From positions 32,001 through 96,000 of IMG/VR virus record IMGVR_UViG_3300045988_159857: a DNA stretch of 64,000 nt; one strand, written 5' to 3'. The notes under the pieces are model-generated. The model worked only from the letters and a program-made list of their open reading frames with translations, did not search any database and was not told where the DNA came from. Shown here piece after piece: positions 1 through 64,000 of this stretch (within the stretch, counting starts at the first letter, position 1; each line of letters opens with the position of its first letter). A program made the translations under genes and the position numbers. Source of the stretch: a virus.

Positions 1-1553
1 TCTGTACTCTGCAACTGGGAGTAACACTGAATTGGATATGTAGCTTTGATACCGGAGAGGTCAAATGAGTTTGTAAATGTAACAGAATTTATCGGTTCCC
101 AACAAACTCCAGTTGAAGTACCTTCCATATTATATGAACGTCGGTCATCTGCAACTGTTATAAAAACATCATTCTGGATTAAACCTTCATACCTTGGATG
201 TTTTATTTGGGAGAGTTCAGTTGTTGTGCTTGTATCAATGATACAAGCAGGGTCTTCTGTAAAACTAAGTACTATACCTACATTGTCTCCAGAATATATA
301 ATCTCTTTCGCGGTTAAAGAATTATCTGATTTGTTGATTTCAGTTTTTGTGCAGCATCCTATAGTGGTATAATTGTTTCCGGTAATTGGGTTACCATCAG
401 CTGAAATTATAACACCTGTACCCCACGCACCATTACCCGAATAAATTGGATTTGGTGAATTCTTTATGTCCATATTGACAGCTCTTGCAGAAATTTTCAT
501 TCTTAAATTTTTAGTATTGTTGGGGATGTTACAACTAATAAGCAAGTCATCAGGATAAGGTTTTCCAAATACCACTGTGTTGTTTGTAGTATCTACGGAT
601 ATACAATGAATTAACTTATAGTTGTCGCTTGAATTCCAAGCATTGTTACGATTAAATTCTAATGTGTCATCAACAAATATATCATCACCATATGTCAATT
701 TAAATTTTGTTTCGGCAGTATCAGTATACTTGATAAAGTAGAAAGTATCAGCTTTGAGTTTATTTACATTGCCTGTTATAATCGTAGGTTGGGTATCAAA
801 AGGCATTGCAGACGTGCGATATTCCCATTTCCACTTTTTATTGTTGATATAATTGTCCCAGTTTATATACTTATTAGGAATCTGATTTACGTGGTCTACC
901 ATATTCTTGAAATTTTTGAATTTAACTTGAGCTACAAAGTTTTCATTTCCACCGTATCCCGGCCCAATTACAAAACAGGCGTTTGGAGTATTGTGAACAA
1001 CGCCGATATCTTGTTCTACATCAGTTATCTCTAATGTAATACCGAATATAATACCAACATTTTCTACATCTTCTCCCATTCCCATTAACTCATTAGGAAC
1101 ATCTGCATCTACCGTTGTATATCCATCATCAAACATCTCTCTCACATTTACGGATTTAATGAATACATTGGTACCTGAGCTTTGAAGTTCTTCACCGTCA
1201 TAAACTTCGTATTCTAACTGTTGTCCGTCCGTAAATTGAGATAAATCAGCATCAGGCATTGGAACAGAACAATAAATTCCTTCGCCTGTTGCTTCATTCG
1301 TAATTGGAATTGTAAATTCCCACACATCGGATTCAATCTTTTCGTCATAGAACGGTCTATTCTTAATATAAGCAGAATTTTTACTATCATTTATATTCCA
1401 ATCGGATTGAGAATTTGCTTCACCATACAAATCGTTACCTTTATAAATTCTATGAGTATCGGTTGTAAAATATAATGCATTTGCTGATTTAGTTATATTG
1501 TCATATTCTGATTGTGAATATTTATAAAATTCTACTTTATCTTTTGTTACCAT
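1..1553 (-). CDS. tail-fibre/structural-like protein (N-terminal part; 3' end lies beyond window start)
   Basis: ATG at 1551-1553 behind AGGAGGAG. Frame checked open at both ends and appears open to position 1, which explains its absence from the complete-ORF track. N-term MVTKDKVEFYKYSQSEYDNI..LYFTTDTHRIYKGNDLY; N/T/G/S-rich composition. Confidence 0.55.
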   Translation of the reverse strand, partial: MVTKDKVEFYKYSQSEYDNITKSANALYFTTDTHRIYKGNDLYGEANSQSDWNINDSKNSAYIKNRPFYDEKIESDVWEFTIPITNEATGEGIYCSVPMPDADLSQFTDGQQLEYEVYDGEELQSSGTNVFIKSVNVREMFDDGYTTVDADVPNELMGMGEDVENVGIIFGITLEITDVEQDIGVVHNTPNACFVIGPGYGGNENFVAQVKFKNFKNMVDHVNQIPNKYINWDNYINNKKWKWEYRTSAMPFDTQPTIITGNVNKLKADTFYFIKYTDTAETKFKLTYGDDIFVDDTLEFNRNNAWNSSDNYKLIHCISVDTTNNTVVFGKPYPDDLLISCNIPNNTKNLRMKISARAVNMDIKNSPNPIYSGNGAWGTGVIISADGNPITGNNYTTIGCCTKTEINKSDNSLTAKEIIYSGDNVGIVLSFTEDPACIIDTSTTTELSQIKHPRYEGLIQNDVFITVADDRRSYNMEGTSTGVCWEPINSVTFTNSFDLSGIKATYPIQCYSQLQST

Positions 1554-1573
1554 ATCATTACTCCTCCTACAAA

Positions 1574-1843
1574 TCACACTGAAGTATCGTTCCAGTATAT
1601 TGAAGTGTCTATATTCTCCAACTCTTTTTTAATATTGTCAAATTCTTCTGTGATAACCTTATTTTGTAATGGATTTGTCGAGGTATTCGACAACTCGGAA
1701 TCTATCTTAACAGTTAACCTTTTTATTTCTTCAGCCATTTCTGTAGGTGTCATTTCAGGTAGTGACTTATCAACATTACGAATACTGTCACCTATTTCAG
1801 TTAATGTTTCTCCATTTATAGTATAAATACTAATAGTAAACAC
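1574..1843 (-). CDS. hypothetical protein
   Basis: 89-aa ORF with GTG start; stop lies 20 nt before the next gene start; no recognisable motif. Confidence 0.5.
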   Translation of the reverse strand: MFTISIYTINGETLTEIGDSIRNVDKSLPEMTPTEMAEEIKRLTVKIDSELSNTSTNPLQNKVITEEFDNIKKELENIDTSIYWNDTSV

Positions 1844-1889
1844 CTCTTTTTGTTTAAATCATCAATATTTTATACAATTAAGTCTATTG

Positions 1890-1928
1890 TGAAAAATGAC
1901 CGTGGAAGTTTTACTAACCACGGTCATT
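1890..1928 (-). terminator. rho-independent terminator
   Basis: 10-bp stem ATGACCGTGG/CCACGGTCAT (1896-1905/1918-1927) followed on the minus strand by TTTTTC. Confidence 0.7.
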
Positions 1929-1967
1929 GGTGTTTTAATAATTAGTATTAAACGTAACTTTTTACTA

Positions 1968-2276
1968 TTAGTCCTCTGTGTTTTCCTCGGGGACTATTTC
2001 CAAGTGTTTAATTGCCCATGCACCATTTTCACCTGTCCAATAGTGATGTGCCCACTCTTTAAGCCATTTTTCTTTATTGTTTCGGTCAAAGGTTTTATTG
2101 TATCTTAAGTCAATAATTTGTTTGTAAAATTCTTTACTTTGAATAGAAACGTAATAACCGTTTCCGTAAGTGTCGGGGTTATACCTAAAATTACAAGCGA
2201 GGTCAAAAAATAGTTCACTCACCATCCCTTTAGGTGTATTGGGGTCCGTGATGGTCACTTTCATTCTGTAGTTCAT
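1968..2276 (-). CDS. hypothetical protein
   Basis: 102-aa ORF with RBS GGAAGGAAG; promoter upstream and terminator downstream. Confidence 0.65.
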   Translation of the reverse strand: MNYRMKVTITDPNTPKGMVSELFFDLACNFRYNPDTYGNGYYVSIQSKEFYKQIIDLRYNKTFDRNNKEKWLKEWAHHYWTGENGAWAIKHLEIVPEENTED

Positions 2277-2309
2277 TTTGAAATCTTCCTTCCTTTATTT
2301 TATACTTAT

Positions 2310-2342
2310 ATTATAATATATAATTACATAACTATCAACTAA
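2310..2342 (-). promoter_or_regulatory. SigA-type promoter (phage consensus TTAGTTGA-N17-TATAAT)
   Basis: Minus strand: TTAG+TTGATA (2333-2338), 17-nt spacer, TATAAT (2310-2315). Confidence 0.7.
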
Positions 2343-2404
2343 TTATATCTACAACAGTAGAAATTATTAGGGATTATCAATCTGTATCATTTATAATTAC
2401 AAAC

Positions 2405-3091
2405 CTAACTTTTTAAAGTACTTTTTTGTTTTATTAAACTATCACATTCTAAAGGTGTGTCAAATTCTAGTTTATCTATTAACTTATATTTTATTTGTAA
2501 ATCTCTATAAGTTAGTTTTCCGTTAACTCTATTTTCTAATATTTCTTGTTTTAATTCTTTAAGTTTCTGAATATCTAAATCTTTTAAGTAATAGAAATGT
2601 TTATTATTAGTTTTACTAGAATGTTCGTCATTGTTTAGCGAAGATTGTAAATCTTCGTCAAATACTCCTTTCAGTACTTTATCTTCTTTATTTATTATAT
2701 CAGTATTTATTTGTCCTTGGTTTTCAACATGTAGAAGTTCAAGGTGTAGGTTTTCTACACCTTGAAAATCATCGTCTTGACAAGATACATCCTGTGGTTC
2801 TTCGTACACGTCATATTCATACTCTATCCTACAGGAAGAAGTTTCGTTACCGTATTTTTTAGTTACTTTTAAATAACCTAGTTTAGTTAATTCTTTTAGT
2901 GTAGAACGGATTGTAGTTTCTCCAGCTGCTGTTATTTTACATAATCCTTTTATCGTATAGTCCCAATCAGGAGGTAATGATAACATTAAAGACAATAATC
3001 CTTTACCCTTTAAGGATAACTCTTTATTTCTTAAATGATGATTACTCATTACTGTATAATTGTTTGTTTTGTTAACTCTGAAAACTGACAT
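2405..3091 (-). CDS. winged-helix DNA-binding protein (DnaD/replisome-organiser N-terminal-like)
   Basis: N-terminus YTVMSNHHLRNKELSLKGKGLLSLMLSLPPDWDYTIKGL..TIRSTLKELTKLGYLKV resembles Firmicute phage/plasmid wHTH replication or regulatory proteins. Confidence 0.5.
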   Translation of the reverse strand: MSVFRVNKTNNYTVMSNHHLRNKELSLKGKGLLSLMLSLPPDWDYTIKGLCKITAAGETTIRSTLKELTKLGYLKVTKKYGNETSSCRIEYEYDVYEEPQDVSCQDDDFQGVENLHLELLHVENQGQINTDIINKEDKVLKGVFDEDLQSSLNNDEHSSKTNNKHFYYLKDLDIQKLKELKQEILENRVNGKLTYRDLQIKYKLIDKLEFDTPLECDSLIKQKSTLKS

Positions 3092-3120
3092 ATCATATCT
3101 TTCCTTTTAAGTAAAAAATA

Positions 3121-3233
3121 AACCTATCTAAAAGTTGCAAACAAGTAATCATGTATACACAAGATTAAATATCTTTTAGATAGGTTATTAACAAATATGG
3201 AATTTTATCTATATATACATTACTTGTTTGCAA
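3121..3233. repeat. two interleaved perfect inverted repeats (14 bp and 15 bp)
   Basis: IR1 AACCTATCTAAAAG 3121-3134 pairs with 3173-3186. IR2 TTGCAAACAAGTAAT 3135-3149 pairs with 3219-3233. The core TATCTAAAAG recurs at 3301-3310. Confidence 0.85.
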
Positions 3234-3286
3234 TTATATATACAGTATGTTTTGCTTAAATTTTTATTTTGCGTCTATATTACAAT

Positions 3287-3400
3287 TTATTCCTTGGGAT
3301 TATCTAAAAGTGCTTTATATCTGTTTTCATAACATTCACATTCTTCTTTTGTTTCAAATTCAGTACCGTCATTAGCAATGTAAAGTGTTTTCTTTATCAT
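3287..3400 (-). CDS. small hypothetical protein (37 aa)
   Basis: ATG at 3398-3400, just after the stop of the upstream gene. Sequence MIKKTLYIANDGTEFETKEECECYENRYKALLDNPKE; below the track size cutoff. Confidence 0.35.
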   Translation of the reverse strand: MIKKTLYIANDGTEFETKEECECYENRYKALLDNPKE

Positions 3401-3406
3401 GACTTT

Positions 3407-4114
3407 TTACCCATTTATGGTCCCTCCAGTAATTAATTCCGAATATGGCAAACCTTTAATCCAGTCAATAAAACCAATAGACCATTCGTCTAGTTTATGG
3501 TTTTTACGAGATTTGTAAATATTTGCCAGAACTTCATAATTAAGCATTACTGTACGTTTCTGGTTATAAGAGCTAGGTAATAACTGAATAAGCTGCCACC
3601 AAATCGACTTGTCGCCTTCCTCTAAATACGCCAATCTATAAACATTTAGAGCATCAATTATAGTGTTCAGCAGTTTCAATGAATCCGGTTCTGCGTCATA
3701 CCGAAGGTTTTCTTCTGTAAACAAATGTTCATGACTGAAATCATCTACTGTAAATTCTTTTGCGTGAATCTTATGCATAGTAGAACAAGAGTTAGCAACT
3801 GTGCCGACCTTATATGTGTCAAATTCTTTCCACCAATATAAAGGCGCAGTAATATCCACATATACAGTAATCATTCGCATAAACTTACGGTGGTCTGTAC
3901 CAGCGTTGCGAAGAGCCGTCATGAGCTTCTGGTCATTAGGACCGATTGCTAATTCGTAATAATAATCAGTGTCTTCGTCTACAAAAATATAATTATCTCT
4001 AGGCCAATCTGGGCTCCAACCACTATCACTCTTCTCCCAAGAGTTCATAGGATTTCTCATTCCTCTTATAGCAGACTCCCAACCAACGACTTCTGTATTT
4101 TCGAATTTAATCAT
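3407..4114 (-). CDS. ThyX-fold protein lacking the ThyX RHRxxSxxxxSxR signature
   Basis: TDHRKFMRMITVYVDITAPLYWWKEFDTYKVGTVANSCSTMH aligns with ThyX [39 protein letters not shown]. The later LNYEVLANIYKSRKNHKLDEW aligns with [21 protein letters not shown]. Confidence 0.6.
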   Translation of the reverse strand: MIKFENTEVVGWESAIRGMRNPMNSWEKSDSGWSPDWPRDNYIFVDEDTDYYYELAIGPNDQKLMTALRNAGTDHRKFMRMITVYVDITAPLYWWKEFDTYKVGTVANSCSTMHKIHAKEFTVDDFSHEHLFTEENLRYDAEPDSLKLLNTIIDALNVYRLAYLEEGDKSIWWQLIQLLPSSYNQKRTVMLNYEVLANIYKSRKNHKLDEWSIGFIDWIKGLPYSELITGGTING

Positions 4115-4135
4115 TACTTATTTTCTCCTTTATTC

Positions 4136-4321
4136 TCATTCCTCTGAACAATCTTTCTCTATGTTTTCAAGTCTTTCTAGGACTCTAGTAAATATCCGGA
4201 TAACATCAAAATAATCTTGTTCAGAAAAAGCATGTAACAAACTCGAATTCATTAACTTCATCAAATCTCTTTTCTGTATTACGGAAATAGTCTCATAATT
4301 CGGCGTTATGTATTCACTCAT
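4136..4321 (-). CDS. hypothetical protein
   Basis: 61-aa ORF overlapping the next gene start in a same-strand operon. Confidence 0.5.
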   Translation of the reverse strand: MSEYITPNYETISVIQKRDLMKLMNSSLLHAFSEQDYFDVIRIFTRVLERLENIEKDCSEE

Positions 4322-4575
4322 TTCTTCACATTTTCCTTTCTTATATCATCCCAACCTCGCATACTATTGTATAATTTTATAATAAATTTTCTACCGTTTT
4401 CGTCTAACAATTCAGTTATTCGGTCAATTTGAGTTATAGCACATAGGTAATTGAAATTATCTTTAACAAATCCGTTTTTGTTAAAGAAATCTGCTTGTTC
4501 TTGACAATCTAATTCCCACAATTCATCTGCTAAATCTTTTCCACTTAACTTAATTTCTATGGTTTTAGTTATCAT
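4318..4575 (-). CDS. hypothetical protein
   Basis: 85-aa ORF with 4-nt start/stop overlaps on both sides. Confidence 0.55.
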   Translation of the reverse strand: MITKTIEIKLSGKDLADELWELDCQEQADFFNKNGFVKDNFNYLCAITQIDRITELLDENGRKFIIKLYNSMRGWDDIRKENVKK

Positions 4576-4850
4576 TTTTCATCTTTCCTTTCTCCGTAAC
4601 TACAAAAATCATACTCGTTCATAGGGAATACGGTAAATAGTCTTGCGCATACATTCCCTAATAATGCATTGTCAACAGAATAGTACTTACAATATTTGCA
4701 ATAAACAGCAGTCTGGACTGCTTTTGTTTTATCCTTGAATGACATACACACTTCTGCTAAAATACCATCCGGTTTAAGTCTTGATGAGAGATACTTTTTA
4801 TGATTCTCTACACACTCGGCATAATTTACACAATCAATACAAGTCTTCAT
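4572..4850 (-). CDS. hypothetical Cys-rich protein
   Basis: 92-aa ORF with motifs CIDCVNYAEC and CKYCKY. Confidence 0.55.
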   Translation of the reverse strand: MKTCIDCVNYAECVENHKKYLSSRLKPDGILAEVCMSFKDKTKAVQTAVYCKYCKYYSVDNALLGNVCARLFTVFPMNEYDFCSYGERKDEK

Positions 4851-4861
4851 TTGTTAACTCC

Positions 4862-5119
4862 TTAAAGTTTATTGTTTGCCTCAAAGTCTTTTTTACGTTC
4901 GGGAGCACCGTCAGCGTAACAACATATAAAATGTCGTGAATATACGGAAAACCCACTTCGTGTTACTTCCTCCTCAGCCCAATAACTTGAAATTTCTCTT
5001 TCGCCGATTTCAGTATGTTTTTTCGGGTCAAACCTTCTGCAAAGCACTTTTCCATTATAACCACTAAGCACCTTCAAATCACTTTCACAACCGTACTTAT
5101 AAAACTCTTTTACAGTCAC
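4862..5119 (-). CDS. hypothetical protein
   Basis: 85-aa ORF; first gene behind the promoter at 5152..5184. Confidence 0.55.
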   Translation of the reverse strand: MTVKEFYKYGCESDLKVLSGYNGKVLCRRFDPKKHTEIGEREISSYWAEEEVTRSGFSVYSRHFICCYADGAPERKKDFEANNKL

Positions 5120-5151
5120 TGTTTATCATCCTTCCTTTAATGTTCTATTAT

Positions 5152-5184
5152 ATTATAATTTATTTTTTGTTACTGTTCAACTAA
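5152..5184 (-). promoter_or_regulatory. SigA-type promoter (TTAGTTGA family)
   Basis: TTAG+TTGAAC (5175-5180), 17-nt spacer, TATAAT (5152-5157). Confidence 0.7.
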
Positions 5185-5192
5185 TTTGTTGT

Positions 5193-5238
5193 AAAAAAAA
5201 ATAACCAGCTGGAAGGTTCTTACTCTCCAGCTGGTTTT
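5193..5238. terminator. bidirectional rho-independent terminator
   Basis: 11-bp stem AACCAGCTGGA/TCCAGCTGGTT (5203-5213/5226-5236), flanked by A9 on one side and T4 on the other. Confidence 0.8.
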
Positions 5239-5419
5239 ATATTAACTGTTTTTAATTTGTATACCGGTTCAACAGTTCTTACACCGGTTTTATATATTAA
5301 CATCCTTTTCCGGATAAGGAATGTTTTTGGGACTTGAAATTTTAGCCTTATTTTAATTTATACTTTTTACTATTTGTCCTAACAAAACAATCATTTTTAT
5401 AAACTAAAGTTATATTACC

Positions 5420-5617
5420 TTACCACGTCTTGATATACTTACCGACTTCGACAGAGAGTTTCGTGCTGATAATTCGGGCGTGTTCGTACTGGGCTTTCAC
5501 GCCGGGAACAAAATCTTTGGTAATTCCATTCTCAATGTTCTTCCGATTCTGAATGAGAAGGTCTGCTTGGTACAGGTTCAAGAGCCGTACCAATTCTTGT
5601 TTTTCGGATATCGTCAT
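5420..5617 (-). CDS. hypothetical protein
   Basis: 65-aa ORF. Confidence 0.5.
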   Translation of the reverse strand: MTISEKQELVRLLNLYQADLLIQNRKNIENGITKDFVPGVKAQYEHARIISTKLSVEVGKYIKTW

Positions 5618-5686
5618 TTTCTGTACTCCTTTCTGTGGATTGAATTCACAAAATTTTCTCTTTTTTGTAAGCTAACAAATTTTGAT

Positions 5687-5932
5687 TTAATCGTCTGTGA
5701 GTTCTTCATAAAGTCTTTCTAATTCATCCCATTCTTTATCGGTTGTACCAAATACCTCAAAATATTCACACTCATAACATATATCTACTTTAAAATATTC
5801 ACCTGAAAAAATATTTATAGTTAAGTCCCCACACCAATTGCGAGTGTTGAATATTCCACAACTTGCTTGTGGGCATAGATTTTTGATAATTTGTTTTACT
5901 TTTTTAAACTCTTCTATTCTGTTCATTTCCAA
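5687..5932 (-). CDS. hypothetical Cys-rich protein
   Basis: 81-aa ORF. TTG start at 5930-5932 lies 9 nt after AGGAG; an alternative ATG is at 5924-5926. Confidence 0.55.
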   Translation of the reverse strand: MEMNRIEEFKKVKQIIKNLCPQASCGIFNTRNWCGDLTINIFSGEYFKVDICYECEYFEVFGTTDKEWDELERLYEELTDD

Positions 5933-5938
5933 TGCTTT

Positions 5939-6400
5939 CTACTCCTGTTCACAATCGGGATTATCCCAAATATTACCTATAACCTCAGTACTGCAAGGGT
6001 CACCATAAGCAGTCTCAATTGTTATAACAGCAAGAGGTTGTGTGTTGATAAGGTGATTAACTTCACAAGGTTTTACATTGACAAAACACATCTCCCATTG
6101 TAATGTCTCTTCGTTAAAGAATACTTTTCTTAATTCGCCACTATAAAGTTTTATAATGTCTCCTTCAAATATTTTATTGTCATTTTTATCAGTCAGTCCA
6201 GTAAATTCACTAATAGTTTCAGGGACAATATCATATACCCGAAAATTATAACAAACATACGTATCTGCAATAGGTATACCTTTATCAATTATTCCGTATC
6301 TGTCAGGGTCAGAGAAACTTTCTTTACCAAGTTTGACAAGAGAGCCCTACATCCAATTATTATTGTGTTTTGACTTACCTCTAAATAATATTTTTCTTAT
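5939..6400 (-). pseudogene. YopX-family gene with in-frame TAG and no canonical start
   Basis: Translation ..ILFRGKSKHNNNWM*GSLVKLGKESF..EFTGLTDKNDNKIFEGDII..VIGNIWDNPD matches YopX hallmarks. TAG at 6347-6349 sits where W-x-Y-G is expected. The frame begins at ATA 6398-6400; the nearby ATG at 6408-6410 is out of frame. Confidence 0.7.
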
Positions 6401-6546
6401 TTTTGTTCATCCTTCCAACTACTTTCTGTTTTCAATCTGTTTGTAAAACATATTCCGTTCCACTCAACATACAAACAATTTGCACCACCGCAATTATATT
6501 CTTCACACTCGTCTGTCCGTTTACCCCTAAACAAAATCACTCTCAT
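6397..6546 (-). CDS. small hypothetical protein with YopX-like N-terminus (49 aa)
   Basis: ATG at 6544-6546 overlaps the upstream stop (ATGA). Sequence MRVILFRGKRTDECEEYNCGGANCLYVEW..; below the track cutoff. Confidence 0.35.
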   Translation of the reverse strand: MRVILFRGKRTDECEEYNCGGANCLYVEWNGICFTNRLKTESSWKDEQK

Positions 6547-6893
6547 TCTTCTTCACCAACCATTTCTTTTAATACACAGTTAATATCTGTTGTTACAGAA
6601 AGCCACGCATCAGTTGATAGGTCATCGTTAGAATTACAACATTCTCTTATTCTTTCAGCAAACTTTTTGTAGGTTTCAGCTTTAGTGTGTTCATCTCGGT
6701 CTTGAATAGATATATAAGCATCTCTTGCCACAGATACCTCTTTCTTTAATCTTTCAATTTCCGATTTTTGGTGTTTGATAAGGTCGAGAGTCGCGTTTAA
6801 CACTTGTATATACTTTTCTTGAAAACCTGTATATAGGCTCAATTCAGTTAAGTCTTTTATAATTTCCTCATCATTAAATTTATTATCGGTCAT
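6543..6893 (-). CDS. hypothetical coiled-coil protein
   Basis: 116-aa ORF behind the promoter at 6926..6958. Confidence 0.6.
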   Translation of the reverse strand: MTDNKFNDEEIIKDLTELSLYTGFQEKYIQVLNATLDLIKHQKSEIERLKKEVSVARDAYISIQDRDEHTKAETYKKFAERIRECCNSNDDLSTDAWLSVTTDINCVLKEMVGEEE

Positions 6894-6925
6894 TTTAATA
6901 ATCTCCCCATCTAATTTATACTCAT

Positions 6926-6958
6926 ATTATATAGTAAAAATAGATTACAATCAACTAA
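6926..6958 (-). promoter_or_regulatory. SigA-type promoter (TTAGTTGA family)
   Basis: TTAG+TTGATT (6949-6954), 17-nt spacer, TATAAT (6926-6931). Confidence 0.7.
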
Positions 6959-7058
6959 AAGGGTTTGTGTTTTAACATAAACTCTTATTTTATTTTAAAA
7001 TGTCTAGGTTATTTTACAATCCTTAAATAAATCATAGAGCAATTATAAAGCGTTCTTT

Positions 7059-7397
7059 TCATATATCTTTAAACTCCTCAATCATCTTTTCAATCATAAA
7101 CTTTGGAATATAAACTACACCGTTTTCTTCATGTGTGTCAAGATAAAATTCAAGGGATTCTTTAATATGTTTCAAGTTTTTATCTTTCTGTTTGATATTT
7201 TGTTTACTTTGTTCCTCTTTAAGTGCTTTCTTTTTTACATAAGAGTAAATATCACATTGACATTTATCACCTTTACAATGACAAATATCTCGCTCCTTAG
7301 TTCCCCAGCATTGTCCTTCTTTTATAACAATAAGATGGGGATTATAAATCCCTCTTTCTACTTCGTGATAACAGTCACATTTTTGCATTACAATCAC
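7059..7397 (-). CDS. hypothetical Cys-rich protein
   Basis: 112-aa ORF with CDCYH..CWG..CHCKGDKCQC. Confidence 0.55.
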   Translation of the reverse strand: MIVMQKCDCYHEVERGIYNPHLIVIKEGQCWGTKERDICHCKGDKCQCDIYSYVKKKALKEEQSKQNIKQKDKNLKHIKESLEFYLDTHEENGVVYIPKFMIEKMIEEFKDI

Positions 7398-7657
7398 CTA
7401 TGTTTCAGTGTGTCAATTTCTTCTTTGAGCAATTGAATTTGTTTTATTTGAGCTTCAACAAGACTTTTTAGTTCTTTAAATTTTAACTTTTTCATACGAT
7501 TATCATACTCAATATCTAGTCCAGCAACTGTCCCGATAAACATTATAATAAAACCAACAACCATCATAAATGTTCCATATTTACTATATTGACAAGTATC
7601 AACACTTTGCAAGACTATTGCAAGTCCACAAGTAAACAAACCGTTAGCGTAAAACAT
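7394..7657 (-). CDS. small membrane protein with C-terminal coiled coil
   Basis: 87 aa with two hydrophobic segments, then KLKFKELKSLVEAQIKQIQLLKEEIDTLK. Confidence 0.55.
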   Translation of the reverse strand: MFYANGLFTCGLAIVLQSVDTCQYSKYGTFMMVVGFIIMFIGTVAGLDIEYDNRMKKLKFKELKSLVEAQIKQIQLLKEEIDTLKHR

Positions 7658-7658
7658 A

Positions 7659-8024
7659 CTAATTATCCTCCTTTACAAACTTAACTCCATTGATTTCGAT
7701 AGCATTAAACTTATCAATCTTATCTTTATCAATAGTAATACTTATCTTATCGTCATTTATTTTAATGGATTTTGCATTGATAGTCAACTTATTATATTCT
7801 GGTATTCGAAGAAAATTTGTATTATTATACAAATCCTCATCAACCACCGAGTCTATATTTTCTGTAAAATTTATCCTATCAGTACTAGTTATATAATAAT
7901 AACTGTTGTCTATTATTTTACCAAAGGGGTTGTTCCTCGCGAGCTCGTCTTCGATACCAAGTGCTTTTAACTGCTCCCCAGTAAGCTCAGCTTTCTTACC
8001 ATTGATTACGATATAATCATCCAT
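7659..8024 (-). CDS. hypothetical protein
   Basis: 121-aa ORF. Confidence 0.55.
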   Translation of the reverse strand: MDDYIVINGKKAELTGEQLKALGIEDELARNNPFGKIIDNSYYYITSTDRINFTENIDSVVDEDLYNNTNFLRIPEYNKLTINAKSIKINDDKISITIDKDKIDKFNAIEINGVKFVKEDN

Positions 8025-8239
8025 TAGTTATTCTCCTTTAAAAACTTATCAAATTCAATCAAAAAGTTACATTTGTGGGGGTTATAATTAGAACAGATAA
8101 ACTCTTTATTCCAATATCGTGGACATTTAGTTTTACTATCTCTATAGGGACAAAGCGTATATCCCCAACTATCCAGATAATTAAAAGGGCAGCTATCCAT
8201 ATAATATGGAAGACTATCAACTATAAATTTCATATTCAA
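8024..8239 (-). CDS. hypothetical Cys-rich protein
   Basis: 71-aa ORF. Confidence 0.5.
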   Translation of the reverse strand: MNMKFIVDSLPYYMDSCPFNYLDSWGYTLCPYRDSKTKCPRYWNKEFICSNYNPHKCNFLIEFDKFLKENN

Positions 8240-8492
8240 CCTCCAATTTTCTCAATAGTTTAGTAACATCTTCACAAACATATCCACAAGCTTCATCTTG
8301 CATTATGATACCACAATTTGATAATCCATCATTTATAGCGGAAAGTATTTCTCTATATGCTTGTTTCTTAATGTTGCTTTTATTAGATGAACTAACCGTA
8401 AATGTATTTATACCAAAAACCTCGTTCTGTTTTATCGATGGAAGAATGCCCTTGTTAATAAGAGAAATTATATTCTCTACTTTTTCTGACAT
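8217..8492 (-). CDS. hypothetical protein
   Basis: 91-aa ORF with RBS ACGGAGG; behind the promoter at 8583..8615. Confidence 0.55.
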   Translation of the reverse strand: MSEKVENIISLINKGILPSIKQNEVFGINTFTVSSSNKSNIKKQAYREILSAINDGLSNCGIIMQDEACGYVCEDVTKLLRKLEVEYEIYS

Positions 8493-8582
8493 TTCAAAAC
8501 CTCCGTAACTTTTGTTAAATACTATTTTAATTAGTGTTAACTTTAAAATTTAAATTATAATAATTTATTTACTTTATATAAA

Positions 8583-8615
8583 ATTATAATATGTTGTTAA
8601 TCTAATATCAACTAA
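8583..8615 (-). promoter_or_regulatory. SigA-type promoter (TTAGTTGA family)
   Basis: TTAG+TTGATA (8606-8611), 17-nt spacer, TATAAT (8583-8588). Confidence 0.7.
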
Positions 8616-8650
8616 AAATAAAAGACATACATAACAAAATGTATGTCTTA
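8613..8650 (-). terminator. rho-independent terminator
   Basis: 9-bp stem 8622-8630/8641-8649. The U-tract TTATTTTT runs straight into the TTAGTTGA promoter box. Confidence 0.7.
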
Positions 8651-8655
8651 ATTAT

Positions 8656-9087
8656 TTAATTACCGGAACTACCAAAACCTTTAGAACCTCTTTCAGTATT
8701 TTGTAATTCATAAACCACTTTCAAATTATCAATATTAGCAACAGGAATAATTACTAACTGTGTTATCTTATCCCCACATTCAAATTCCTTTATGTTTTTT
8801 GAATTGTTGTAAAGTTTTACAACTATACTTCCTGTATATCCTGAGTCAATTACCCCTTCACTTGTAATACCTTGTTTAACATTCAATCCAGATTTAGACT
8901 TAAGAAATCCTACATACCCCTCCGGTATTTGTACATGTACTCCCGTATCTATTGTTAGTGACTTATTACCGGGAAGAATGTATTTTTGTGCACCGGTTTT
9001 CGGTATTCGTAAATCAAAACCTGCATCTCTTTTGTAAGCTCTTTCAGGTAAATAAGCTCCTTTGTCAAGTTTTACATTTAATTCCAT
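8656..9087 (-). CDS. dut: dUTP diphosphatase (trimeric dUTPase)
   Basis: AGFDLR, GVIDSGYTGSI and C-terminal RGSKGFGSSG motifs. Confidence 0.9.
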   Translation of the reverse strand: MELNVKLDKGAYLPERAYKRDAGFDLRIPKTGAQKYILPGNKSLTIDTGVHVQIPEGYVGFLKSKSGLNVKQGITSEGVIDSGYTGSIVVKLYNNSKNIKEFECGDKITQLVIIPVANIDNLKVVYELQNTERGSKGFGSSGN

Positions 9088-9192
9088 TTACATACCTTCT
9101 TTAGATTCATTTTTAAATTCTTCAATTATGTTGGTAAGTTTTTCTATTTCAAGTTTATTATAAAGTTCGTTAACTTGTTTAATATTTTTCAT
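9088..9192 (-). CDS. small hypothetical protein (34 aa)
   Basis: ATG at 9190-9192. The stop abuts the dut start (TAAATG). RBS is weak. Confidence 0.3.
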   Translation of the reverse strand: MKNIKQVNELYNKLEIEKLTNIIEEFKNESKEGM

Positions 9193-9203
9193 AATATTAA
9201 CCT

Positions 9204-9236
9204 ATAAAAAATAGTGTAGTAAAAACTTACTACACA
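9204..9236 (-). terminator. rho-independent terminator overlapping the start site of promoter 9238..9271
   Basis: 9-bp stem GTGTAGTAA/TTACTACAC (9214-9222/9227-9235), then TATTTTTTAT on the minus strand. Confidence 0.6.
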
Positions 9237-9237
9237 T

Positions 9238-9271
9238 ATTATAATATCAAATATTATTAACTTTCAACTAA
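9238..9271 (-). promoter_or_regulatory. SigA-type promoter (TTAGTTGA family)
   Basis: TTAG+TTGAAA (9262-9267), 18-nt spacer, TATAAT (9238-9243). Confidence 0.6.
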
Positions 9272-9296
9272 CTTTTTATTTTAATGATAACATTTG

Positions 9297-9509
9297 TTAT
9301 ATATTATCATTACATTGTTTACGGTAGGCCATTTCAGCTTCAATAGCGTGAATCTTTACTTTTTCATTCTTGATATAATGACGAAGTGATATTTGAATTA
9401 AGAATGACCTTGTTGTTTGCAATGTCCTTTCCCAATCTTCAATTTGTTCAAGAAGTTCTTTTTTCTCTCTTTCCAAAGCTTGGTTAGAATACTTTTCATA
9501 GTTTTTCAT
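9297..9509 (-). CDS. hypothetical coiled-coil protein
   Basis: 70-aa ORF immediately downstream of the tRNA array. Confidence 0.5.
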   Translation of the reverse strand: MKNYEKYSNQALEREKKELLEQIEDWERTLQTTRSFLIQISLRHYIKNEKVKIHAIEAEMAYRKQCNDNI

Positions 9510-9538
9510 AACTTTTCACTTCCTTTTTGTTTTATTTA

Positions 9539-9633
9539 TGGCGTCAGCGATTGGACTTGAACCAACACACCGTTAAAAACGACTACTCAAGGATTAGCAA
9601 TCCTCTACCTTACCAAATTAGGTTTACGCTGAC
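9539..9633 (-). tRNA. tRNA-Ser (anticodon GCU), type II
   Basis: Hand-folded cloverleaf. Acceptor GTCAGCG/CGCTGAC; anticodon loop TTGCTAA; long variable arm; T-arm GTTGG-TTCAAGT-CCAAT; CCA encoded. Confidence 0.8.
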
Positions 9634-9759
9634 AAATGGGAAAGTTTTTAATTATTAGAATAATAATTATTATAATAATAATCAAGGAATTACCAGAACT
9701 TTCAAACCTTCAGGAGTATATACTCTTTATCGTTTGTATTACTCTAAAAAACTAATCGG

Positions 9760-9815
9760 GTATTCTGTACGAAGTACTTTTTAACTAGTATGAATAAAGT
9801 ATTCGTACAGAATAC
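9760..9815. repeat. 20-bp inverted repeat (long hairpin) inside a tRNA-array spacer
   Basis: GTATTCTGTACGAAGTACTTT (9760-9780) pairs with AAAGTATTCGTACAGAATAC (9796-9815), with one bulged G and a 15-nt loop. Confidence 0.85.
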
Positions 9816-10032
9816 TTAGAAAAACTAAGATAAAGTTTATTAAACCCTAACTTTTTTGATAAAATAAGTGATATTAAGTCTTAGAACTTGTTATTCCGCA
9901 GAATCAATCATTCAACTTAACTTGTCTTTTGTAGTCACTTAACTACTCAGGTTCTTTGTCAGCTACCTCGACCCCATCACTTAGACATCGTCCTTTCATA
10001 CTTTGCCATTCTTAAGATAGTGAATTAGGACT

Positions 10033-10108
10033 TGGCTCCTCAAGTTGGACTTGAACCAACGACTTCTTGGTTAACAGCCAAGCGTTCTACCAACTGAACT
10101 ATTGAGGA
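10033..10108 (-). tRNA. tRNA-Asn (anticodon GUU)
   Basis: Acceptor TCCTCAA/TTGAGGA; D-arm GTTC-AGTTGGTA-GAAC; anticodon loop CTGTTAA; T-arm GTTGG-TTCAAGT-CCAAC; CCA encoded. Confidence 0.9.
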
Positions 10109-10116
10109 ATATTTAA

Positions 10117-10193
10117 TGGTGACGACAAGGAGATTTGAACTCACTATTATATGCGTGAAAGGCATATGTCCTTACCTATTAGACGATGTCGCC
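10117..10193 (-). tRNA. tRNA-Glu (anticodon UUC)
   Basis: Acceptor GGCGACA/TGTCGTC; anticodon arm TATGC-CTTTCAC-GCATA; T-loop TTCAAAT with one T-stem mismatch; CCA encoded. Confidence 0.75.
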
Positions 10194-10362
10194 ATATGAT
10201 GTAATTAAGTGGCTTTCACGCTGACCCAGAGGGCGGATCGCTTGGTTTCCACATTCCAGATAGCTTGTACTTGACTGAGATAGCTATCAGTAATTCTCGG
10301 CTCTTTTATCTCTGGATTATAGAGCAATAAGCGTAGTAAGGTACCGTACTCCAGAGGCTTGA

Positions 10363-10434
10363 AGCTGGTGAAAGGACTTGAACCTTCAACTTATTGCGTA
10401 CAAAACAATTACTCTACCATTGAGTCACACCAGC
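10363..10434 (-). tRNA. tRNA-Thr (anticodon UGU)
   Basis: Acceptor GCTGGTG/CACCAGC; anticodon arm ATTGT-TTTGTAC-GCAAT; T-arm GAAGG-TTCAAGT-CCTTT; CCA not encoded. Confidence 0.8.
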
Positions 10435-10772
10435 ATATACAAGGTCGTTAAGTTTCTCGAATAGCGGACGTCCCTTTAACGACCTCTCCGTTCTCTCTAC
10501 ACATGGTAGAGGAACAATTACTTGTTGTCTGGATTTTGACTATTTTGGTTTGGACAAGTAACTCAAACCTCGGGTTTACCTATAACGTCGTTCCCTTATA
10601 AACCACGGAATGTTTTCGATTACATACAACGCTATCTTTTGCCATCCAAGCAGGGCGAGTACTTCCCTTGCTATCTCTAATCCGCTTCAACTATCCTAAA
10701 ACAGCCCGCCCAATTAGTTTTGGCTCTGCGATAACTTGATAGCTTTTAGTTTGTTCACCAACTGAACTTCGG

Positions 10773-10859
10773 TGGTACAGGTAGTGGGACTTGCACCCAC
10801 ACGGAGTTTCCTCCACAGGTTTTTAAGACCTGTATGTCTGCTTATTTCATCATACCTGC
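10773..10859 (-). tRNA. tRNA-Leu (anticodon UAA), type II
   Basis: Acceptor GCAGGTA/TACCTGT; anticodon arm CAGGT-CTTAAAA-ACCTG; variable arm GGAG..CTCC; T-arm GTGGG-TGCAAGT-CCCAC; CCA encoded. Confidence 0.8.
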
Positions 10860-11094
10860 TTATAAATTTTATGTTCGATTACCTTCTAACGAACATTAGT
10901 ATTAAATATTAGTGGTATTTAATACTTTTCTCACTCACGGCTAACCCACTAAGTTATTTGTAGGAGGAAGATTTCGCATAATTAAACTTGTTACAGATCG
11001 ACATCTGAATTTAGGGCTCGAACCTAATAACAGAGGCTTAACCATTTTAGGAGCTACCTTGGACAAATTTTACGCTATATATCCATCAAGCGGC

Positions 11095-11181
11095 TGGTAC
11101 CGATGACCGGACTTGAACCGGTACGAGGTTTCCCTCACAGGTTTTTAAGACCTGAGTGTCTGCCTATTCCACCACAACGGC
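11095..11181 (-). tRNA. tRNA-Leu (anticodon UAA), second diverged copy
   Basis: Same anticodon arm, CAGGT-CTTAAAA-ACCTG. T-arm ACCGG-TTCAAGT-CCGGT. Acceptor GCCGTTG/CATCGGT carries one T:T mismatch. CCA encoded. Confidence 0.7.
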
Positions 11182-11226
11182 ATATAATCTACACTCTTTA
11201 TTTAATGTGTCGAGTGCACAAACACA

Positions 11227-11303
11227 TGGTCGAGATGACAGGACTTGAACCTGTGACTTCTGCACCCCAGATGCAGCGCCCTACCCAACTGGGCTACATC
11301 TCG
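11227..11303 (-). tRNA. tRNA-Pro (anticodon UGG)
   Basis: Acceptor CGAGATG/CATCTCG; anticodon arm CTGCA-TCTGGGG-TGCAG, with C instead of U at position 33; T-arm ACAGG-TTCAAGT-CCTGT; CCA encoded. Confidence 0.75.
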
Positions 11304-11454
11304 ATAATGTTGAGCCAAAGGGCTTTCACCTTTGGGAACAATGGTTGGATTTGCACTGCAGTTGCTTACCAACAGTCTTTCCAGGCGACTAACCATTAAC
11401 TTCAGTTACATTGTTTTTTCATATTAACATATTTTAAGAAATTTTCTTTTCGGT

Positions 11455-11528
11455 CGAAGCTTTGAAAACTCGAATTTCAACCTTTCCCCTGACATAACGG
11501 GGACGTGCTATCCACTACACTAAACTTC
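11455..11528 (-). tRNA. aberrant tRNA-like gene (9-nt anticodon loop, identity undetermined)
   Basis: Acceptor GAAGTTT/AAGCTTC; D-arm GTGT-AGTGGATA-GCAC; T-arm TGAAA-TTCGAGT-TTTCA. The anticodon stem TCCCC/GGGGA encloses GTTATGTCA. Only 1 nt separates the acceptor and D stems. No CCA. Confidence 0.5.
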
Positions 11529-11746
11529 TAATTTCTGCTATTATCAATTAAATTATTGTACAGATATAACTATAGTATAAGCTGTTCATCTAACTCCATT
11601 TAACTACTGCTGCTGCGTCCTAATACTAGTACCCGTAAATGGGTGATACAACAATTCACTCTATCTAGATATTAGGCTTCGTAGCACTTATACCATATTT
11701 TAATTTTTGACCTTGATAGTTATAAGTATAATTTATTTTTAATAAT

Positions 11747-12205
11747 TTAACCTTTTGATACGTCTACTCTATAATGAGATTCAATGTAGTCTAACTTATT
11801 CTTAAGCTCTCTAATCTCATCAAGTTTGTTTTCATAGAGAGTAAATACGTCAGGTTCGTCGTCATTTGAATTTTCTAATTCTGACTCCTCGTCATTTGCG
11901 TGCTTAAGTAACTCTCTAATGATATCCTCCAATCTATATGCTTCAGATTCTGCGGTTTTAAGCTTCGTTTGAATTACTTCATATGTATCATTATCAAACT
12001 TACGGATTTTGTTAGTCATTTTAGAAAGTCTGATAGCATACTCAAGAGCATTTCTTAATGTAAGTAGCTCGGTGTAGTCCTTACCTTTAACATCATAACA
12101 TGCAACGGAACACTCTTCATATTTGTAAAGGACGGCATCACACTCTTCTAGAAGTCTGTAAGCTTCAAGGTACGTAGGATTAAAGTTTTTTAAATCAATG
12201 TTCAT
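11747..12205 (-). CDS. hypothetical coiled-coil, acidic protein
   Basis: 152-aa ORF behind tandem promoters. Confidence 0.6.
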   Translation of the reverse strand: MNIDLKNFNPTYLEAYRLLEECDAVLYKYEECSVACYDVKGKDYTELLTLRNALEYAIRLSKMTNKIRKFDNDTYEVIQTKLKTAESEAYRLEDIIRELLKHANDEESELENSNDDEPDVFTLYENKLDEIRELKNKLDYIESHYRVDVSKG

Positions 12206-12226
12206 TATTACATTCTCCTTTATACA

Positions 12227-12259
12227 ATTATATATTAAATGTTACAATTTTTCAACTAA
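12227..12259 (-). promoter_or_regulatory. SigA-type promoter (TTAGTTGA family)
   Basis: TTAG+TTGAAA (12250-12255), 17-nt spacer, TATAAT (12227-12232). Confidence 0.7.
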
Positions 12260-12334
12260 AATTATTTAATTTTTACTAATTATTTTAGTTTTTTATTCAT
12301 TAAAGTTACTACATGTAATTTAATTTATATCCAT

Positions 12335-12367
12335 ATTATATGATATAAATAATTTTATATCAACTAA
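12335..12367 (-). promoter_or_regulatory. SigA-type promoter (TTAGTTGA family), tandem with 12227..12259
   Basis: TTAG+TTGATA (12358-12363), 17-nt spacer, TATAAT (12335-12340). Confidence 0.65.
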
Positions 12368-12388
12368 ATTATTTATAATAATATACAA

Positions 12389-12733
12389 TTAAGAACTAAT
12401 TTTAATAATTTTATCACCTTTATGAGTTGCGTATTTATTATTGAAAGTAGCGAGAAGTTGTTCCCAAGAAAGAACCATGGCATAGTTTTGGAAGATTCTA
12501 CCATCTTCCATTCCATTACAATGTCCTACATAACTAACTATTGCAGATTCTTTGCTTCGAGATTTTGTGGTATAATGACGACCGTCTAAACGCGTGATTA
12601 CATAAAACGTTTCTGGTCCGTTACCGTTATAATTGTCGAAAATTATGTGATTAGGGTGAAGTACCGACAGAATTTTGTCTTTCACTTCAAGTACATTACC
12701 CTCATTTTCATCAAGATATAAAGTTACTTTCAT
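12389..12733 (-). CDS. hypothetical protein
   Basis: 114-aa ORF. Confidence 0.6.
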   Translation of the reverse strand: MKVTLYLDENEGNVLEVKDKILSVLHPNHIIFDNYNGNGPETFYVITRLDGRHYTTKSRSKESAIVSYVGHCNGMEDGRIFQNYAMVLSWEQLLATFNNKYATHKGDKIIKISS

Positions 12734-12878
12734 TTAGTATTTTATTCCTTTCTCCTAAGTAATTAAAATCTACTCACTCTAACAATATCACATCAGTCAT
12801 GTTAAACATTATATAGCAACCGCAAATCAATTTGACAGTATTAAATAAACGTCATCAAGAAATCTTCTCTGCTTGGAA

Positions 12879-13370
12879 TCATTTTGTTTTCTCCTTTGAT
12901 TTGTGTTTTTCTTCAACCATTTTTGCATATGTAAAACAGTGTGATAAGAATTTATCAAATACGAAAAGGTTGTTTGCCGAAAAGCACGAAAAATATATCG
13001 CATCCTCGTCGTTATACAACTCGCCTTGATACCTTTTCCATATCTCTTCATAAGCAAAACTCTTTCGCAAATATGTTAATTGTTCACTTGCATCTATAGG
13101 GTCTGGATATTCTTTGTCAAAATTAAAAGGACTATAATTTTCGTTATAGATTTTCTTAATCTCACCAACATCTTTTGTTATCCATTTTCCGAATATTTCT
13201 TCAAATTCTTTTACTCCGTGCCAATGTGAAGCCTCATAATCTTGGTCGCCAGAATTTTGAAATTCAATTGACGCATCAAATAAGTCCTTTACAGCATTTG
13301 GTACTCCGAAGACTCCAAGAAGATGATATTCATTATCATAAAAATATCTGAAGGTAAATAGATTACACAC
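12879..13370 (-). CDS. hypothetical protein (C-terminal part of a gene split by a frameshift in an A8 tract)
   Basis: The track ORF starts at GTG, but its frame is open upstream to 13523, right at the homopolymer. Confidence 0.55.
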   Translation of the reverse strand: MCNLFTFRYFYDNEYHLLGVFGVPNAVKDLFDASIEFQNSGDQDYEASHWHGVKEFEEIFGKWITKDVGEIKKIYNENYSPFNFDKEYPDPIDASEQLTYLRKSFAYEEIWKRYQGELYNDEDAIYFSCFSANNLFVFDKFLSHCFTYAKMVEEKHKSKEKTK

Positions 13371-13503
13371 CCAATTATTTGAGGCATTAAAAACATCAGT
13401 TTCTTCTTTTATGACTAAATCCGAATAATTCTCTGATAAATCAAAAAGATGTTTCTTTACGAAAGGACAATAAATGTAATTGTCCTTTGCAATTTCTGAA
13501 AAA

Positions 13504-13596
13504 TCAAAATACAGGCGTTTTTTTTAAGTTGCGAAGGAAAGGAATTATGTCCTTCTCTTCCATTTTCTTAAAATTGATTTCACACCAATAACTCAT
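13504..13596 (-). CDS. N-terminal fragment (30 aa) of the frameshift-split gene
   Basis: ATG at 13594-13596 lies 8 nt after GAGGAG. Sequence MSYWCEINFKKMEEKDIIPFLRNLKKTPVF*. The A8 run is at 13518-13525. Confidence 0.45.
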   Translation of the reverse strand: MSYWCEINFKKMEEKDIIPFLRNLKKTPVF

Positions 13597-13672
13597 TTTA
13601 TTTTCTCCTCATATCAAAATTACTGTGATGTTAATCTTACCTTAACACTCCTATTACAATTTTCTTATCTAT

Positions 13673-13705
13673 AGTATAAGATATACTAAAGTATTATTCA
13701 ACTAA
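13673..13705 (-). promoter_or_regulatory. SigA-type promoter (TTAGTTGA family)
   Basis: TTAG+TTGAAT (13696-13701), 17-nt spacer, TATACT (13673-13678). Confidence 0.6.
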
Positions 13706-13795
13706 ATATCCTTTAAAAGTTAAAATTCCCGAATTTTAATGTTTTGGAATTAGTTTAATTAACATACTTACGGAGGATATTATAAGTATTTATGA

Positions 13796-13975
13796 TTAGA
13801 GATTAACATAGTTACTTACTAATACATTTGGATTACGCCCTTTACCTAGTTTTTTCCATTCACTATCATAAATGAAGTAAGTACTTCGGTCATCTTTTTT
13901 TGAAGTTATGTAAAATTTATCACCTGTAGAATTTTTAACACTTATCCAAATTATTTCATTCCCATGTTTTTTCAT
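13796..13975 (-). CDS. small hypothetical protein (59 aa)
   Basis: ATG at 13973-13975. Sequence MKKHGNEIIWISVKNSTGDKFYITSKKDD..; just under the track cutoff. Confidence 0.45.
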   Translation of the reverse strand: MKKHGNEIIWISVKNSTGDKFYITSKKDDRSTYFIYDSEWKKLGKGRNPNVLVSNYVNL

Positions 13976-13994
13976 GAATATTTACCTTATCTAC

Positions 13995-14153
13995 TTAATC
14001 ATTTAGTGTTTTATTGTTTATATAGGTAATAATAATATGATTATCAGCAGTGTTAAATACGTTTACTATTTTAATTTTGTTTATATCTTGTTTTACTACC
14101 CAGTCTTTATAATACTCTACAGTAGTAAATAGTTTAACATTATAAGTATTCAT
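13995..14153 (-). CDS. small hypothetical protein (52 aa)
   Basis: ATG at 14151-14153. Sequence MNTYNVKLFTTVEYYKDWVVKQDINK.. Confidence 0.4.
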   Translation of the reverse strand: MNTYNVKLFTTVEYYKDWVVKQDINKIKIVNVFNTADNHIIITYINNKTLND

Positions 14154-14157
14154 AAAC

Positions 14158-14349
14158 TTAGTTTACCTTTTCAGCCCCGGCTATAATTACTCGGTATTCG
14201 GCTATCGATATTTCCCCTGGTTTAAAATGGGCCTTTTTAGCTACTCTCCTTGCATTACCCTTTTTGTAATAATACTTCCTACCTTTTGTGTTTAATACTA
14301 AAGGTTGTAGCGTATTACTATCTACAATAGCGTATATCCTATCAAGCAT
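14158..14349 (-). CDS. hypothetical protein
   Basis: 63-aa ORF. Confidence 0.5.
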   Translation of the reverse strand: MLDRIYAIVDSNTLQPLVLNTKGRKYYYKKGNARRVAKKAHFKPGEISIAEYRVIIAGAEKVN

Positions 14350-14350
14350 T

Positions 14351-14647
14351 TTATATTTCAGTCCTTTCTACAAGTTCAAATTCCGGAATTTCAGCGTGTC
14401 TACCGAAAATGTCGACTTTATCTTTTAAATAGTTTGTAGACTTTTCAATCAATTCATGACATCTCTTCTCTGTCGTTAAATAAGGAACTGCCGAAATTTC
14501 CCAATCATCACAATCGTTATAACCTTTCAAATAAAGTTGTCTTCCGTAAAGGTTTGTTCCAGCTAATATTATATATTTTTTATTGTCAAAAGTTTCTGTA
14601 CTTTCCCACAAACTTTTCTTTTTTATCTTACTTTTACTCATTGTCAA
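14351..14647 (-). CDS. hypothetical protein
   Basis: 98-aa ORF. Confidence 0.55.
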   Translation of the reverse strand: MTMSKSKIKKKSLWESTETFDNKKYIILAGTNLYGRQLYLKGYNDCDDWEISAVPYLTTEKRCHELIEKSTNYLKDKVDIFGRHAEIPEFELVERTEI

Positions 14648-14903
14648 TAACTTCTTTATTTGTACAAGGAATGACAGTGTTTAACCAATCATACTCATAC
14701 TTAACAGCACTATCGAAGTCATCAAAGTTAAATAACTGTCCTGAAGATGTTACATAAAAAGGTTGAGAATTGTTAACTATAACAACTTTTACATTTGCGT
14801 TAGCCATCTTCTCAGGTGTCATTTGTAACATTATTCTTCTGTAGTTTGTCATTTCACGATTGTCTCTACTTTCTGTTATCAAATCATTTTTATTAGAACT
14901 CAT
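14634..14903 (-). CDS. hypothetical protein
   Basis: 89-aa ORF. Confidence 0.55.
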   Translation of the reverse strand: MSSNKNDLITESRDNREMTNYRRIMLQMTPEKMANANVKVVIVNNSQPFYVTSSGQLFNFDDFDSAVKYEYDWLNTVIPCTNKEVIDNE

Positions 14904-14915
14904 CTTTAATTCTCC

Positions 14916-15080
14916 TTAATAGTTATTTTCATACCATTCAATTTTATCCTTAAGTTCGTCCACTTGCATTAAGGTAGCTTGTAAATATTCTACAATGTCC
15001 ATTCCTTTGAAATCTCCACGAGCCTTAACAAATTGTTCGTAGTCGGATAAAAACTTTTCAACGTCACTTTTCAAAATCAT
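14916..15080 (-). CDS. small hypothetical protein (54 aa)
   Basis: ATG at 15078-15080 overlaps the ligase stop (ATGA). Sequence MILKSDVEKFLSDYEQFVKARGDF.. Confidence 0.45.
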   Translation of the reverse strand: MILKSDVEKFLSDYEQFVKARGDFKGMDIVEYLQATLMQVDELKDKIEWYENNY

Positions 15081-16405
15081 TCTAAACTTACCTCCTTCCC
15101 AATTTCTCTAACACTTAAGAATGTAGGAAATTGTAGACTTTCAGTTCCGTCCTTATTCTTTGTAACTTCTTTATATTTAACTTCAATAACTCTACCAATG
15201 ATTTCTTCAGGATGTTCCCAATAGTATATCCTTTGTTCGTCAGAAAGCCCTGAACCTACGCCAACTTCGTTACCTTTAAAATCAACTATAAATTTACCAA
15301 CTCTATTTTCGTTACGTCCTGTTCCGGCTTCTACTTTAATAACTTTCAAATCGTATTTGTAGAATTTCTTAACTTTTATAAGATTCTTTGTTCGTCTACA
15401 TTCATAAGGGGTATCAAGATTTACCATAACACCTTCCCAATCATGTTCTTCTGCATATTCGAGTGCTTTGTTAATTTCGTTATGGTTAGTACCTTGGTAT
15501 AAAAATTCAACGACATCAATATTGTTTAACTTATAGTCATCTATAATTTTATTAAACATTTTTAATATAGGAAGTCTCATCTTATAGGTTAGTAATGATT
15601 TTCCGTTCTCAAATTCAGTTGTTTTAAGTAAATCAAATAGAACTAATTTAAGTTCTGATTTGTTTTCCTTTTTAGAATTTGCAATACCTGTACCTTTTTG
15701 AAACCTTTCACTATCAGTAAGTATTCCGTCATCTTTTAAAAGTAACTCCCCATCAAATACATAGTCTTTATAATTAGTAGGAGACATCATCGTTTGAATA
15801 TCTTTTATAATATGTTCACAACCTGTGAATTCTTTACCTTGACGGCTGTATAGATGTCCTTTATAGTAAAAACATCGTGTACCATTTAATTTGTGACTAA
15901 TGCTTATCCAAGCATTTTCCGGTATTTTACAATTCTCTATACTTGTGCCAAGCATTACATCTAATGTTTTAATAAAATCTTTACCGTATATTTTATTACA
16001 AGTTGTAACACTAACTCCAAGTCTTAATGATTTAGTTACTATATCCTGTAAGAATTTCTCTAGTACGGCTTCATAACATAAACCTTCGCCCTCAATAAGC
16101 TTTTCAATATAGTGATTTACATAAGCGATATCTATATCTCTACCTGTAGTATTCTCTTCAAAGTATTTAAGAAAATTTTCTATCCGATAGTCATAAGACT
16201 TTTCAGTGTGAACAGTATAACTAACATCTTTCTTAATCTTACTTGTGTTTATTCCTGTTACTATCATTGGGTCAACAATGAATTTTAACACAGTCTTAAA
16301 TATTTGAACATGTTCTTTTGATTTAAGAAAAGCTTCTTTTTCAAGTCTCGATGATGTTTCTTGTAAGGTTTTGAAATCTAAATATAAATTATACAATTCA
16401 CTCAT
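15077..16405 (-). CDS. ATP-dependent DNA ligase
   Basis: Nucleotidyltransferase motifs: I SHKLNGTR (N in place of the usual D of KxDG), III YVFDGELL, IIIa LVLFDLL, IV EGVMVN, V LIKVKKF, plus a C-terminal OB-like region. Confidence 0.8.
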   Translation of the reverse strand: MSELYNLYLDFKTLQETSSRLEKEAFLKSKEHVQIFKTVLKFIVDPMIVTGINTSKIKKDVSYTVHTEKSYDYRIENFLKYFEENTTGRDIDIAYVNHYIEKLIEGEGLCYEAVLEKFLQDIVTKSLRLGVSVTTCNKIYGKDFIKTLDVMLGTSIENCKIPENAWISISHKLNGTRCFYYKGHLYSRQGKEFTGCEHIIKDIQTMMSPTNYKDYVFDGELLLKDDGILTDSERFQKGTGIANSKKENKSELKLVLFDLLKTTEFENGKSLLTYKMRLPILKMFNKIIDDYKLNNIDVVEFLYQGTNHNEINKALEYAEEHDWEGVMVNLDTPYECRRTKNLIKVKKFYKYDLKVIKVEAGTGRNENRVGKFIVDFKGNEVGVGSGLSDEQRIYYWEHPEEIIGRVIEVKYKEVTKNKDGTESLQFPTFLSVREIGKEVSLE

Positions 16406-16494
16406 TTATTTATAACCTCATATAATAGTGTATGCTTTATAATTATAAAGAAAGTCTTTAAAAAAGGTTTATAACCTTTTTAACTTATAAACAT

Positions 16495-16527
16495 ATTATA
16501 ATATAAAACATAATAAATTTCAACTAA
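16495..16527 (-). promoter_or_regulatory. SigA-type promoter (TTAGTTGA family)
   Basis: TTAG+TTGAAA (16518-16523), 17-nt spacer, TATAAT (16495-16500). The box overlaps the stop of the kinase gene. Confidence 0.65.
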
Positions 16528-17411
16528 TGTGCTTCAACGTCGGCTTCGTGAAGCAAATCAATATATTTTTTGAGAAATGTCGGTAATTGTTTGTAGTATT
16601 TCGTTTCCAAATACGGTTCCATATGTACATTAACTAACCATGAAACATTTATAACAGTACAAAGGTCATCACCTTGAAGAAGTCCCGGAATTAAATAACT
16701 ACCTACATTTTGGTTGTTGTAATAGTGTGCTATAGTTGTTTCTTCTTGTTTACTATTATGAAAATCTTTTACAAAAGGTTTGCCACAATCATGATATTTC
16801 GCAGCAGTAATCAAATATTTACTAACATTTTGTTTAGTAGACATTATACGTTCACACTCATTACAATGTTCTAAAATATTTAAGGTGTGGTGAGGGTTAT
16901 CGTGTGGTTCATCCATCATTGAGTATACTTTATCTTTGAACTTCTTAATATCAAAATTCTCATCGTTTATTAAATAGTTAATATGGTCCCAACCCTCGTC
17001 GAAAAACGGTGGTTGATAAAGTTTTACAAATTTATTTATAACATATTTACCAACATGTCGTTCACGATGTATATCTCTATCTATACAAACAGTTATAGGT
17101 GCCCACACTACTACGGCATACTTTACAACGTAAGAAGGTAATTTTGTTAAAAGTTCTTTACGTTTTTTACGTACAACATTGGTTGCATCATATATTACAT
17201 TAACACCTTTGTCTAAATTTTCAAGTGTTCTTACTAACATTTCCTTAAAAACTTTATTATTGTCTTCTTGTGAACTCGCATTCCCAAACAACTCTTGTCG
17301 TATCACATCAGAGGATATTATGACTGTACCAGGTTTTTTACGTTTTTGTCCGTAATAACTTTTACCACTACCGGGTAATCCTATTAGCATTGTGAACATT
17401 GGGAATTTCAT
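16524..17411 (-). CDS. polynucleotide kinase (P-loop) fused to an HD-domain phosphohydrolase (RNA end-healing enzyme candidate)
   Basis: N-terminus GLPGSGKSYY..SSDVIRQEL..YDATN resembles the T4 Pnkp kinase domain. C-terminus has HHTLNILEH..KYHDCGKP (HD motif). Confidence 0.7.
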   Translation of the reverse strand: MKFPMFTMLIGLPGSGKSYYGQKRKKPGTVIISSDVIRQELFGNASSQEDNNKVFKEMLVRTLENLDKGVNVIYDATNVVRKKRKELLTKLPSYVVKYAVVVWAPITVCIDRDIHRERHVGKYVINKFVKLYQPPFFDEGWDHINYLINDENFDIKKFKDKVYSMMDEPHDNPHHTLNILEHCNECERIMSTKQNVSKYLITAAKYHDCGKPFVKDFHNSKQEETTIAHYYNNQNVGSYLIPGLLQGDDLCTVINVSWLVNVHMEPYLETKYYKQLPTFLKKYIDLLHEADVEAH

Positions 17412-17413
17412 AC

Positions 17414-17746
17414 TTAATTACACCTCTCGTAATAATCGTCAACAACCACACTACTTACAATACTTTTAGTATCTACTATGTTTGATTGTCCTTCGACAAT
17501 AGCATTAAATATTCGTGAAAGACATTCATCAACATATCTTTCGTAGTTAATATATTTATTTCTATGTGCGAATAGAGGACAATAAAATACAGTGACAACA
17601 TCTCCACCCTCAAGAGTACAGATAATATTTTGTGAACTATTTACAAATATTCTACATATTTTGTCTATTCGAACACACTGATTGTCTATTGTTTTTAACC
17701 ATTTTCCCACTTCAGCAACTCCTTTTCCCATTTGGAAGAATTCCAA
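17414..17746 (-). CDS. hypothetical protein
   Basis: 110-aa ORF overlapping the 3' end of the RNA ligase gene. The likely start is the internal MGKGVAEV. Confidence 0.45.
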   Translation of the reverse strand: MEFFQMGKGVAEVGKWLKTIDNQCVRIDKICRIFVNSSQNIICTLEGGDVVTVFYCPLFAHRNKYINYERYVDECLSRIFNAIVEGQSNIVDTKSIVSSVVVDDYYERCN

Positions 17747-18873
17747 GTTTTCATATACTCCACTGGATTTTTATCATAAGCGAAGAAAAGATAAGACCTT
17801 ACCCATTCCGGATAACTATTAACTAACTGAGCATATTCTTTACGAGTATAATTTTGAGGAAGTTCCGTCCTAAGTTTAACCAAGTAACTAAACGCCATAT
17901 TTTTATAATCAATGATGTCGGCTTCAACGGATGCTAACTCTTTATTATAATCCGTACAATATGTTAGAAATTCTTCTCTTTCACCTTTAAGTATAACATC
18001 TATGAGATACTTTTTCGTAACAACATTATTATTACGCGCATAATGAGCTAAAACATAATTAGGGGATTTTATTTTTATACGATTATTTTTCTTATCATGA
18101 ACTACATAACCTTCTTCATCCCAAGGTAACTCTTTTGAAGCTAACACAACGTCCTCAAAGGTTGAAAGATTATACACCTTTGGAATTTTTACCCCAACAG
18201 TTAAAAAGTCTTTTGTGCATTCCGAATCGGTAAATGATGTTAGAAGGTCTTCTACATTTCTTTCTCCTAAAAAGTATAAACAGGTTTCATTATAAGGCAC
18301 AACAATTCTGTTATATGGGCTCACTAACTCAAAAATATATGTTTGTTTTTTATGTTTTTTACAAATTTTAATTAGTTTAGTTGTGTCCACCGAACTAACA
18401 AACAATTCACCAAAATTTTTATATTTAACACAATTAAGGGGTGCATTAAAAGCGTTTATAGTACCGTTTGTTGAAATCGTATAATCATCAATATCTGAAT
18501 TATACCACACTTTGATTAAAGAACCATCAACTTTTTCGGTAACCTTTGCAGAATTCCAATCAATTTTAGGTACATAAGATTCTTGATAGTTTCCAAACTT
18601 ATCAAAGGCGTGACAAACCGGTTTTGTCCATTCTCCCTCTCTAAATACTATTCCTCTACACTCTCTAACAATATAATTGTTGAAATCAGACTTTACTTGG
18701 TTATATGTAAACATTACATAATGTTTATCATTTTTATAATAATGTTGAGTTTTAACACAATAAGGTTTTTGACACAACAATTGTTCATAATTACTGTTCA
18801 GGTCACAAAAACGTCCTATTTGTGTGCTATAAACCATAAAAACACCGTCCTTAAAAGTGTAACTGAAAGTCAC
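17695..18873 (-). CDS. RNA ligase, Rnl1 (T4 RnlA)-like
   Basis: Motif I EKVDGSLI, motif III FELVSPYNRIV, motifs IV/V EGYVVHD..RIKIKSPNYV. Confidence 0.75.
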   Translation of the reverse strand: MTFSYTFKDGVFMVYSTQIGRFCDLNSNYEQLLCQKPYCVKTQHYYKNDKHYVMFTYNQVKSDFNNYIVRECRGIVFREGEWTKPVCHAFDKFGNYQESYVPKIDWNSAKVTEKVDGSLIKVWYNSDIDDYTISTNGTINAFNAPLNCVKYKNFGELFVSSVDTTKLIKICKKHKKQTYIFELVSPYNRIVVPYNETCLYFLGERNVEDLLTSFTDSECTKDFLTVGVKIPKVYNLSTFEDVVLASKELPWDEEGYVVHDKKNNRIKIKSPNYVLAHYARNNNVVTKKYLIDVILKGEREEFLTYCTDYNKELASVEADIIDYKNMAFSYLVKLRTELPQNYTRKEYAQLVNSYPEWVRSYLFFAYDKNPVEYMKTWNSSKWEKELLKWENG

Positions 18874-19069
18874 ACTATAATGTTAATTATTATATATATA
18901 ATAATTTATCTTTACACTAAAGGTAACTAATTTTTACCTTTAATACTTTTAAGTAACATTATTTATATATTTGACTTGTAAGCTCTTGGGCTTGCTGTAA
19001 AGCGTTTTTGTATGAATATAATTAAATTATATTATTAAAATTAAAGTTGAAATTTTATTGCGTTATTTT

Positions 19070-19108
19070 AATAATAAAATAAGGGTTATAAATTACTTAT
19101 AACCCTTA
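19070..19108 (-). terminator. rho-independent terminator
   Basis: 11-bp stem AAGGGTTATAA/TTATAACCCTT (19081-19091/19097-19107), then ATTTTATT on the minus strand. Confidence 0.7.
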
Positions 19109-19168
19109 AAAATATTAACAATTAAATTTATTAACTTATAACAATAGTTTTAAAGCCTTTAAACATAA

Positions 19169-19576
19169 TTACATAAAATCTCTTGACGACATTCCATAGT
19201 AACCAAGGGGGTCTCTTTCGTATGCAAGACTGTCTTCAAACTCTTCATAAGCTTCGTTTTCAAAAAATGATTTGACATCGTCTTTCATAATTTCAGTGAG
19301 AACTTCTTCGTCAGTATCCTTTACAACATGTCTTGCAAAAGAGACACTTTTAGGGTCTTTTACATCAAGTTTTGTACTATGATAGTCATACTCGTCCATC
19401 ATTGCCTTCACATCGTCTTCTGAAGATTGTGAAATTACCTCAGAAGCTAAGTCAACTACTTCTTCGTCGGAAAGCTCATCAAAAAACGGTCTTGTATCGA
19501 CTTCGTATTCGTAATCATACTCATCGAAATTTCCTGCTCTTGTTCTGTAATCAAACGTGTAATGTAAAGTAGACAT
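19169..19576 (-). CDS. highly acidic hypothetical protein
   Basis: 135 aa with about 38 D/E against about 13 K/R by hand count. Standalone unit with its own terminator. Confidence 0.6.
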   Translation of the reverse strand: MSTLHYTFDYRTRAGNFDEYDYEYEVDTRPFFDELSDEEVVDLASEVISQSSEDDVKAMMDEYDYHSTKLDVKDPKSVSFARHVVKDTDEEVLTEIMKDDVKSFFENEAYEEFEDSLAYERDPLGYYGMSSRDFM

Positions 19577-19631
19577 TTATAACACCTCAAATTATTTAAT
19601 AAGTTTTAACTTTTAATACAATTATGTTGTG

Positions 19632-19663
19632 TAAAAAAGAGGTAACCTTTAACGGGTTACCTC
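19632..19663 (-). terminator. rho-independent terminator
   Basis: 9-bp stem GAGGTAACC/GGTTACCTC (19639-19647/19655-19663), then TTTTTTA on the minus strand. Confidence 0.75.
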
Positions 19664-19888
19664 CAATACATACATTCCAATGTAACTAATTATAAGTAAT
19701 ATCAGAGACATTATAATTCTTATTATCATAACATGAAATTCAATCAATTCCAGGTCACTTGCACCCGCAGTACTAAAAGCACTTAAAAGTCCTAAAATAA
19801 GAAACATAATACTAAGAATACCTAAAACTTTTCTCCTACGTCTGATTACCTTAATTCTTTCATTCTTAGTAAGTTTTTTCATTTTCAT
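19649..19888 (-). CDS. small membrane protein (2 TM)
   Basis: Basic N-terminus KKLTKNERIKVIRRRRK followed by two hydrophobic helices. Confidence 0.6.
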   Translation of the reverse strand: MKMKKLTKNERIKVIRRRRKVLGILSIMFLILGLLSAFSTAGASDLELIEFHVMIIRIIMSLILLIISYIGMYVLEVTR

Positions 19889-19915
19889 TTCCTCCAGTAC
19901 TTAATTTATGCATAT

Positions 19916-19948
19916 ATTATAGTATTAAATTAAATAACAATCAACTAA
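19916..19948 (-). promoter_or_regulatory. SigA-type promoter (TTAGTTGA family)
   Basis: TTAG+TTGATT (19939-19944), 17-nt spacer, TATAAT (19916-19921). Confidence 0.7.
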
Positions 19949-20161
19949 TTATATGAATACTAAGATACCTGTAAAGACTTGAAAAATTAACATTATTGAC
20001 AAAAAACTTGTAACAAGACAAAATAAAATAAATAGTATTATTCTTTTTAATTTACACCTTTTACAAAATTCACCAAATATTGTGTTATATAATAACACAC
20101 AATCAATAACAAAAACAAACAACCATATTATTAGTAATAAAGACCACTTAAATATTGTCAT
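19949..20161 (-). CDS. small membrane protein (2-3 TM)
   Basis: 70 aa, almost entirely hydrophobic. Confidence 0.55.
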   Translation of the reverse strand: MTIFKWSLLLIIWLFVFVIDCVLLYNTIFGEFCKRCKLKRIILFILFCLVTSFLSIMLIFQVFTGILVFI

Positions 20162-20170
20162 AACTACCTC

Positions 20171-20917
20171 CTATAGTAAATCGTCTTCTAATATTAAAAC
20201 GTTCATTTCTCCTGTATATGCTGTACACCTGTCAATCGCATATATTCCTTCGTTCTCGTAAATGTTCCAACAAGCATTATCACCAAATTCAGACATTGTT
20301 GTTTGAGATTTTCTTTCTGTATCCCTAGCCCATCCATACGAACAGTGCCAATGTCCACACACTGTTGTTTTATTAGGTACCAGTATTCCTTTGTCAGCTA
20401 AATCCATACCGTTATACCAACAACTTTTAGACCAATTCCCATTTCTCCAGTTAAGGTCATATGAAGGAAAGTATGGTGTAAAACCTTTCATATTACAAGG
20501 TATCCAACCATGAACAAATACGTAGTTTTTAGTCTCAAAGTAGTCAACCATTTTGGAGTAAAATTCGTTAATTACTTTAGCTACTTGAGGAAGTGTATAT
20601 TCTTTCTTTTTAACTTTTATTTTATTAACAAGTGTTTGAAATGTTTCATCGGTACCGTTTTGATAGTCATGGTGAAGAGGGTATCCTCTATCAAGATAAC
20701 TTTCCATAAGATATTCATGATTACCTTTTACAAGTACAACATTGTTTAACGACATTAAATATGTCATGACCTCATAAGGTTTGTCTCCCCTATCCCAATA
20801 GTCACCACAACAAACTAATAAGTCATTTTCGTTATTTTCTCTAAAACCAACACTCTTCAGTGTTTCTCTTAAGATATCGTAGTAACCGTGAATATCTGAC
20901 ACAGCGAAGATTCGCAT
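20171..20917 (-). CDS. metallophosphoesterase (lambda-PP/ApaH-like Ser/Thr phosphatase family)
   Basis: SDIHG, CGDYWDRGD, GNHE and GHWH motifs. Confidence 0.85.
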   Translation of the reverse strand: MRIFAVSDIHGYYDILRETLKSVGFRENNENDLLVCCGDYWDRGDKPYEVMTYLMSLNNVVLVKGNHEYLMESYLDRGYPLHHDYQNGTDETFQTLVNKIKVKKKEYTLPQVAKVINEFYSKMVDYFETKNYVFVHGWIPCNMKGFTPYFPSYDLNWRNGNWSKSCWYNGMDLADKGILVPNKTTVCGHWHCSYGWARDTERKSQTTMSEFGDNACWNIYENEGIYAIDRCTAYTGEMNVLILEDDLL

Positions 20918-20952
20918 TATTTATAAATCTCCTTCCACCTTTATTTTACTAT

Positions 20953-20985
20953 ATTATATTATTTTTAGTAGTAAAAAACAACTAA
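20953..20985 (-). promoter_or_regulatory. SigA-type promoter (TTAGTTGA-family variant)
   Basis: TTAG+TTGTTT (20976-20981), 17-nt spacer, TATAAT (20953-20958). The -35 lies inside the terminator arm. Confidence 0.55.
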
Positions 20986-21018
20986 GTCATTTAAATATTT
21001 AATAGACTTAGTTGTTTT
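20971..21018 (-). terminator. hairpin terminator
   Basis: 14-bp stem 20975-20988/21005-21018 with a 16-nt loop; T-tract on the minus strand. Confidence 0.5.
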
Positions 21019-21030
21019 ATATAACCAGCT

Positions 21031-21717
21031 TTATATATGTTTTACTGTTGTAATATTTCCTTGAAATCCTAATCCATTAACTGTTCCGGAACTTCTTGTT
21101 GCTTTAGACATACTTTTGGTATCAACAATAAATTCCATCATACAACCATTAGATAGTGTGTAAGAATGTGTACTATCTGTATGTTTATCACTTTTAATAT
21201 CTGCCAGAATAACTTTCCAGTGAGTACCTTCGTCTGTTTCTATATATAGTTTATCGCCAACTTTTCCATAATGAGTACCCATTGCTACACAATAGTAATC
21301 ACCTATTTTTCTTAAACCGTTCTCGTCGGTTACCGCTTGTTGTTGTAATTTGTAGGCAAAACTGTTTTTATTTGTTATTGTTCGGTAGTCCATATAACTT
21401 TTGAACGATGAACATTTTACCTTTGAAACAATATTGTTATTACTTTTTTGTGTTTGGACACTTAAATTATCAATCTTTTCTTGTAACGCCTTGTTTTCAC
21501 TTTTATACTTTTCTAACTCCTCATTCAAACTATCTTGTTCGTTTTGTAATTGTTCAATCTGTTTATTTAATAAATCAATAGTACTTTTGCTACCTTCAAT
21601 TTCTTGCTTATAGTTATATATTATATTATTAAAAGTATAAAACGTTGTACAACAAAAGATAATAAGCGATATAGCAACTATAATTTTAATGTTAAACTTG
21701 TAAGATGTTTTAATTAT
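21031..21717 (-). CDS. membrane-anchored coiled-coil protein; probable non-canonical (ATA/ATC/ATT) start
   Basis: The track starts at TTG 21528, which has no RBS. The frame is open 65 more codons up to stop 21724-21726 and encodes a TM anchor (IIVAISLIIFCCTTF) plus a continuous coiled coil. AAAGGAG at 21727-21733 lies 6-12 nt before ATC-ATA-ATT. Confidence 0.55.
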   Translation of the reverse strand: MIKTSYKFNIKIIVAISLIIFCCTTFYTFNNIIYNYKQEIEGSKSTIDLLNKQIEQLQNEQDSLNEELEKYKSENKALQEKIDNLSVQTQKSNNNIVSKVKCSSFKSYMDYRTITNKNSFAYKLQQQAVTDENGLRKIGDYYCVAMGTHYGKVGDKLYIETDEGTHWKVILADIKSDKHTDSTHSYTLSNGCMMEFIVDTKSMSKATRSSGTVNGLGFQGNITTVKHI

Positions 21718-21807
21718 GATACTTTACTCCTTTCGTAGATGACAAGTGTCATCTCCGCCGGTTATAGTTCACAAACCTCCTTTTCTTTTAGCTTAGGTTT
21801 CAAGTTT

Positions 21808-21841
21808 ATGTAAAATACAAACGGGTTTAATCCCGTTTGTA
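21808..21841 (-). terminator. rho-independent terminator
   Basis: 10-bp stem TACAAACGGG/CCCGTTTGTA (21816-21825/21832-21841), then TTTTACAT on the minus strand. Confidence 0.7.
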
Positions 21842-21858
21842 TTGTTACCATTCGTTTA

Positions 21859-22386
21859 TTAAGCTTCCAAATCATTAAGTTTATAAATATTTGCAAACTT
21901 AATAGTTTGTATTTCATTTCCTGAACTACCGTTGTTTTTCGTGAAATACAAATCTATTATACAATTTTTATAAGGGGAACCTTCAAGGGTTTCTGTGAAG
22001 AGGTAAATTCCTTCTTCAGGCCAAATTGTCAGAAACTTTGATTTTGTATTTGATTTTTCATTTAAGTTAGCAACCTGAAGGTAATAATTTGTAGTAACTA
22101 AATTATATTTAACTTTGTTTTCAACAATCCACTTATAATTATTTGTAGACTTTCTTTTTGTATCTTTTTCTTGTCTATTTTTAAGTCTTTCTACGACACT
22201 TCTAATGTTGTGATAATTAACACCTACTCGAGCACTTTTTTCAGTAAACTTAATTATCTTAAGACCTTTTTTATAAAAATCAGCTTTAACAGGTAATTCT
22301 GTTCGGTAACCTACTCTAACAATTCTTCCATTACCAATGTCAGTAACCTTTTTAATTAACTTATCCTTTTCAATTGTTCCAAACAT
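21859..22386 (-). CDS. hypothetical protein
   Basis: The track ORF extends to 22443, but the promoter -10 at 22419-22424 and AAGGAG place the start at ATG 22384-22386 (MFGTIEKDK..). Confidence 0.6.
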   Translation of the reverse strand: MFGTIEKDKLIKKVTDIGNGRIVRVGYRTELPVKADFYKKGLKIIKFTEKSARVGVNYHNIRSVVERLKNRQEKDTKRKSTNNYKWIVENKVKYNLVTTNYYLQVANLNEKSNTKSKFLTIWPEEGIYLFTETLEGSPYKNCIIDLYFTKNNGSSGNEIQTIKFANIYKLNDLEA

Positions 22387-22418
22387 TTTAATAATCTCCT
22401 TATTTAATTTACACTTAC

Positions 22419-22451
22419 AGTATAGTATATTTTTAGTTAACATTCAACTAA
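22419..22451 (-). promoter_or_regulatory. SigA-type promoter (TTAGTTGA family)
   Basis: TTAG+TTGAAT (22442-22447), 17-nt spacer, TATACT (22419-22424). Confidence 0.6.
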
Positions 22452-23017
22452 AACTTATTTGAAGTTATTTCTTTATGTAGTTTAATGAAATCCCAGGCCT
22501 CTGAAATGTTTTTAACTCGTATATCATAATAATTAAGTTGACAGTTATGATTATATGGCTTATCAATAAGTATTCTTATACTATCACTATTTTTAATATT
22601 TTCTTCATAATCATCAATTATATAATCACATTTTATAATATCTTTATGTGAGGTAAAAATTATGTCAGAAGCTTTAATTACATTACCAAAATGGTTTAAT
22701 ATAGAGTCTTCCATTTTCGCCTTGATTGTTCGATAATCAGAATCAGTAACTATATAAACAATGTTGTCTTTCTTCATCTCTTTTATAACGTCAATATAGT
22801 TGTTACTAACAGGAACATTTAACCAAAAGTACTCATTATATAAGGGTTCAAAAATTTCTTCTTTTGAAAGTGTTGGAAAAACTTTAGTCATATCCCAATT
22901 ACACACTTCGTTTACATTAACCCGTGTTCCGTGTTTGTTGTTTAACCAGTTAATCCAGGTTATTAACATATCGTTTAATACTGAGTCATAATCACATAAT
23001 ATAATATCGTTAGACAT
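22448..23017 (-). CDS. 5'(3')-deoxyribonucleotidase-like HAD hydrolase
   Basis: N-terminal IILCDYDSVLND (DxD nucleophile motif), a later IVTDS, and C-terminal IIDDY. Layout resembles the NT5C/YorS family. Confidence 0.55.
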   Translation of the reverse strand: MSNDIILCDYDSVLNDMLITWINWLNNKHGTRVNVNEVCNWDMTKVFPTLSKEEIFEPLYNEYFWLNVPVSNNYIDVIKEMKKDNIVYIVTDSDYRTIKAKMEDSILNHFGNVIKASDIIFTSHKDIIKCDYIIDDYEENIKNSDSIRILIDKPYNHNCQLNYYDIRVKNISEAWDFIKLHKEITSNKF

Positions 23018-23047
23018 ATTTGTAACTCCTTAAATTTATGTAATTAT

Positions 23048-23080
23048 ATTTTAATATTTATTTAGTACATAATCAACTAA
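23048..23080 (-). promoter_or_regulatory. SigA-type promoter (TTAGTTGA family)
   Basis: TTAG+TTGATT (23071-23076), 17-nt spacer, TAAAAT (23048-23053). Confidence 0.5.
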
Positions 23081-23087
23081 AAAATAA

Positions 23088-23125
23088 TTGTAAAATAAAA
23101 CACCGGTATTAAATACCGGTGTTTA
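23088..23125 (-). terminator. rho-independent terminator
   Basis: 11-bp stem AAACACCGGTA/TACCGGTGTTT (23098-23108/23114-23124), then a T-tract on the minus strand. Confidence 0.75.
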
Positions 23126-23161
23126 AGTAAAGGAGGACACAAAAATATAACAAACAATATA

Positions 23162-23235
23162 TGGCAGGAATAAGTTGATTCGAACAACTACTGCAGCAGT
23201 CAAAGTGCTGTGTGCTACCGTTACACCATACTCCT
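23162..23235 (-). tRNA. tRNA-Gln (anticodon UUG)
   Basis: Acceptor AGGAGTA/TATTCCT; D-arm GTGT-AACGGTA-GCAC; anticodon arm CAGCA-CTTTGAC-TGCTG; T-arm AGTTG-TTCGAAT-CAACT; CCA encoded. Confidence 0.85.
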
Positions 23236-23244
23236 ATATCAAAA

Positions 23245-23312
23245 GGCCTGGTACATAAAGGAAGGAAGATAAATAAAACAATACTAAATACTACGGAGGT
23301 ATGTACCAGGCC
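23245..23312 (-). other. 13-bp stem / 42-nt loop hairpin between CDS and tRNA-Gln
   Basis: GGCCTGGTACATA (23245-23257) pairs with TATGTACCAGGCC (23300-23312). On the minus strand it is followed by TTTT. The loop is CU-rich (CCUCCG..CUUCCUUCCUU). Confidence 0.6.
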
Positions 23313-23322
23313 GAGGAATAAT

Positions 23323-23646
23323 TTACATTTCTGACTCTACTTTATTAAGCGTATTTCGATAGTTATCGAGTTCGGCGCTAGAATCATTTACATACTTTAT
23401 CATTTTTCTAAGATAGTTTTTAGATTCATAATACTGTTTAAGAGCCTCACGATATTTTTCATTAGCTCTTTTGTATCTTTTATCTCCAACAAGAACGTCA
23501 CAACGACATTTTGCAAGTCTGGCACCCTTAAGAGGGTCATATTTATCATTAGCAGAACAAACAGCCTTACATTTAATAGTTTTGCCGGCATAATGACTTA
23601 CACAATAAACTATATGTTTATCATCATTGAAATAATATCTATACAT
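23323..23646 (-). CDS. hypothetical protein
   Basis: 107 aa. The segment CKAVCSANDKYDPLKGARLAKCR resembles a small protein family common in Firmicute phages. Confidence 0.6.
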   Translation of the reverse strand: MYRYYFNDDKHIVYCVSHYAGKTIKCKAVCSANDKYDPLKGARLAKCRCDVLVGDKRYKRANEKYREALKQYYESKNYLRKMIKYVNDSSAELDNYRNTLNKVESEM

Positions 23647-23684
23647 TTTTCCAAATCTCCTTATCCAAATTTACATACATATAT

Positions 23685-23718
23685 ATTATATAATATAAAT
23701 GTAAAAATTTTCAACTAA
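23685..23718 (-). promoter_or_regulatory. SigA-type promoter (TTAGTTGA family)
   Basis: TTAG+TTGAAA (23709-23714), 18-nt spacer, TATAAT (23685-23690). Confidence 0.6.
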
Positions 23719-23836
23719 TTTTTAATATTTCAGTTAACCTTTACAACAATATCATTTGTTATCTTGTAAAGTATACAAATATCGGGTGATGGATGAAAAT
23801 ACTCTAAACATAATAATTATTTAATATCCAAAGGTT

Positions 23837-24028
23837 TTAAACATATATTTCCTCATCCGAGTGTGGTCCAAATTTATTTTGATATTTAAACCTGTACGAT
23901 GATTTGGTAACAACACTAGGTGAGCAATGATATAAAGTATCATCTTCCAATTTAATATAAATTAAAGGGTCATCATCCCCACTAAGTATAAAACCTTTAC
24001 TTTCTGTAAATGTGTACTTAATTTTCAT
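23837..24028 (-). CDS. hypothetical protein
   Basis: 63-aa ORF behind the promoter at 24085..24117. Confidence 0.5.
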   Translation of the reverse strand: MKIKYTFTESKGFILSGDDDPLIYIKLEDDTLYHCSPSVVTKSSYRFKYQNKFGPHSDEEIYV

Positions 24029-24084
24029 AATCTTTAAACCATTTCCATTCTACCATTGTATCGCTACCTAAATTTTATACTTAA

Positions 24085-24117
24085 ATTATAGTAAATATTA
24101 AATAAATTATCAACTAA
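24085..24117 (-). promoter_or_regulatory. SigA-type promoter (TTAGTTGA family)
   Basis: TTAG+TTGATA (24108-24113), 17-nt spacer, TATAAT (24085-24090). Confidence 0.7.
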
Positions 24118-24134
24118 AAAATACATTATTTTTA

Positions 24135-24183
24135 AAAATGCGAAACATAACGGGGAAAAGACCGTCATGTCATTTTCCCCGTA
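24135..24183 (-). terminator. rho-independent terminator
   Basis: 10-bp stem ACGGGGAAAA/TTTTCCCCGT (24150-24159/24173-24182), with a T-rich tail on the minus strand. Confidence 0.65.
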
Positions 24184-24205
24184 TCACAATTTAAATAAAA
24201 ATAAA

Positions 24206-25288
24206 TTACTTGTAAATCTTAAGTACTTGTCCAACATAAATCCTGTTAGGATTAGAGATACCGTTGTCAGAAGCTATCTTACGATAGTTTGTATGGTATT
24301 TTACAGCAATACTAGAAAGGGTATCTCCACGCTTAACAGTATAAGTTACATAAGAAGGTTTGGGTGTACCAACTTTATTGTTTACAATCTTTTGGATAGT
24401 ATCATAATCGTAACCTGCTGCAGTTAACTTATTCTTACGTTCAGCTCCATTACCCCATTGCCCCTTAAGTACTTCGTTAGCAATTTCTTCATTTGATTTA
24501 ACAGGAACAGTTTTAGTTACTCTTTCGTTAACAATTTTTTGAACAGCACTGTAGTCGTAACCAGCTTCTGTCAAACGTTGTTTACGTTCATCACCGTTAC
24601 CCCATTGTCCGTTTATAATTTCCGTAGCAATTTCCTCATTTGATTTCTTCACAGGAACGGTGTCGGTTGTAGTATCAGAAGATTTAATAACTTCATTATA
24701 CATAATGTTCATATCAACGTTTCCTGAAATACCGTCTACAGAACCCTTTGATGAATACTGCCAAATATCGTATGTTCTTGTAAAGTCGTTAACCTTCGAG
24801 GCGTATTCTGCTACCCACTTACTAACATTGTCGTACCAAGCATCGGTCATTTTCTCGTTCCAGAATGCCGAGCGTGACGAATAAATACCCATCTTATAAC
24901 CAGCTGCGGTTAACTGATTATAAAATTCTTTCATTATTTCTAACATTTTCTCGTTACTAATTGTTCGCCAGTCAAGTCCTTTTGTATTCTCGACATCAAT
25001 GTACACAGGACCATCAATAGTCTTACCATTAAGTAATCTCTTAATGTGAGACATTTCACTAGTTACTTTACTTGTTGTTAAAGCATAACTAAAGAAATAT
25101 ACCGAGACAGGAATACCTACCCTGCGACACTCAGCATAGTTTCTTTCAAACTGTTTGTCATCTTGTGATTTAAGGTCATTACCAAGACCACAGCGAATAA
25201 TAGCGAATTGTACACCAGAAGCCTTTACTTTGTCCCAGTTAATTTCGCCTTGATATTTCGACACATCAATACCTTTAAATTCTGCCAT
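24206..25288 (-). CDS. endolysin: GH25 muramidase + 2x CW_7 (Cpl-7) repeats + LysM
   Basis: N-terminus [27 protein letters not shown] (GH25). Two repeats SNEEIA.E...GQWGNG.ERK..LT.AGYDY..VQKIVN. C-terminus [29 protein letters not shown] (LysM). Confidence 0.9.
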
Positions 25289-25319
25289 ATAATAATCTCC
25301 TTTTTAATTATTTAATATT

Positions 25320-25487
25320 TTAGGTAAGTGTTTCTTTGTAAGGACATGTTTCTAAACACTTGTCTAAGTCACAATAAGTGTCATATACAGCGTCGAACAC
25401 ACTGTTATTCTGTTCCATCGCTTTTTCTTTTATTGAGTCTCCAACAGGACATTCATCACACTTTAAGTATTTTGTTCTATCAAATAT
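25320..25487 (-). CDS. small Cys-rich protein, probable ATT/ATA start (or 32-aa ATG form 25320..25418)
   Basis: The frame is open from the stop of the upstream gene. ATT at 25491-25493 overlaps its TGA, and ATA 25485-25487 lies 8 nt after AGGTGGG. Sequence ..FDRTKYLKCDECPVGDS..CDLDKCLETCPY. The internal ATG has no RBS. Confidence 0.4.
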   Translation of the reverse strand: MFDRTKYLKCDECPVGDSIKEKAMEQNNSVFDAVYDTYCDLDKCLETCPYKETLT

Positions 25488-25488
25488 A

Positions 25489-25677
25489 TCAATTACCCAC
25501 CTTTACATATAACCCACAATGACAAGGTCCAGGGTCCTTACAGTTTATAAAATCTTTACACATACATTTAGTGTCTTCATTTTTAATTAAACGACAAGGA
25601 CAATATCCATCATTATCTTTTAATTTCTTTCTAATGGAGTTTACAAGACTTTCGTCATTGTTGACGACTATCTTCAT
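25489..25677 (-). CDS. ferredoxin:thioredoxin reductase catalytic-subunit-like protein
   Basis: 62 aa with CPC-x9-CMC-x12-CHC (GYCPCRLIKNEDTKCMCKDFINCKDPGPCHCGLY), matching the FTR-B Cys pattern. Confidence 0.6.
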   Translation of the reverse strand: MKIVVNNDESLVNSIRKKLKDNDGYCPCRLIKNEDTKCMCKDFINCKDPGPCHCGLYVKVGN

Positions 25678-25678
25678 T

Positions 25679-26152
25679 TTAACTTATCACCTCAGCATAT
25701 TGATTGTCACTTACTAAATCTATTCCTAATATTTTGTCATAATGGGGTTTTTGATTGGGAATAAATCTCCCGTATTTGATAATGATATTTTCATATTTAC
25801 TTAACCAAAGTACTTTATCTTGTAACTCATCTTTATAATATCCTGTGTAGATAATAATTTTTGCATCAGTATAATTTCGCGCTGTCTTTACTAAGCTCTT
25901 TAAATCTTCCCAACTATCAAAAGGTTCCAACCCTCCACAAACAATTGCTTTTGTGATATTGTTATTTATGAACTTTTTAACAATTGAACCTTCCGTTACA
26001 TAAATATCTTTTTCATTTGTAAGGGAGATGTTTTGACAGACACAGTTCCCATTTTCCTTGTTACATTTGAAAGAACACTTTGGAAAGATTATAAACATTG
26101 AAGGTTCTTTGTAATTACAGAAATCCTCGTATATTATATCTTTAACAAACAT
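25679..26152 (-). CDS. nrdG: anaerobic ribonucleotide reductase activating protein (radical SAM), atypical Cys motif
   Basis: Immediately downstream of nrdD. CGGLEPF and IIYTGY motifs. The N-terminal cluster CSFKCNKENGNCVCQN differs from the canonical CxxxCxxC. Confidence 0.6.
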   Translation of the reverse strand: MFVKDIIYEDFCNYKEPSMFIIFPKCSFKCNKENGNCVCQNISLTNEKDIYVTEGSIVKKFINNNITKAIVCGGLEPFDSWEDLKSLVKTARNYTDAKIIIYTGYYKDELQDKVLWLSKYENIIIKYGRFIPNQKPHYDKILGIDLVSDNQYAEVIS

Positions 26153-26611
26153 TTACATCACCATGTCGTGTTCTAATACCGAGTACCACTTACGCATATC
26201 TCCTTCTTTACGGCGAACCGTTTGCCAACTACTAACAGGGGTGTAGAAACCTACAACTCTACGGTATTTGTCCTTAACGCCTTTCCCACACATAGGGCAC
26301 TTTGTAGTTCCTATGAAAGAGTGTCCGTCTTCACATACATTTATTGTGGTAGTAAACGCCGAATATATTACCTTATGTTCCGCAAGATAATTTAACATTT
26401 CCCAAGCAGCTTCTTCTGTCGGGAATCTATTTTCAATGTTAATGTGTGCAATAGCTCCTCCGCTACAAAGATTGTCTAATACACTACTTACAGCACACTT
26501 TTCTTCAATAGTACATTTTTCATAAAGGGGTATCCACTGATTTGACAGTATAAAGTATGAGTTGTCTCCTGTAACTACTTTAGACTTTATATTTAATTCA
26601 TTGAACTTCAT
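26153..26611 (-). CDS. nrdD: anaerobic ribonucleoside-triphosphate reductase, C-terminal fragment (glycyl-radical domain)
   Basis: SNQWIPL, GGAIAHINI, Zn ribbon CEDGH..CPMCG and glycyl-radical motif RRVVGFYTPV. Has its own AAGGAG RBS 8 nt before ATG 26609-26611. Confidence 0.85.
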   Translation of the reverse strand: MKFNELNIKSKVVTGDNSYFILSNQWIPLYEKCTIEEKCAVSSVLDNLCSGGAIAHINIENRFPTEEAAWEMLNYLAEHKVIYSAFTTTINVCEDGHSFIGTTKCPMCGKGVKDKYRRVVGFYTPVSSWQTVRRKEGDMRKWYSVLEHDMVM

Positions 26612-27467
26612 TACCATAACTCCTTAATTCACTAATAAAATTTTCAAACTGACTGCGATATATCGTCATATAGTTTAATTTATTTTTAATTGCAAGTTCA
26701 TGTTTTTTCTTGTCTAAGATTGACCAAGTGTATATTATCATATTTGACCAATCGTCTCCTTTCTGAAGTAGTTCGTTCAGAACTTTTACATCACGGTCGC
26801 ATTTATCATTGTATGCGTGGTCAAAATGTGAGGGGTGTATATTCAACTCAATAAATAAATCTTGTGATTTTATATAGAAATCACACTTATAAGGGTATCT
26901 TTCATCTGTGTATTGACATATTATATCATCTTTATTATATTTACATTGTAAGGCTTCGTAAGCAAGATGTTCATAACTAGAAGTTGCATATGTCCCATTT
27001 TTCTTGCGGGTTTCGTTTGCAACCATACTTCTTCTTTTATACTCTTCTTTCGAAATAGTTTTTCTATTCCTTCTTGCAGAATCAGACATCCTTTTGTGGT
27101 ATAAGTCGTACTCCTCTTTTGTCCAAGAATTTCTGGACTGTTCTTTTTTGTATTCCCTATTATCACGATAGTCGTCCGAAACATTTTGCCAGAACTCTTT
27201 TAGGGTATTAGAAATCTTCTCACTACGTTTACGGTTGTATTCTTCCCACATACCATTATTCTTTAATTTATCATTAACTTTTCTAACCCCGGCACCAGAT
27301 TTTTCATTAAGTTCTTTCTGATTCCAATTTCCAATTGACCATCCCTCATCAATATATCTTGACAAATCCTCTGTTCTCACTTTAGTGTTTATGTGGTCCT
27401 TATTTATAAAAGTATATATCTTTCCCATCAAATCACCTTTACCAATTGATTTTACGTATATATACAA
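26598..27467 (-). mobile_element. free-standing homing-endonuclease-like gene splitting nrdD
   Basis: 289-aa ORF (likely start MGKIYTF at 27428). Basic repeats resemble NUMOD3 (KSGAGVRK, RSEKISNTLK, RMSDSARRNRK, RSMVANETRKKNG). C-terminus YKCDFYI..LFIELN resembles PD-(D/E)XK/Vsr. It sits exactly between the two nrdD fragments. Confidence 0.5.
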
Positions 27468-27494
27468 TTTTAAATTTGAAATCAGTGGTTACCT

Positions 27495-29189
27495 TTAACG
27501 TATTCTATATCTTTCTATGTATTTCTCGTCCATATCTAATCCATTTCGAATAGCGGTGTCAAATGTCACCTTTATGTCACCATTTTTTTTAGTTACTTTA
27601 ACAATATTAGTGCTATTTATCTTGTAATAGTGGTCCTTGTATTCAAATTCATAATCATAAGCGAGTTTTCTTGCATCCTCAAATAAAAGTTTGTCTGCAG
27701 CACACATGACTCCTGCAGCGTTTTCAGCCGGTATCTGTTCAATATTAAACGTAAACTCGTCTGTAAAATTATCTTTCACATCATTAAGGACATTAAATAT
27801 ATCTTTTGCAAACTCAATACCCTCTTCTGTGTAAGACTTGTATCCCAATTCATCTGTTTGAATGAAACCAAACTCACACATAACTTCATACATTCCAAGA
27901 ATACCTATAGTACAGTATTGTTTATCAAGTTCTACGGCACCTTCTTGATAATTTGGAAGTAATCCTTTTTCAATATTACGTTTAAGTATATGTCGCATAG
28001 CATATAAAGCCTGACAATCAAGGGTTGTTCTCTCTCTTAATTTATCTAAGTACCTTTTCTTGTTACACTTAGTTTCATAAGCAATACGTACAAGGTTTAT
28101 TGTAGAAACACGACAACTACCTACACTAAGAGCACTACCACCTACACTATTTTGAAAAGCTGTTAATTTTGAAGTATCTGAAAGTAATCTACAACAGTTA
28201 GATAACGAGGTTACTTGGTCACTAATAAATAAATTACTATCAGCCCATTTCATGTTATGTTTACTAGCCCAACGAGCAAATTCCTCGTCTTGAAACCTAC
28301 CATCCTTATACAGAAATGACATAGTTAGAACAGGAAAAGTAAACATTTGTTCTGAACGTATGTCAGACACAACTCTCATAAAGTCTTTTTGGAACTGCAT
28401 TATTTCTTCAATACTGTCTATTGCAAAAGTTCCGTCAGGATATTCAAGTCCCCCAAATAAGGCCTCTAAGTATTTTCTATCAAATATAGACATATTTGTA
28501 AAGGCACTTTGGTCAATCCTTAAAAAGGGCTGGTTAAGTCTAAATATCAACTTTTGGAAACACTGGTCTCTGTAATATCCAGGGTCTTTTATGTAAAATC
28601 CTGTCTCAATATCCTTTTTCCAGAACCAATATGCCCATATTAAAATATTTGGAAGTCCTACTGCCCCACTTTGTCTATTAGATAAAAAAGATATAAACTC
28701 TATGCAGTCATCAAGAAATGTAGTTAAATGTTTTGCTGGTTTGTTGTTATAATTGTTTCCGAGGAAGAATAGTCCTTCGCGAGCTAATCTTGATAAGTCT
28801 TGTGCCCAACAATAGGCGAATAAACTACATGAAGTACTATCATTAAGATAAAAACCTTTACTAAATTCTTGTTCCAACCAATCTTTAGCTACTTTAATTC
28901 CAAAAAACTTCTTTATCTCTATAAAGACTTTATTGAGTCCAAAAAGTTTGTCAGAACTTTTTCCTTTTTCAGTCATAAAGGAACGTATGTCACGATGACT
29001 TGAATTAGCATTAGGGTCAATTGAGGCATCAGCCAAGTTTTCAGCTACAATAAAATTTTTCAAAAATTCAGAATAATCTAATTGTGACTCGTCAACACCG
29101 TTAAGTATTTCAAAATCGTTGCCATATTTTATACGCAGGGCATTGAGGGTGCGTTCAAAATCTTTGTTAAGTTTCAACTCGATTTGCAT
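27495..29189 (-). CDS. nrdD: anaerobic ribonucleoside-triphosphate reductase, N-terminal fragment
   Basis: 564 aa with class III RNR core motifs (SVGGSALSVGSCRVSTINL, IEQIPAENAAG). Together with the 152-aa C-fragment the total is about 716 aa, a normal NrdD size. Confidence 0.85.
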   Translation of the reverse strand: MQIELKLNKDFERTLNALRIKYGNDFEILNGVDESQLDYSEFLKNFIVAENLADASIDPNANSSHRDIRSFMTEKGKSSDKLFGLNKVFIEIKKFFGIKVAKDWLEQEFSKGFYLNDSTSCSLFAYCWAQDLSRLAREGLFFLGNNYNNKPAKHLTTFLDDCIEFISFLSNRQSGAVGLPNILIWAYWFWKKDIETGFYIKDPGYYRDQCFQKLIFRLNQPFLRIDQSAFTNMSIFDRKYLEALFGGLEYPDGTFAIDSIEEIMQFQKDFMRVVSDIRSEQMFTFPVLTMSFLYKDGRFQDEEFARWASKHNMKWADSNLFISDQVTSLSNCCRLLSDTSKLTAFQNSVGGSALSVGSCRVSTINLVRIAYETKCNKKRYLDKLRERTTLDCQALYAMRHILKRNIEKGLLPNYQEGAVELDKQYCTIGILGMYEVMCEFGFIQTDELGYKSYTEEGIEFAKDIFNVLNDVKDNFTDEFTFNIEQIPAENAAGVMCAADKLLFEDARKLAYDYEFEYKDHYYKINSTNIVKVTKKNGDIKVTFDTAIRNGLDMDEKYIERYRIR

Positions 29190-29192
29190 ATA

Positions 29193-29411
29193 CTAATTAA
29201 TTCCTCTTCCTTGATTATTAACCCATTCTACAGCTTCAGTAAATCTAAGTAGTTTTCCTTCTACTTCGAGAAGAGGAACTTCGTCAAAACCTTTTGCAAT
29301 AAGTTCGTTTACATCAAAATTTGTTTTCAATGTAAAGTCTATGTTAGCGTTATGAAGTTTCTTAAGTAACACCTCACATTTTGGACATCCTGTTGAATAT
29401 AGCGTTACCAT
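29193..29411 (-). CDS. nrdH: glutaredoxin-like protein (NrdH-like)
   Basis: MVTLYSTGCPKCEVLLKKL.. (CPxC thioredoxin fold). AAAGGAG lies before ATG 29409-29411. The longer track ORF to 29555 is not supported. Confidence 0.7.
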   Translation of the reverse strand: MVTLYSTGCPKCEVLLKKLHNANIDFTLKTNFDVNELIAKGFDEVPLLEVEGKLLRFTEAVEWVNNQGRGIN

Positions 29412-29427
29412 AATTACTCCTTTCTTT

Positions 29428-29601
29428 TCAATGGTTAAAGGTATTCTTAGGGGTAAAAGCTCCACAAGGACCTTCAGTGCCATGACAACCGTGTGTATAA
29501 TTAGCACAAGCCCAACATCTCTGTTTGTCCCACTTTCTTTGAAGTGCTCCTTCACTCAATTCACTAAAACTATAAGTAGGTTGTTTAAATTCAATACTCA
29601 T
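29428..29601 (-). CDS. small Cys/His-rich protein (57 aa)
   Basis: ATG at 29599-29601 after AAAGGAG. Sequence ..RCWACANYTHGCHGTEGPCGAF..; first gene behind the promoter at 29656..29688. Confidence 0.5.
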   Translation of the reverse strand: MSIEFKQPTYSFSELSEGALQRKWDKQRCWACANYTHGCHGTEGPCGAFTPKNTFNH

Positions 29602-29655
29602 AAATATTACTCCTTTATATAAATTTTACAGAAATTTGTTTTTCTGTTTAATCGT

Positions 29656-29688
29656 ATTATAATAGAGTAATATATTTATTTCAACTAA
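29656..29688 (-). promoter_or_regulatory. SigA-type promoter (TTAGTTGA family)
   Basis: TTAG+TTGAAA (29679-29684), 17-nt spacer, TATAAT (29656-29661). Confidence 0.7.
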
Positions 29689-29689
29689 G

Positions 29690-29722
29690 TTAACATAAAC
29701 CGATAGTTTATCTATCGGTTTA
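29690..29722 (-). terminator. rho-independent terminator
   Basis: 10-bp stem AAACCGATAG/CTATCGGTTT (29697-29706/29712-29721), then TTTATGTT on the minus strand. Confidence 0.65.
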
Positions 29723-29915
29723 ACATCATTAACAATTGGTCACCGTTTGCGACCTTTCTACCATAAAAATCTCTTGTTACGTTTAATTTTTTATCGTATT
29801 TACCCTTAATTCTTCCATAAAAATCTCGGATAATTTTATTTCCGGTACGGGAATCTGTTTCAACGAAACCTATTATCTTCCCTGTCCAATCTTTTATCTT
29901 CTCTTTATGAACCAT
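29712..29915 (-). CDS. hypothetical protein with RDFYGR repeats
   Basis: 67 aa. The motif IRDFYGRIKG / TRDFYGRKVA is repeated. Confidence 0.55.
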   Translation of the reverse strand: MVHKEKIKDWTGKIIGFVETDSRTGNKIIRDFYGRIKGKYDKKLNVTRDFYGRKVANGDQLLMMLNR

Positions 29916-30312
29916 CCAAAAACAACTCCTTCATATTAACAATCCTTGACAAGGCTTCTTCTACACTTAATACGTTGACTTGAGTTATACCTTTTCGCCT
30001 GTCGTTAACAAATATATCTATTGCTTTCTCCAACTTTGCTGGATTAAACTGTTGGTAGTCGTATACAAATGTTCTAGGTATTGTATAATCATTCTCCTGG
30101 TCAATTATTTGTGGTCCGTATTGAATTATTTTACTGAACCCGTCTTTTGTTTCAACTATAAATAAGTATTCACAGAAATTATCATTTATACACGAAAGTG
30201 CAAACTCTCCAATATTATCTATTTCAAATGTACCATTAGATTGTCGAACATAGTAATAATTGAATGAAGGCATATCAATCAACAACCTCGTATTTAGTAA
30301 TGTAAACCTCAT
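29905..30312 (-). CDS. hypothetical protein
   Basis: 135-aa ORF. Confidence 0.55.
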   Translation of the reverse strand: MRFTLLNTRLLIDMPSFNYYYVRQSNGTFEIDNIGEFALSCINDNFCEYLFIVETKDGFSKIIQYGPQIIDQENDYTIPRTFVYDYQQFNPAKLEKAIDIFVNDRRKGITQVNVLSVEEALSRIVNMKELFLDGS

Positions 30313-30904
30313 GTGCTATACGAATTTCATAGTCCCCGTTATCAAGTAATTGTTTATGTTCTCTAGACCTAAATTCTCCTGACACTTTTAACTTTGTGTC
30401 TACACATTTAAAGGATAATTCTTTCGCTATTTTACCCCAACATATACAAGGAATATATGAATTCAACCTTTTTTGTTTATCCTCGGATACAATATTATTT
30501 GCCAGAATAAAGTGTAAGTTATCCTTACCTGTACGTGTTTTTCTTATTTCACTTATTTTACAAATCCTACCATCTAACTCAACACTATTTACAACATCCG
30601 TTTTCGGTTTGTCAAAGTAGGTAAAAACGTACATATCCACTTTATTTTTGTTATTACTAACCTTATGCGAATATGACCTAATGTTTCCAGTTAAACTAAC
30701 CATGTCATTTTCTTTGTACGGATTAGTAAATTTTTTAAACTTTATATTCAAGACATCTTCAGTTCCATTATCTCGAGGTACAAGTAATTTAGCTTTATTG
30801 AATTCAATTCCTTGTATTGTGTGGGAAGGTTCAATATCTTTGATATAACCTTTCAAAGTAACTTTGTTCAAACTATATTCACCCCTTATACACACATTTT
30901 CCAC
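30275..30904 (-). CDS. SSB-like protein with two OB-fold-like halves
   Basis: NKVTLKGYIKD.. and NSVELDGRICKISEIRKTRTGKDNLHFILA..IPCICWGKIAKEL resemble the N.v.l.G..-type SSB/PriB pattern. Confidence 0.45.
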   Translation of the reverse strand: MENVCIRGEYSLNKVTLKGYIKDIEPSHTIQGIEFNKAKLLVPRDNGTEDVLNIKFKKFTNPYKENDMVSLTGNIRSYSHKVSNNKNKVDMYVFTYFDKPKTDVVNSVELDGRICKISEIRKTRTGKDNLHFILANNIVSEDKQKRLNSYIPCICWGKIAKELSFKCVDTKLKVSGEFRSREHKQLLDNGDYEIRIAHEVYITKYEVVD

Positions 30905-32193
30905 TGTCCATTATCATAAACATATGGCACTGCGGATAACCATTTTTGTTGTTTTTCATCGTATACAAAAACTGCAGCTGGAGTTGGGACACTTGTCGGT
31001 TCCGTAAAAACTCTCGCACACCCGGTAGGTGTGTTTGTTACAGTATTTGAATGATAAGTTACATTATTTGAATCTTTAGTAGCATAAGCTGTTCCTGATA
31101 TAGGAACATTGGGAACACCTGTCACCCTAAATGTACATTTTGTTGTAGCTGTAGTTGTGGTGTTAACTATTCGTGTGCCGTCATTGAGTAATAAATACCA
31201 GTTACGACATGGGACATCACTTTCCGCTGTGTAAACAATATCTAATCCTTCTACAACACTGGCTAATTTAATTATTGGATAAGTCGTATCACAGTTAATT
31301 GTTGTTGAATTGTCAATACGAGTATTATCGAGTCTTTGTAAAGTGATGTTGTAAGAACGGTTTGTGTTCTCACCTAAATTAACATTAAAAGTTCCTTTAT
31401 AATTTTGTGTGTTACCAACATAAACCCCTTCGAACCACACACTAGAATTTATATCAGTATCTAAACTTAATATTCCGGAAGTATTGTCAGTAACTGTTAT
31501 CTTTGCATTATTTATAGCAGGCCTTCTGCAATCCCATGTTACGGTTGGGCTTTGTCCCCAAGGACCATTTACACGCTTTGCCCAAAGATAAACAGTGTGA
31601 ATAGTGGGACTTATATTACTTAGTGACCACGTACCGTTTGTAGTAGCTTGTGACCAATATGTTGTGTCTCCTGTACCATCTAAGTTATACATCCAAATGT
31701 CACAACTTACATCACTACCAGCTTCCCAATATAAGGAGGATGCAGTACAACCTGCATTACTTAACCACACATTAGGAGGGGCATAAGCCGGTGCCCCAAC
31801 TACCACTGACCAAACAACTTCCCAAGTATTTTTTGCGGGACACCCACAACTTGATTTTGTCCAAATTTTCAGTGTGACAGTATCTCCATAGTTAGTTGTA
31901 GAAACGGTTACATTACCACTATACCTCCCTGAACTCCATTTATTTGGACTAGTAGGTTTGTGATATATTTCTACTAGAGGGCTATCATCAATACTTGCAG
32001 CTACACCAAGGGTGTAACCAAAGTACGAATACTTACCTGTCATTGCATTTAAGGACGCACTTACATTACATGTAAGAGTCGAACCATTTCTGTATATGTC
32101 CCCAAAGGTTACGTTAGAGGTTATTATAGGTGATTGGGGATAATAGGTATTAGGGGCTCCATGTACGGTTACTACTCCGTTCCAACTTGACAT
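30886..32193 (-). CDS. tail-fibre / receptor-binding-like protein
   Basis: 435 aa, T/N/S/W/G-rich and locally higher in GC. C-terminus AAVFVYDEKQQKWLSAVPYVYDNGQWK resembles Firmicute phage fibre tips. Confidence 0.5.
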   Translation of the reverse strand: MSSWNGVVTVHGAPNTYYPQSPIITSNVTFGDIYRNGSTLTCNVSASLNAMTGKYSYFGYTLGVAASIDDSPLVEIYHKPTSPNKWSSGRYSGNVTVSTTNYGDTVTLKIWTKSSCGCPAKNTWEVVWSVVVGAPAYAPPNVWLSNAGCTASSLYWEAGSDVSCDIWMYNLDGTGDTTYWSQATTNGTWSLSNISPTIHTVYLWAKRVNGPWGQSPTVTWDCRRPAINNAKITVTDNTSGILSLDTDINSSVWFEGVYVGNTQNYKGTFNVNLGENTNRSYNITLQRLDNTRIDNSTTINCDTTYPIIKLASVVEGLDIVYTAESDVPCRNWYLLLNDGTRIVNTTTTATTKCTFRVTGVPNVPISGTAYATKDSNNVTYHSNTVTNTPTGCARVFTEPTSVPTPAAVFVYDEKQQKWLSAVPYVYDNGQWKMCV

Positions 32194-32197
32194 TTAA

Positions 32198-32596
32198 TCA
32201 CCTAACCTTAAAGAATAACTGTCCTTGTACCCCTGTTGTAGGTAAAGTACTCCCGTAGACATTATTACTTAAAACTATTTTTTGCGTATCAGTAAAGGTT
32301 GGTTTGTTGAACTCATATGTTGTACTTCCTGATTTGGGAGTAAATATAGAACCGTTACAAGATAGATTACCAACATTAAACACTGGTGTATCGTTTGTCA
32401 CATCAATGTTTAACCACGACTTTGAAATTTTACTAGCCTTATCAGCCGTTCCCGCATTAACTTTTGTAACAGTTCTATCAGGTAGTCCTACATAAAGATA
32501 TTTAGTACTTGTGTTAACAAAAAGTTCTCTGTCATCCAAAGTAGCAGGAGTACTTCCACCACCATTTATACTAATTGGTACATTAAGTGTTTCCAT
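32198..32596 (-). CDS. tail-fibre-like protein
   Basis: Start METLNV at 32594-32596 after AAAGGAG. ISINGGGSTPATLDDRELFVNTSTKYLYVG and C-terminal YGSTLPTTGVQGQLFFKV are typical phage-fibre motifs. Confidence 0.5.
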   Translation of the reverse strand: METLNVPISINGGGSTPATLDDRELFVNTSTKYLYVGLPDRTVTKVNAGTADKASKISKSWLNIDVTNDTPVFNVGNLSCNGSIFTPKSGSTTYEFNKPTFTDTQKIVLSNNVYGSTLPTTGVQGQLFFKVR

Positions 32597-33338
32597 TAGT
32601 TTTCTCCTTTTTCTCTTTTTGTTTTTTTTCAAATTCCTTTACTATTTTAATTTCCTCTTCTGTAAAAGGAACTTGTTCTATTTGTGTTTCCCCTTTTCTA
32701 ACACTGTTAATAAATTTTATGGCATTAGAAAGTTTAGAAGCTTCAGGGTCATCTTTAATTTCTTTATTAAGTGTTTCCGACTTTAAATCTAAAGAGTCAA
32801 AGTAATAGTTAATAACTTCTTGTCTTTCCTCTTCAGTAGCCTTATCCCATCTGTCATCTATTTCAAGTCCCACATCAGAAAGAAGTAATCCGTCAAGATG
32901 GTCAATATGGTGTTGCATAACTCTTGCAGCCATACCTATCAACTGTACACTTTGTATTTTACCAAGTGGTGTTTGATAAGTTACATTTATTTTAGGGTGT
33001 CTTATTCTAATAAATGTTTTACCGGGAATACTATGACAAGTTTCTTTTGAAAGCTCAATACCCTCTACTTTGTCAATTATAGGATTAACAAACGTCCTTA
33101 TATCACCATCAAAATTTATACAAATAATACGTTTATTGTAACCTAATTGATTTGCCGACAACGCACAAATTTTCTCATCAGAACGAATGACAGCTTTAAG
33201 TTTAGAAACAATTGTTTGAACTTCATTGTTTTTCTTTGTTAAGTCAAATTCGTCGCATCTCTCTGATAAACTATCATAATCAGTAACAATGTCCTTTTTA
33301 CTTAATTTTCTAATTTCATCAAAATTAAAAATTTCCAC
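32583..33338 (-). CDS. def: peptide deformylase-like protein with variant motifs and long C-terminal extension
   Basis: Motif 1 ALSANQLG, motif 2 ETCHS (in place of EGCLS), motif 3 QHHIDHLDG (in place of QHExDH). Confidence 0.65.
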   Translation of the reverse strand: MEIFNFDEIRKLSKKDIVTDYDSLSERCDEFDLTKKNNEVQTIVSKLKAVIRSDEKICALSANQLGYNKRIICINFDGDIRTFVNPIIDKVEGIELSKETCHSIPGKTFIRIRHPKINVTYQTPLGKIQSVQLIGMAARVMQHHIDHLDGLLLSDVGLEIDDRWDKATEEERQEVINYYFDSLDLKSETLNKEIKDDPEASKLSNAIKFINSVRKGETQIEQVPFTEEEIKIVKEFEKKQKEKKEKTNGNT

Positions 33339-33340
33339 TA

Positions 33341-33619
33341 TTAGTTATCTCCTTTTAACTCAGTAACAACAAGTTTATATGTATCACTGTCAAAGTCAGC
33401 AATTAAATTCAATGAATATTTATCACTAGTATAGAGTATGTTTGATACTGTTTTACTAATAACACTTGAATCATAATTCTCTTCAACTAAATCACTTTTA
33501 TCAAGTTTACTAAATGCAGAGTTGTATTCTTCAGGACTTTCAAAATCTATAACATAATTATTATCAGATGAAAAATATCCCGGTTGAGTTATACCAATCT
33601 TTCTTAACAAATCTTTCAT
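33341..33619 (-). CDS. hypothetical protein
   Basis: 92-aa ORF. Confidence 0.55.
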   Translation of the reverse strand: MKDLLRKIGITQPGYFSSDNNYVIDFESPEEYNSAFSKLDKSDLVEENYDSSVISKTVSNILYTSDKYSLNLIADFDSDTYKLVVTELKGDN

Positions 33620-33656
33620 ATATATCTATAATCTCTCCTAATCTTATACAATTTGT

Positions 33657-33983
33657 TCACAATTTCAAGTTGTCAATAATCGACTTGTTATCCTCTATAA
33701 CATGTTGACCATTTTTGTTTTTTGAGGTTTTTAATAACAAATTATTTTTATCATATTTACGTTGTTTTTGTTTCTTCTTAGGCTTATCAAGAAGGTACTT
33801 TATATAACTTAAATTCTGATAACTTGTGATAACGGGGTTTATTGTTAATTTAAGGTTTTCAAGTCTTTCAGGAGAAACCATCCCTTCTTCAACTTCTTTA
33901 GACATATCTTCTAAACACTTTTTTAATTCAAAATATTGTTTACACACAGAATTATAATATTCGTCAAAATGCTTTTTAGCCAT
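33657..33983 (-). CDS. hypothetical protein
   Basis: Start MAKKHFDEYY at 33981-33983 after GGAGG. The upstream part of the track ORF is the terminator hairpin. Confidence 0.55.
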   Translation of the reverse strand: MAKKHFDEYYNSVCKQYFELKKCLEDMSKEVEEGMVSPERLENLKLTINPVITSYQNLSYIKYLLDKPKKKQKQRKYDKNNLLLKTSKNKNGQHVIEDNKSIIDNLKL

Positions 33984-33991
33984 TTTACCTC

Positions 33992-34036
33992 CAAAAGAAA
34001 GGCGTACTACAAATATTTTTAACACTGTAGTACGCC
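33992..34036 (-). terminator. rho-independent terminator
   Basis: 11-bp stem GGCGTACTACA/TGTAGTACGCC (34001-34011/34026-34036), then TTTCTTTT on the minus strand. Confidence 0.65.
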
Positions 34037-34098
34037 TCAAACTTTTATTTTTTATTTATATGTACAACAGTTAATTATCTTTAATATCTATTTATACA

Positions 34099-34509
34099 TT
34101 AAAACCAGAAATGAAAGAAATCTTTCGACAATCTGTCCATTCTTTTGTTAAATTCTTTAATAGCTTTTTCTCCAGTATAAGTCGTTGTATATACCCCAAA
34201 TTTTTCATTAAATTTTTTGATTGCTTCGGTCTTTTTAGATTCCGCTTCTTCAATAACTTTCTGGGCATTTTTTAATATTGTGTCAATCTTTTCGTTTGAC
34301 TCTTCTAAAATTTTTGCAGCTTCTTCTTTTGCAACATCGTAAGCTTCATAAGCCTTCTCAACCTCGTCGTTGGCCTTGTCAATACGAAGTGCTAAAGATT
34401 TTTTACTTTCTTCTTCTTTAACTTCTAGTTCTTTTGCATCGCCTTCGGCTTTTTCAAGTTCCTCAGGACTGTTGAAAACCTTTTTCAATTCTTCTGAATA
34501 ATACTTCAT
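34099..34509 (-). CDS. hypothetical K/E-rich coiled-coil protein
   Basis: 136-aa ORF. Confidence 0.6.
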   Translation of the reverse strand: MKYYSEELKKVFNSPEELEKAEGDAKELEVKEEESKKSLALRIDKANDEVEKAYEAYDVAKEEAAKILEESNEKIDTILKNAQKVIEEAESKKTEAIKKFNEKFGVYTTTYTGEKAIKEFNKRMDRLSKDFFHFWF

Positions 34510-34613
34510 TTTACATCAATCTCCTTACTTTTAGGGACTTACCATTAAAGGACTTACCCTAAATGACTTATAGAATTTTCTTCTGTACGTTTTCGTACAT
34601 ATTATTTATACAA

Positions 34614-35822
34614 TTAACATAAGTTAATTTTGTATATGGCTTCAGCTACATCTTCTTCAGAACTTATTATAAAGTTTTGAGAAGGTTTATTTGTTAAACG
34701 TAAATCTTGTGCATACTGGTCTACTCCCATTAAACTACCATTTGATATTCTTAAACACTCGTGGGACTCGTCACAACTAAAATGATGATAATGACTTGAA
34801 ATTACTAAATCGTTTCGTTTTCTTGTCATTGAAATCATATTCTCGATAACCTTATTAGGTTTGTCCTTATGTCCGTGTACACCTACAACTTCATGTCCTA
34901 GTACACTAAAAGACACTATATCATCAGCATACTTGTTATCTAAAAATTTAATATTTTTATTTGCGCTCAATCTCTGTTTAAGGTACCAAGGAGTTATTCT
35001 TGCTAACGTTTCAAGCTCCATAGCTTCGCTCTTTCGAGGCTCTAACCTAGAATGATTATCAAGACAATCGGTATAAACTAAATCACAATATTGTGATAAC
35101 TCGTTTAAAAATTCAGCTAATATTTCACTAACTTCCATAGTTTGAGAAATAACATCTTCTCTAGATTCTAATCTTAATGTTAAATGAATTCGACCACAGA
35201 TAAGGTCCCCTAAGTTTACTACATATATTTTTTTAATATTGTTTAAATTACAAATGTTTATAACCTTAAGTAACAATTTATTGACACGTTGTCTACAAAT
35301 TTCAGGGTTATAATTGTTAAAATAGTTATTAACTTCAATTCCGTAGTGCCAGTCACTTAAACAAAGTATTCCTTCTTTTTGATTTTTATTTGTTTGTGAG
35401 TTAACATTTACATCGGGAATTGTAAGTAATTTTTCTTTTGACATCTTATCCGCAAAATCAGAAGCTATTTCTTTCAATGTTTCTTCTCTTGCAAGCATAC
35501 GAATGTATGCATTATTCTGTATACGTTCCTCACTTAATTTGTAACGTTCCTTTTTAATGGTTGTTAAATAATTTTTATATTCAACTTCAGGGTCTGGTTC
35601 ACATAAGTAGTTATTGAAATCAATCAATCCTTCATTATACATCTTATGTGCTTTACGACTATAAGCGTCTCTCTTTCGTCTATCTTTTTGTGGTTTAATA
35701 GAATTTAACGCTTCGACTATATCTTCCCAAGTAAATAAATTATCTCTAAGTTTAAGAGTGTATAACCTATTTTCATATTCGTCAAAGGTTTCATTTTCTT
35801 GTCTCACTAAAAGGTTTTCCAT
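34614..35822 (-). CDS. calcineurin-like metallophosphoesterase family protein
   Basis: Ordered motifs LSDWHYG, NLGDL, DNHSR, GHKD and SSHYHHF. Confidence 0.6.
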   Translation of the reverse strand: MENLLVRQENETFDEYENRLYTLKLRDNLFTWEDIVEALNSIKPQKDRRKRDAYSRKAHKMYNEGLIDFNNYLCEPDPEVEYKNYLTTIKKERYKLSEERIQNNAYIRMLAREETLKEIASDFADKMSKEKLLTIPDVNVNSQTNKNQKEGILCLSDWHYGIEVNNYFNNYNPEICRQRVNKLLLKVINICNLNNIKKIYVVNLGDLICGRIHLTLRLESREDVISQTMEVSEILAEFLNELSQYCDLVYTDCLDNHSRLEPRKSEAMELETLARITPWYLKQRLSANKNIKFLDNKYADDIVSFSVLGHEVVGVHGHKDKPNKVIENMISMTRKRNDLVISSHYHHFSCDESHECLRISNGSLMGVDQYAQDLRLTNKPSQNFIISSEEDVAEAIYKINLC

Positions 35823-36332
35823 TTAACTAATATCCTCACTGTCATCGTCTATTGCGACAAAATTGTCTTCTTCTTTAAGTTTATATATCATTGCTTGTAC
35901 AGCTTCAGTAACCCTTTGTCTACTTTCTCTGTCTAACTCTGTACAAACATTTATGTTAACTTGATTGTTTTGTTGTAACTGAATTGCGGGGGTAGTTTCA
36001 ACCATGTTGAGGTTTTTATTCGCTCGGTCAATAGCGTTTTCAGTTACTTGCATATACTTTAGTAAATCTTCATTTGTAAAATTATCAGGAGTATTTTCAA
36101 ATCTTTGAATTACTTTATCCGTTACGGTGTCTAATAAGTTCGACATCTTCATTACTCTTACAACATTTCTTTTTTGGTTGTTGAGATTAAACAAGTTTGT
36201 CAAATCTTGTATTTCATCAACATCTTCAGAATTCATTATACTAACTGCTAAATCTGAAGTTTTTTTATCGAGTTGAGATAACGACGAAGTTGGGTCTGCA
36301 GGTTGTAACTGGTTTTTTTCATCCTTAGACAT
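35823..36332 (-). CDS. hypothetical acidic protein
   Basis: 169-aa ORF. Confidence 0.6.
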   Translation of the reverse strand: MSKDEKNQLQPADPTSSLSQLDKKTSDLAVSIMNSEDVDEIQDLTNLFNLNNQKRNVVRVMKMSNLLDTVTDKVIQRFENTPDNFTNEDLLKYMQVTENAIDRANKNLNMVETTPAIQLQQNNQVNINVCTELDRESRQRVTEAVQAMIYKLKEEDNFVAIDDDSEDIS

Positions 36333-36661
36333 TAAATCAACTCCTTATACGTTTTTAAAATATTATTTGATAATTTTTCACTGACAAGTTCTTTTAAGGG
36401 TTTTTTGTTATTGTTAACACATTCCTGTAATTCTTTATTGAAGTCTTCTGAAGGTTTAAAGATGTATGAAAAATTACCGTCAAGATATTTAACATACAAT
36501 ACCCCTATTCCTATATCGAGTTCACAAACAGTATCTTCTGTACAAATATTTTCAACAATATTTTCTACTAAAATTGTCTGACAAGTTTTTGTTAGATTAT
36601 TTATGATTTTTATAGGTATTGTAGATAATACCGATAAATCATCAAGTAGGTTGTATTTCAT
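36332..36661 (-). CDS. hypothetical protein
   Basis: 109-aa ORF. Confidence 0.55.
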   Translation of the reverse strand: MKYNLLDDLSVLSTIPIKIINNLTKTCQTILVENIVENICTEDTVCELDIGIGVLYVKYLDGNFSYIFKPSEDFNKELQECVNNNKKPLKELVSEKLSNNILKTYKELI

Positions 36662-36861
36662 AATTTCTTTGTCATCCTTCGATAAACAGTTTCTGTGTTA
36701 CGATTTTTCAGATAAGAAATAGAATCTTCAATTTCTTTATCGTATACTAATAAACTTTTATTTAATCTTTCTTTTACACACTTAACATAAAGTTCATTTG
36801 GAGTATGTTTATGATTACTTAAACTTTCCATTATATTATACAGTTTACTCTTGAAACTCAT
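36658..36861 (-). CDS. hypothetical protein
   Basis: 67-aa ORF. Confidence 0.5.
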   Translation of the reverse strand: MSFKSKLYNIMESLSNHKHTPNELYVKCVKERLNKSLLVYDKEIEDSISYLKNRNTETVYRRMTKKL

Positions 36862-36864
36862 ATG

Positions 36865-37239
36865 TCACCTTCCACTGTTGAACGAAAAATCTTTTAGAAC
36901 TTCTTTTATGACAAAATAATTCTTTTTTATACTTTTTGTATTTTCTCCTTTTTTATCTAAAGTTGTTAAACATTTTGTAAAGTCTTGTTTTTCTATGTCA
37001 ACTTTCTGAAATAGCAACAAAGCGTTAAGCATATCCTCTAACTCTTCTATTTTAGGGATATATATAGTCGTCCCACCATAATATTCGCAAAGTTTTAGTA
37101 AATTTTCTTCGTCAAGAATATAGCTTAACTGACTTAAAGAACTGTATTCGTTAGAATCTTTAAGTTTATACATAACAAACAACATTAACGAATATATGTC
37201 ATTTTTTGTTAAGTTAGTTATCTCTGTGCTTATTGTCAT
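36865..37239 (-). CDS. possible Mor-like transcription activator
   Basis: LLKLCEYYGGTTIYIPKIEEL resembles the GG..(I/V)YIPK signature of the Mor/C family. This is a weak call. Confidence 0.35.
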   Translation of the reverse strand: MTISTEITNLTKNDIYSLMLFVMYKLKDSNEYSSLSQLSYILDEENLLKLCEYYGGTTIYIPKIEELEDMLNALLLFQKVDIEKQDFTKCLTTLDKKGENTKSIKKNYFVIKEVLKDFSFNSGR

Positions 37240-38071
37240 CGAAATCCTCGTTTCCGTTGTAATAATTATAAAAACAACCTACATCATAATCTACAACATT
37301 TTTCGTATGAATGATATCTCTTAAATCTTCTTTTATAATATTTTTAACTTGTTTAACTAAAACGTCTATGTAGTTCGACATACTGTCCGGTAAATGGTAC
37401 AACACAGGTTTTGTATATTTAAATTTTATAAAAGCATTATTTATACTTTTCAAATTTTGAGTTTTGTTAACCATTTTTAAAAAATTTTCATACGTAGGAG
37501 TTATAGTATTGTTAAATGTTAGACACACACTAATATATATGTTATCCCAAATATAACTATCTTTTGGATAAGGTAAAGTTTCTAAAAACTTTTCAATTGT
37601 TAAGGGAATATTTTTTGTAGTTAACTTAAAATCTGTTAAGTAAATATTATCAATACTACTTGCTAATAAGGTATTAAACGTTCCTGTGTCATCATAAACT
37701 TCTTTAGACTTTCTAGAAATTAACGATGAACCTCTTTCCTCTTTGAACGAACAAAATTTTTTATTTATATTAGCATTTATGTAATTTTTTACAGATTTTA
37801 TTTTAGGTAATAAAGGTTGTCCGTTTTCATTTATCTTAAATTGTTTTGGATTGACAAGTCTCATATACACACGGTTACTCATAAATATACAAAAATCATC
37901 AAGTGTTTCTCCGTATATATTAAACTTGTTATCGTAAAGACATACTGACCTTACTATATTATATATATAAGAATAAATTTTATATTCATCAATTTCTTCT
38001 TTATAGACGTTGTTGTCAACATAAATACACATTTCAGTTGTTGTTAAACCTTTTGGAATTTCAAAGTTCAT
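37214..38071 (-). CDS. hypothetical protein
   Basis: 285-aa ORF. Confidence 0.6.
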   Translation of the reverse strand: MNFEIPKGLTTTEMCIYVDNNVYKEEIDEYKIYSYIYNIVRSVCLYDNKFNIYGETLDDFCIFMSNRVYMRLVNPKQFKINENGQPLLPKIKSVKNYINANINKKFCSFKEERGSSLISRKSKEVYDDTGTFNTLLASSIDNIYLTDFKLTTKNIPLTIEKFLETLPYPKDSYIWDNIYISVCLTFNNTITPTYENFLKMVNKTQNLKSINNAFIKFKYTKPVLYHLPDSMSNYIDVLVKQVKNIIKEDLRDIIHTKNVVDYDVGCFYNYYNGNEDFDDNKHRDN

Positions 38072-39948
38072 TTTATATGACTTACCCCATTACTTTCTTT
38101 TACCACACTAATACAATTATCAACAGGAATATTTAACTCATTTGCATGATGTGAAATGATATAGATGCTACTAACATCATTAAACCTCTTACTAATCATG
38201 TTAATAACCCGCTCACACCCTAAATAGTCTAAGTTATCAAATATTTCATCAAGTACAAGTAATGAACTACTAAAATTCATATATGTTGATAACATATCTC
38301 TTAAAGCAAATTGTACTATTAAGTTAACTTTTTGTTTTTCCCCTCCCGAAAGATTTTCATAATCTTTCTGTTGAAACTTAATTATTATGTTATTTCCCTC
38401 AAGTTTAAACTCAATTAAAGAATCACCAAAAATATCTTGTGAATAAACATTTGCTCTCTCATCTATATACTTTATTATATTAGACAAGAGATAACCTCTG
38501 AAATCTCGTTTAATTACACTGTCAAATTTATTAAGTATAGATTCTCGACGTTTATAATTTTCAGTTAATTCACTTGATTTTTCATACTCGTTAGTGTAAG
38601 TATTTATCTGTTCCTCATATTTCTTAACATAAGTAATTAGTTTATTATTTTCATTTTCAAAATTATCTAACTCAACAGTTATTTTGTTTATTTCATTATT
38701 TATATCATTTCTTTTTGTGTTAAGTATTTTAAGCTCATTATCTAAGGAGTTCTTCGCTACCGTCAAATTGGACAAACTTTCTTTAATTCTTAATATATTT
38801 TGGTTATATTCGTCTTCAATAGTTTTACAAGCGATTTTATAAACATTTTCAATATCATTTATAGACTCATCACAAACATTTATCTTTGTTGTAAGTTCTA
38901 ATATTTTATTTTTTTCGTTTGTGACGTCGGGTTTAACTACATTCTGTAACTTTTGTCCACAAGTAGGACAAAAGTCTACCATTTTCTCAACATTCTGAAC
39001 ATATTGTTTAAGTTCATTTAATTCACTTTTTTGTGCTACAAAACCGTCTAGAATATCTTCTCTTTCCTTGTATCTCTTATTATCAAGTTCTTCTTTTTTC
39101 GTTGTGTAAGTTTTAAGGTACTTATTTTTTTCGTCTTCAAAAGAATTTATACTCGATTCAAAATCGAGTCCTTTGATTTCGTCTTCCTTTTTTACTATTT
39201 CTTCACAAACTAGTTTACACTCATCCTTCAACTCACTCAAATGTATTTTTTGTTTATTTATGTCAAGAGCATTTAATTTTTCTAAATCTTTTTTACACTC
39301 ACTTAATAAATCTTGATTTGTTTCAATTTTTGTTGAAGCCGTTAACGTCTCATCTTCAGCTTGTCTTAAAAGATTATTTACAACAAGTTTTCTTTCGACC
39401 AATCGTTTTTTTAAATCTTCAATCATAAAATCTGACTTACTTAATTTCTCAAGAACTTCTTTTCTTCCTGAAGGGGTGTTATTAGAAAACTTTAAGGGCA
39501 TGCCTTGTCCTAATATTATTACACTACCAATAAAAGAACTAGTTAAGTCGGGTAAGAGCTCCTTAAGTATCTTTTCACTATCTCTTATACCTTTACCACT
39601 TATATCTTTACCATCAACCGTTATCTGTAACGTTGTTTTATATTTTGAATGTTCTTTTGACCTTAAAACAGTGTAAACTTTATCATCAAAACTAAATTCG
39701 AGGACAACGAGAGCCCCGTCATCACCATTTATGTTAACAACATTTTTAGAGCCCCTTAAGGTTTCCCCACAAAGACACCATATTATAGCTTCAAAAATAC
39801 TACTTTTACCACTACCGTTTGAAATTGCCCCGTCATTACTATTATTAGTACCAGTTACGAGAGTATATCCGTTATCCTTCAAATTGATTTCACTACTACC
39901 TATTGACATAAAATTATAGATACTAAGTTTATTAAATTCTATGTTCAT
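38068..39948 (-). CDS. sbcC: SbcC/Rad50-family ATPase (T4 gp46-like)
   Basis: Walker A GSGKSS, long coiled coil with zinc hook CPTCGQ, signature LSGGEKQ, Walker B LLVLDEIF. Confidence 0.85.
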   Translation of the reverse strand: MNIEFNKLSIYNFMSIGSSEINLKDNGYTLVTGTNNSNDGAISNGSGKSSIFEAIIWCLCGETLRGSKNVVNINGDDGALVVLEFSFDDKVYTVLRSKEHSKYKTTLQITVDGKDISGKGIRDSEKILKELLPDLTSSFIGSVIILGQGMPLKFSNNTPSGRKEVLEKLSKSDFMIEDLKKRLVERKLVVNNLLRQAEDETLTASTKIETNQDLLSECKKDLEKLNALDINKQKIHLSELKDECKLVCEEIVKKEDEIKGLDFESSINSFEDEKNKYLKTYTTKKEELDNKRYKEREDILDGFVAQKSELNELKQYVQNVEKMVDFCPTCGQKLQNVVKPDVTNEKNKILELTTKINVCDESINDIENVYKIACKTIEDEYNQNILRIKESLSNLTVAKNSLDNELKILNTKRNDINNEINKITVELDNFENENNKLITYVKKYEEQINTYTNEYEKSSELTENYKRRESILNKFDSVIKRDFRGYLLSNIIKYIDERANVYSQDIFGDSLIEFKLEGNNIIIKFQQKDYENLSGGEKQKVNLIVQFALRDMLSTYMNFSSSLLVLDEIFDNLDYLGCERVINMISKRFNDVSSIYIISHHANELNIPVDNCISVVKESNGVSHIK

Positions 39949-41033
39949 TTCAATATCTCCTGTAATTCGTCAATAGTTAAATTATCATTACCAACATTAT
40001 CTAGTACAAATTTCTTAAATTCCTCTAAATGGTCTAATTGTAATGATGTTATACTTTCACCTACTATGGGGGTTGTATCCTTTTCGACAATAATCCTACA
40101 ACATACTCCATTACAATTTTTAGGACAATTTATACTTTTCATTTTAGGATTATTATCGTTAGGGTCAAAACGATAACTTATGTATTCTCGACTCTTTTCA
40201 TCAACTTTTATAGTGGCAACATAATTTTTTAATTTAAATGATATATCATTTAAATAATGAATATCTTTATTTGTAAAATCGAGTTTATAAAAATTAAGTG
40301 CAAACGGGTTTTCGTGTAAAGTATAAGATAAGGTATCCAAATCAATTATCATTGCTTGGTGCTTATACTTTAGTGCATCTTCACTGAAGTTTTGTCCTGT
40401 TATATTCCCTATATTTAAGACATTATTTTTTACCCACTCACTATTATGAATGTGCCCGTTAACAGTTAAGTCGAATGATTTTTCTAAATTATTTAGTTCA
40501 AAACCCAATTCAGAAACATAAGCTCCCATTCGTATACCTTTAATATCATTGTGTGTCAACAATAATTTGAATTTTTTGTCATCTGGCACATCTTTAGGGA
40601 AGTAATCTTCGACAGGATTTTTATCATTTTCAAGAATATAAGGTAAAACATAAATAAGTGTGTTTCCCATACCCAGTATAGCTGGCTTATTAAATATTTC
40701 ACAATTTCTATTCTGTAGAAAAATTTGAGTGCTTGAAAATGAGTTATCCCCTCTACCGATTTCGTGATTTCCTACAACAAAGTAATTCGGTTTACATGAA
40801 AAGTCAATTTCAGATAATGCACTTATTTCTTCAGCGTTTAAGTCTGAACGGTCAAAAAAGTCTCCTAAACAAAAAAGCCCACAACAATTCTCTTGTTCAG
40901 CTAAATCGTTTAGCCATTTCATTGTTTGTATCTGGTTCTCTAACCGTTTTGAATATTTTTTTCCAATACCTCTAACAATTGAACTACTAGAACAAAAATG
41001 ATTATCTGAATATATTAGAATCTTATTGTTCAA
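39945..41033 (-). CDS. sbcD: SbcD/Mre11-family nuclease (T4 gp47-like)
   Basis: YSDNHF, LGDFFDR, VVGNHE, LLTHND and NGHIHN phosphoesterase motifs. Confidence 0.85.
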   Translation of the reverse strand: MNNKILIYSDNHFCSSSSIVRGIGKKYSKRLENQIQTMKWLNDLAEQENCCGLFCLGDFFDRSDLNAEEISALSEIDFSCKPNYFVVGNHEIGRGDNSFSSTQIFLQNRNCEIFNKPAILGMGNTLIYVLPYILENDKNPVEDYFPKDVPDDKKFKLLLTHNDIKGIRMGAYVSELGFELNNLEKSFDLTVNGHIHNSEWVKNNVLNIGNITGQNFSEDALKYKHQAMIIDLDTLSYTLHENPFALNFYKLDFTNKDIHYLNDISFKLKNYVATIKVDEKSREYISYRFDPNDNNPKMKSINCPKNCNGVCCRIIVEKDTTPIVGESITSLQLDHLEEFKKFVLDNVGNDNLTIDELQEILK

Positions 41034-41758
41034 AATAACACCTTTCTCTTAATTTGTGTATCCATTACTGTACCATTTATACGACTTAAAGCAGTTTTAT
41101 AATAATTTTCATTTATTTCTATTCCTATGAAATCTATATCCCTATTTAATTCTTTACAAGCAACACCAGTAGTACCACTACCCATAAAAGGGTCTAATAC
41201 TATAAATCCAGGTTTAGTTGAATTACTTAACATACTTTTAACAAATGGTAATGGTTTTATAGTAGGATGATTATATATTTTATTTTCACGATTTATTGGT
41301 GAAATGTATAATTTTTTAGCATCATTATAACACATAGGTTTACAATAAACTCCAGGGGTATAAAAATATAAACAGTACTCTATATCATCTATATATTTAT
41401 TATAATATGTTGGTAAGGCATTTGTTTTATTCCAAAAAAGTATAGTATAATTACATTTATATTTATTAACAAATATGTTCATATATTTAATTATTTGACT
41501 TTTATTGCACCAAACATAAATATTAACATCCTTTAATACTCTTATCATTTCTTCACAAAACAAGTTTATATTAAATGTTTCACAACGTAAAGAATTAAGG
41601 GGTTTTAAACTTTTAGCTAACTTCATTCTTTTATTACAACTTCCAGTAGTATCTTCAGGATTGACATGGACATCATAAGGTGGGTCAGTATATACTAAAT
41701 CGATACTTTTCGAAGGTATATTTTTCAATATATTTATGTAATCGTCATTATATAACAT
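41030..41758 (-). CDS. DNA methyltransferase (N6-A/N4-C, beta class), no cognate nuclease seen
   Basis: Motif IV LVYTDPPYD is N-terminal and motif I VLDPFMGSGTTGVA is C-terminal. Confidence 0.8.
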   Translation of the reverse strand: MLYNDDYINILKNIPSKSIDLVYTDPPYDVHVNPEDTTGSCNKRMKLAKSLKPLNSLRCETFNINLFCEEMIRVLKDVNIYVWCNKSQIIKYMNIFVNKYKCNYTILFWNKTNALPTYYNKYIDDIEYCLYFYTPGVYCKPMCYNDAKKLYISPINRENKIYNHPTIKPLPFVKSMLSNSTKPGFIVLDPFMGSGTTGVACKELNRDIDFIGIEINENYYKTALSRINGTVMDTQIKRKVLF

Positions 41759-41770
41759 CTATTAAACTCC

Positions 41771-42685
41771 CTACATTGATAGTATTTTCAATACTATATA
41801 ATCTCTGATATTTATGTTAACCAACTTACCACTTTTCAACAGATAATCAATATTAGTTAAAAAACTAATTATTTTAACTAACTGTTTAATATTCCATACC
41901 TTGGGACTTTTTCTTATTGCATATATCTGTTTCGAACTTAAACCAGTATTTTGAGGAGTTGGATTGTTATTTCCCCAAACATTTAATAACTTAACAAAAT
42001 TCTTATATAGAATAGTAACAACACCTAAGTCTTCAACATCCATTACATCAATATCTTGATAAATACATTTTAATGTATTCAAATCTCTTTTTTGTAAAGC
42101 ATTCGTAAAATCAAAAATTGTTTTATTTGTTATATCTGAAAATGCATTATCATTAAGCATATCCTCAAAGATTGTTTGTCTCTGTATAGGCTCAAAACAA
42201 ATTAGTTTATCTATTTCATTTTGAATTTTATCAATATTATTTTTACAATTTTTAATCAACCAGTCAAGATATTTTGTGTCAACACCTTCTAGTAAAGAAT
42301 AAACATAATCTTTTATACACCACTCTTCAAGGTCGGGAACATTTACAATAAAATTATTATAAATACTTTCAGTGTCTTTTTCAACTTTTTTAGTGACAAT
42401 TATTAAATTGTTTTTATTTAAAAGATTTTTATAGTTATATTCAAATTTATCGGTGATATAAATATTTAGACAATCATCAAAACTGTCTTGCCCGAAAAGA
42501 TTTTTACTATCATTTTCATAAGTATCTAAACTGTCTATATACTGAATAGGTTTATTTAGACATTGAGATATTGCTTTGTAATATTGTCGAGCAATAAACG
42601 TCTCTTCCCCTTTGAAAATAATAAAAGTATCTTTGACGTTACCAGATTCAATTTGTCGTTTTACACTAGTTATATCCACAATCAA
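41771..42685 (-). CDS. clamp-loader delta (HolA)-like subunit
   Basis: Third gene of the dnaX-type operon. The N-terminus (FIIFKGEETFIARQY) resembles HolA. Weak. Confidence 0.45.
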   Translation of the reverse strand: MIVDITSVKRQIESGNVKDTFIIFKGEETFIARQYYKAISQCLNKPIQYIDSLDTYENDSKNLFGQDSFDDCLNIYITDKFEYNYKNLLNKNNLIIVTKKVEKDTESIYNNFIVNVPDLEEWCIKDYVYSLLEGVDTKYLDWLIKNCKNNIDKIQNEIDKLICFEPIQRQTIFEDMLNDNAFSDITNKTIFDFTNALQKRDLNTLKCIYQDIDVMDVEDLGVVTILYKNFVKLLNVWGNNNPTPQNTGLSSKQIYAIRKSPKVWNIKQLVKIISFLTNIDYLLKSGKLVNINIRDYIVLKILSM

Positions 42686-43485
42686 TTAACACCTTTCAAT
42701 TCAAATAAATAACGTTCAAAAAGATACTTTTTATTAACTCCCCTTGTTTTACATTTTTTGATATAATCATTTGTTAACCAATAATCTTCAAAAGCTCTAG
42801 GATAATTTTTAATCATTCTATCATAAGAAATGTTTAACAAGATTTTCCAGAATAAATCAACATCATATTTATTCTTTTCCCTTTCAAAGGCCAGCCTACT
42901 AGAAATACTTAAAATATTGGCATAAGTAGCCAAATTTATCTTATCAAAAATTTTATTACCAAATTCAAATAGTTCCTTTAAATTGTAACTTTGTAAGAGT
43001 TGTACATCTCCCGGTGTTTTCGCTATCTCTAACACTAACTCATTATCGTTATCGTTTTCAATATCCATAAACTGTCTTAAACAATTTACATTGTAAGGGT
43101 TAAGGGTTAAACAATAACATCTATTTCTTATAGTACATATCTGGTTATATTTATTCGTAGTTAATAACACAATAAAGGCATTTTTTAAGGGTTCTTCAAG
43201 AAACTTTAAAATGGTATTTTCGTTTTTAACTGTTATTTTATCACAATCAATTAAATATAGAAAAGGTTCTACTTTAAGATATATTTCATTTATTGTGTCT
43301 AGATTTAGTTTCTCTGATATATCAACTACAGTTAACCCAAACTTATCAGCAATGTAATTTGTAATTAAATGTTTACCGCCACCTTTTGGACCTTCTAACA
43401 TTAACGTTTTTGGAAAAGTGTCAAGATTATTACTATCTATGAAATTTAGTATTAAATCTTGATTAAGTATTTTCATCACTGACAC
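42682..43485 (-). CDS. clamp-loader delta-prime-like AAA+ subunit
   Basis: LMLEGPKGGGKHL, followed by a FLEEP and TIRNRC pattern. Confidence 0.6.
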   Translation of the reverse strand: MSVMKILNQDLILNFIDSNNLDTFPKTLMLEGPKGGGKHLITNYIADKFGLTVVDISEKLNLDTINEIYLKVEPFLYLIDCDKITVKNENTILKFLEEPLKNAFIVLLTTNKYNQICTIRNRCYCLTLNPYNVNCLRQFMDIENDNDNELVLEIAKTPGDVQLLQSYNLKELFEFGNKIFDKINLATYANILSISSRLAFEREKNKYDVDLFWKILLNISYDRMIKNYPRAFEDYWLTNDYIKKCKTRGVNKKYLFERYLFELKGVN

Positions 43486-44495
43486 CTCGTCATTTGCAAA
43501 AACATAACGATTACGGTATTTTTCAAATTACTATCATCCTTAATAACTTGTTTAACATTAAGTAACTTATCAAGTAGGTATGAGTAATAATTTGTAGGAT
43601 TTTCAAAAGCTATACACCTTTTTATCTCTTCTTCGTAATTCGAAGGAATTGAAGTAATTTCAACATCATTAAACAAGGCGTATTTATCAATATCCATTAC
43701 AAAAGTAAAAAACTTATCAACAAATATTTTTAAGTCGTTTCCTTTGTTGTAAAAATCATCAATAGTTTTTATAACTACTTTTTCATTACCATCTATAATA
43801 GCATTAACAAGTTCAAAAAATGACTCATATGAATAATTTCCTAAACTTTCAAGAACATTTTGAATTGCTAAATCGTTTGAATATCCTGAACATTTTTCAA
43901 GGGTTGAGATAGCATCTCTCATTCCTCCATCACTTATTTTGGCGATATACTCACAAGCTTCAGCATAATTCGTAAACCCTTCTTGTTTACAAATAAATTT
44001 CAATCTTTCCGTTATTTGTTGAGTACTTATTCTCGAAATGTTAAATCTCTGTACCCTATTAAGTATTGTATTTGGTATTTTCTGTGGGTCGGTTGTACAA
44101 AACATAAATATCGTATAAGCAGGTGGTTCTTCAATTGCCTTTAAGAATGCTTGCCAAGCTTGGTTACTTAATGCGTGACACTCATCAATTATGTAGATTT
44201 TATACTCGCTATCTATAGAACGTTCTTTTGCTGCATTTATAATACTTTTTACATTGTCAACCCCGTTGTTAGACGCTCCATCTATTTCAATCGGTTCGCC
44301 AACATTCCCGTTTATTTTTTTAGCAAAAATTCGAGCAATCGTTGTTTTACCACAACCTGATGCTCCAGCAAATAAATAACTATTTTTAATGTTGTGTGTC
44401 TCTAATTGTCTATTAAGTATATGCACAACGGACCTTTGAGAACAAACATCTTCCCAGTCTTGAGGGCGATATTTTGTTGCCAAACTTTGTGCCAT
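43476..44495 (-). CDS. dnaX: DNA polymerase III gamma/tau-like clamp-loader ATPase
   Basis: GASGCGKTT, IIDECHALS, LKAIEEPP and ILNRVQRF motifs. Confidence 0.85.
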   Translation of the reverse strand: MAQSLATKYRPQDWEDVCSQRSVVHILNRQLETHNIKNSYLFAGASGCGKTTIARIFAKKINGNVGEPIEIDGASNNGVDNVKSIINAAKERSIDSEYKIYIIDECHALSNQAWQAFLKAIEEPPAYTIFMFCTTDPQKIPNTILNRVQRFNISRISTQQITERLKFICKQEGFTNYAEACEYIAKISDGGMRDAISTLEKCSGYSNDLAIQNVLESLGNYSYESFFELVNAIIDGNEKVVIKTIDDFYNKGNDLKIFVDKFFTFVMDIDKYALFNDVEITSIPSNYEEEIKRCIAFENPTNYYSYLLDKLLNVKQVIKDDSNLKNTVIVMFLQMTRCQ

Positions 44496-44534
44496 TTAGA
44501 TAACACTCCTTCCAGTTACATACTATTTTACATA

Positions 44535-44567
44535 TATTATAAAAAATAAGCCACCAAAAATCAACTA
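44535..44567 (-). promoter_or_regulatory. SigA-type promoter (TTAGTTGA family) embedded in a terminator hairpin
   Basis: TTAG+TTGATT (44558-44563), 17-nt spacer, TATAAT (44535-44540). Confidence 0.7.
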
Positions 44568-44578
44568 ATTGGTGGCTT
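44538..44578 (-). terminator. rho-independent terminator whose loop carries the -35 box
   Basis: 9-bp stem AAGCCACCA/TGGTGGCTT (44547-44555/44569-44577), then ATTTTTTATAAT on the minus strand. Confidence 0.7.
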
Positions 44579-44583
44579 AACCT

Positions 44584-44958
44584 TTATAACTTTTCTATTA
44601 TTTTTACGCTTTTCGAAGGTAACCAACCTTCCCAAATGTAACTTGTATCAAGGTTGTTGGTAATATCATATCCAACTCCTTTTATCTTTAGCATTTTACC
44701 CATACACTGTAATACTTGAGCTTTCATAAATTCGTATTTTGGTACAATACCTTTGTTCCAATTACTATGTAAATTAAAATCTGGAGGGGGATTTATAATA
44801 TAATGTTCAAGCTGTATTAAGTACCAAGAATTCACATCAAAAACTGTTTTCTTATTTAACTCTTGTTTTGGAATAAATAGTTCTAATGTCTCCGGTGTGT
44901 ATGGGGGTACTTTACAAAGTTTTAATTTTTTAAGTTGGTCTTCAATTATTTTGTTCAT
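44584..44958 (-). CDS. hypothetical protein
   Basis: 124-aa ORF. Confidence 0.6.
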   Translation of the reverse strand: MNKIIEDQLKKLKLCKVPPYTPETLELFIPKQELNKKTVFDVNSWYLIQLEHYIINPPPDFNLHSNWNKGIVPKYEFMKAQVLQCMGKMLKIKGVGYDITNNLDTSYIWEGWLPSKSVKIIEKL

Positions 44959-45572
44959 TAGGCCTTATCCACATAACAACTTAACATATCAGCTAAATGT
45001 AGTAATACCGCTAAAGGATACTTGTCATAAACTAAACCAATGTTATCTTGTGCACTATCGAATGACATTCCTCCCATATGATGAAGTATTGCAACACTTT
45101 CTTCTACAGTTAAAGGTATATACTGTCTGATAAGAAATTCTGAATTCTGTTCGTGATTTCCATAAATGAATAAGTTGTTATTATCTTTTGTTTTGTAACT
45201 ATCCTCTTTTGTCCAATTTGGACAGTCTTTTGATGGAGGCACATTTCGGGTATAAATTTCATACTTGTTAATTTTATCCAAATCGTGCAGCAAAGACACA
45301 ATTATGATACTCTCTTCACTAATATTTGTTAAATGTTTTGAGTTAACAAGACTAACAAGGTTATGATATACACACAAACAATGGTCCGCTAAACCTCCTG
45401 GATAACTACCGTGATACTTAGTTGAGGCAGGGGCTGTGTAGAAATCACTATTCTCTAATCTAGAAAGTAGTTCGTCAATGTTTGCCCCACTTCTTGTAAT
45501 CTTTTTAATTAGTTGCTCAATGTTATCGGCATTTGCTTGAATTTCGTCATTAGTTAATACTTGTTTAATCAC
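44958..45572 (-). CDS. HD-domain metal-dependent phosphohydrolase
   Basis: YHGSYPGGLADH..LLHDLDK..HH pattern. Confidence 0.7.
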   Translation of the reverse strand: MIKQVLTNDEIQANADNIEQLIKKITRSGANIDELLSRLENSDFYTAPASTKYHGSYPGGLADHCLCVYHNLVSLVNSKHLTNISEESIIIVSLLHDLDKINKYEIYTRNVPPSKDCPNWTKEDSYKTKDNNNLFIYGNHEQNSEFLIRQYIPLTVEESVAILHHMGGMSFDSAQDNIGLVYDKYPLAVLLHLADMLSCYVDKA

Positions 45573-45590
45573 TTTTATAACCTCGTAAAA

Positions 45591-45929
45591 TTAAACTGCA
45601 AATTCCCGCATCTTTCGAGTGTCTACAATTTCTCTCTTCCACTTGATTCTGTCGGCCTTTGTTATGTTGGTAACTCCTGTGTGTTTACCACATCTTGTGC
45701 TATTGTAATGAGCTCTCCATTCAGGACAAACATGATACTTAACCATTTTGGGACTAATTGACAACTTCTTACTAATTTCAGAAATGCTTATACCTTTTTC
45801 ATACATTCCTTTCATACGATTAAGAGTTGAATTACTAAACTTGCGTTTACGGTCAAATCTAGTTCCCTGAATATTGATAACCTTATCAATTTCGTTATCA
45901 GTCATTTTCAAAATTTCGCTTCTTGTCAT
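45591..45929 (-). CDS. helix-turn-helix DNA-binding protein
   Basis: GISISEISKKLSISPKMVKYH (resolvase/terminase-small-type HTH). Confidence 0.55.
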   Translation of the reverse strand: MTRSEILKMTDNEIDKVINIQGTRFDRKRKFSNSTLNRMKGMYEKGISISEISKKLSISPKMVKYHVCPEWRAHYNSTRCGKHTGVTNITKADRIKWKREIVDTRKMREFAV

Positions 45930-45964
45930 CTAGTTACTTCCTCTCAAATATATTTTATACTGAT

Positions 45965-45997
45965 AGTATATAATAATTTTATATAATTTTCAACTAA
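45965..45997 (-). promoter_or_regulatory. SigA-type promoter (TTAGTTGA family)
   Basis: TTAG+TTGAAA (45988-45993), 17-nt spacer, TATACT (45965-45970). Confidence 0.6.
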
Positions 45998-45998
45998 G

Positions 45999-46346
45999 TT
46001 ATTCAGACAAACCCTGAACAAGATACTTCATTAACTTTTCGTTAATAACGTAATAATTATCACCGTCAGGTTCAAAATTAAAACAAAGACAGTTGTTTGA
46101 GTGTCGTGTCATAAAGGCTTCTTTTTTATTTTTTTCCAACCATTCTTTTTTAACCGAAAAAGAACTCTTAGGGGACATTGAACATTTAGCTTCAATGAGC
46201 ATGTTAGCCAAAGGTATTTCAATGTCACCTTTTTGAAAGTTACCCGCCCCGGAGTTCGACTGTCGTCTACCTCCGAGGGCTTTACAAATACTTTCTTCAT
46301 GTTTAGTAGAATAATATCGTGTACTTTCTTTATTTTTAGTCATCAC
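45999..46346 (-). CDS. PD-(D/E)XK-type nuclease, possible Holliday-junction resolvase
   Basis: EESICKALGG..SGAGNFQKGDIE..LIEAKCS pattern (D..E.K). Confidence 0.45.
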   Translation of the reverse strand: MMTKNKESTRYYSTKHEESICKALGGRRQSNSGAGNFQKGDIEIPLANMLIEAKCSMSPKSSFSVKKEWLEKNKKEAFMTRHSNNCLCFNFEPDGDNYYVINEKLMKYLVQGLSE

Positions 46347-47520
46347 GATTTTCCTCTTCTAAATCTATATTAAATACTTCGTTCAAATCTACTCCCAACA
46401 TCTGTTCGAAAGAAATAATTGAAGGGTCTAGTTTTTGTGACAATTTTTCATAAACTTTATCATAAAGTTTTTTCCAAAGGTCTTTATGCTCTTCAAAATA
46501 AGGTTTAACGTTTTTCTTACCTCTTATTTTTATTTCGTTACCTTCAGCGTCACACATTAACTCGCCGGTTTCGGGGTCAATTATTTTGAATGTACCTTGA
46601 ACACTATTGTCTATAAGTCCAAAATAGGTGGCTACTTCAATGGTGTCTTGCATAATATCAACACCTCTATCGTAGTTAATGTACATTCTACCCAATTTTC
46701 TATCCCACTTACAAACCTTCGTTTTAAGTACGGCAGCTTCCATTATGTATCCAGCAGGTGACTCGGCACTATTTGTCAATACATTACCTTCTTCGTCAAT
46801 GAACGATGATTTCTTAAACATCATTCTTACATCACAAGCGTGTTTCCAACCTCTACCACCGGCAGTTTTAAGAGGGTTACCGTAACCACTGATATTTTCT
46901 CTTAATTGATTGATACCGATAAGGGTACAATTATACTTAACAAGCATACCTTTTACTCTTCTTGCAAAATCACCAAGAGGTTTTGCAATACCACCCATAT
47001 CTTTTTTAGTCAACGACTCTCCAAAAACTTGTTGAGGTACTAACATATTTAAGGAGTCAAGAATAACTAAACCTATCTGACCGGAACGAATTGACTGTAA
47101 TATAACATCAAAAATGTCTTCTGCACACATATCAATTCCTGTAAATCTTAATGTTTTGACGACCTCGTTGTTCATATCGTAACCCATTTTCAAAGACCAA
47201 GTAGGGTCTGCCCCACACTCAAGGTCTACAAATAATATTCCTCTTGGGTTTTCAGGATTTCTCTCTATTTCTTTACGCATATATGAAGCCGCAACAAGAT
47301 AAGCCGTAGTTGTTTTACCGGAACCTTCAGCACCACTAAATTCTACACAACGTCTTTCAGGAAAACAATTATACAAACAAAAGTCAAATCCGGGTGAACC
47401 TAACGATAATGTTCCATAGTGTGTTAAATCTTCCACACCTATTGACATTACATCATTACCAAACTTTTTTGTTACATTCTTTAATATTTCGTTAAGACTT
47501 AAAATTTCTTCTTTAGCCAT
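46336..47520 (-). CDS. RecA/UvsX-family recombinase
   Basis: Walker A GAEGSGKTT, Walker B LVILDSLN, and a later TAGGRGWKH. Confidence 0.8.
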   Translation of the reverse strand: MAKEEILSLNEILKNVTKKFGNDVMSIGVEDLTHYGTLSLGSPGFDFCLYNCFPERRCVEFSGAEGSGKTTTAYLVAASYMRKEIERNPENPRGILFVDLECGADPTWSLKMGYDMNNEVVKTLRFTGIDMCAEDIFDVILQSIRSGQIGLVILDSLNMLVPQQVFGESLTKKDMGGIAKPLGDFARRVKGMLVKYNCTLIGINQLRENISGYGNPLKTAGGRGWKHACDVRMMFKKSSFIDEEGNVLTNSAESPAGYIMEAAVLKTKVCKWDRKLGRMYINYDRGVDIMQDTIEVATYFGLIDNSVQGTFKIIDPETGELMCDAEGNEIKIRGKKNVKPYFEEHKDLWKKLYDKVYEKLSQKLDPSIISFEQMLGVDLNEVFNIDLEEENRDD

Positions 47521-48098
47521 TAAAACTCCTCACTACCTACTACAACAGAACCTGTGTTTCTTGTATAGTCTAACTGGTTTTCTTGCATTCGCTTACTTAT
47601 GATTTTTCTTAAACTAGATAACATTTCATAAGCAGCCTCTATCTTATACTTAATTTGTCTATATACTCGAGAATAAATGTTATTAACAACAGTTTGATAC
47701 CTACTATCATTTTCCGCCATTACTGTAAGTTCAGCTACTGTCGGTTTCTTTTTCTGGTCACCTACATTAGTTAAGTTATTCGTGTAAGAATTGTTGTAAA
47801 CTTCCTTAGCCGAAAGTTTAGTAATATCATCCTTTATCCCCACACTCTCTAATCGTGTACCCATAAAGTACAGTATATTACTAAGTTCCATTACAAGTTT
47901 TTCGAGAATGTTATCAGAGGGTGTATTTTCAACAGCATTTTCCTTAATTTTTACAAGAAGTTTGTCTAAGTCCGAGGTGTAAGCTTTAACCACTTCGTCG
48001 GAAATATTTGTAAATAAACTAGAAGCTTCGTCAGTTTTTTCGAAAACATTTGTGATTTCAACTTTTGACTGTTCATTCTCAATAAAAGTTTTTTCCAT
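47520..48098 (-). CDS. hypothetical protein
   Basis: 192-aa ORF between the recombinase and the resolvase. Confidence 0.55.
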   Translation of the reverse strand: MEKTFIENEQSKVEITNVFEKTDEASSLFTNISDEVVKAYTSDLDKLLVKIKENAVENTPSDNILEKLVMELSNILYFMGTRLESVGIKDDITKLSAKEVYNNSYTNNLTNVGDQKKKPTVAELTVMAENDSRYQTVVNNIYSRVYRQIKYKIEAAYEMLSSLRKIISKRMQENQLDYTRNTGSVVVGSEEF

Positions 48099-48100
48099 AT

Positions 48101-48568
48101 TTAATCCCCTTCTTTCAATTTAGTCAACAATGTATAGTCGGTGTCCATAAATATTCGCCTTTTTGTTGAAGGTAATTCAAATATTCTATAATTCGAATTA
48201 AGATGTCTCATCCCAACAGACTTCTCTCCGTTTTCTTTTAGCTCAGTAATCGTCTTAGTCGGTATATATAACACTTTATCCTTCTCATATAACCACAACA
48301 CGACACCACTCCTAACACCTTTTATAGATACCTTTTTACAAAGGTTTTCATATTGAGATATGTTACAAAGGGGCAATGAAGCCCCTTTATGTGTCTTACA
48401 TTCAAGATAAAATATATTAGGAAATATAAATCCAATATAGTCTGAAATTTGTTTTATACTTTTATATCCCATTACAACGTCATATAGTCTATCTATTGTG
48501 GCGTTAGGAACTTTCAAAAAATCTTCTTTAAACTTTTTTTCAAAAGTTTTTCCAAAATCTTTAGACAT
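48101..48568 (-). CDS. RecU-like Holliday-junction resolvase
   Basis: FEKKFKEDF..DRLYDV..SDYIGFIF..FYLECKTH..LPLCNISQYE matches the RecU D..E.K core and layout. Confidence 0.6.
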   Translation of the reverse strand: MSKDFGKTFEKKFKEDFLKVPNATIDRLYDVVMGYKSIKQISDYIGFIFPNIFYLECKTHKGASLPLCNISQYENLCKKVSIKGVRSGVVLWLYEKDKVLYIPTKTITELKENGEKSVGMRHLNSNYRIFELPSTKRRIFMDTDYTLLTKLKEGD

Positions 48569-49695
48569 TAGTCAACTACACACTCAGGAATTACATTTGT
48601 AATCCTACCTCTTGTTAAAACAATTGAAGTGTTATTTCCAAAATTGATATTTAAGTACGGTTCGTTACAAGTCTCTAAGGTTGCTTTCAATTCAGGTAAA
48701 TCAAGAATAGCCGTATATGGCTCATCAATATCTAATACTGTGTTATTGTAATTAACAACTTCTTTGTTTTCTTTTTTAACATCATAAATAATTACAGAAT
48801 CTTTTCCAAACTCTAATGTACTGTATGGTTTAACAATATCTCTACTTCCTGACAAAGTGTTGAACAACAACAATCTACTAATAGCTTGTAACAAATACTC
48901 CTTGTTAATATTTATAGAATAAGGATATTCTGCAGTCGCAATACCTCTAATTGCTGATACCGGTACTTTTGAAAGTAAACTATCATCACAAGACAGGATA
49001 GCTGTTAATTTAATATCAGGCGAGGTAAACGAAACTTTTGTTTGAATTATATCTTCGCTAATATTATCATAACCAATTTTCAAATTAACTTTTGAACCGT
49101 CAAACAACTTAAACAACTTAACAAGTCTATCGTTAAACAACAACTTAACTTCCTGAGGAAGATTAAAAGAGTTAACACAAGCACCACTTGTAAATGTTAT
49201 AGCGCCCTTTTCATCAACATAGTACAAACGCTGTACAGGACGAGCTATTGTACCTTTAAGTAATTCCTTACTGTTATATTGAAGAATACTTGTTAATATG
49301 TCACTATCAATTTCAAATTCGTTAGTTACATTCTTAATTTCAATTTCAGGTAACTCGAGAAGTTTATCACCGTCGAAAATCAGTGGAAGTTTATAAGTTC
49401 CATTAGCCACGACTACAACATAATTATCCTTGATATTAAGTTCAACTGTATCCGTTGTTATCTGAGATATAAGTTTGAGGAACAACGTAGCATTTACAGT
49501 GGCGTGAAAATCTACAACTTCTCCAATATCTATCTTAACTTGTGCAAAATACTCTCTATTTGTAACATTCATATAAAGATAATTATCTACAGTTACTAAT
49601 TCAAGAGTTTCAGTAATAGTTGAAAGTGTATTACTATCAACTGCTGTAAGTATGTTTTTACAGGCATTTTGAAGTTTTTCAATTCTAATAATCAT
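48568..49695 (-). CDS. dnaN: DNA polymerase III beta sliding-clamp-like protein
   Basis: 375 aa with a three-domain beta-clamp-like repeat pattern. N-terminus IRIEKLQNACKNILTAVDS. Genomic context with the clamp loader supports the call. Confidence 0.65.
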   Translation of the reverse strand: MIIRIEKLQNACKNILTAVDSNTLSTITETLELVTVDNYLYMNVTNREYFAQVKIDIGEVVDFHATVNATLFLKLISQITTDTVELNIKDNYVVVVANGTYKLPLIFDGDKLLELPEIEIKNVTNEFEIDSDILTSILQYNSKELLKGTIARPVQRLYYVDEKGAITFTSGACVNSFNLPQEVKLLFNDRLVKLFKLFDGSKVNLKIGYDNISEDIIQTKVSFTSPDIKLTAILSCDDSLLSKVPVSAIRGIATAEYPYSININKEYLLQAISRLLLFNTLSGSRDIVKPYSTLEFGKDSVIIYDVKKENKEVVNYNNTVLDIDEPYTAILDLPELKATLETCNEPYLNINFGNNTSIVLTRGRITNVIPECVVD

Positions 49696-49706
49696 CTAGT
49701 TATCTC

Positions 49707-50651
49707 CTAAAATAATTCATTTTTGTGTATATTATTACCACAATACACATAGTTGTTTGCCCAATCCTTACCATAACGAAGATTAAACAATTCTCTCATT
49801 CGTGAGGCTTTAATATCATCGTCAATAAGAAGGTCGTCTAATGTCATTCCCATTTCGTTACAAACATTTTTAACAGCCTCTATAACAGCTGGGGATTGGT
49901 TGAGTACATGTTTATCATCACAAATTTTACGATTTGAGGTAAATAGAGTTTTCTTTCCTATTTGAATTTGTCCAAAAGCGGCAAGCTTTAGCCACGTCGT
50001 ACTGTCGGAACTTGTAAAAGGGAAGTTTTCAAGAATTTTATAAGTCGAAATTCCAAATGCATGAGTCTTGACGTTTGGGTTACTACTATTCTTAATTATT
50101 GTAAAAACTTTTTCAAGCCACGGTTTCCAAGTGCTACTTGGTAAACTTTTGTTTGGTGAAATACCTATGTATTTAATATGACTACCATCTTCGTGTGTAT
50201 ATTCAAGCATATTTTTCAACCACTTGAAATCTTCCTGTTGGTGAAAAACTGGTATTAACTTATCCCTAGATTTAACACGGTCTTTCATATACAGATAATT
50301 TTCCCAACTAAGTTTGGGTGCTTCTAATTGTTGCTCAATAGTTACTTCTTGACCTCTTATACCAGCAATTGTATCGAGTTGGGCGAAAACAGTAGTATAG
50401 TCGTCAATAGAATTAAGAAATTCTATATATTCGTCAACATCTATAGTAACACCTTTAGTATGTGCAGTAAAGGCACCACTATCAATAAATAGATTACATT
50501 TACATTCTGGATGTTCTTTTAAATAGTCAACCCATTCCAAAATATGCTTCTTTTCGGTATACTGTGACAACAATTGATGATATCCAATTTCACGTTTGAA
50601 AGCATCTGTTTCTTTTGTTGTTGTCCCTGCCGCATATAATGTAAACGCCAC
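49707..50651 (-). CDS. dpdA: DpdA-like DNA (7-deazaguanine) transglycosylase
   Basis: 314 aa with FIDSGAFTAH, IPVFHQ, YIGISP and FTSSDSTTW motifs of the Tgt/DpdA fold. It lacks the CxCxxC..H zinc site and the length of tRNA Tgt. Adjacent to queC. Confidence 0.65.
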   Translation of the reverse strand: MAFTLYAAGTTTKETDAFKREIGYHQLLSQYTEKKHILEWVDYLKEHPECKCNLFIDSGAFTAHTKGVTIDVDEYIEFLNSIDDYTTVFAQLDTIAGIRGQEVTIEQQLEAPKLSWENYLYMKDRVKSRDKLIPVFHQQEDFKWLKNMLEYTHEDGSHIKYIGISPNKSLPSSTWKPWLEKVFTIIKNSSNPNVKTHAFGISTYKILENFPFTSSDSTTWLKLAAFGQIQIGKKTLFTSNRKICDDKHVLNQSPAVIEAVKNVCNEMGMTLDDLLIDDDIKASRMRELFNLRYGKDWANNYVYCGNNIHKNELF

Positions 50652-51044
50652 TTACTCACTCTCCTTTAATTTATTTTTTATGTATCTATAGGTTTTATAC
50701 CAATTTATTTTACCCCCAGGAACACTTCTATCATCAACTATAAACAAAGCACATAATTTTCTAGGTTTAGTTTCAATTGAAGCTTCTTCTAAGGTTAGTA
50801 TTGGTAAGTCCCATTTATGAATCATTTTAACAGCATAATCATATCGTTCATCACATCGACATGTCCATAATATAAGAGTTAAGCCAAGTTCTTCAACTAA
50901 TTTTTTAGTATATTTTTCCGCTTTTTTACATAATGTCTTACCGTCTGTTGTTAACGTACCGTCAAAATCAATTCCTACTATTTTTAAGTTTTTCGTATAT
51001 TTCGATAACATCTGGTTTCTGTTTTTCATAATTATTTCCAACAT
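50652..51044 (-). CDS. HAD-superfamily phosphatase-like protein
   Basis: IVGIDFDGTLT (DxDxT) and a later FIVDDR. The 5' end overlaps the queC 3' end, so the start is uncertain. Confidence 0.55.
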   Translation of the reverse strand: MLEIIMKNRNQMLSKYTKNLKIVGIDFDGTLTTDGKTLCKKAEKYTKKLVEELGLTLILWTCRCDERYDYAVKMIHKWDLPILTLEEASIETKPRKLCALFIVDDRSVPGGKINWYKTYRYIKNKLKESE

Positions 51045-51681
51045 AATTCATAAACTTTTCAATTGTTTCAGGGTCAAACTTATACCCATTGTTATAAAAA
51101 GCTGCAAACTTACTTGTGCACGATGTACACGACATACAAGGTTTACCATTTGTTGGATTATAACAACTTACAGTCGCATTGTAAGCTTCTTCAATATTAC
51201 CTCCATTATCAACAAACATCTTTAACAATTCAGTCTTTGTAGTGTCTTTAAAAGGTAATTTTACTACCACAGGACCTTCCCTTGTTTCACTTAATAGATA
51301 TGAAATAACATCTCCAGCTTTTGCTGCAAAGAGCGTTGTCTTGTCATAATGAGTACTTGAACCTGTCGCTCCTAAATAGATTTCGTTACCGTAATGTGCT
51401 GCTAAAGTTACAAAATGTAAATTTCTCAAAGGTAAAAAATAATTCTGGGACGGTCTTTCGTACTCACTTAAATCATAATCAACAACTTTTAATCTTGTTG
51501 TGTCAATTTTACCTTCTTCAACAAGTTTCAACAATTTTTCATACTCTACTTCATTGTTCGCTGTATGTATCCTAACAAACAATATAGTGTCAGGTTTAAT
51601 GAGGTGGTCAATCAACCAACTATCCATTCCACCACTATAAAGTAATACTTTACCTTCAGGAATTTTCAACACTTCGTTCAT
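50968..51681 (-). CDS. queC: 7-cyano-7-deazaguanine (preQ0) synthase
   Basis: PP-loop LLYSGGMDSW and C-terminal Cys cluster SCYNPTNGKPCMSCTSCTSK. Confidence 0.85.
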   Translation of the reverse strand: MNEVLKIPEGKVLLYSGGMDSWLIDHLIKPDTILFVRIHTANNEVEYEKLLKLVEEGKIDTTRLKVVDYDLSEYERPSQNYFLPLRNLHFVTLAAHYGNEIYLGATGSSTHYDKTTLFAAKAGDVISYLLSETREGPVVVKLPFKDTTKTELLKMFVDNGGNIEEAYNATVSCYNPTNGKPCMSCTSCTSKFAAFYNNGYKFDPETIEKFMNYVGNNYEKQKPDVIEIYEKLKNSRN

Positions 51682-52399
51682 ACATATTCTCCTTGTTTAT
51701 AATTAAATGTCTGGTTTCATAGTTTCCGACTTTATGTGCTATAAAAGTTGTTAAAGGAAGAATTATTGCTTCATAACCTGTTTTAAGGATAACTTGTAAA
51801 CAAATCATTGTGACTACTTCCTTAACAGTCATAATAGGATTAAGAACTAAAAATGCTAAAGGTAAGTAAATACAACTATCTACTATCTCACCTACAAAAC
51901 TGGAAAGTATGGCTCTCAACCCAAAACCTTTATGGTCAGTCACTTCGACATGACGTTTTTTCATCTTAGCAAAGATAACATCGTTAGCAAAATCTCCGAA
52001 AACATAAGCTATAATAGAAGCAACACTACAAGCAAAACTACCATTAAGTATCAATTTAAAAGAAGTTGATATTGTTACATAATAATCATTATTAGGTACC
52101 GGAAATTTACTGACAATTGCAAATATTATTATCATTAAAAGGTTACAAGTAAAGGCAATATAACACGTTCTTCTACTCCACTGATAACCGTAAACTTCTG
52201 AAAAGACGTCTGACAATATATAGGTTACAGGAAACAACATCACAGCACTTGTCATACTAAACCCGAAAAAGTTAAATATTCTAGAGGATATAATGTTTGA
52301 AATTAACAATGCGCAGACAAATATAATAGTTAGAATATTTTGAACGGGACTTATATTCTTATTGTCAAGTCCAAATTCTTTTTGTAAAAACTTTAACAT
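51656..52399 (-). CDS. yhhQ: queuosine-precursor transporter (YhhQ/VUT family)
   Basis: Multi-TM protein with LFPVTYILSDVFSEVYGYQWSRR, typical of YhhQ. Confidence 0.75.
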   Translation of the reverse strand: MLKFLQKEFGLDNKNISPVQNILTIIFVCALLISNIISSRIFNFFGFSMTSAVMLFPVTYILSDVFSEVYGYQWSRRTCYIAFTCNLLMIIIFAIVSKFPVPNNDYYVTISTSFKLILNGSFACSVASIIAYVFGDFANDVIFAKMKKRHVEVTDHKGFGLRAILSSFVGEIVDSCIYLPLAFLVLNPIMTVKEVVTMICLQVILKTGYEAIILPLTTFIAHKVGNYETRHLIINKENMYERSVENS

Positions 52400-52455
52400 T
52401 TAATTTTACTCCTTTAATTTTTTATGGTTGGGAAAGGATTACAACCAGATTTTGT

Positions 52456-52791
52456 TTACTCTTTTTCCACTGTTACTGGAAAATGTTTAGCATTTTCAGC
52501 TCTAACGCTTACTTTAAGATATTTTGGTTTATATTCATCTTGGAGGTGTTGATAAACTCTGTCTACAACATCCTCTATAATAAGGTTCTGTCCTTGAATA
52601 TAATTATTAAAAAACTCTTCTTCGTCAAGATAGTCCATCATCACCGTACCAGGGGTAAACTGAACGGTTATATAGGTTGTGTAATAATCATGTCCAAGCG
52701 GACAATAAACTGTAAGAGTTTTATCAAAGGTTACTTTACTTATACCTTGTGTGTGTTCAAACTTAGCCAACTTGTCACCTTCTCTTAACAA
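52456..52791 (-). CDS. QueF-fold (T-fold) protein lacking the QueF NADPH motif
   Basis: VYCPLGHDYYTTYITVQF..MMDYLDEEEFF..LIIEDVV aligns with B. subtilis QueF SLCPKTGQPDFATIYISY..VESKSLKLYL..FHEDCM. The Cys is kept and the E(S/L)K(S/A)hK(L/Y)(Y/F/W) motif is absent. TTG start is uncertain, with an alternative at 52770. Confidence 0.55.
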   Translation of the reverse strand: MLREGDKLAKFEHTQGISKVTFDKTLTVYCPLGHDYYTTYITVQFTPGTVMMDYLDEEEFFNNYIQGQNLIIEDVVDRVYQHLQDEYKPKYLKVSVRAENAKHFPVTVEKE

Positions 52792-52807
52792 TATTATATA
52801 TATATAA

Positions 52808-53062
52808 TCACGAATTACTTCGTGTTGTTTTAATAATATTTATGAAATAATAAACATCTAATACCAATATAATACTATTAGAAATCATTGTACTATAAGC
52901 TAAAAATTTTATAGAATATATCACAAATAAGATAGAAGCCAAACCATTAAACGCCCTCATCAGTAACTGTGTCTTAACAGATTTACAATTAAACGTCATT
53001 GACAAGATAAGTAATATTGTTGCAAAAATTCCAAGACATTCATTAAACAACTTCATCAACAC
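52808..53062 (-). CDS. small 3-TM membrane protein
   Basis: 84 aa with three hydrophobic helices; first gene behind the promoter at 53080..53112. Confidence 0.6.
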   Translation of the reverse strand: MLMKLFNECLGIFATILLILSMTFNCKSVKTQLLMRAFNGLASILFVIYSIKFLAYSTMISNSIILVLDVYYFINIIKTTRSNS

Positions 53063-53079
53063 CTTTCATTTCAATGATT

Positions 53080-53112
53080 AGTATATATTAAATACAAATA
53101 AAATTCAACTAG
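53080..53112 (-). promoter_or_regulatory. SigA-type promoter (family variant CTAGTTGA)
   Basis: CTAG+TTGAAT (53103-53108), 17-nt spacer, TATACT (53080-53085). Confidence 0.55.
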
Positions 53113-54280
53113 TTACAGTGTAATTTTTCAAAATAGTTTTAAGTTGCTCTTCACTAAGTTCTTCATACATAGTTTTTATTTGTTCAAAACTTTTATTAAA
53201 ATCATTATTATTAGTTTCCATCAAATTTTTGAAATTATCTTCTACAATTACAGAAAATTCATCAAGATACCAATTCGTTACACAATATGTGTCAACAGAC
53301 ATTGGAACTGTTGGTATTATATTCTTAGCACTAGTTACCATATCATCAATTAAGTACTCTGAAGCTTTTTCTGAAAATTTTTCAGGTACCTCTATAAGGA
53401 TTTCATCGTGAACAGTATTTATTAGTTTTGCTTTGATATTATGAAGTCTTTCATCACTATAAATTTTTATAAGTGCTAATTTTGTAAGAGTTGCCGCTCC
53501 TCCCTGTACACAAGCATTTACACACTGTCTCTCAGCCTGACTTATAAATCCACCATTGTTTTTAATATCTATTTTATCTTTTATTGCATTTTCTTTGATT
53601 ACATTTATTTGTTTTAGACTTTTAGCTTCAAGTAATTGCTTCATATAAATATCTATTTTAGGATTCACAGTTTTACCAACAAGTCCTTTACAATATAACA
53701 AAGGATTTTCTGATATATTTGTTTTTTCAGATAAATCTTTCAAAGTAAACTTCGGTAATAAAATATCTGGTAATCGTCTTCTTCTACCTACAATGTCTTC
53801 AACATACCCTTTTGTATGTGCCATTTCCATAGTACTATCTATCCATTTTTTAACTGAAGGGAAAGCATTAAAAAATTTGTCTATTATTTCTTGTGCCTCC
53901 TCAGTAGACTTACCTATTTGTTCTCCAACAGACTTAGCACCTCTACCGTACAAAATACCTAAAAGTATACTTTTAGCTAATGTTCTTCTATGAGCTCCTT
54001 CTTTGTTTTTATGTGTCTTATACCCACAAGTAACTTTATTACCTTCGAAAACTATTTCAGTACCTTCAGGATAAAATTCTAGACATTCTTCATAAGGATA
54101 ATTGAACGACTGTGAAGCTATAACTGAATATAGGTCACGCTTTTGTTTATATGCCTCAATCATTCGAGGGTCGTTTGAATAGAAAGCTGTCAAACGAGGT
54201 TCCTGACCACTATAATCTCCGCCAACTATAACATTTTTACATCTTACATTAACACTATTTTTAACATCTTCCAAAGTCAA
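53105..54280 (-). CDS. polA: family A DNA polymerase, C-terminal part (motifs A-C)
   Basis: GGDYSGQEPRL (motif A), RRTLAKSILLGILYG (motif B), VHDEILIE (motif C). TTG start overlaps the stop of the N-terminal ORF. Confidence 0.85.
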   Translation of the reverse strand: MTLEDVKNSVNVRCKNVIVGGDYSGQEPRLTAFYSNDPRMIEAYKQKRDLYSVIASQSFNYPYEECLEFYPEGTEIVFEGNKVTCGYKTHKNKEGAHRRTLAKSILLGILYGRGAKSVGEQIGKSTEEAQEIIDKFFNAFPSVKKWIDSTMEMAHTKGYVEDIVGRRRRLPDILLPKFTLKDLSEKTNISENPLLYCKGLVGKTVNPKIDIYMKQLLEAKSLKQINVIKENAIKDKIDIKNNGGFISQAERQCVNACVQGGAATLTKLALIKIYSDERLHNIKAKLINTVHDEILIEVPEKFSEKASEYLIDDMVTSAKNIIPTVPMSVDTYCVTNWYLDEFSVIVEDNFKNLMETNNNDFNKSFEQIKTMYEELSEEQLKTILKNYTVTS

Positions 54281-55893
54281 ACCTCCTCGTTAACCAATTT
54301 ACAAGTAATTGTATACTTTGTACAAACATTTGTAATAGAAATAACTTCCAATTTACCATTTTTTGACAACACTAGGTCTCCAGAAACAAGTTCAAAAGGT
54401 TTTTTCCATCCATCTATAGTTTCAAGCTCATCATCTTTATCTAAAACTATTTTGTCGTTATCAACCGAATATTTATCATATGTATAATCAGCACAAAACA
54501 TTAACCGAATATTTTTACTTTTTGAAGGGATATTTTGAAGGTTAGGATTATTTGAACTATATCGACCTGTTTGAGCTCCTAATTGATTGAAACTTGCGTG
54601 TAGTCGATTATCTTTTTCTTGAACACATTCAGGTAACTTATCAATATACGTTCCAATCAGCTTTTGGAGTCCTCGCTGTGACAACACTAATTTACACAAG
54701 GGTATATCTATCTGTTTTAGAATGTCTTCTCCAGTTCCCCTTGGACTCTTTTTACTTTTTGGGGGTATAGCTAATACGTCATATAATAATATAGCAAACT
54801 GGGTAGGACTGGTTAATTCTGGAGGTGACTTTAGTTGCTCAGACTTTGAACGTTGGTACGTATATTCACCATTTTTGTTTGGTTTTTTACTTTTCGGTTT
54901 AAATATTGCAGCAGGCGTTTTTCTCCACTCGTTTATTTTATCCTCATATTTTAAAAGTTCTTCTGAAATTTGTTTATTAACTTCATCCTCAAGTTTATGA
55001 TACTTAACACTAAGTCTTTGGGCATATCCTTTGTCAATAGACATTCCTGCGAGTTCCATTTCGGCGGTTACAGTAACTATTGGCATTTCAATGTCGAAGA
55101 ATAACTTCTTTATTCTTGAGTTATCTGGTAAATCCATTTGAACTTTTTGCCATTCATAAAGTTTATATGTCATATAAGGGTCAGTAGCGGCATATAAGGC
55201 AAAAACTTTAGGGTCAACCAAAGCATATTCAAGATTCTTAAATAAATTTTCAATATCATATTTTTCAATTGACGGGTCAATTTTCTGTATATACTGCTCC
55301 TTCAATGATACGTGTTCATTTTCATTAAGAAGTGCAGCGGCTATAATAGTATCCCAATAAATATTAAGGGATAATCCACAAGTACATTTGATAACTTCAT
55401 AGTCAAACTTACCGTTGTGCATAATTATATTAGTATTTGATAATCGACTAAACTCGTGGGCTATCTGTTCTTCCGTTAATTGATTTTCCAGTCTTTCTCT
55501 TGTTTCAGGATTAACATGATTAACTGGAATATAAATGTTTTTCCCACCAGGAGTATAAATACAAGGACCCATTAGCTTACAACTAACGGGTTGTAAGCTA
55601 TTATTTGTCTCAGTGTCAATAGCTATAACACCGTTTGAAATCGCTAAGTTAATATAGTTATGTAAAGTAACTATATCAGTTATTACTTGAGTTTTCTCTT
55701 TGTAAATTCCTAAAATTCTATTTACTTCTTGTTCAATCTCCAAAAGTTGTTGTTTTAAGGACAAAGAACTATTTGATTTAGTCTTTGTCCTTTCACTTCT
55801 TTCTTTTGTGGGATTACTTATTTTTTTTATTATTTTTTTCGCTTTTTCGGGTGTCTTAGGAACAACAAATTCGTCTCCCCACAACGACGTCAT
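54277..55893 (-). CDS. polA: family A DNA polymerase, N-terminal part (3'-5' exonuclease + thumb)
   Basis: Exo motifs IAIDTETN and HNGKFDYEV, then GRYSSNNPNLQNIP. Ends after an about 70-aa insert, just before motif A. Confidence 0.85.
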   Translation of the reverse strand: MTSLWGDEFVVPKTPEKAKKIIKKISNPTKERSERTKTKSNSSLSLKQQLLEIEQEVNRILGIYKEKTQVITDIVTLHNYINLAISNGVIAIDTETNNSLQPVSCKLMGPCIYTPGGKNIYIPVNHVNPETRERLENQLTEEQIAHEFSRLSNTNIIMHNGKFDYEVIKCTCGLSLNIYWDTIIAAALLNENEHVSLKEQYIQKIDPSIEKYDIENLFKNLEYALVDPKVFALYAATDPYMTYKLYEWQKVQMDLPDNSRIKKLFFDIEMPIVTVTAEMELAGMSIDKGYAQRLSVKYHKLEDEVNKQISEELLKYEDKINEWRKTPAAIFKPKSKKPNKNGEYTYQRSKSEQLKSPPELTSPTQFAILLYDVLAIPPKSKKSPRGTGEDILKQIDIPLCKLVLSQRGLQKLIGTYIDKLPECVQEKDNRLHASFNQLGAQTGRYSSNNPNLQNIPSKSKNIRLMFCADYTYDKYSVDNDKIVLDKDDELETIDGWKKPFELVSGDLVLSKNGKLEVISITNVCTKYTITCKLVNEEV

Positions 55894-56705
55894 TAGTAAT
55901 ACCTCGTAGGACGACTAACGGTGGTAGTGGTACCTGTTATATTATTACCGGAAGGTGTAGTATTGTTAATGGGAGAGTTGTTAATGAAAGGTGGTGTAGT
56001 ATTAAACGAGTTTGGGTTAGTAACCGGGGGTGTAACTGTTCCATAATTACTGTTAATTGTGGGAGTAACATTGTTTGTATTACTACTTTCTTTTGAGTCA
56101 TTAAAACTTCCTGTTTCAATAAATTCCTTTAACTCTTCGTAATTCTTATCAAGTACAGCGTTACCGACTGCTTCATACCCTTTAAAAGCATCATCTATCT
56201 TTGGATACAAATCATTATGATAAATTGAAGGGTTACCAAAAAGAATTTCATATTTAGTTGTTTTATCTCCAGGTTTACCGTTTCTACGAATCTTAAAAAT
56301 ACAATCTGACAACGGTCCATACTCCTCGAGAAGAGACATTAACTTCTGTGACATAGACTTTGCAGCTCTACTCCAGACAACAGGAACCGGAACAATTTTA
56401 CCTTCCTCATCCTTAACATAGTTAATCATATGAACATATATTGTCTGTTTCACAGGTAATTCACACTCACAAAAAGGACAATTTGTAACTGGTTGACCGA
56501 TTTCTCTTATACAGTTCACACTACGATACTTACCATCAATCGTAACAGTATGATTAGTTACGATATCAAAGGTTTCAGGACTATCGTGCATGATACGAAC
56601 AATAGCTTCATCACCATCGTTCTTCAATGAAAAGAATTTAACCCTATTATTGTCACTACTTGTAGATGACATTTCATTTAACTGTTGAAAATTTATCTTC
56701 GCCAT
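55893..56705 (-). CDS. phage ssDNA-binding protein candidate (Zn-finger OB type) with N/T/P-rich tail
   Basis: FFSLKNDGDEAIVRIMHD..VNCI..CPFCE..KYEILF pattern. Located between the polymerase and the primase. Confidence 0.5.
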   Translation of the reverse strand: MAKINFQQLNEMSSTSSDNNRVKFFSLKNDGDEAIVRIMHDSPETFDIVTNHTVTIDGKYRSVNCIREIGQPVTNCPFCECELPVKQTIYVHMINYVKDEEGKIVPVPVVWSRAAKSMSQKLMSLLEEYGPLSDCIFKIRRNGKPGDKTTKYEILFGNPSIYHNDLYPKIDDAFKGYEAVGNAVLDKNYEELKEFIETGSFNDSKESSNTNNVTPTINSNYGTVTPPVTNPNSFNTTPPFINNSPINNTTPSGNNITGTTTTVSRPTRYY

Positions 56706-56737
56706 TTTATTTCTCCTTTATATATATTATATTATGT

Positions 56738-56770
56738 ATTTTATATTAAAACTTCTTAATATTCAACTAA
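56738..56770 (-). promoter_or_regulatory. SigA-type promoter (TTAGTTGA family)
   Basis: TTAG+TTGAAT (56761-56766), 17-nt spacer, TAAAAT (56738-56743). The box lies in the last codons of the primase gene. Confidence 0.5.
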
Positions 56771-57706
56771 ATTTAAATTATCAAACTCGGTTTTTGTTAA
56801 ATCGTTAACATCTTTTGTAAAAGGAATTTTTTTACCTGAAACAAAAACATCCTTCCTAATATTTTGTAAAAACCTTTCAGTTCCCTTTTGTCCTGCGGCG
56901 TCTCCGTCAAAACAAAGTACATAATTTCTTATAGGACATTTATTAAGTATTTCATATTGATGGGTAGTTCCTGTACCAAAAAGCCCAATAGCTGGATACC
57001 CCCAAGACCACAAAGTTAAAACATTTATTTGACTTTCCGCTACATAGACTTTTTTGTACCCTTGTTTAATTACTTCGTTTAATAAATATACCGGTTTCTC
57101 AACATCTTTTGGTATATTAAATATTTTTGAATCTACATTTCTTCTAGTTATCATAACTAACCTATTACTACTATCCCAAACAGGGAAAGTTATAGAATTA
57201 GATTTACTGTCAAAACCTATCTTAAAGTAGTCAACAACATTTTTAGATAGTTTCCTTTTCCACATATAAGGATGATAAAAAGCATATTTGTTTAATTCGT
57301 TTTCATTTAGAAATTTATTTTTCTTACATTTATATATGTTTATTTCAGGTAAACATAGATAATTAGAATTATACGAGGTACCAAAGTTTTCTAACAACCA
57401 CTCTTTACCAAAAGCTTCTGTCTCCTCAAAACATTTACCTACAAATTGTGGTAAATTAGCCGTATACCCACAAGTAAAACAATGTACTTTTCCGTACTCA
57501 ACATTAGGGTTGTCTTCACGACAGTAAATATTGCAAGAAGGGTGTCTCTCCATACCATTTTTATGATTAGGACAGGTCACTAAGACATTGTCTCTTTCTA
57601 CCTCTCCAATATCACTTAGTAATCCGTTTTTTAATTCACTTTTAAGTTTTTTAAGAATAACAGGTATAGGAGTATCTATACACTTATTATTTATAATTAA
57701 CTTCAT
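56756..57706 (-). CDS. dnaG: DNA primase (DnaG-type: CHC2 zinc finger + TOPRIM)
   Basis: CPNHKNG..HPSC..HCFTCG, then VAESQINVL..CFDGDAAGQKG. Confidence 0.85.
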   Translation of the reverse strand: MKLIINNKCIDTPIPVILKKLKSELKNGLLSDIGEVERDNVLVTCPNHKNGMERHPSCNIYCREDNPNVEYGKVHCFTCGYTANLPQFVGKCFEETEAFGKEWLLENFGTSYNSNYLCLPEINIYKCKKNKFLNENELNKYAFYHPYMWKRKLSKNVVDYFKIGFDSKSNSITFPVWDSSNRLVMITRRNVDSKIFNIPKDVEKPVYLLNEVIKQGYKKVYVAESQINVLTLWSWGYPAIGLFGTGTTHQYEILNKCPIRNYVLCFDGDAAGQKGTERFLQNIRKDVFVSGKKIPFTKDVNDLTKTEFDNLNLVEY

Positions 57707-58974
57707 TAAAAGACATCATCCTCTAAACAATTATCACTTTCAAACTCATCTTTTAATTTTTCACAAGCTTGTGCATCAGTACCATCATTAGGTAAAAACT
57801 GGAATATACCTTTATCAAAATCACAAACATATTTAAGATGTTTATCATTTACAGAATCTCGAGCTTTGGTGAGATGTAAAGTCAGTACACCATCTTTTTG
57901 TTCAATAAATATAACTATTGTACTGTCTTGTGATATTCGGTCACTTTGTGCTATATTGGCTGTACTTGGAGAATTGTTAAACTCACTACGATTTTGCTGA
58001 GATACAGCTATAATCGGTATTTGTTTCAATACCTGTAAATTTTTCAAATCTCTTGAAATATTTGCAGCTTTTTCAACCGGGTTTTTAGCTTTTCTATCAT
58101 CCTCTAACAATGAGTGTTGGTCAACAAACAATATGTCTAATTTTTCTTTTTCTACAAAAGCTCTGAGTGCCGTAACACATGCCGGACCGTTTATCATAGT
58201 AGGTGTAAGAACCTTAAGAGAACCTTTATACCTTGTTTTAAGGCTATCTATATATTTTTTATACTCACCCTCAACATTTATATTACCTCTTAATAAACTA
58301 CTGTTTGACAAATGGCTTACCAAGGTGTCAAATCTATAACCTACCTTACGTTCACTCATTTCTCCTGAATATAAACCTACTTTTAAACCTTGTTCAAGTG
58401 CTGCAATCGCCATTTTTAACAATATCCAAGATTTACCAACACCAGGTCTTGCAGCTATCGTTGCAAGTTCTTCTGACTTATCCCAACCCCCTATTAAATC
58501 ATCTAATTCATTAAATCCAGTTTTAATGTAATAATGAGAAAAATCTTGACACTTATCTACATAACTATCATAACGACTTGTATCTTGAGTTATGTCAACA
58601 CAATCCAAAGGTACCGCTTTTGATAAGTCGTTTGAAGCGTTCATATAAACCTTCATAGCTTCTTCGGTTTTTCCATTTTCAAGTAAGTGTCTAACAGAGT
58701 TAAAAGTTTTAGCTAAAAATCTGGTATTATAGTCGTTATATAACTCATTTAATAGATAACTTGTCGGTTCATTTACCTGTAATACTTCAAAATCTGGAAA
58801 CTTGTCTAAAAAAGATACTTTATCAGGAATTGTACCGTATTCATTAAGATGTGACTTTATATAATTATACTCATTAGGATAATCACAAAAGTACTCGTCA
58901 CTTAAATTATTAAATAAGATTATTGACGAATCCTTTTTATCAAGTATGACATTTAGAAGTTGTAATTGAACCAT
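57706..58974 (-). CDS. dnaB: replicative DNA helicase (DnaB family)
   Basis: GFNELDDLIGG, Walker A AARPGVGKSW, LFVDQHSLL and AVSQQNR. Confidence 0.9.
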   Translation of the reverse strand: MVQLQLLNVILDKKDSSIILFNNLSDEYFCDYPNEYNYIKSHLNEYGTIPDKVSFLDKFPDFEVLQVNEPTSYLLNELYNDYNTRFLAKTFNSVRHLLENGKTEEAMKVYMNASNDLSKAVPLDCVDITQDTSRYDSYVDKCQDFSHYYIKTGFNELDDLIGGWDKSEELATIAARPGVGKSWILLKMAIAALEQGLKVGLYSGEMSERKVGYRFDTLVSHLSNSSLLRGNINVEGEYKKYIDSLKTRYKGSLKVLTPTMINGPACVTALRAFVEKEKLDILFVDQHSLLEDDRKAKNPVEKAANISRDLKNLQVLKQIPIIAVSQQNRSEFNNSPSTANIAQSDRISQDSTIVIFIEQKDGVLTLHLTKARDSVNDKHLKYVCDFDKGIFQFLPNDGTDAQACEKLKDEFESDNCLEDDVF

Positions 58975-59669
58975 TATATAATACCCCTTTTATCTAAACC
59001 TTTAAACTCTATTTTTTCAGATTTTGTAACAACTCGAGAATAAAGCCTATCCCCAACACCATCCCTTAATTCCTCAGGGCTAAGATTTGAGGTGAATATT
59101 TGACATTTATTGTTATCAATACGATTATTGATAAAACTTAATAAATGTTCATGTTCAAATGAAGTAAGGTTCTTAGTACCAATTTCATCCCAAACAACAA
59201 TATCAGCGTTATAAATATTATGTTTAATATGTTCAATATATTCAACATTTTCCGATATATTGTTTTTTAACTGTATGAAAAAATTTGGTACATTTATAAA
59301 CAAAGCTTTACAACTCATATCACATTTATACCAAATACTGTTAAGATAGGCTTGTATTAGTCTAATCGACCACGCTGTTTTACCATTTCCACAAATATGA
59401 GAATAAATATACAAAGAATTACCGGACTTAACAAAGTCCTCAATATTATTCTCAATATTTTTAAGATGACTAAACTCGATTTTATCCGTTCCGTCAGCAT
59501 CAGTTCTTAAGGGAATATAATTTCGTTGTTTTTCCGTTAATAAGGATTCTTTATAAAAATAATCTAACTTAAAAAGTTTTATACAAAAAGAATTGTCCTC
59601 TAATTTACAATTACCTTTACTAAATTTTTTACAGTTATTGTATAAAAAACAATCTCTAGATAATATCAT
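58974..59669 (-). CDS. helicase-loader ATPase (DnaC/DnaI/IstB-like)
   Basis: P-loop HICGNGKTAW and Walker B IVVWDEIG, next to dnaB. Confidence 0.65.
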   Translation of the reverse strand: MILSRDCFLYNNCKKFSKGNCKLEDNSFCIKLFKLDYFYKESLLTEKQRNYIPLRTDADGTDKIEFSHLKNIENNIEDFVKSGNSLYIYSHICGNGKTAWSIRLIQAYLNSIWYKCDMSCKALFINVPNFFIQLKNNISENVEYIEHIKHNIYNADIVVWDEIGTKNLTSFEHEHLLSFINNRIDNNKCQIFTSNLSPEELRDGVGDRLYSRVVTKSEKIEFKGLDKRGII

Positions 59670-60385
59670 TAAAACACCTCACTGGACAAGTCTTCTAAGT
59701 TAGTAGCAACCTTATTTATAGTTGTATTAACACGATAACTTAATTTATAATTCTTTTCGTAGTTAACAATAGCCCAATGAATATCTTTATAACCATTCAC
59801 GGAAGCTATTTCTAGAATTTTCAAAGCCATATCTAAATCACGATGTGTGTATTCGTCAATAGTTTTCATAGCTACTTCTACCGCTTTTTTAGTCATCCAA
59901 CCAAACTTTATGTAAACAGAATCTATCCACGTACTATAAGCTAATTTTAGTTCTTCATTAGTTACACTGTCAAGTAACTTTTTAAGGTTAAATTTAATAG
60001 ACTCTTCTTTGGTTAAACGTTTATTTTTTCGTTTTGAAACTTTTTGTACTTCTTCTATAAGGACAGAATCCGTTGTACTCATTAACCGTATAAGATTGTC
60101 TAAATTTATTCTTATAAGGTTACTATTTTCGACTCTTTCAAGAATTTCTAACTTTACAAGATTTGTCTCAATACTTAACTGTTCCTCTGTTGTTAATGTT
60201 GTACGTTCCGTTATGTATTCTCTTTTTAAGTCAAAATAACCTTCAGATAATTTATTCTTTTTTATTGCCTTATCGTTTATGTTTAACAATTCAGCTAAAT
60301 AAATAGCTGTATGTAACCCAAAAAGTTGTGCAACTTTATAATTATACGAAACAAGGTTAGCGTTACTAAGCAAATCAATTAACAT
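59669..60385 (-). CDS. possible replication-initiation/organiser protein
   Basis: Sits upstream of the loader and helicase genes. No strong motif. Confidence 0.3.
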   Translation of the reverse strand: MLIDLLSNANLVSYNYKVAQLFGLHTAIYLAELLNINDKAIKKNKLSEGYFDLKREYITERTTLTTEEQLSIETNLVKLEILERVENSNLIRINLDNLIRLMSTTDSVLIEEVQKVSKRKNKRLTKEESIKFNLKKLLDSVTNEELKLAYSTWIDSVYIKFGWMTKKAVEVAMKTIDEYTHRDLDMALKILEIASVNGYKDIHWAIVNYEKNYKLSYRVNTTINKVATNLEDLSSEVF

Positions 60386-60387
60386 AA

Positions 60388-61158
60388 TTACTTCATCTCT
60401 TTTAAGATTTTTTTAAGTCTTATAATATTATACTCCAGTTTTTTCTTCAACATCACAGGAGTAAGATTAACAACATATTCAGTACCTTCTTTAACCTTTT
60501 CAACAGGTAATGAATACCTATTTGCAAATTCATTACAAAAAGTATCGTCAAGTTTTCTTAAATACAATGATAGATTCTTCTCATATGTTTTATTTTTAAG
60601 TATATCATCGTATATAACTGCGTCTATAATAAAAGCTATCATATATTCTTGTGTGTTAAAAAACTTTATAACCATTTCAGTTATTTCGAAGATATTATCG
60701 TCAGTATATTTAGGTATAAATATATCACTATAATCATCTTTTAATGTATCTAAGGATAATGTTTCGCTATTTATTTTTCTATTAAACCGATTAAGTTGTT
60801 GATAAAAAGTTAAGCGATGAGACTCCATAACTCTATTTATAACTTTATCAGGACCATTAACATCATTATAAATACTAGAACCTTCTTTTTCCCAAGGTTT
60901 GCGATTCATTGCATACAATACAGCTATTTCTAACCATTCATGAATATCCTCAGGGGTTGTAACAAGTTTACACCTATAATAAAATTGTGATATTTTATTC
61001 CAATATTTTAACATTATTGCTGACACATAACCGTCTTTTAACGGTCCTTTTGGTAAATCCGCTGCAGTTCTGATTAAATCATTTTTATCTATCGATTTCC
61101 AATCGGGTAAATAACATTCAGCACATTGTGTGTAAATGTCCTTCACTCCCTCTAACAC
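60388..61158 (-). CDS. hypothetical protein (possible sigma-like factor)
   Basis: 256-aa ORF; first gene of the replication operon behind the promoter at 61232..61264. The functional guess is weak. Confidence 0.3.
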   Translation of the reverse strand: MLEGVKDIYTQCAECYLPDWKSIDKNDLIRTAADLPKGPLKDGYVSAIMLKYWNKISQFYYRCKLVTTPEDIHEWLEIAVLYAMNRKPWEKEGSSIYNDVNGPDKVINRVMESHRLTFYQQLNRFNRKINSETLSLDTLKDDYSDIFIPKYTDDNIFEITEMVIKFFNTQEYMIAFIIDAVIYDDILKNKTYEKNLSLYLRKLDDTFCNEFANRYSLPVEKVKEGTEYVVNLTPVMLKKKLEYNIIRLKKILKEMK

Positions 61159-61231
61159 TTACTTTTTCTCCTTTTAATTGCAGATAAGTAGATAAATTTA
61201 ATAAATTCTTTAACTTTTTAATTCTTAATTT

Positions 61232-61264
61232 AGTATATAATAAAATATAAATTTAATCAACTAA
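61232..61264 (-). promoter_or_regulatory. SigA-type promoter (TTAGTTGA family)
   Basis: TTAG+TTGATT (61255-61260), 17-nt spacer, TATACT (61232-61237). Confidence 0.6.
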
Positions 61265-61290
61265 AAAGGGTGTACAATGTACACCCTTTC
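61262..61290 (-). terminator. rho-independent terminator fused to the promoter box
   Basis: 11-bp stem AAAGGGTGTAC/GTACACCCTTT (61265-61275/61279-61289). The U-tract continues as TTTTTAGTTGA. Confidence 0.7.
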
Positions 61291-61298
61291 TCTAATAG

Positions 61299-61925
61299 TT
61301 ATTTACGAATCAAATCATAAAATTCAGAACGTAGAGCAGGGTTTGTTTTGAAATGTCCCCTTAAAGCGGCTGTCCTTGTCACTGTCCCGGGTTTCTTGAC
61401 ACCTCGCATAGTCATACAGGTATGTTCCCCTTCAATAACGACAATAATATTGTCAGTATTAAGAATTTTACTTAATACCTCTGCAATATCAGTTCCAAGT
61501 CTTTCTTGAAGTTGAGGTCTTTTTGCACACATCTCTGCTACACGGGCTATCTTTGATAAACCAATTACCTTACCGTTGGGAATATATCCTACCGAAACAG
61601 TTGCATTAACCATAGGAAGAAGATGGTGTTCACACATTGAGTAAATCGGGATATGTCCTTCAACGACTAAGTCTCCACTTTCAACGTCCTCAAAACAAAC
61701 ATCGAATTTTTTAGCAATTTCGTCGTTTGTATAATCAAGTCCTTCAAAGATTTCTTTCCAAGCTTTATAAAAACGATGTGGCGTTTTTACCAAACCTTCT
61801 CGGTTAGGGTCTTCACCTATACACACAAGCATATTTCTAACACAAGTTTCAAAAATATCTTCAACAGACCCGTTCTTGTTTATGTTTTTTATTTCTTCTC
61901 TGTTAAGTGTTTCGTCGGTCCTCAT
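61299..61925 (-). CDS. folE: GTP cyclohydrolase I
   Basis: SMCEHHLLPM, VIEGEHTCM and a GLSK.ARV pattern. Confidence 0.9.
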   Translation of the reverse strand: MRTDETLNREEIKNINKNGSVEDIFETCVRNMLVCIGEDPNREGLVKTPHRFYKAWKEIFEGLDYTNDEIAKKFDVCFEDVESGDLVVEGHIPIYSMCEHHLLPMVNATVSVGYIPNGKVIGLSKIARVAEMCAKRPQLQERLGTDIAEVLSKILNTDNIIVVIEGEHTCMTMRGVKKPGTVTRTAALRGHFKTNPALRSEFYDLIRK

Positions 61926-61926
61926 A

Positions 61927-62589
61927 TTAAACTCCTCTCATATCAACAGGCCAAATAAATTTATGCAGCTGTAACTGCATTCTAATATCATTGAGTGAAT
62001 GAAATTGTAGATATTCTACAATTTCCTTTGGTTCAATATCACCAAAAATAGGACTTACAAATATCTGACAAACAGGATTATATGTTGTAACTATTGATTT
62101 CATCTGTTCGAGGTCTTCTTTGTTCCCTACAACGAATTTAAAAACATCCTTTGGTCTAACAAAACTTAAATTTTCAACTAACATTTTATCAGCCATTCCA
62201 GATGAGTGTGACTTCCAGTCAACAGTATACATAAGATTATCAAGTAAGTGAACAGGTAATTTATTAGACAATTCATTTATTGATAAACTTCCATTTGTTT
62301 CAATATTTACTTCATAACCATTCGTCAAAAGTTCTTTAACAAGTACATCAACATCTTTATGGATAAGAGGTTCTCCCCCTGTTAATGTTACCTTTTTACA
62401 TTTATAACCATTAACAGCGTTAATTATTTCTTCTATTGACATTTCAGTATAATCGTTATTCGTAAAAGCATAAACTGAATCGCAATAAGAACATCTAAGA
62501 TTACAACCGTAAAGTCTGATGAATGTTGCTAAATAACCGGCTCTTGAGCCTTCTCCTTCTATACTATTGAATATTTCAACTACTTTCAT
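61927..62589 (-). CDS. queE: 7-carboxy-7-deazaguanine synthase (radical SAM)
   Basis: FIRLYGCNLRCSYCDS and TLTGGEPL. Confidence 0.85.
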   Translation of the reverse strand: MKVVEIFNSIEGEGSRAGYLATFIRLYGCNLRCSYCDSVYAFTNNDYTEMSIEEIINAVNGYKCKKVTLTGGEPLIHKDVDVLVKELLTNGYEVNIETNGSLSINELSNKLPVHLLDNLMYTVDWKSHSSGMADKMLVENLSFVRPKDVFKFVVGNKEDLEQMKSIVTTYNPVCQIFVSPIFGDIEPKEIVEYLQFHSLNDIRMQLQLHKFIWPVDMRGV

Positions 62590-63029
62590 TTAATTCCTCC
62601 AATTTTAGATATAGCAATATTATTTTCAGTTTCCTGAACCGCTACAGAAATTACTTTACACTTTTCATCAATTTCTTTAAGTTTTGTTTCAAGTATTTCT
62701 CTAAATACTTTTGACATCCATTCCGCTGTTGGGTTATCGTCAACAATGTGTACTTTTTTACAGTTAGCAAAAATTACTGAAGCTATAGGGTCATTAGATT
62801 TAAGAATACATGAATGGTCATAAACATTCTCAATATTTTCTCTGATAACTTTTTTCAACAACTTGAAATCAATTACCATACCAGCGTCATTTAATTCATC
62901 TCTACCAACAACTACTGTTACCTTATATGAATGTCCGTGAAGATTATTCCTACACTCTTCAGAATATGTATTGACATCATATAGTCTATGAGCTGCTTCA
63001 AAAGATATTTTAGTTTCAACTGAATACAT
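62586..63029 (-). CDS. queD: 6-carboxy-5,6,7,8-tetrahydropterin synthase
   Basis: FEAAHRL..LHGHSYKV..AEW motifs of the PTPS/QueD family. Confidence 0.85.
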   Translation of the reverse strand: MYSVETKISFEAAHRLYDVNTYSEECRNNLHGHSYKVTVVVGRDELNDAGMVIDFKLLKKVIRENIENVYDHSCILKSNDPIASVIFANCKKVHIVDDNPTAEWMSKVFREILETKLKEIDEKCKVISVAVQETENNIAISKIGGIK

Positions 63030-63061
63030 TTTGTCTCTCCTTATTAAATAAATTTTAATTT

Positions 63062-63094
63062 ATTATATAATTATGCTTTACATAATTCAACTAA
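63062..63094 (-). promoter_or_regulatory. SigA-type promoter (TTAGTTGA family)
   Basis: TTAG+TTGAAT (63085-63090), 17-nt spacer, TATAAT (63062-63067). Confidence 0.7.
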
Positions 63095-63187
63095 AATATG
63101 TTTACAATTTAGTTAATTTTTGTGTTTTAGACAACTTCTACATAAGTTGTCTTAATAATATATATCTGACACATTACCTCTACATTT

Positions 63188-63221
63188 AATATATGATATT
63201 TTTTGGTAGTTCGTCAACTAA
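63188..63221 (-). promoter_or_regulatory. SigA-type promoter (TTAGTTGA family), tandem upstream copy
   Basis: TTAG+TTGACG (63212-63217), 18-nt spacer, TATATT (63188-63193). Confidence 0.5.
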
Positions 63222-63245
63222 AAATTAGAATTTTTTGAAATAAAG

Positions 63246-63279
63246 TAGAAAAATAGGTAGTATTTAAAAAATACTACCT
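63246..63279 (-). terminator. rho-independent terminator
   Basis: 10-bp stem AGGTAGTATT/AATACTACCT (63255-63264/63270-63279), then ATTTTTCT on the minus strand. Confidence 0.7.
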
Positions 63280-64000
63280 TAATTCACAAATATACTTCTT
63301 TAAAGACGCTATTGAATCTTTTGTTATTTCGTTATCTACAACAAATTCCGATAAAGCTTTTTTATCGGTTATTATACTTAAAACTTTTTCGTCAACTGTG
63401 TTTGTACATACTAGGTTATATATAAACACTGGATTTTTACTACCGATTCGATGTATTCTATCACAAGCTTGTTTAAACGCTCCGTCTGTCCAAGGGGTAT
63501 CTATGAAAATCATATATCTAGCTCTATTTAATGTTAAACCGGTCCCACACTTTTGCCAAGTACCTATAAATACTTGATGTTCATTATCTTGTTGAAACAT
63601 ATCAATACTTGTAGATAATTCTACATCATCAGTTTCACCTGTTCCAATAACAGGATTATATTTTGATAACTTATCTTTCAATACATTTACAGTATCCTTA
63701 AATGTGCTAAATATTACAACTTTTTCACCTGTTTTAACAAGTTGTTCAGTTAACTCACAAGCTCTTTCTATCTTAACAGAAGGAACATCACTCGTTGTCA
63801 AAATTGAGGGACAAGCAGTAGCTTGTCTTAATCTTAATATGAGTGCTAAGGTGTCTGTGTAAGTTAACTTTACTTTATCTACCTCACTTTTAACTCCGTT
63901 AACTACATCTTCATAAAATTGTGTTTGTTTATCAGACATATCAACATATTCGGTAATAACGTTCTTTTCGGGTAAATCTAATAAATCTTTTTTTCTTCTT
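63274..64000 (-). CDS. SNF2/Rad54-family helicase, C-terminal part (5' end beyond window)
   Basis: Helicase-C motifs KVVIFSTF, GGTGLTLNRA and QACDRIHRIGS. The frame is open upstream of the track Met: ..RRKKDLLDLPEKNVITEYVDMSDKQ. Confidence 0.85.
   Translation of the reverse strand, partial: RRKKDLLDLPEKNVITEYVDMSDKQTQFYEDVVNGVKSEVDKVKLTYTDTLALILRLRQATACPSILTTSDVPSVKIERACELTEQLVKTGEKVVIFSTFKDTVNVLKDKLSKYNPVIGTGETDDVELSTSIDMFQQDNEHQVFIGTWQKCGTGLTLNRARYMIFIDTPWTDGAFKQACDRIHRIGSKNPVFIYNLVCTNTVDEKVLSIITDKKALSEFVVDNEITKDSIASLKKYICELR

Follow-up and report, generated by a model that had tools for sequence, protein, structure and literature searches.

Gene content and organization of the locus

The window analyzed in this work is a 64,000-nt stretch (positions 32,001-96,000) of the IMG/VR record IMGVR_UViG_3300045988_159857, which belongs to an uncultivated phage. 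We found two blocks of deazaguanine genes, both on the minus strand. The first (61299-63029) contains FolE, QueE, and QueD, and the second (49707-53056) contains genes for a 3-TM protein, a T-fold protein, YhhQ, QueC, a HAD protein, and a 314-aa TGT-fold protein. The features are as follows.

62586..63029, minus strand: QueD (6-carboxytetrahydropterin synthase), heading the QueD-QueE-FolE block; PF01242 E = 7e-27, phrog_2389 E = 1e-31
61927..62589, minus strand: QueE (7-carboxy-7-deazaguanine synthase, radical SAM, clostridial type); TIGR03963 278 bits (cut-off 260), phrog_2076 E = 1e-41
61299..61925, minus strand: FolE (GTP cyclohydrolase I); PF01227 E = 1e-65, TIGR00063 205 bits (cut-off 182)
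52808..53056, minus strand: 3-TM membrane protein, putative member of the SemiSWEET/YgjV/PnuC superfamily (half-transporter or membrane anchor), placed by matches of its homologue family
52456..52770, minus strand: QueF-L-like T-fold protein, 104 aa; its TTG start at 52770 follows a ribosome-binding site, GAAGGTGA
51656..52399, minus strand: YhhQ/COG1738 queuosine-precursor (preQ0/preQ1) transporter; PF02592 E = 1e-33, TIGR00697 81.7 bits (cut-off 50.95)
50968..51681, minus strand: QueC (7-cyano-7-deazaguanine synthase), divergent; PF06508 E = 7e-15, 55.5 bits (cut-off 22)
50652..51011, minus strand: small capless HAD phosphatase (BT0820-like), 119 aa, abutting the DpdA start and sharing 44 nt with the QueC end
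49707..50651, minus strand: DpdA (predicted DpdA1-type DNA guanine transglycosylase), 314 aa; phrog_887 E = 6e-48
48568..49695, minus strand: sliding clamp (DnaN-like), a context gene directly downstream of DpdA; phrog_947 E = 1e-12

All genes named in the initial annotation were recovered on the minus strand at or near the positions assigned to them, with scores far above chance, and each gene of the full GTP-to-preQ0 pathway claimed there matched its family models. The two blocks were also described correctly as bracketing replisome genes, namely, PolA (split into two ORFs), SSB, primase, DnaB, and a DnaC-like loader. The two-part layout of the window is a local rearrangement; in the relative L004, all genes of both blocks lie in a single contiguous stretch. 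For FolE, QueE, and QueD, the gene block stands, while the promoters attributed to it are weakly backed: upstream of QueD there are a terminator-like hairpin (63279-63255) and two promoter-like sites matching at 10/12, and the region has 105 promoter-like sites compared to 83 ± 9 in shuffles, which is slightly above expectation.

The QueC protein has the PP-loop SGGMDS at residues 16-21 by direct reading and the zinc cluster C-x8-C-x2-C-x2-C, and its alignment to the QueC structures 2pg3 and 3bl5 extends through this cluster. Because its score against the NCBIfam equivalog models (37.8 bits) is under the cut-off of 150, it is considered a divergent member. The HAD gene is present as annotated, with the start most likely at 51011, as in the homologues, rather than at 51044. 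Its product aligns with PDB 2obb (E = 6e-4) in DFDGT (DxDGT), LILWT, K, and VDDR (DD), and it matches NF046079 at E = 2.5e-10 and 40.8 bits, far under the cut-off of 165. The protein belongs to the HAD superfamily, and BT0820 is a candidate equivalent. The small 3-TM protein was confirmed and can be refined to a putative half-transporter of the SemiSWEET/YgjV type with a link to the T-fold protein. The window protein itself has no Pfam model match, and the superfamily placement was made through its homologues (55 representative clusters). Pfam matches among 43 relatives include the POPDC TM region (24/43), Imp-YgjV (20/43), MtN3_slv (6/43), and the NMN transporter (2/43).

A predicted DpdA1-type DNA guanine transglycosylase

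The protein encoded at 49707..50651 contains the motifs FIDSGAF and SSDSTTW, lacks a zinc site, and at 314 aa falls below TGT length, in agreement with the earlier description. Its AlphaFold model (pLDDT 90.7) is a TGT-like (beta/alpha)8 barrel, for which the best Foldseek matches are human, bacterial, and archaeal TGT, including arcTGT (E 2e-8 to 1e-6, TM about 0.6). At the sequence level, the search of the PDB gave zero matches, as did the search of Pfam and NCBIfam even at E ≤ 10 with the TGT model PF01702 included. The zinc site (CxCxxC...H) was not found in the protein, and its sole invariant Cys is C50. On the grounds of the missing TGT model match, the missing zinc site, and the length (TGT has ~370-390 aa), a tRNA-guanine transglycosylase was rejected for this gene.

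In tblastn searches, matches were found in Streptococcus phage Dp-1 (41% identity, E = 2e-69), phiSM (33%), and Seuratvirus SHIN8 (28%, E = 3e-19); the best phage matches are Dp-1 and Bacillus phage Flasso, each with 41% identity. The residues D57 (FIDSGAF), D93, H137, and D216 (SSDSTTW) are invariant among 28 clade members and the four phages Dp-1, Flasso, SHIN8, and phiSM. By motif and order, they probably correspond to D95, D130, H181, and D256 of bDpdA from Salmonella Montevideo, an enzyme of solved structure. This set comprises a general-acid Asp, a base-recognition Asp and His, and a nucleophile Asp; D95 and D256 are essential in bDpdA (PMC10164549). Both H137 and H197 are invariant across the clade and phage sequences compared; the conserved His is a feature absent from DpdA2. 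The Dp-1 protein is likewise listed under DpdA, not DpdA2 (PMC6884629). The TGT-fold protein is thus assigned by sequence to phage DpdA of the DpdA1 kind, and guanine exchange in DNA is its predicted activity.

The deazaguanine genes might instead serve tRNA, supplying queuosine precursors for the host TGT or the phage's own tRNA-Asn(GUU), with the Tgt-fold protein acting as a tRNA enzyme. The window contains a tRNA-Asn(GTT) and a tRNA-like gene called as His, and YhhQ as well as the preQ0 pathway also figure in queuosine synthesis. However, the features that exclude a TGT speak against such a role, the nearest homologues are DpdA proteins from phages with modified DNA rather than bona fide tRNA Tgt, and the dpdA gene sits between QueC/HAD and the sliding clamp, inside the replication module. 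We regard this explanation as very improbable.

The clearest parallel is the system of Dp-1 and Flasso. The Dp-1 cluster contains QueF, QueC, QueD, QueE, FolE, QueT, and DpdA, the Flasso cluster is similar, and Dp-1 DNA carries dPreQ1 at about 1.7% of G (PMC6884629). The window shares with these phages the catalytic residues of DpdA, a full preQ0 pathway with a precursor transporter, a Gram-positive host, and the placement of DpdA beside genes for a sliding clamp, RecU, a RecA-like protein, and clamp-loader proteins. The adjacency of DpdA and the sliding clamp is a conserved synteny that also occurs in SHIN8, where DpdA adjoins a processivity-factor gene, and in metagenomic loci. Unlike in Dp-1 and Flasso, the cluster of the window is split in two by replisome genes, its QueC is barely alignable to theirs, and its transporter is YhhQ instead of the ECF component QueT. 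Precursor transporters in phage genomes are already known from QueT of Dp-1 and YhhQ of Pantoea phage Vid5.

The phages 9g and CAjan, proposed earlier as examples, do represent a kin system, with Dp-1 and Flasso being closer (DpdA identity of 41% vs. about 28%). DpdA1 of these Queuovirinae (9g, CAjan/Seuratvirus) and bDpdA have the TGT-like TIM barrel and the base-exchange mechanism that is predicted for the window protein, and the DSG...D...H...DS catalytic set is invariant in all three. In contrast, bDpdA contains a structural zinc site and depends on DpdB, neither of which applies to the window protein, and 9g makes its dG+ with Gat-QueC. The proteins further differ in the loop that reads the 7-substituent (PMC10164549), which is GISPNKS in the window, GGMVG (preQ0-type) in bDpdA and Seuratvirus, and GISPAND in the QueF-encoding Dp-1, Flasso, and phiSM.

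Taken together, the DpdA1-type protein with 41% identity to Dp-1, the invariant catalytic set, and the absence of a TGT match or zinc site argue for a core system of a known kind. We estimate a probability of roughly 0.8 for a Dp-1-like (DpdA1-type) phage system that swaps some guanines of its own DNA for 7-deazaguanine. The expectation that this phage probably modifies its own guanines is supported in this respect. Incorporation during replication, as it was originally worded, does not agree with the literature, in which DpdA insertion is a post-replicative base exchange and not an incorporation in synthesis (PMC10516641).

The T-fold protein lacks the NADPH-binding motif of QueF

A T-fold gene is present as the initial annotation had reported, with its start corrected to 52770; the product, described there as QueF-fold, is not a true QueF. 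The NADPH-binding motif of QueF, E(S/L)K(S/A)hK(L/Y)(Y/F/W), was found in 0 of 121 T-fold members by strict and loose regular expressions, with B. subtilis QueF as a positive control, and the window protein has MMDYLDEEEFF at this position. Scores against the QueF models are also under the cut-offs (PF14489: E = 0.05, 14 bits vs. 27.3; TIGR03139: E = 0.0015, 18 bits vs. 87). Canonical QueF, an NADPH-dependent preQ0 reductase, was thus rejected for this gene. By comparison, the QueF proteins of Dp-1 and Flasso are canonical, have the NADPH motif, and are 73-76% identical to B. subtilis QueF. Across the loci L001-L032, canonical QueF and the T-fold protein are mutually exclusive, and no canonical QueF was found in the 64-kb window. 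Homologues of the T-fold protein were absent in 50,697 GenBank phage records.

By profile and predicted fold, the nearest relative is archaeal QueF-L, the archaeosine synthase. Among PDB entries, the T-fold profile matched QueF-L 5jyx at E = 5e-4 and QueF at E = 0.12, and the best 13 Foldseek matches of the structure model (pLDDT 83) are the QueF-L structures 5jyx and 5k0p (E about 1e-5, TM 0.7-0.85). Earlier HHpred calls of QueF-L on phage proteins turned out to be QueF (PMC6884629); the missing NADPH motif is the one ground on which we exclude this mix-up here. Like QueF-L of Pyrobaculum calidifontis, the T-fold protein is unimodular and of similar size (104 aa; about 105-109 aa for this type), lacks an NADPH motif, and has the thioimide Cys and a Glu in the HE position, both of which are invariant in 121/121 members. 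The Cys lies in (F/Y)CPLG, which aligns with SVCPIS of 5jyx (QueF-L Cys21). Several differences argue against a QueF-L reading. The identity is only 15-17%, the profile E-value is modest, and Asp28, the general acid/base of QueF-L, is not aligned, its position in an ungapped alignment being occupied by an invariant Tyr. Two residues before it, within a shorter hairpin, there is an Asp or Glu that is not conserved in all paralogues. The T-fold family is also distinguished by an invariant motif of the MMDYLDEE type (D46-Y47). It is found in phages, many of which have a pair of paralogues, and its substrate would be DNA or a free base rather than tRNA.

The final base and the accessory genes

Based on family membership, FolE, QueD, QueE, and QueC would convert GTP to preQ0, and YhhQ may additionally take up external preQ0 or preQ1. 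By analogy with tested homologues, DpdA would share a transcript with the genes for the sliding clamp and recombination, and would replace G in double-stranded phage DNA with a deazapurine by double displacement, as in TGT and DpdA. The invariant Cys of the T-fold protein may take the preQ0 nitrile as a thioimide; because the protein lacks an NADPH site, this thioimide would be resolved without reduction. If the chemistry resembles that of QueF-L, the product would most likely be a formamidine, giving dG+ in DNA.

Since the finishing enzyme and the helper genes are unusual, more than one final base is conceivable; dG+ is our first guess, followed by dPreQ0 or dADG. QueF-L turns preQ0 that is part of a nucleic acid into the formamidine with free NH4+, and this reaction does not take place on free preQ0 (PMC5485725). 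The window spans 64 kb, whereas the genome has roughly 115-125 kb, so QueF, ArcS, or Gat-QueC could lie elsewhere.

A dPreQ1 final base, as in Dp-1, appears unlikely to us, even though Dp-1 is the closest characterized phage. It would require that the T-fold protein reduce preQ0 through a non-canonical hydride donor or a partner. In the relative L034, the gene between QueC and DpdA, beside a T-fold fusion gene, encodes a zinc-type NAD(P) alcohol dehydrogenase, which makes a two-component reductase conceivable in that lineage. However, neither an ADH or SDR homologue nor QueF was found in the window, all T-fold members lack the NADPH motif, and the SPNKS loop of the window DpdA is unlike the SPAND loop of Dp-1, Flasso, and phiSM.

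A somewhat better, although still doubtful, alternative is that the T-fold and 3-TM proteins (and YhhQ) act at the membrane to capture or process free preQ0, imported or newly made; they could, for instance, trap it covalently or hydrate it to the amide ADG. DpdA would then insert preQ0 or ADG, and the DNA would carry dPreQ0 or dADG, not dG+. In both the window and L003, the 3-TM gene adjoins the T-fold gene; in L034, the two are fused in frame, and the resulting single 186-aa protein is found on four contigs. This fusion, which is limited to one lineage, argues for action at the membrane on a free base and counts against the dG+ route. The DpdA loop of the window, which matches neither the preQ0-type loop nor that of the QueF-encoding phages, is also consistent with this explanation. 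Members of the T-fold family are all acidic (median pI about 5), similar to the free-base enzyme QueF of B. subtilis, but pI is not discriminating because the available QueF-L fragment is acidic as well. Moreover, nitrile hydration or a carrier role is known for no T-fold enzyme, and a hydratase would wastefully undo half of the QueC reaction.

Replacement of guanine by 7-deazaguanine in phage DNA is a known anti-restriction strategy, and the expected effect of the system is likewise to shield the phage DNA from restriction enzymes. The accessory genes had been singled out as the part that could be new, and the NADPH-less T-fold protein, the small HAD overlapping QueC, and the 3-TM protein do differ from known systems; HAD and 3-TM are both absent from Dp-1 and Flasso. 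These two may be clade-specific helpers, with the HAD translationally coupled to QueC and the 3-TM protein linked to the T-fold protein. The overlap between the small HAD and the end of QueC occurs in five related loci, and in L003-L008, L013, and L035, the HAD gene is part of the cluster. The T-fold/YhhQ/QueC/HAD/DpdA module is kept in metagenomic relatives with DpdA 62-68% identical to that of the window.

Precursor synthesis and gene arrangement

The initial annotation placed genes for 7-deazaguanine DNA modification in two blocks around the replisome genes. Family models confirmed all the enzymes it had named. The genes considered here are as follows.

Genes of the two blocks in the window
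61299-61925, minus strand: FolE (PF01227, E=1e-65)
61927-62589, minus strand: QueE, clostridial type (TIGR03963, 278 bits against a cut-off of 260)
62586-63029, minus strand: QueD (PF01242, E=7e-27)
52808-53056, minus strand: membrane protein (3-TM)
52456-52770, minus strand: T-fold protein of 104 aa, starting with TTG at 52770
51656-52399, minus strand: YhhQ (TIGR00697, above cut-off)
50968-51681, minus strand: QueC (PF06508, E=7e-15)
50652-51011, minus strand: HAD phosphatase
49707-50651, minus strand: DpdA, 314 aa

Every long ORF of the window lies on the minus strand, and the G+C content is ~30%. QueC is divergent and scores under the NCBIfam equivalog cut-offs; the SGGMDS motif of the PP-loop is kept, and QueC structures align with the protein through the zinc Cys cluster. 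Between the two blocks are a split PolA (two ORFs), SSB, primase, DnaB, a DnaC-like loader, and two further genes; the sliding clamp and RecU genes lie downstream of DpdA. The promoters of its own that the FolE-QueE-QueD block had been credited with drew weak support from a promoter scan near chance level and are thus not established. In the comparison locus L004, genes for PolA, QueD, QueE, FolE, T-fold, YhhQ, QueC, HAD, DpdA, and clamp form a single contiguous run, which argues that the two-part layout of the window is a rearrangement rather than a functional feature.

Copies with 95-99% identity turned up on contigs as long as ~125 kb and also on a Caudoviricetes record from TPA, whose proteins include DAG27893.1 and DAG27895.1, so the window represents roughly half of a genome of ~120 kb. 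Megablast of the region found nothing among 50,697 phage records, and no close cultured relative is among them. Samples that yielded this clade are human-associated or come from gut and rumen.

The family-A DNA polymerase is encoded by two overlapping ORFs (53105-54280 and 54277-55893, minus strand), split between 'RLMFCA' and motif A 'DYSGQEPR'. Each part has additional residues at the break, ~65 at the end of the N-terminal one and ~17 at the beginning of the C-terminal one. Locus L008 (3350-6069) shares this split, and the gene is intact (827-844 aa) in L003, L004, and L006.

The probable DNA guanine transglycosylase

No Pfam or NCBIfam model matched the Tgt-fold protein. Single-sequence and profile searches of the PDB gave noise only, and fold comparison was therefore needed: the AlphaFold model (pLDDT 90.7) matches TGT and arcTGT structures. 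The protein also matches phrog_887 (E=6e-48). In tblastn, its full length shares 41% identity with DpdA of Streptococcus phage Dp-1 and Bacillus phage Flasso, and identity to proteins of Seuratvirus SHIN8 and Cellulophaga phiSM is 28-33%. Dp-1 DNA contains dPreQ1 at ~1.7% of G, and the reference catalogue (PMC6884629) enters the protein of this phage under DpdA (DpdA1). D57, D93, H137, and D216 are invariant; matched by motif and order, their counterparts in bacterial DpdA have a demonstrated or proposed catalytic role (PMC10164549). There is no conserved Cys cluster, which means that the protein lacks the zinc site found in TGT and bacterial DpdA. The earlier description of a Tgt-fold protein without the zinc site or the length of a tRNA-guanine transglycosylase held. 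The alternative of a tRNA-guanine transglycosylase fails on its defining features, given the lack of a family match, the DpdA homologues, and the missing Cys cluster. We conclude that this protein is DpdA.

A loop of the window's DpdA aligns with the GGMV loop of bacterial DpdA, the part of that enzyme that reads the 7-substituent. Three loop types were seen: 'GGMVG' in Seuratvirus and several MAG loci, 'GISPAND' in Dp-1, Flasso, and phiSM, and 'GIS(P/C)(N/S)K' in the clade of the window, whose own loop is 'GISPNKS'. Loop type does not correlate strictly with the accessory genes: in L034 and L035, 'xND' loops occur alongside the T-fold fusion and a HAD as well.

The dpdA gene is directly beside a sliding-clamp/processivity-factor gene in the window (48568-50651), in L001, L002, L009, and most metagenomic loci, and in Seuratvirus SHIN8. 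Likewise, in Dp-1 and Flasso, it adjoins genes for a clamp, RecU, a RecA-like protein, and the clamp loader. This adjacency in many DpdA1 phages may reflect a coupling of base exchange to the replisome. In L007, a 298-kb contig from a metagenome, in-frame stop codons break up the DpdA and clamp genes (10001-12133). Their products can be aligned with those of the window along the whole length, and a neighboring gene has eight stops under table 11, which suggests that this phage has reassigned a stop codon.

The T-fold protein and its gene neighbors

The start of the T-fold gene was set from homologues and a ribosome-binding site. The protein called 'QueF-fold' in the initial annotation resembles QueF-L, the archaeal archaeosine synthase, and is not a QueF. 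QueF family models barely register (E=0.05 and E=0.0015), and the family profile favors QueF-L (5jyx; E=5e-4) over Bacillus subtilis QueF (E=0.12). With the AlphaFold model (pLDDT 83), the best 13 Foldseek matches are QueF-L chains; QueF comes next, ahead of other T-fold enzymes. The thioimide-forming Cys and the T-fold Glu are invariant across 121 family members, none of which has the NADPH motif that defines QueF; the equivalent of QueF-L Asp28 is doubtful in the alignment. All previously studied phage QueF proteins keep the NADPH motif (PMC10516641). The isoelectric point of the family, tried as a discriminator between DNA and free base as substrate, was uninformative, the family being acidic like QueF.

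The family comprises 158 clusters, all metagenomic, in size classes of ~104, ~122, and ~124 aa. A tblastn search of 50,697 GenBank phage records found no homologue at E<=1, nor did a relative turn up when 185,579 species genomes were scanned. Close copies are labeled 'archeaosine synthase' in nr or 'QueF' in IMG, both by automatic annotation. Canonical QueF and the T-fold protein never co-occurred in one locus across those fetched: Dp-1, Flasso, and phiSM carry QueF, and L003-L006 and L016 carry the T-fold protein. Neither QueF nor QueT was found in the window. Many large contigs bear two T-fold paralogues, and a search for a second copy in the window found none. Related large phages often have two or three NADPH-less paralogues of these size classes, each with the invariant Cys (L003, 11137-11511; L006, 8342-8731 and 9528-9905; L016, 7670-8008), which hints at hetero-oligomeric tunnels.

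The HAD, a small phosphatase without a cap, has each of the four HAD motifs, and its closest structure is BT0820. Its most likely start overlaps the end of QueC by 44 nt in the window; such overlap also occurs in L003, L004, L006, and L035, and the HAD is directly upstream of DpdA in L007 and L008. Homologues in isolated phages are limited to SPO1 gp30.2 and relatives (~30% identity). Membership in a toyocamycin-like PRTase/phosphatase pair was rejected; a PRTase-like gene, which lacks Pfam confirmation, is near the HAD in L035 and L007 and is absent from the window. Relatives of the 3-TM protein match Imp-YgjV, SWEET, and PnuC models. Its gene precedes that of the T-fold protein in the window and L003, and the two are fused in frame in L034. 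Roles of the HAD and 3-TM proteins are inferred from this conserved linkage only.

The slot beside dpdA varies among relatives. In L034 (9038-10000), a zinc-type alcohol dehydrogenase sits between QueC and DpdA; L033 (8607-10000) and L011 have an SDR and a GNAT, and L035 (10938-13414) has a PRTase-like protein, a TAGT/GT2-like glycosyltransferase, and a HAD. Among these dehydrogenase (ADH/SDR), GNAT, PRTase-like, and glycosyltransferase-like genes, none occurs in the window. This variation suggests a diversifying hypermodification chemistry.

Proposed product and other window genes

The core of the system is known DpdA1-type 7-deazaguanine DNA modification, with de novo synthesis and precursor salvage. 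The finishing step appears to be a variant, and by analogy the product is most likely dG+ through QueF-L-like chemistry. The membrane-protein fusion and the new DpdA loop leave room for processing of the free base, giving dPreQ0 or dADG, or for a new derivative. To our knowledge, preQ0 is finished by QueF, Gat-QueC, ArcS, DpdM, or DpdN in all phage systems characterized so far, and a QueF-L-type route to dG+ has never been shown in a bacteriophage. We also know of no experimental description of a phage T-fold enzyme that kept the thioimide chemistry and lost the NADPH site. The finishing module would combine an NADPH-less QueF-L-like T-fold protein (often two paralogues), a QueC-coupled HAD, and a SemiSWEET-like membrane partner. 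It could yield dG+ via the QueF-L-type route or an amidine/amide adduct from a different nucleophile, and this base would be inserted or read by DpdA with its 'GISPNKS' loop.

Here the NADPH-less T-fold protein is confined to uncultivated phages and is linked to the phosphatase and the membrane protein. We put at roughly three in ten the chance that a large clade of such phages uses an undescribed finishing module, with a 7-deazaguanine base, or a route, beyond the eight catalogued. A T-fold enzyme of this kind would add to the known routes of DNA hypermodification and to the reactions of the QueF/QueF-L family; were the product plain dPreQ0 or dG+, a known defence-evasion system would simply gain another member. 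Many restriction enzymes are blocked by 7-deazaguanine bases in DNA, as is Cas9 in vitro; phage therapy and nuclease-resistant DNA are areas in which such bases have practical interest.

An N6/N4 DNA methyltransferase (41030-41758, minus strand; PF01555, E=3e-27) lies within the replication module; a further DNA modification, independent of the first, is probably present in this phage. The bin labels of related MAG contigs are mixed (Lachnospira, Acholeplasmatales, Bacilli, and Prevotella), probably reflecting mis-binned phage contigs. An endolysin with GH25, CW_7 repeats, and LysM (24206-25288) and the anaerobic ribonucleotide reductase NrdD (27495-29189) point to a Gram-positive anaerobic host. 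Nine tRNA genes (9539-11528 and 23162-23235) include Asn(GTT); ARAGORN called the one at 11455-11528 as tRNA-His with anticodon ATG, and its anticodon loop looks irregular. Near the tRNA cluster, an ATP-dependent DNA ligase, a P-loop kinase (AAA_33, PNK-like), an RNA ligase (phrog_562), and a metallophosphatase (15077-20917) look like a tRNA/nucleic-acid repair module.
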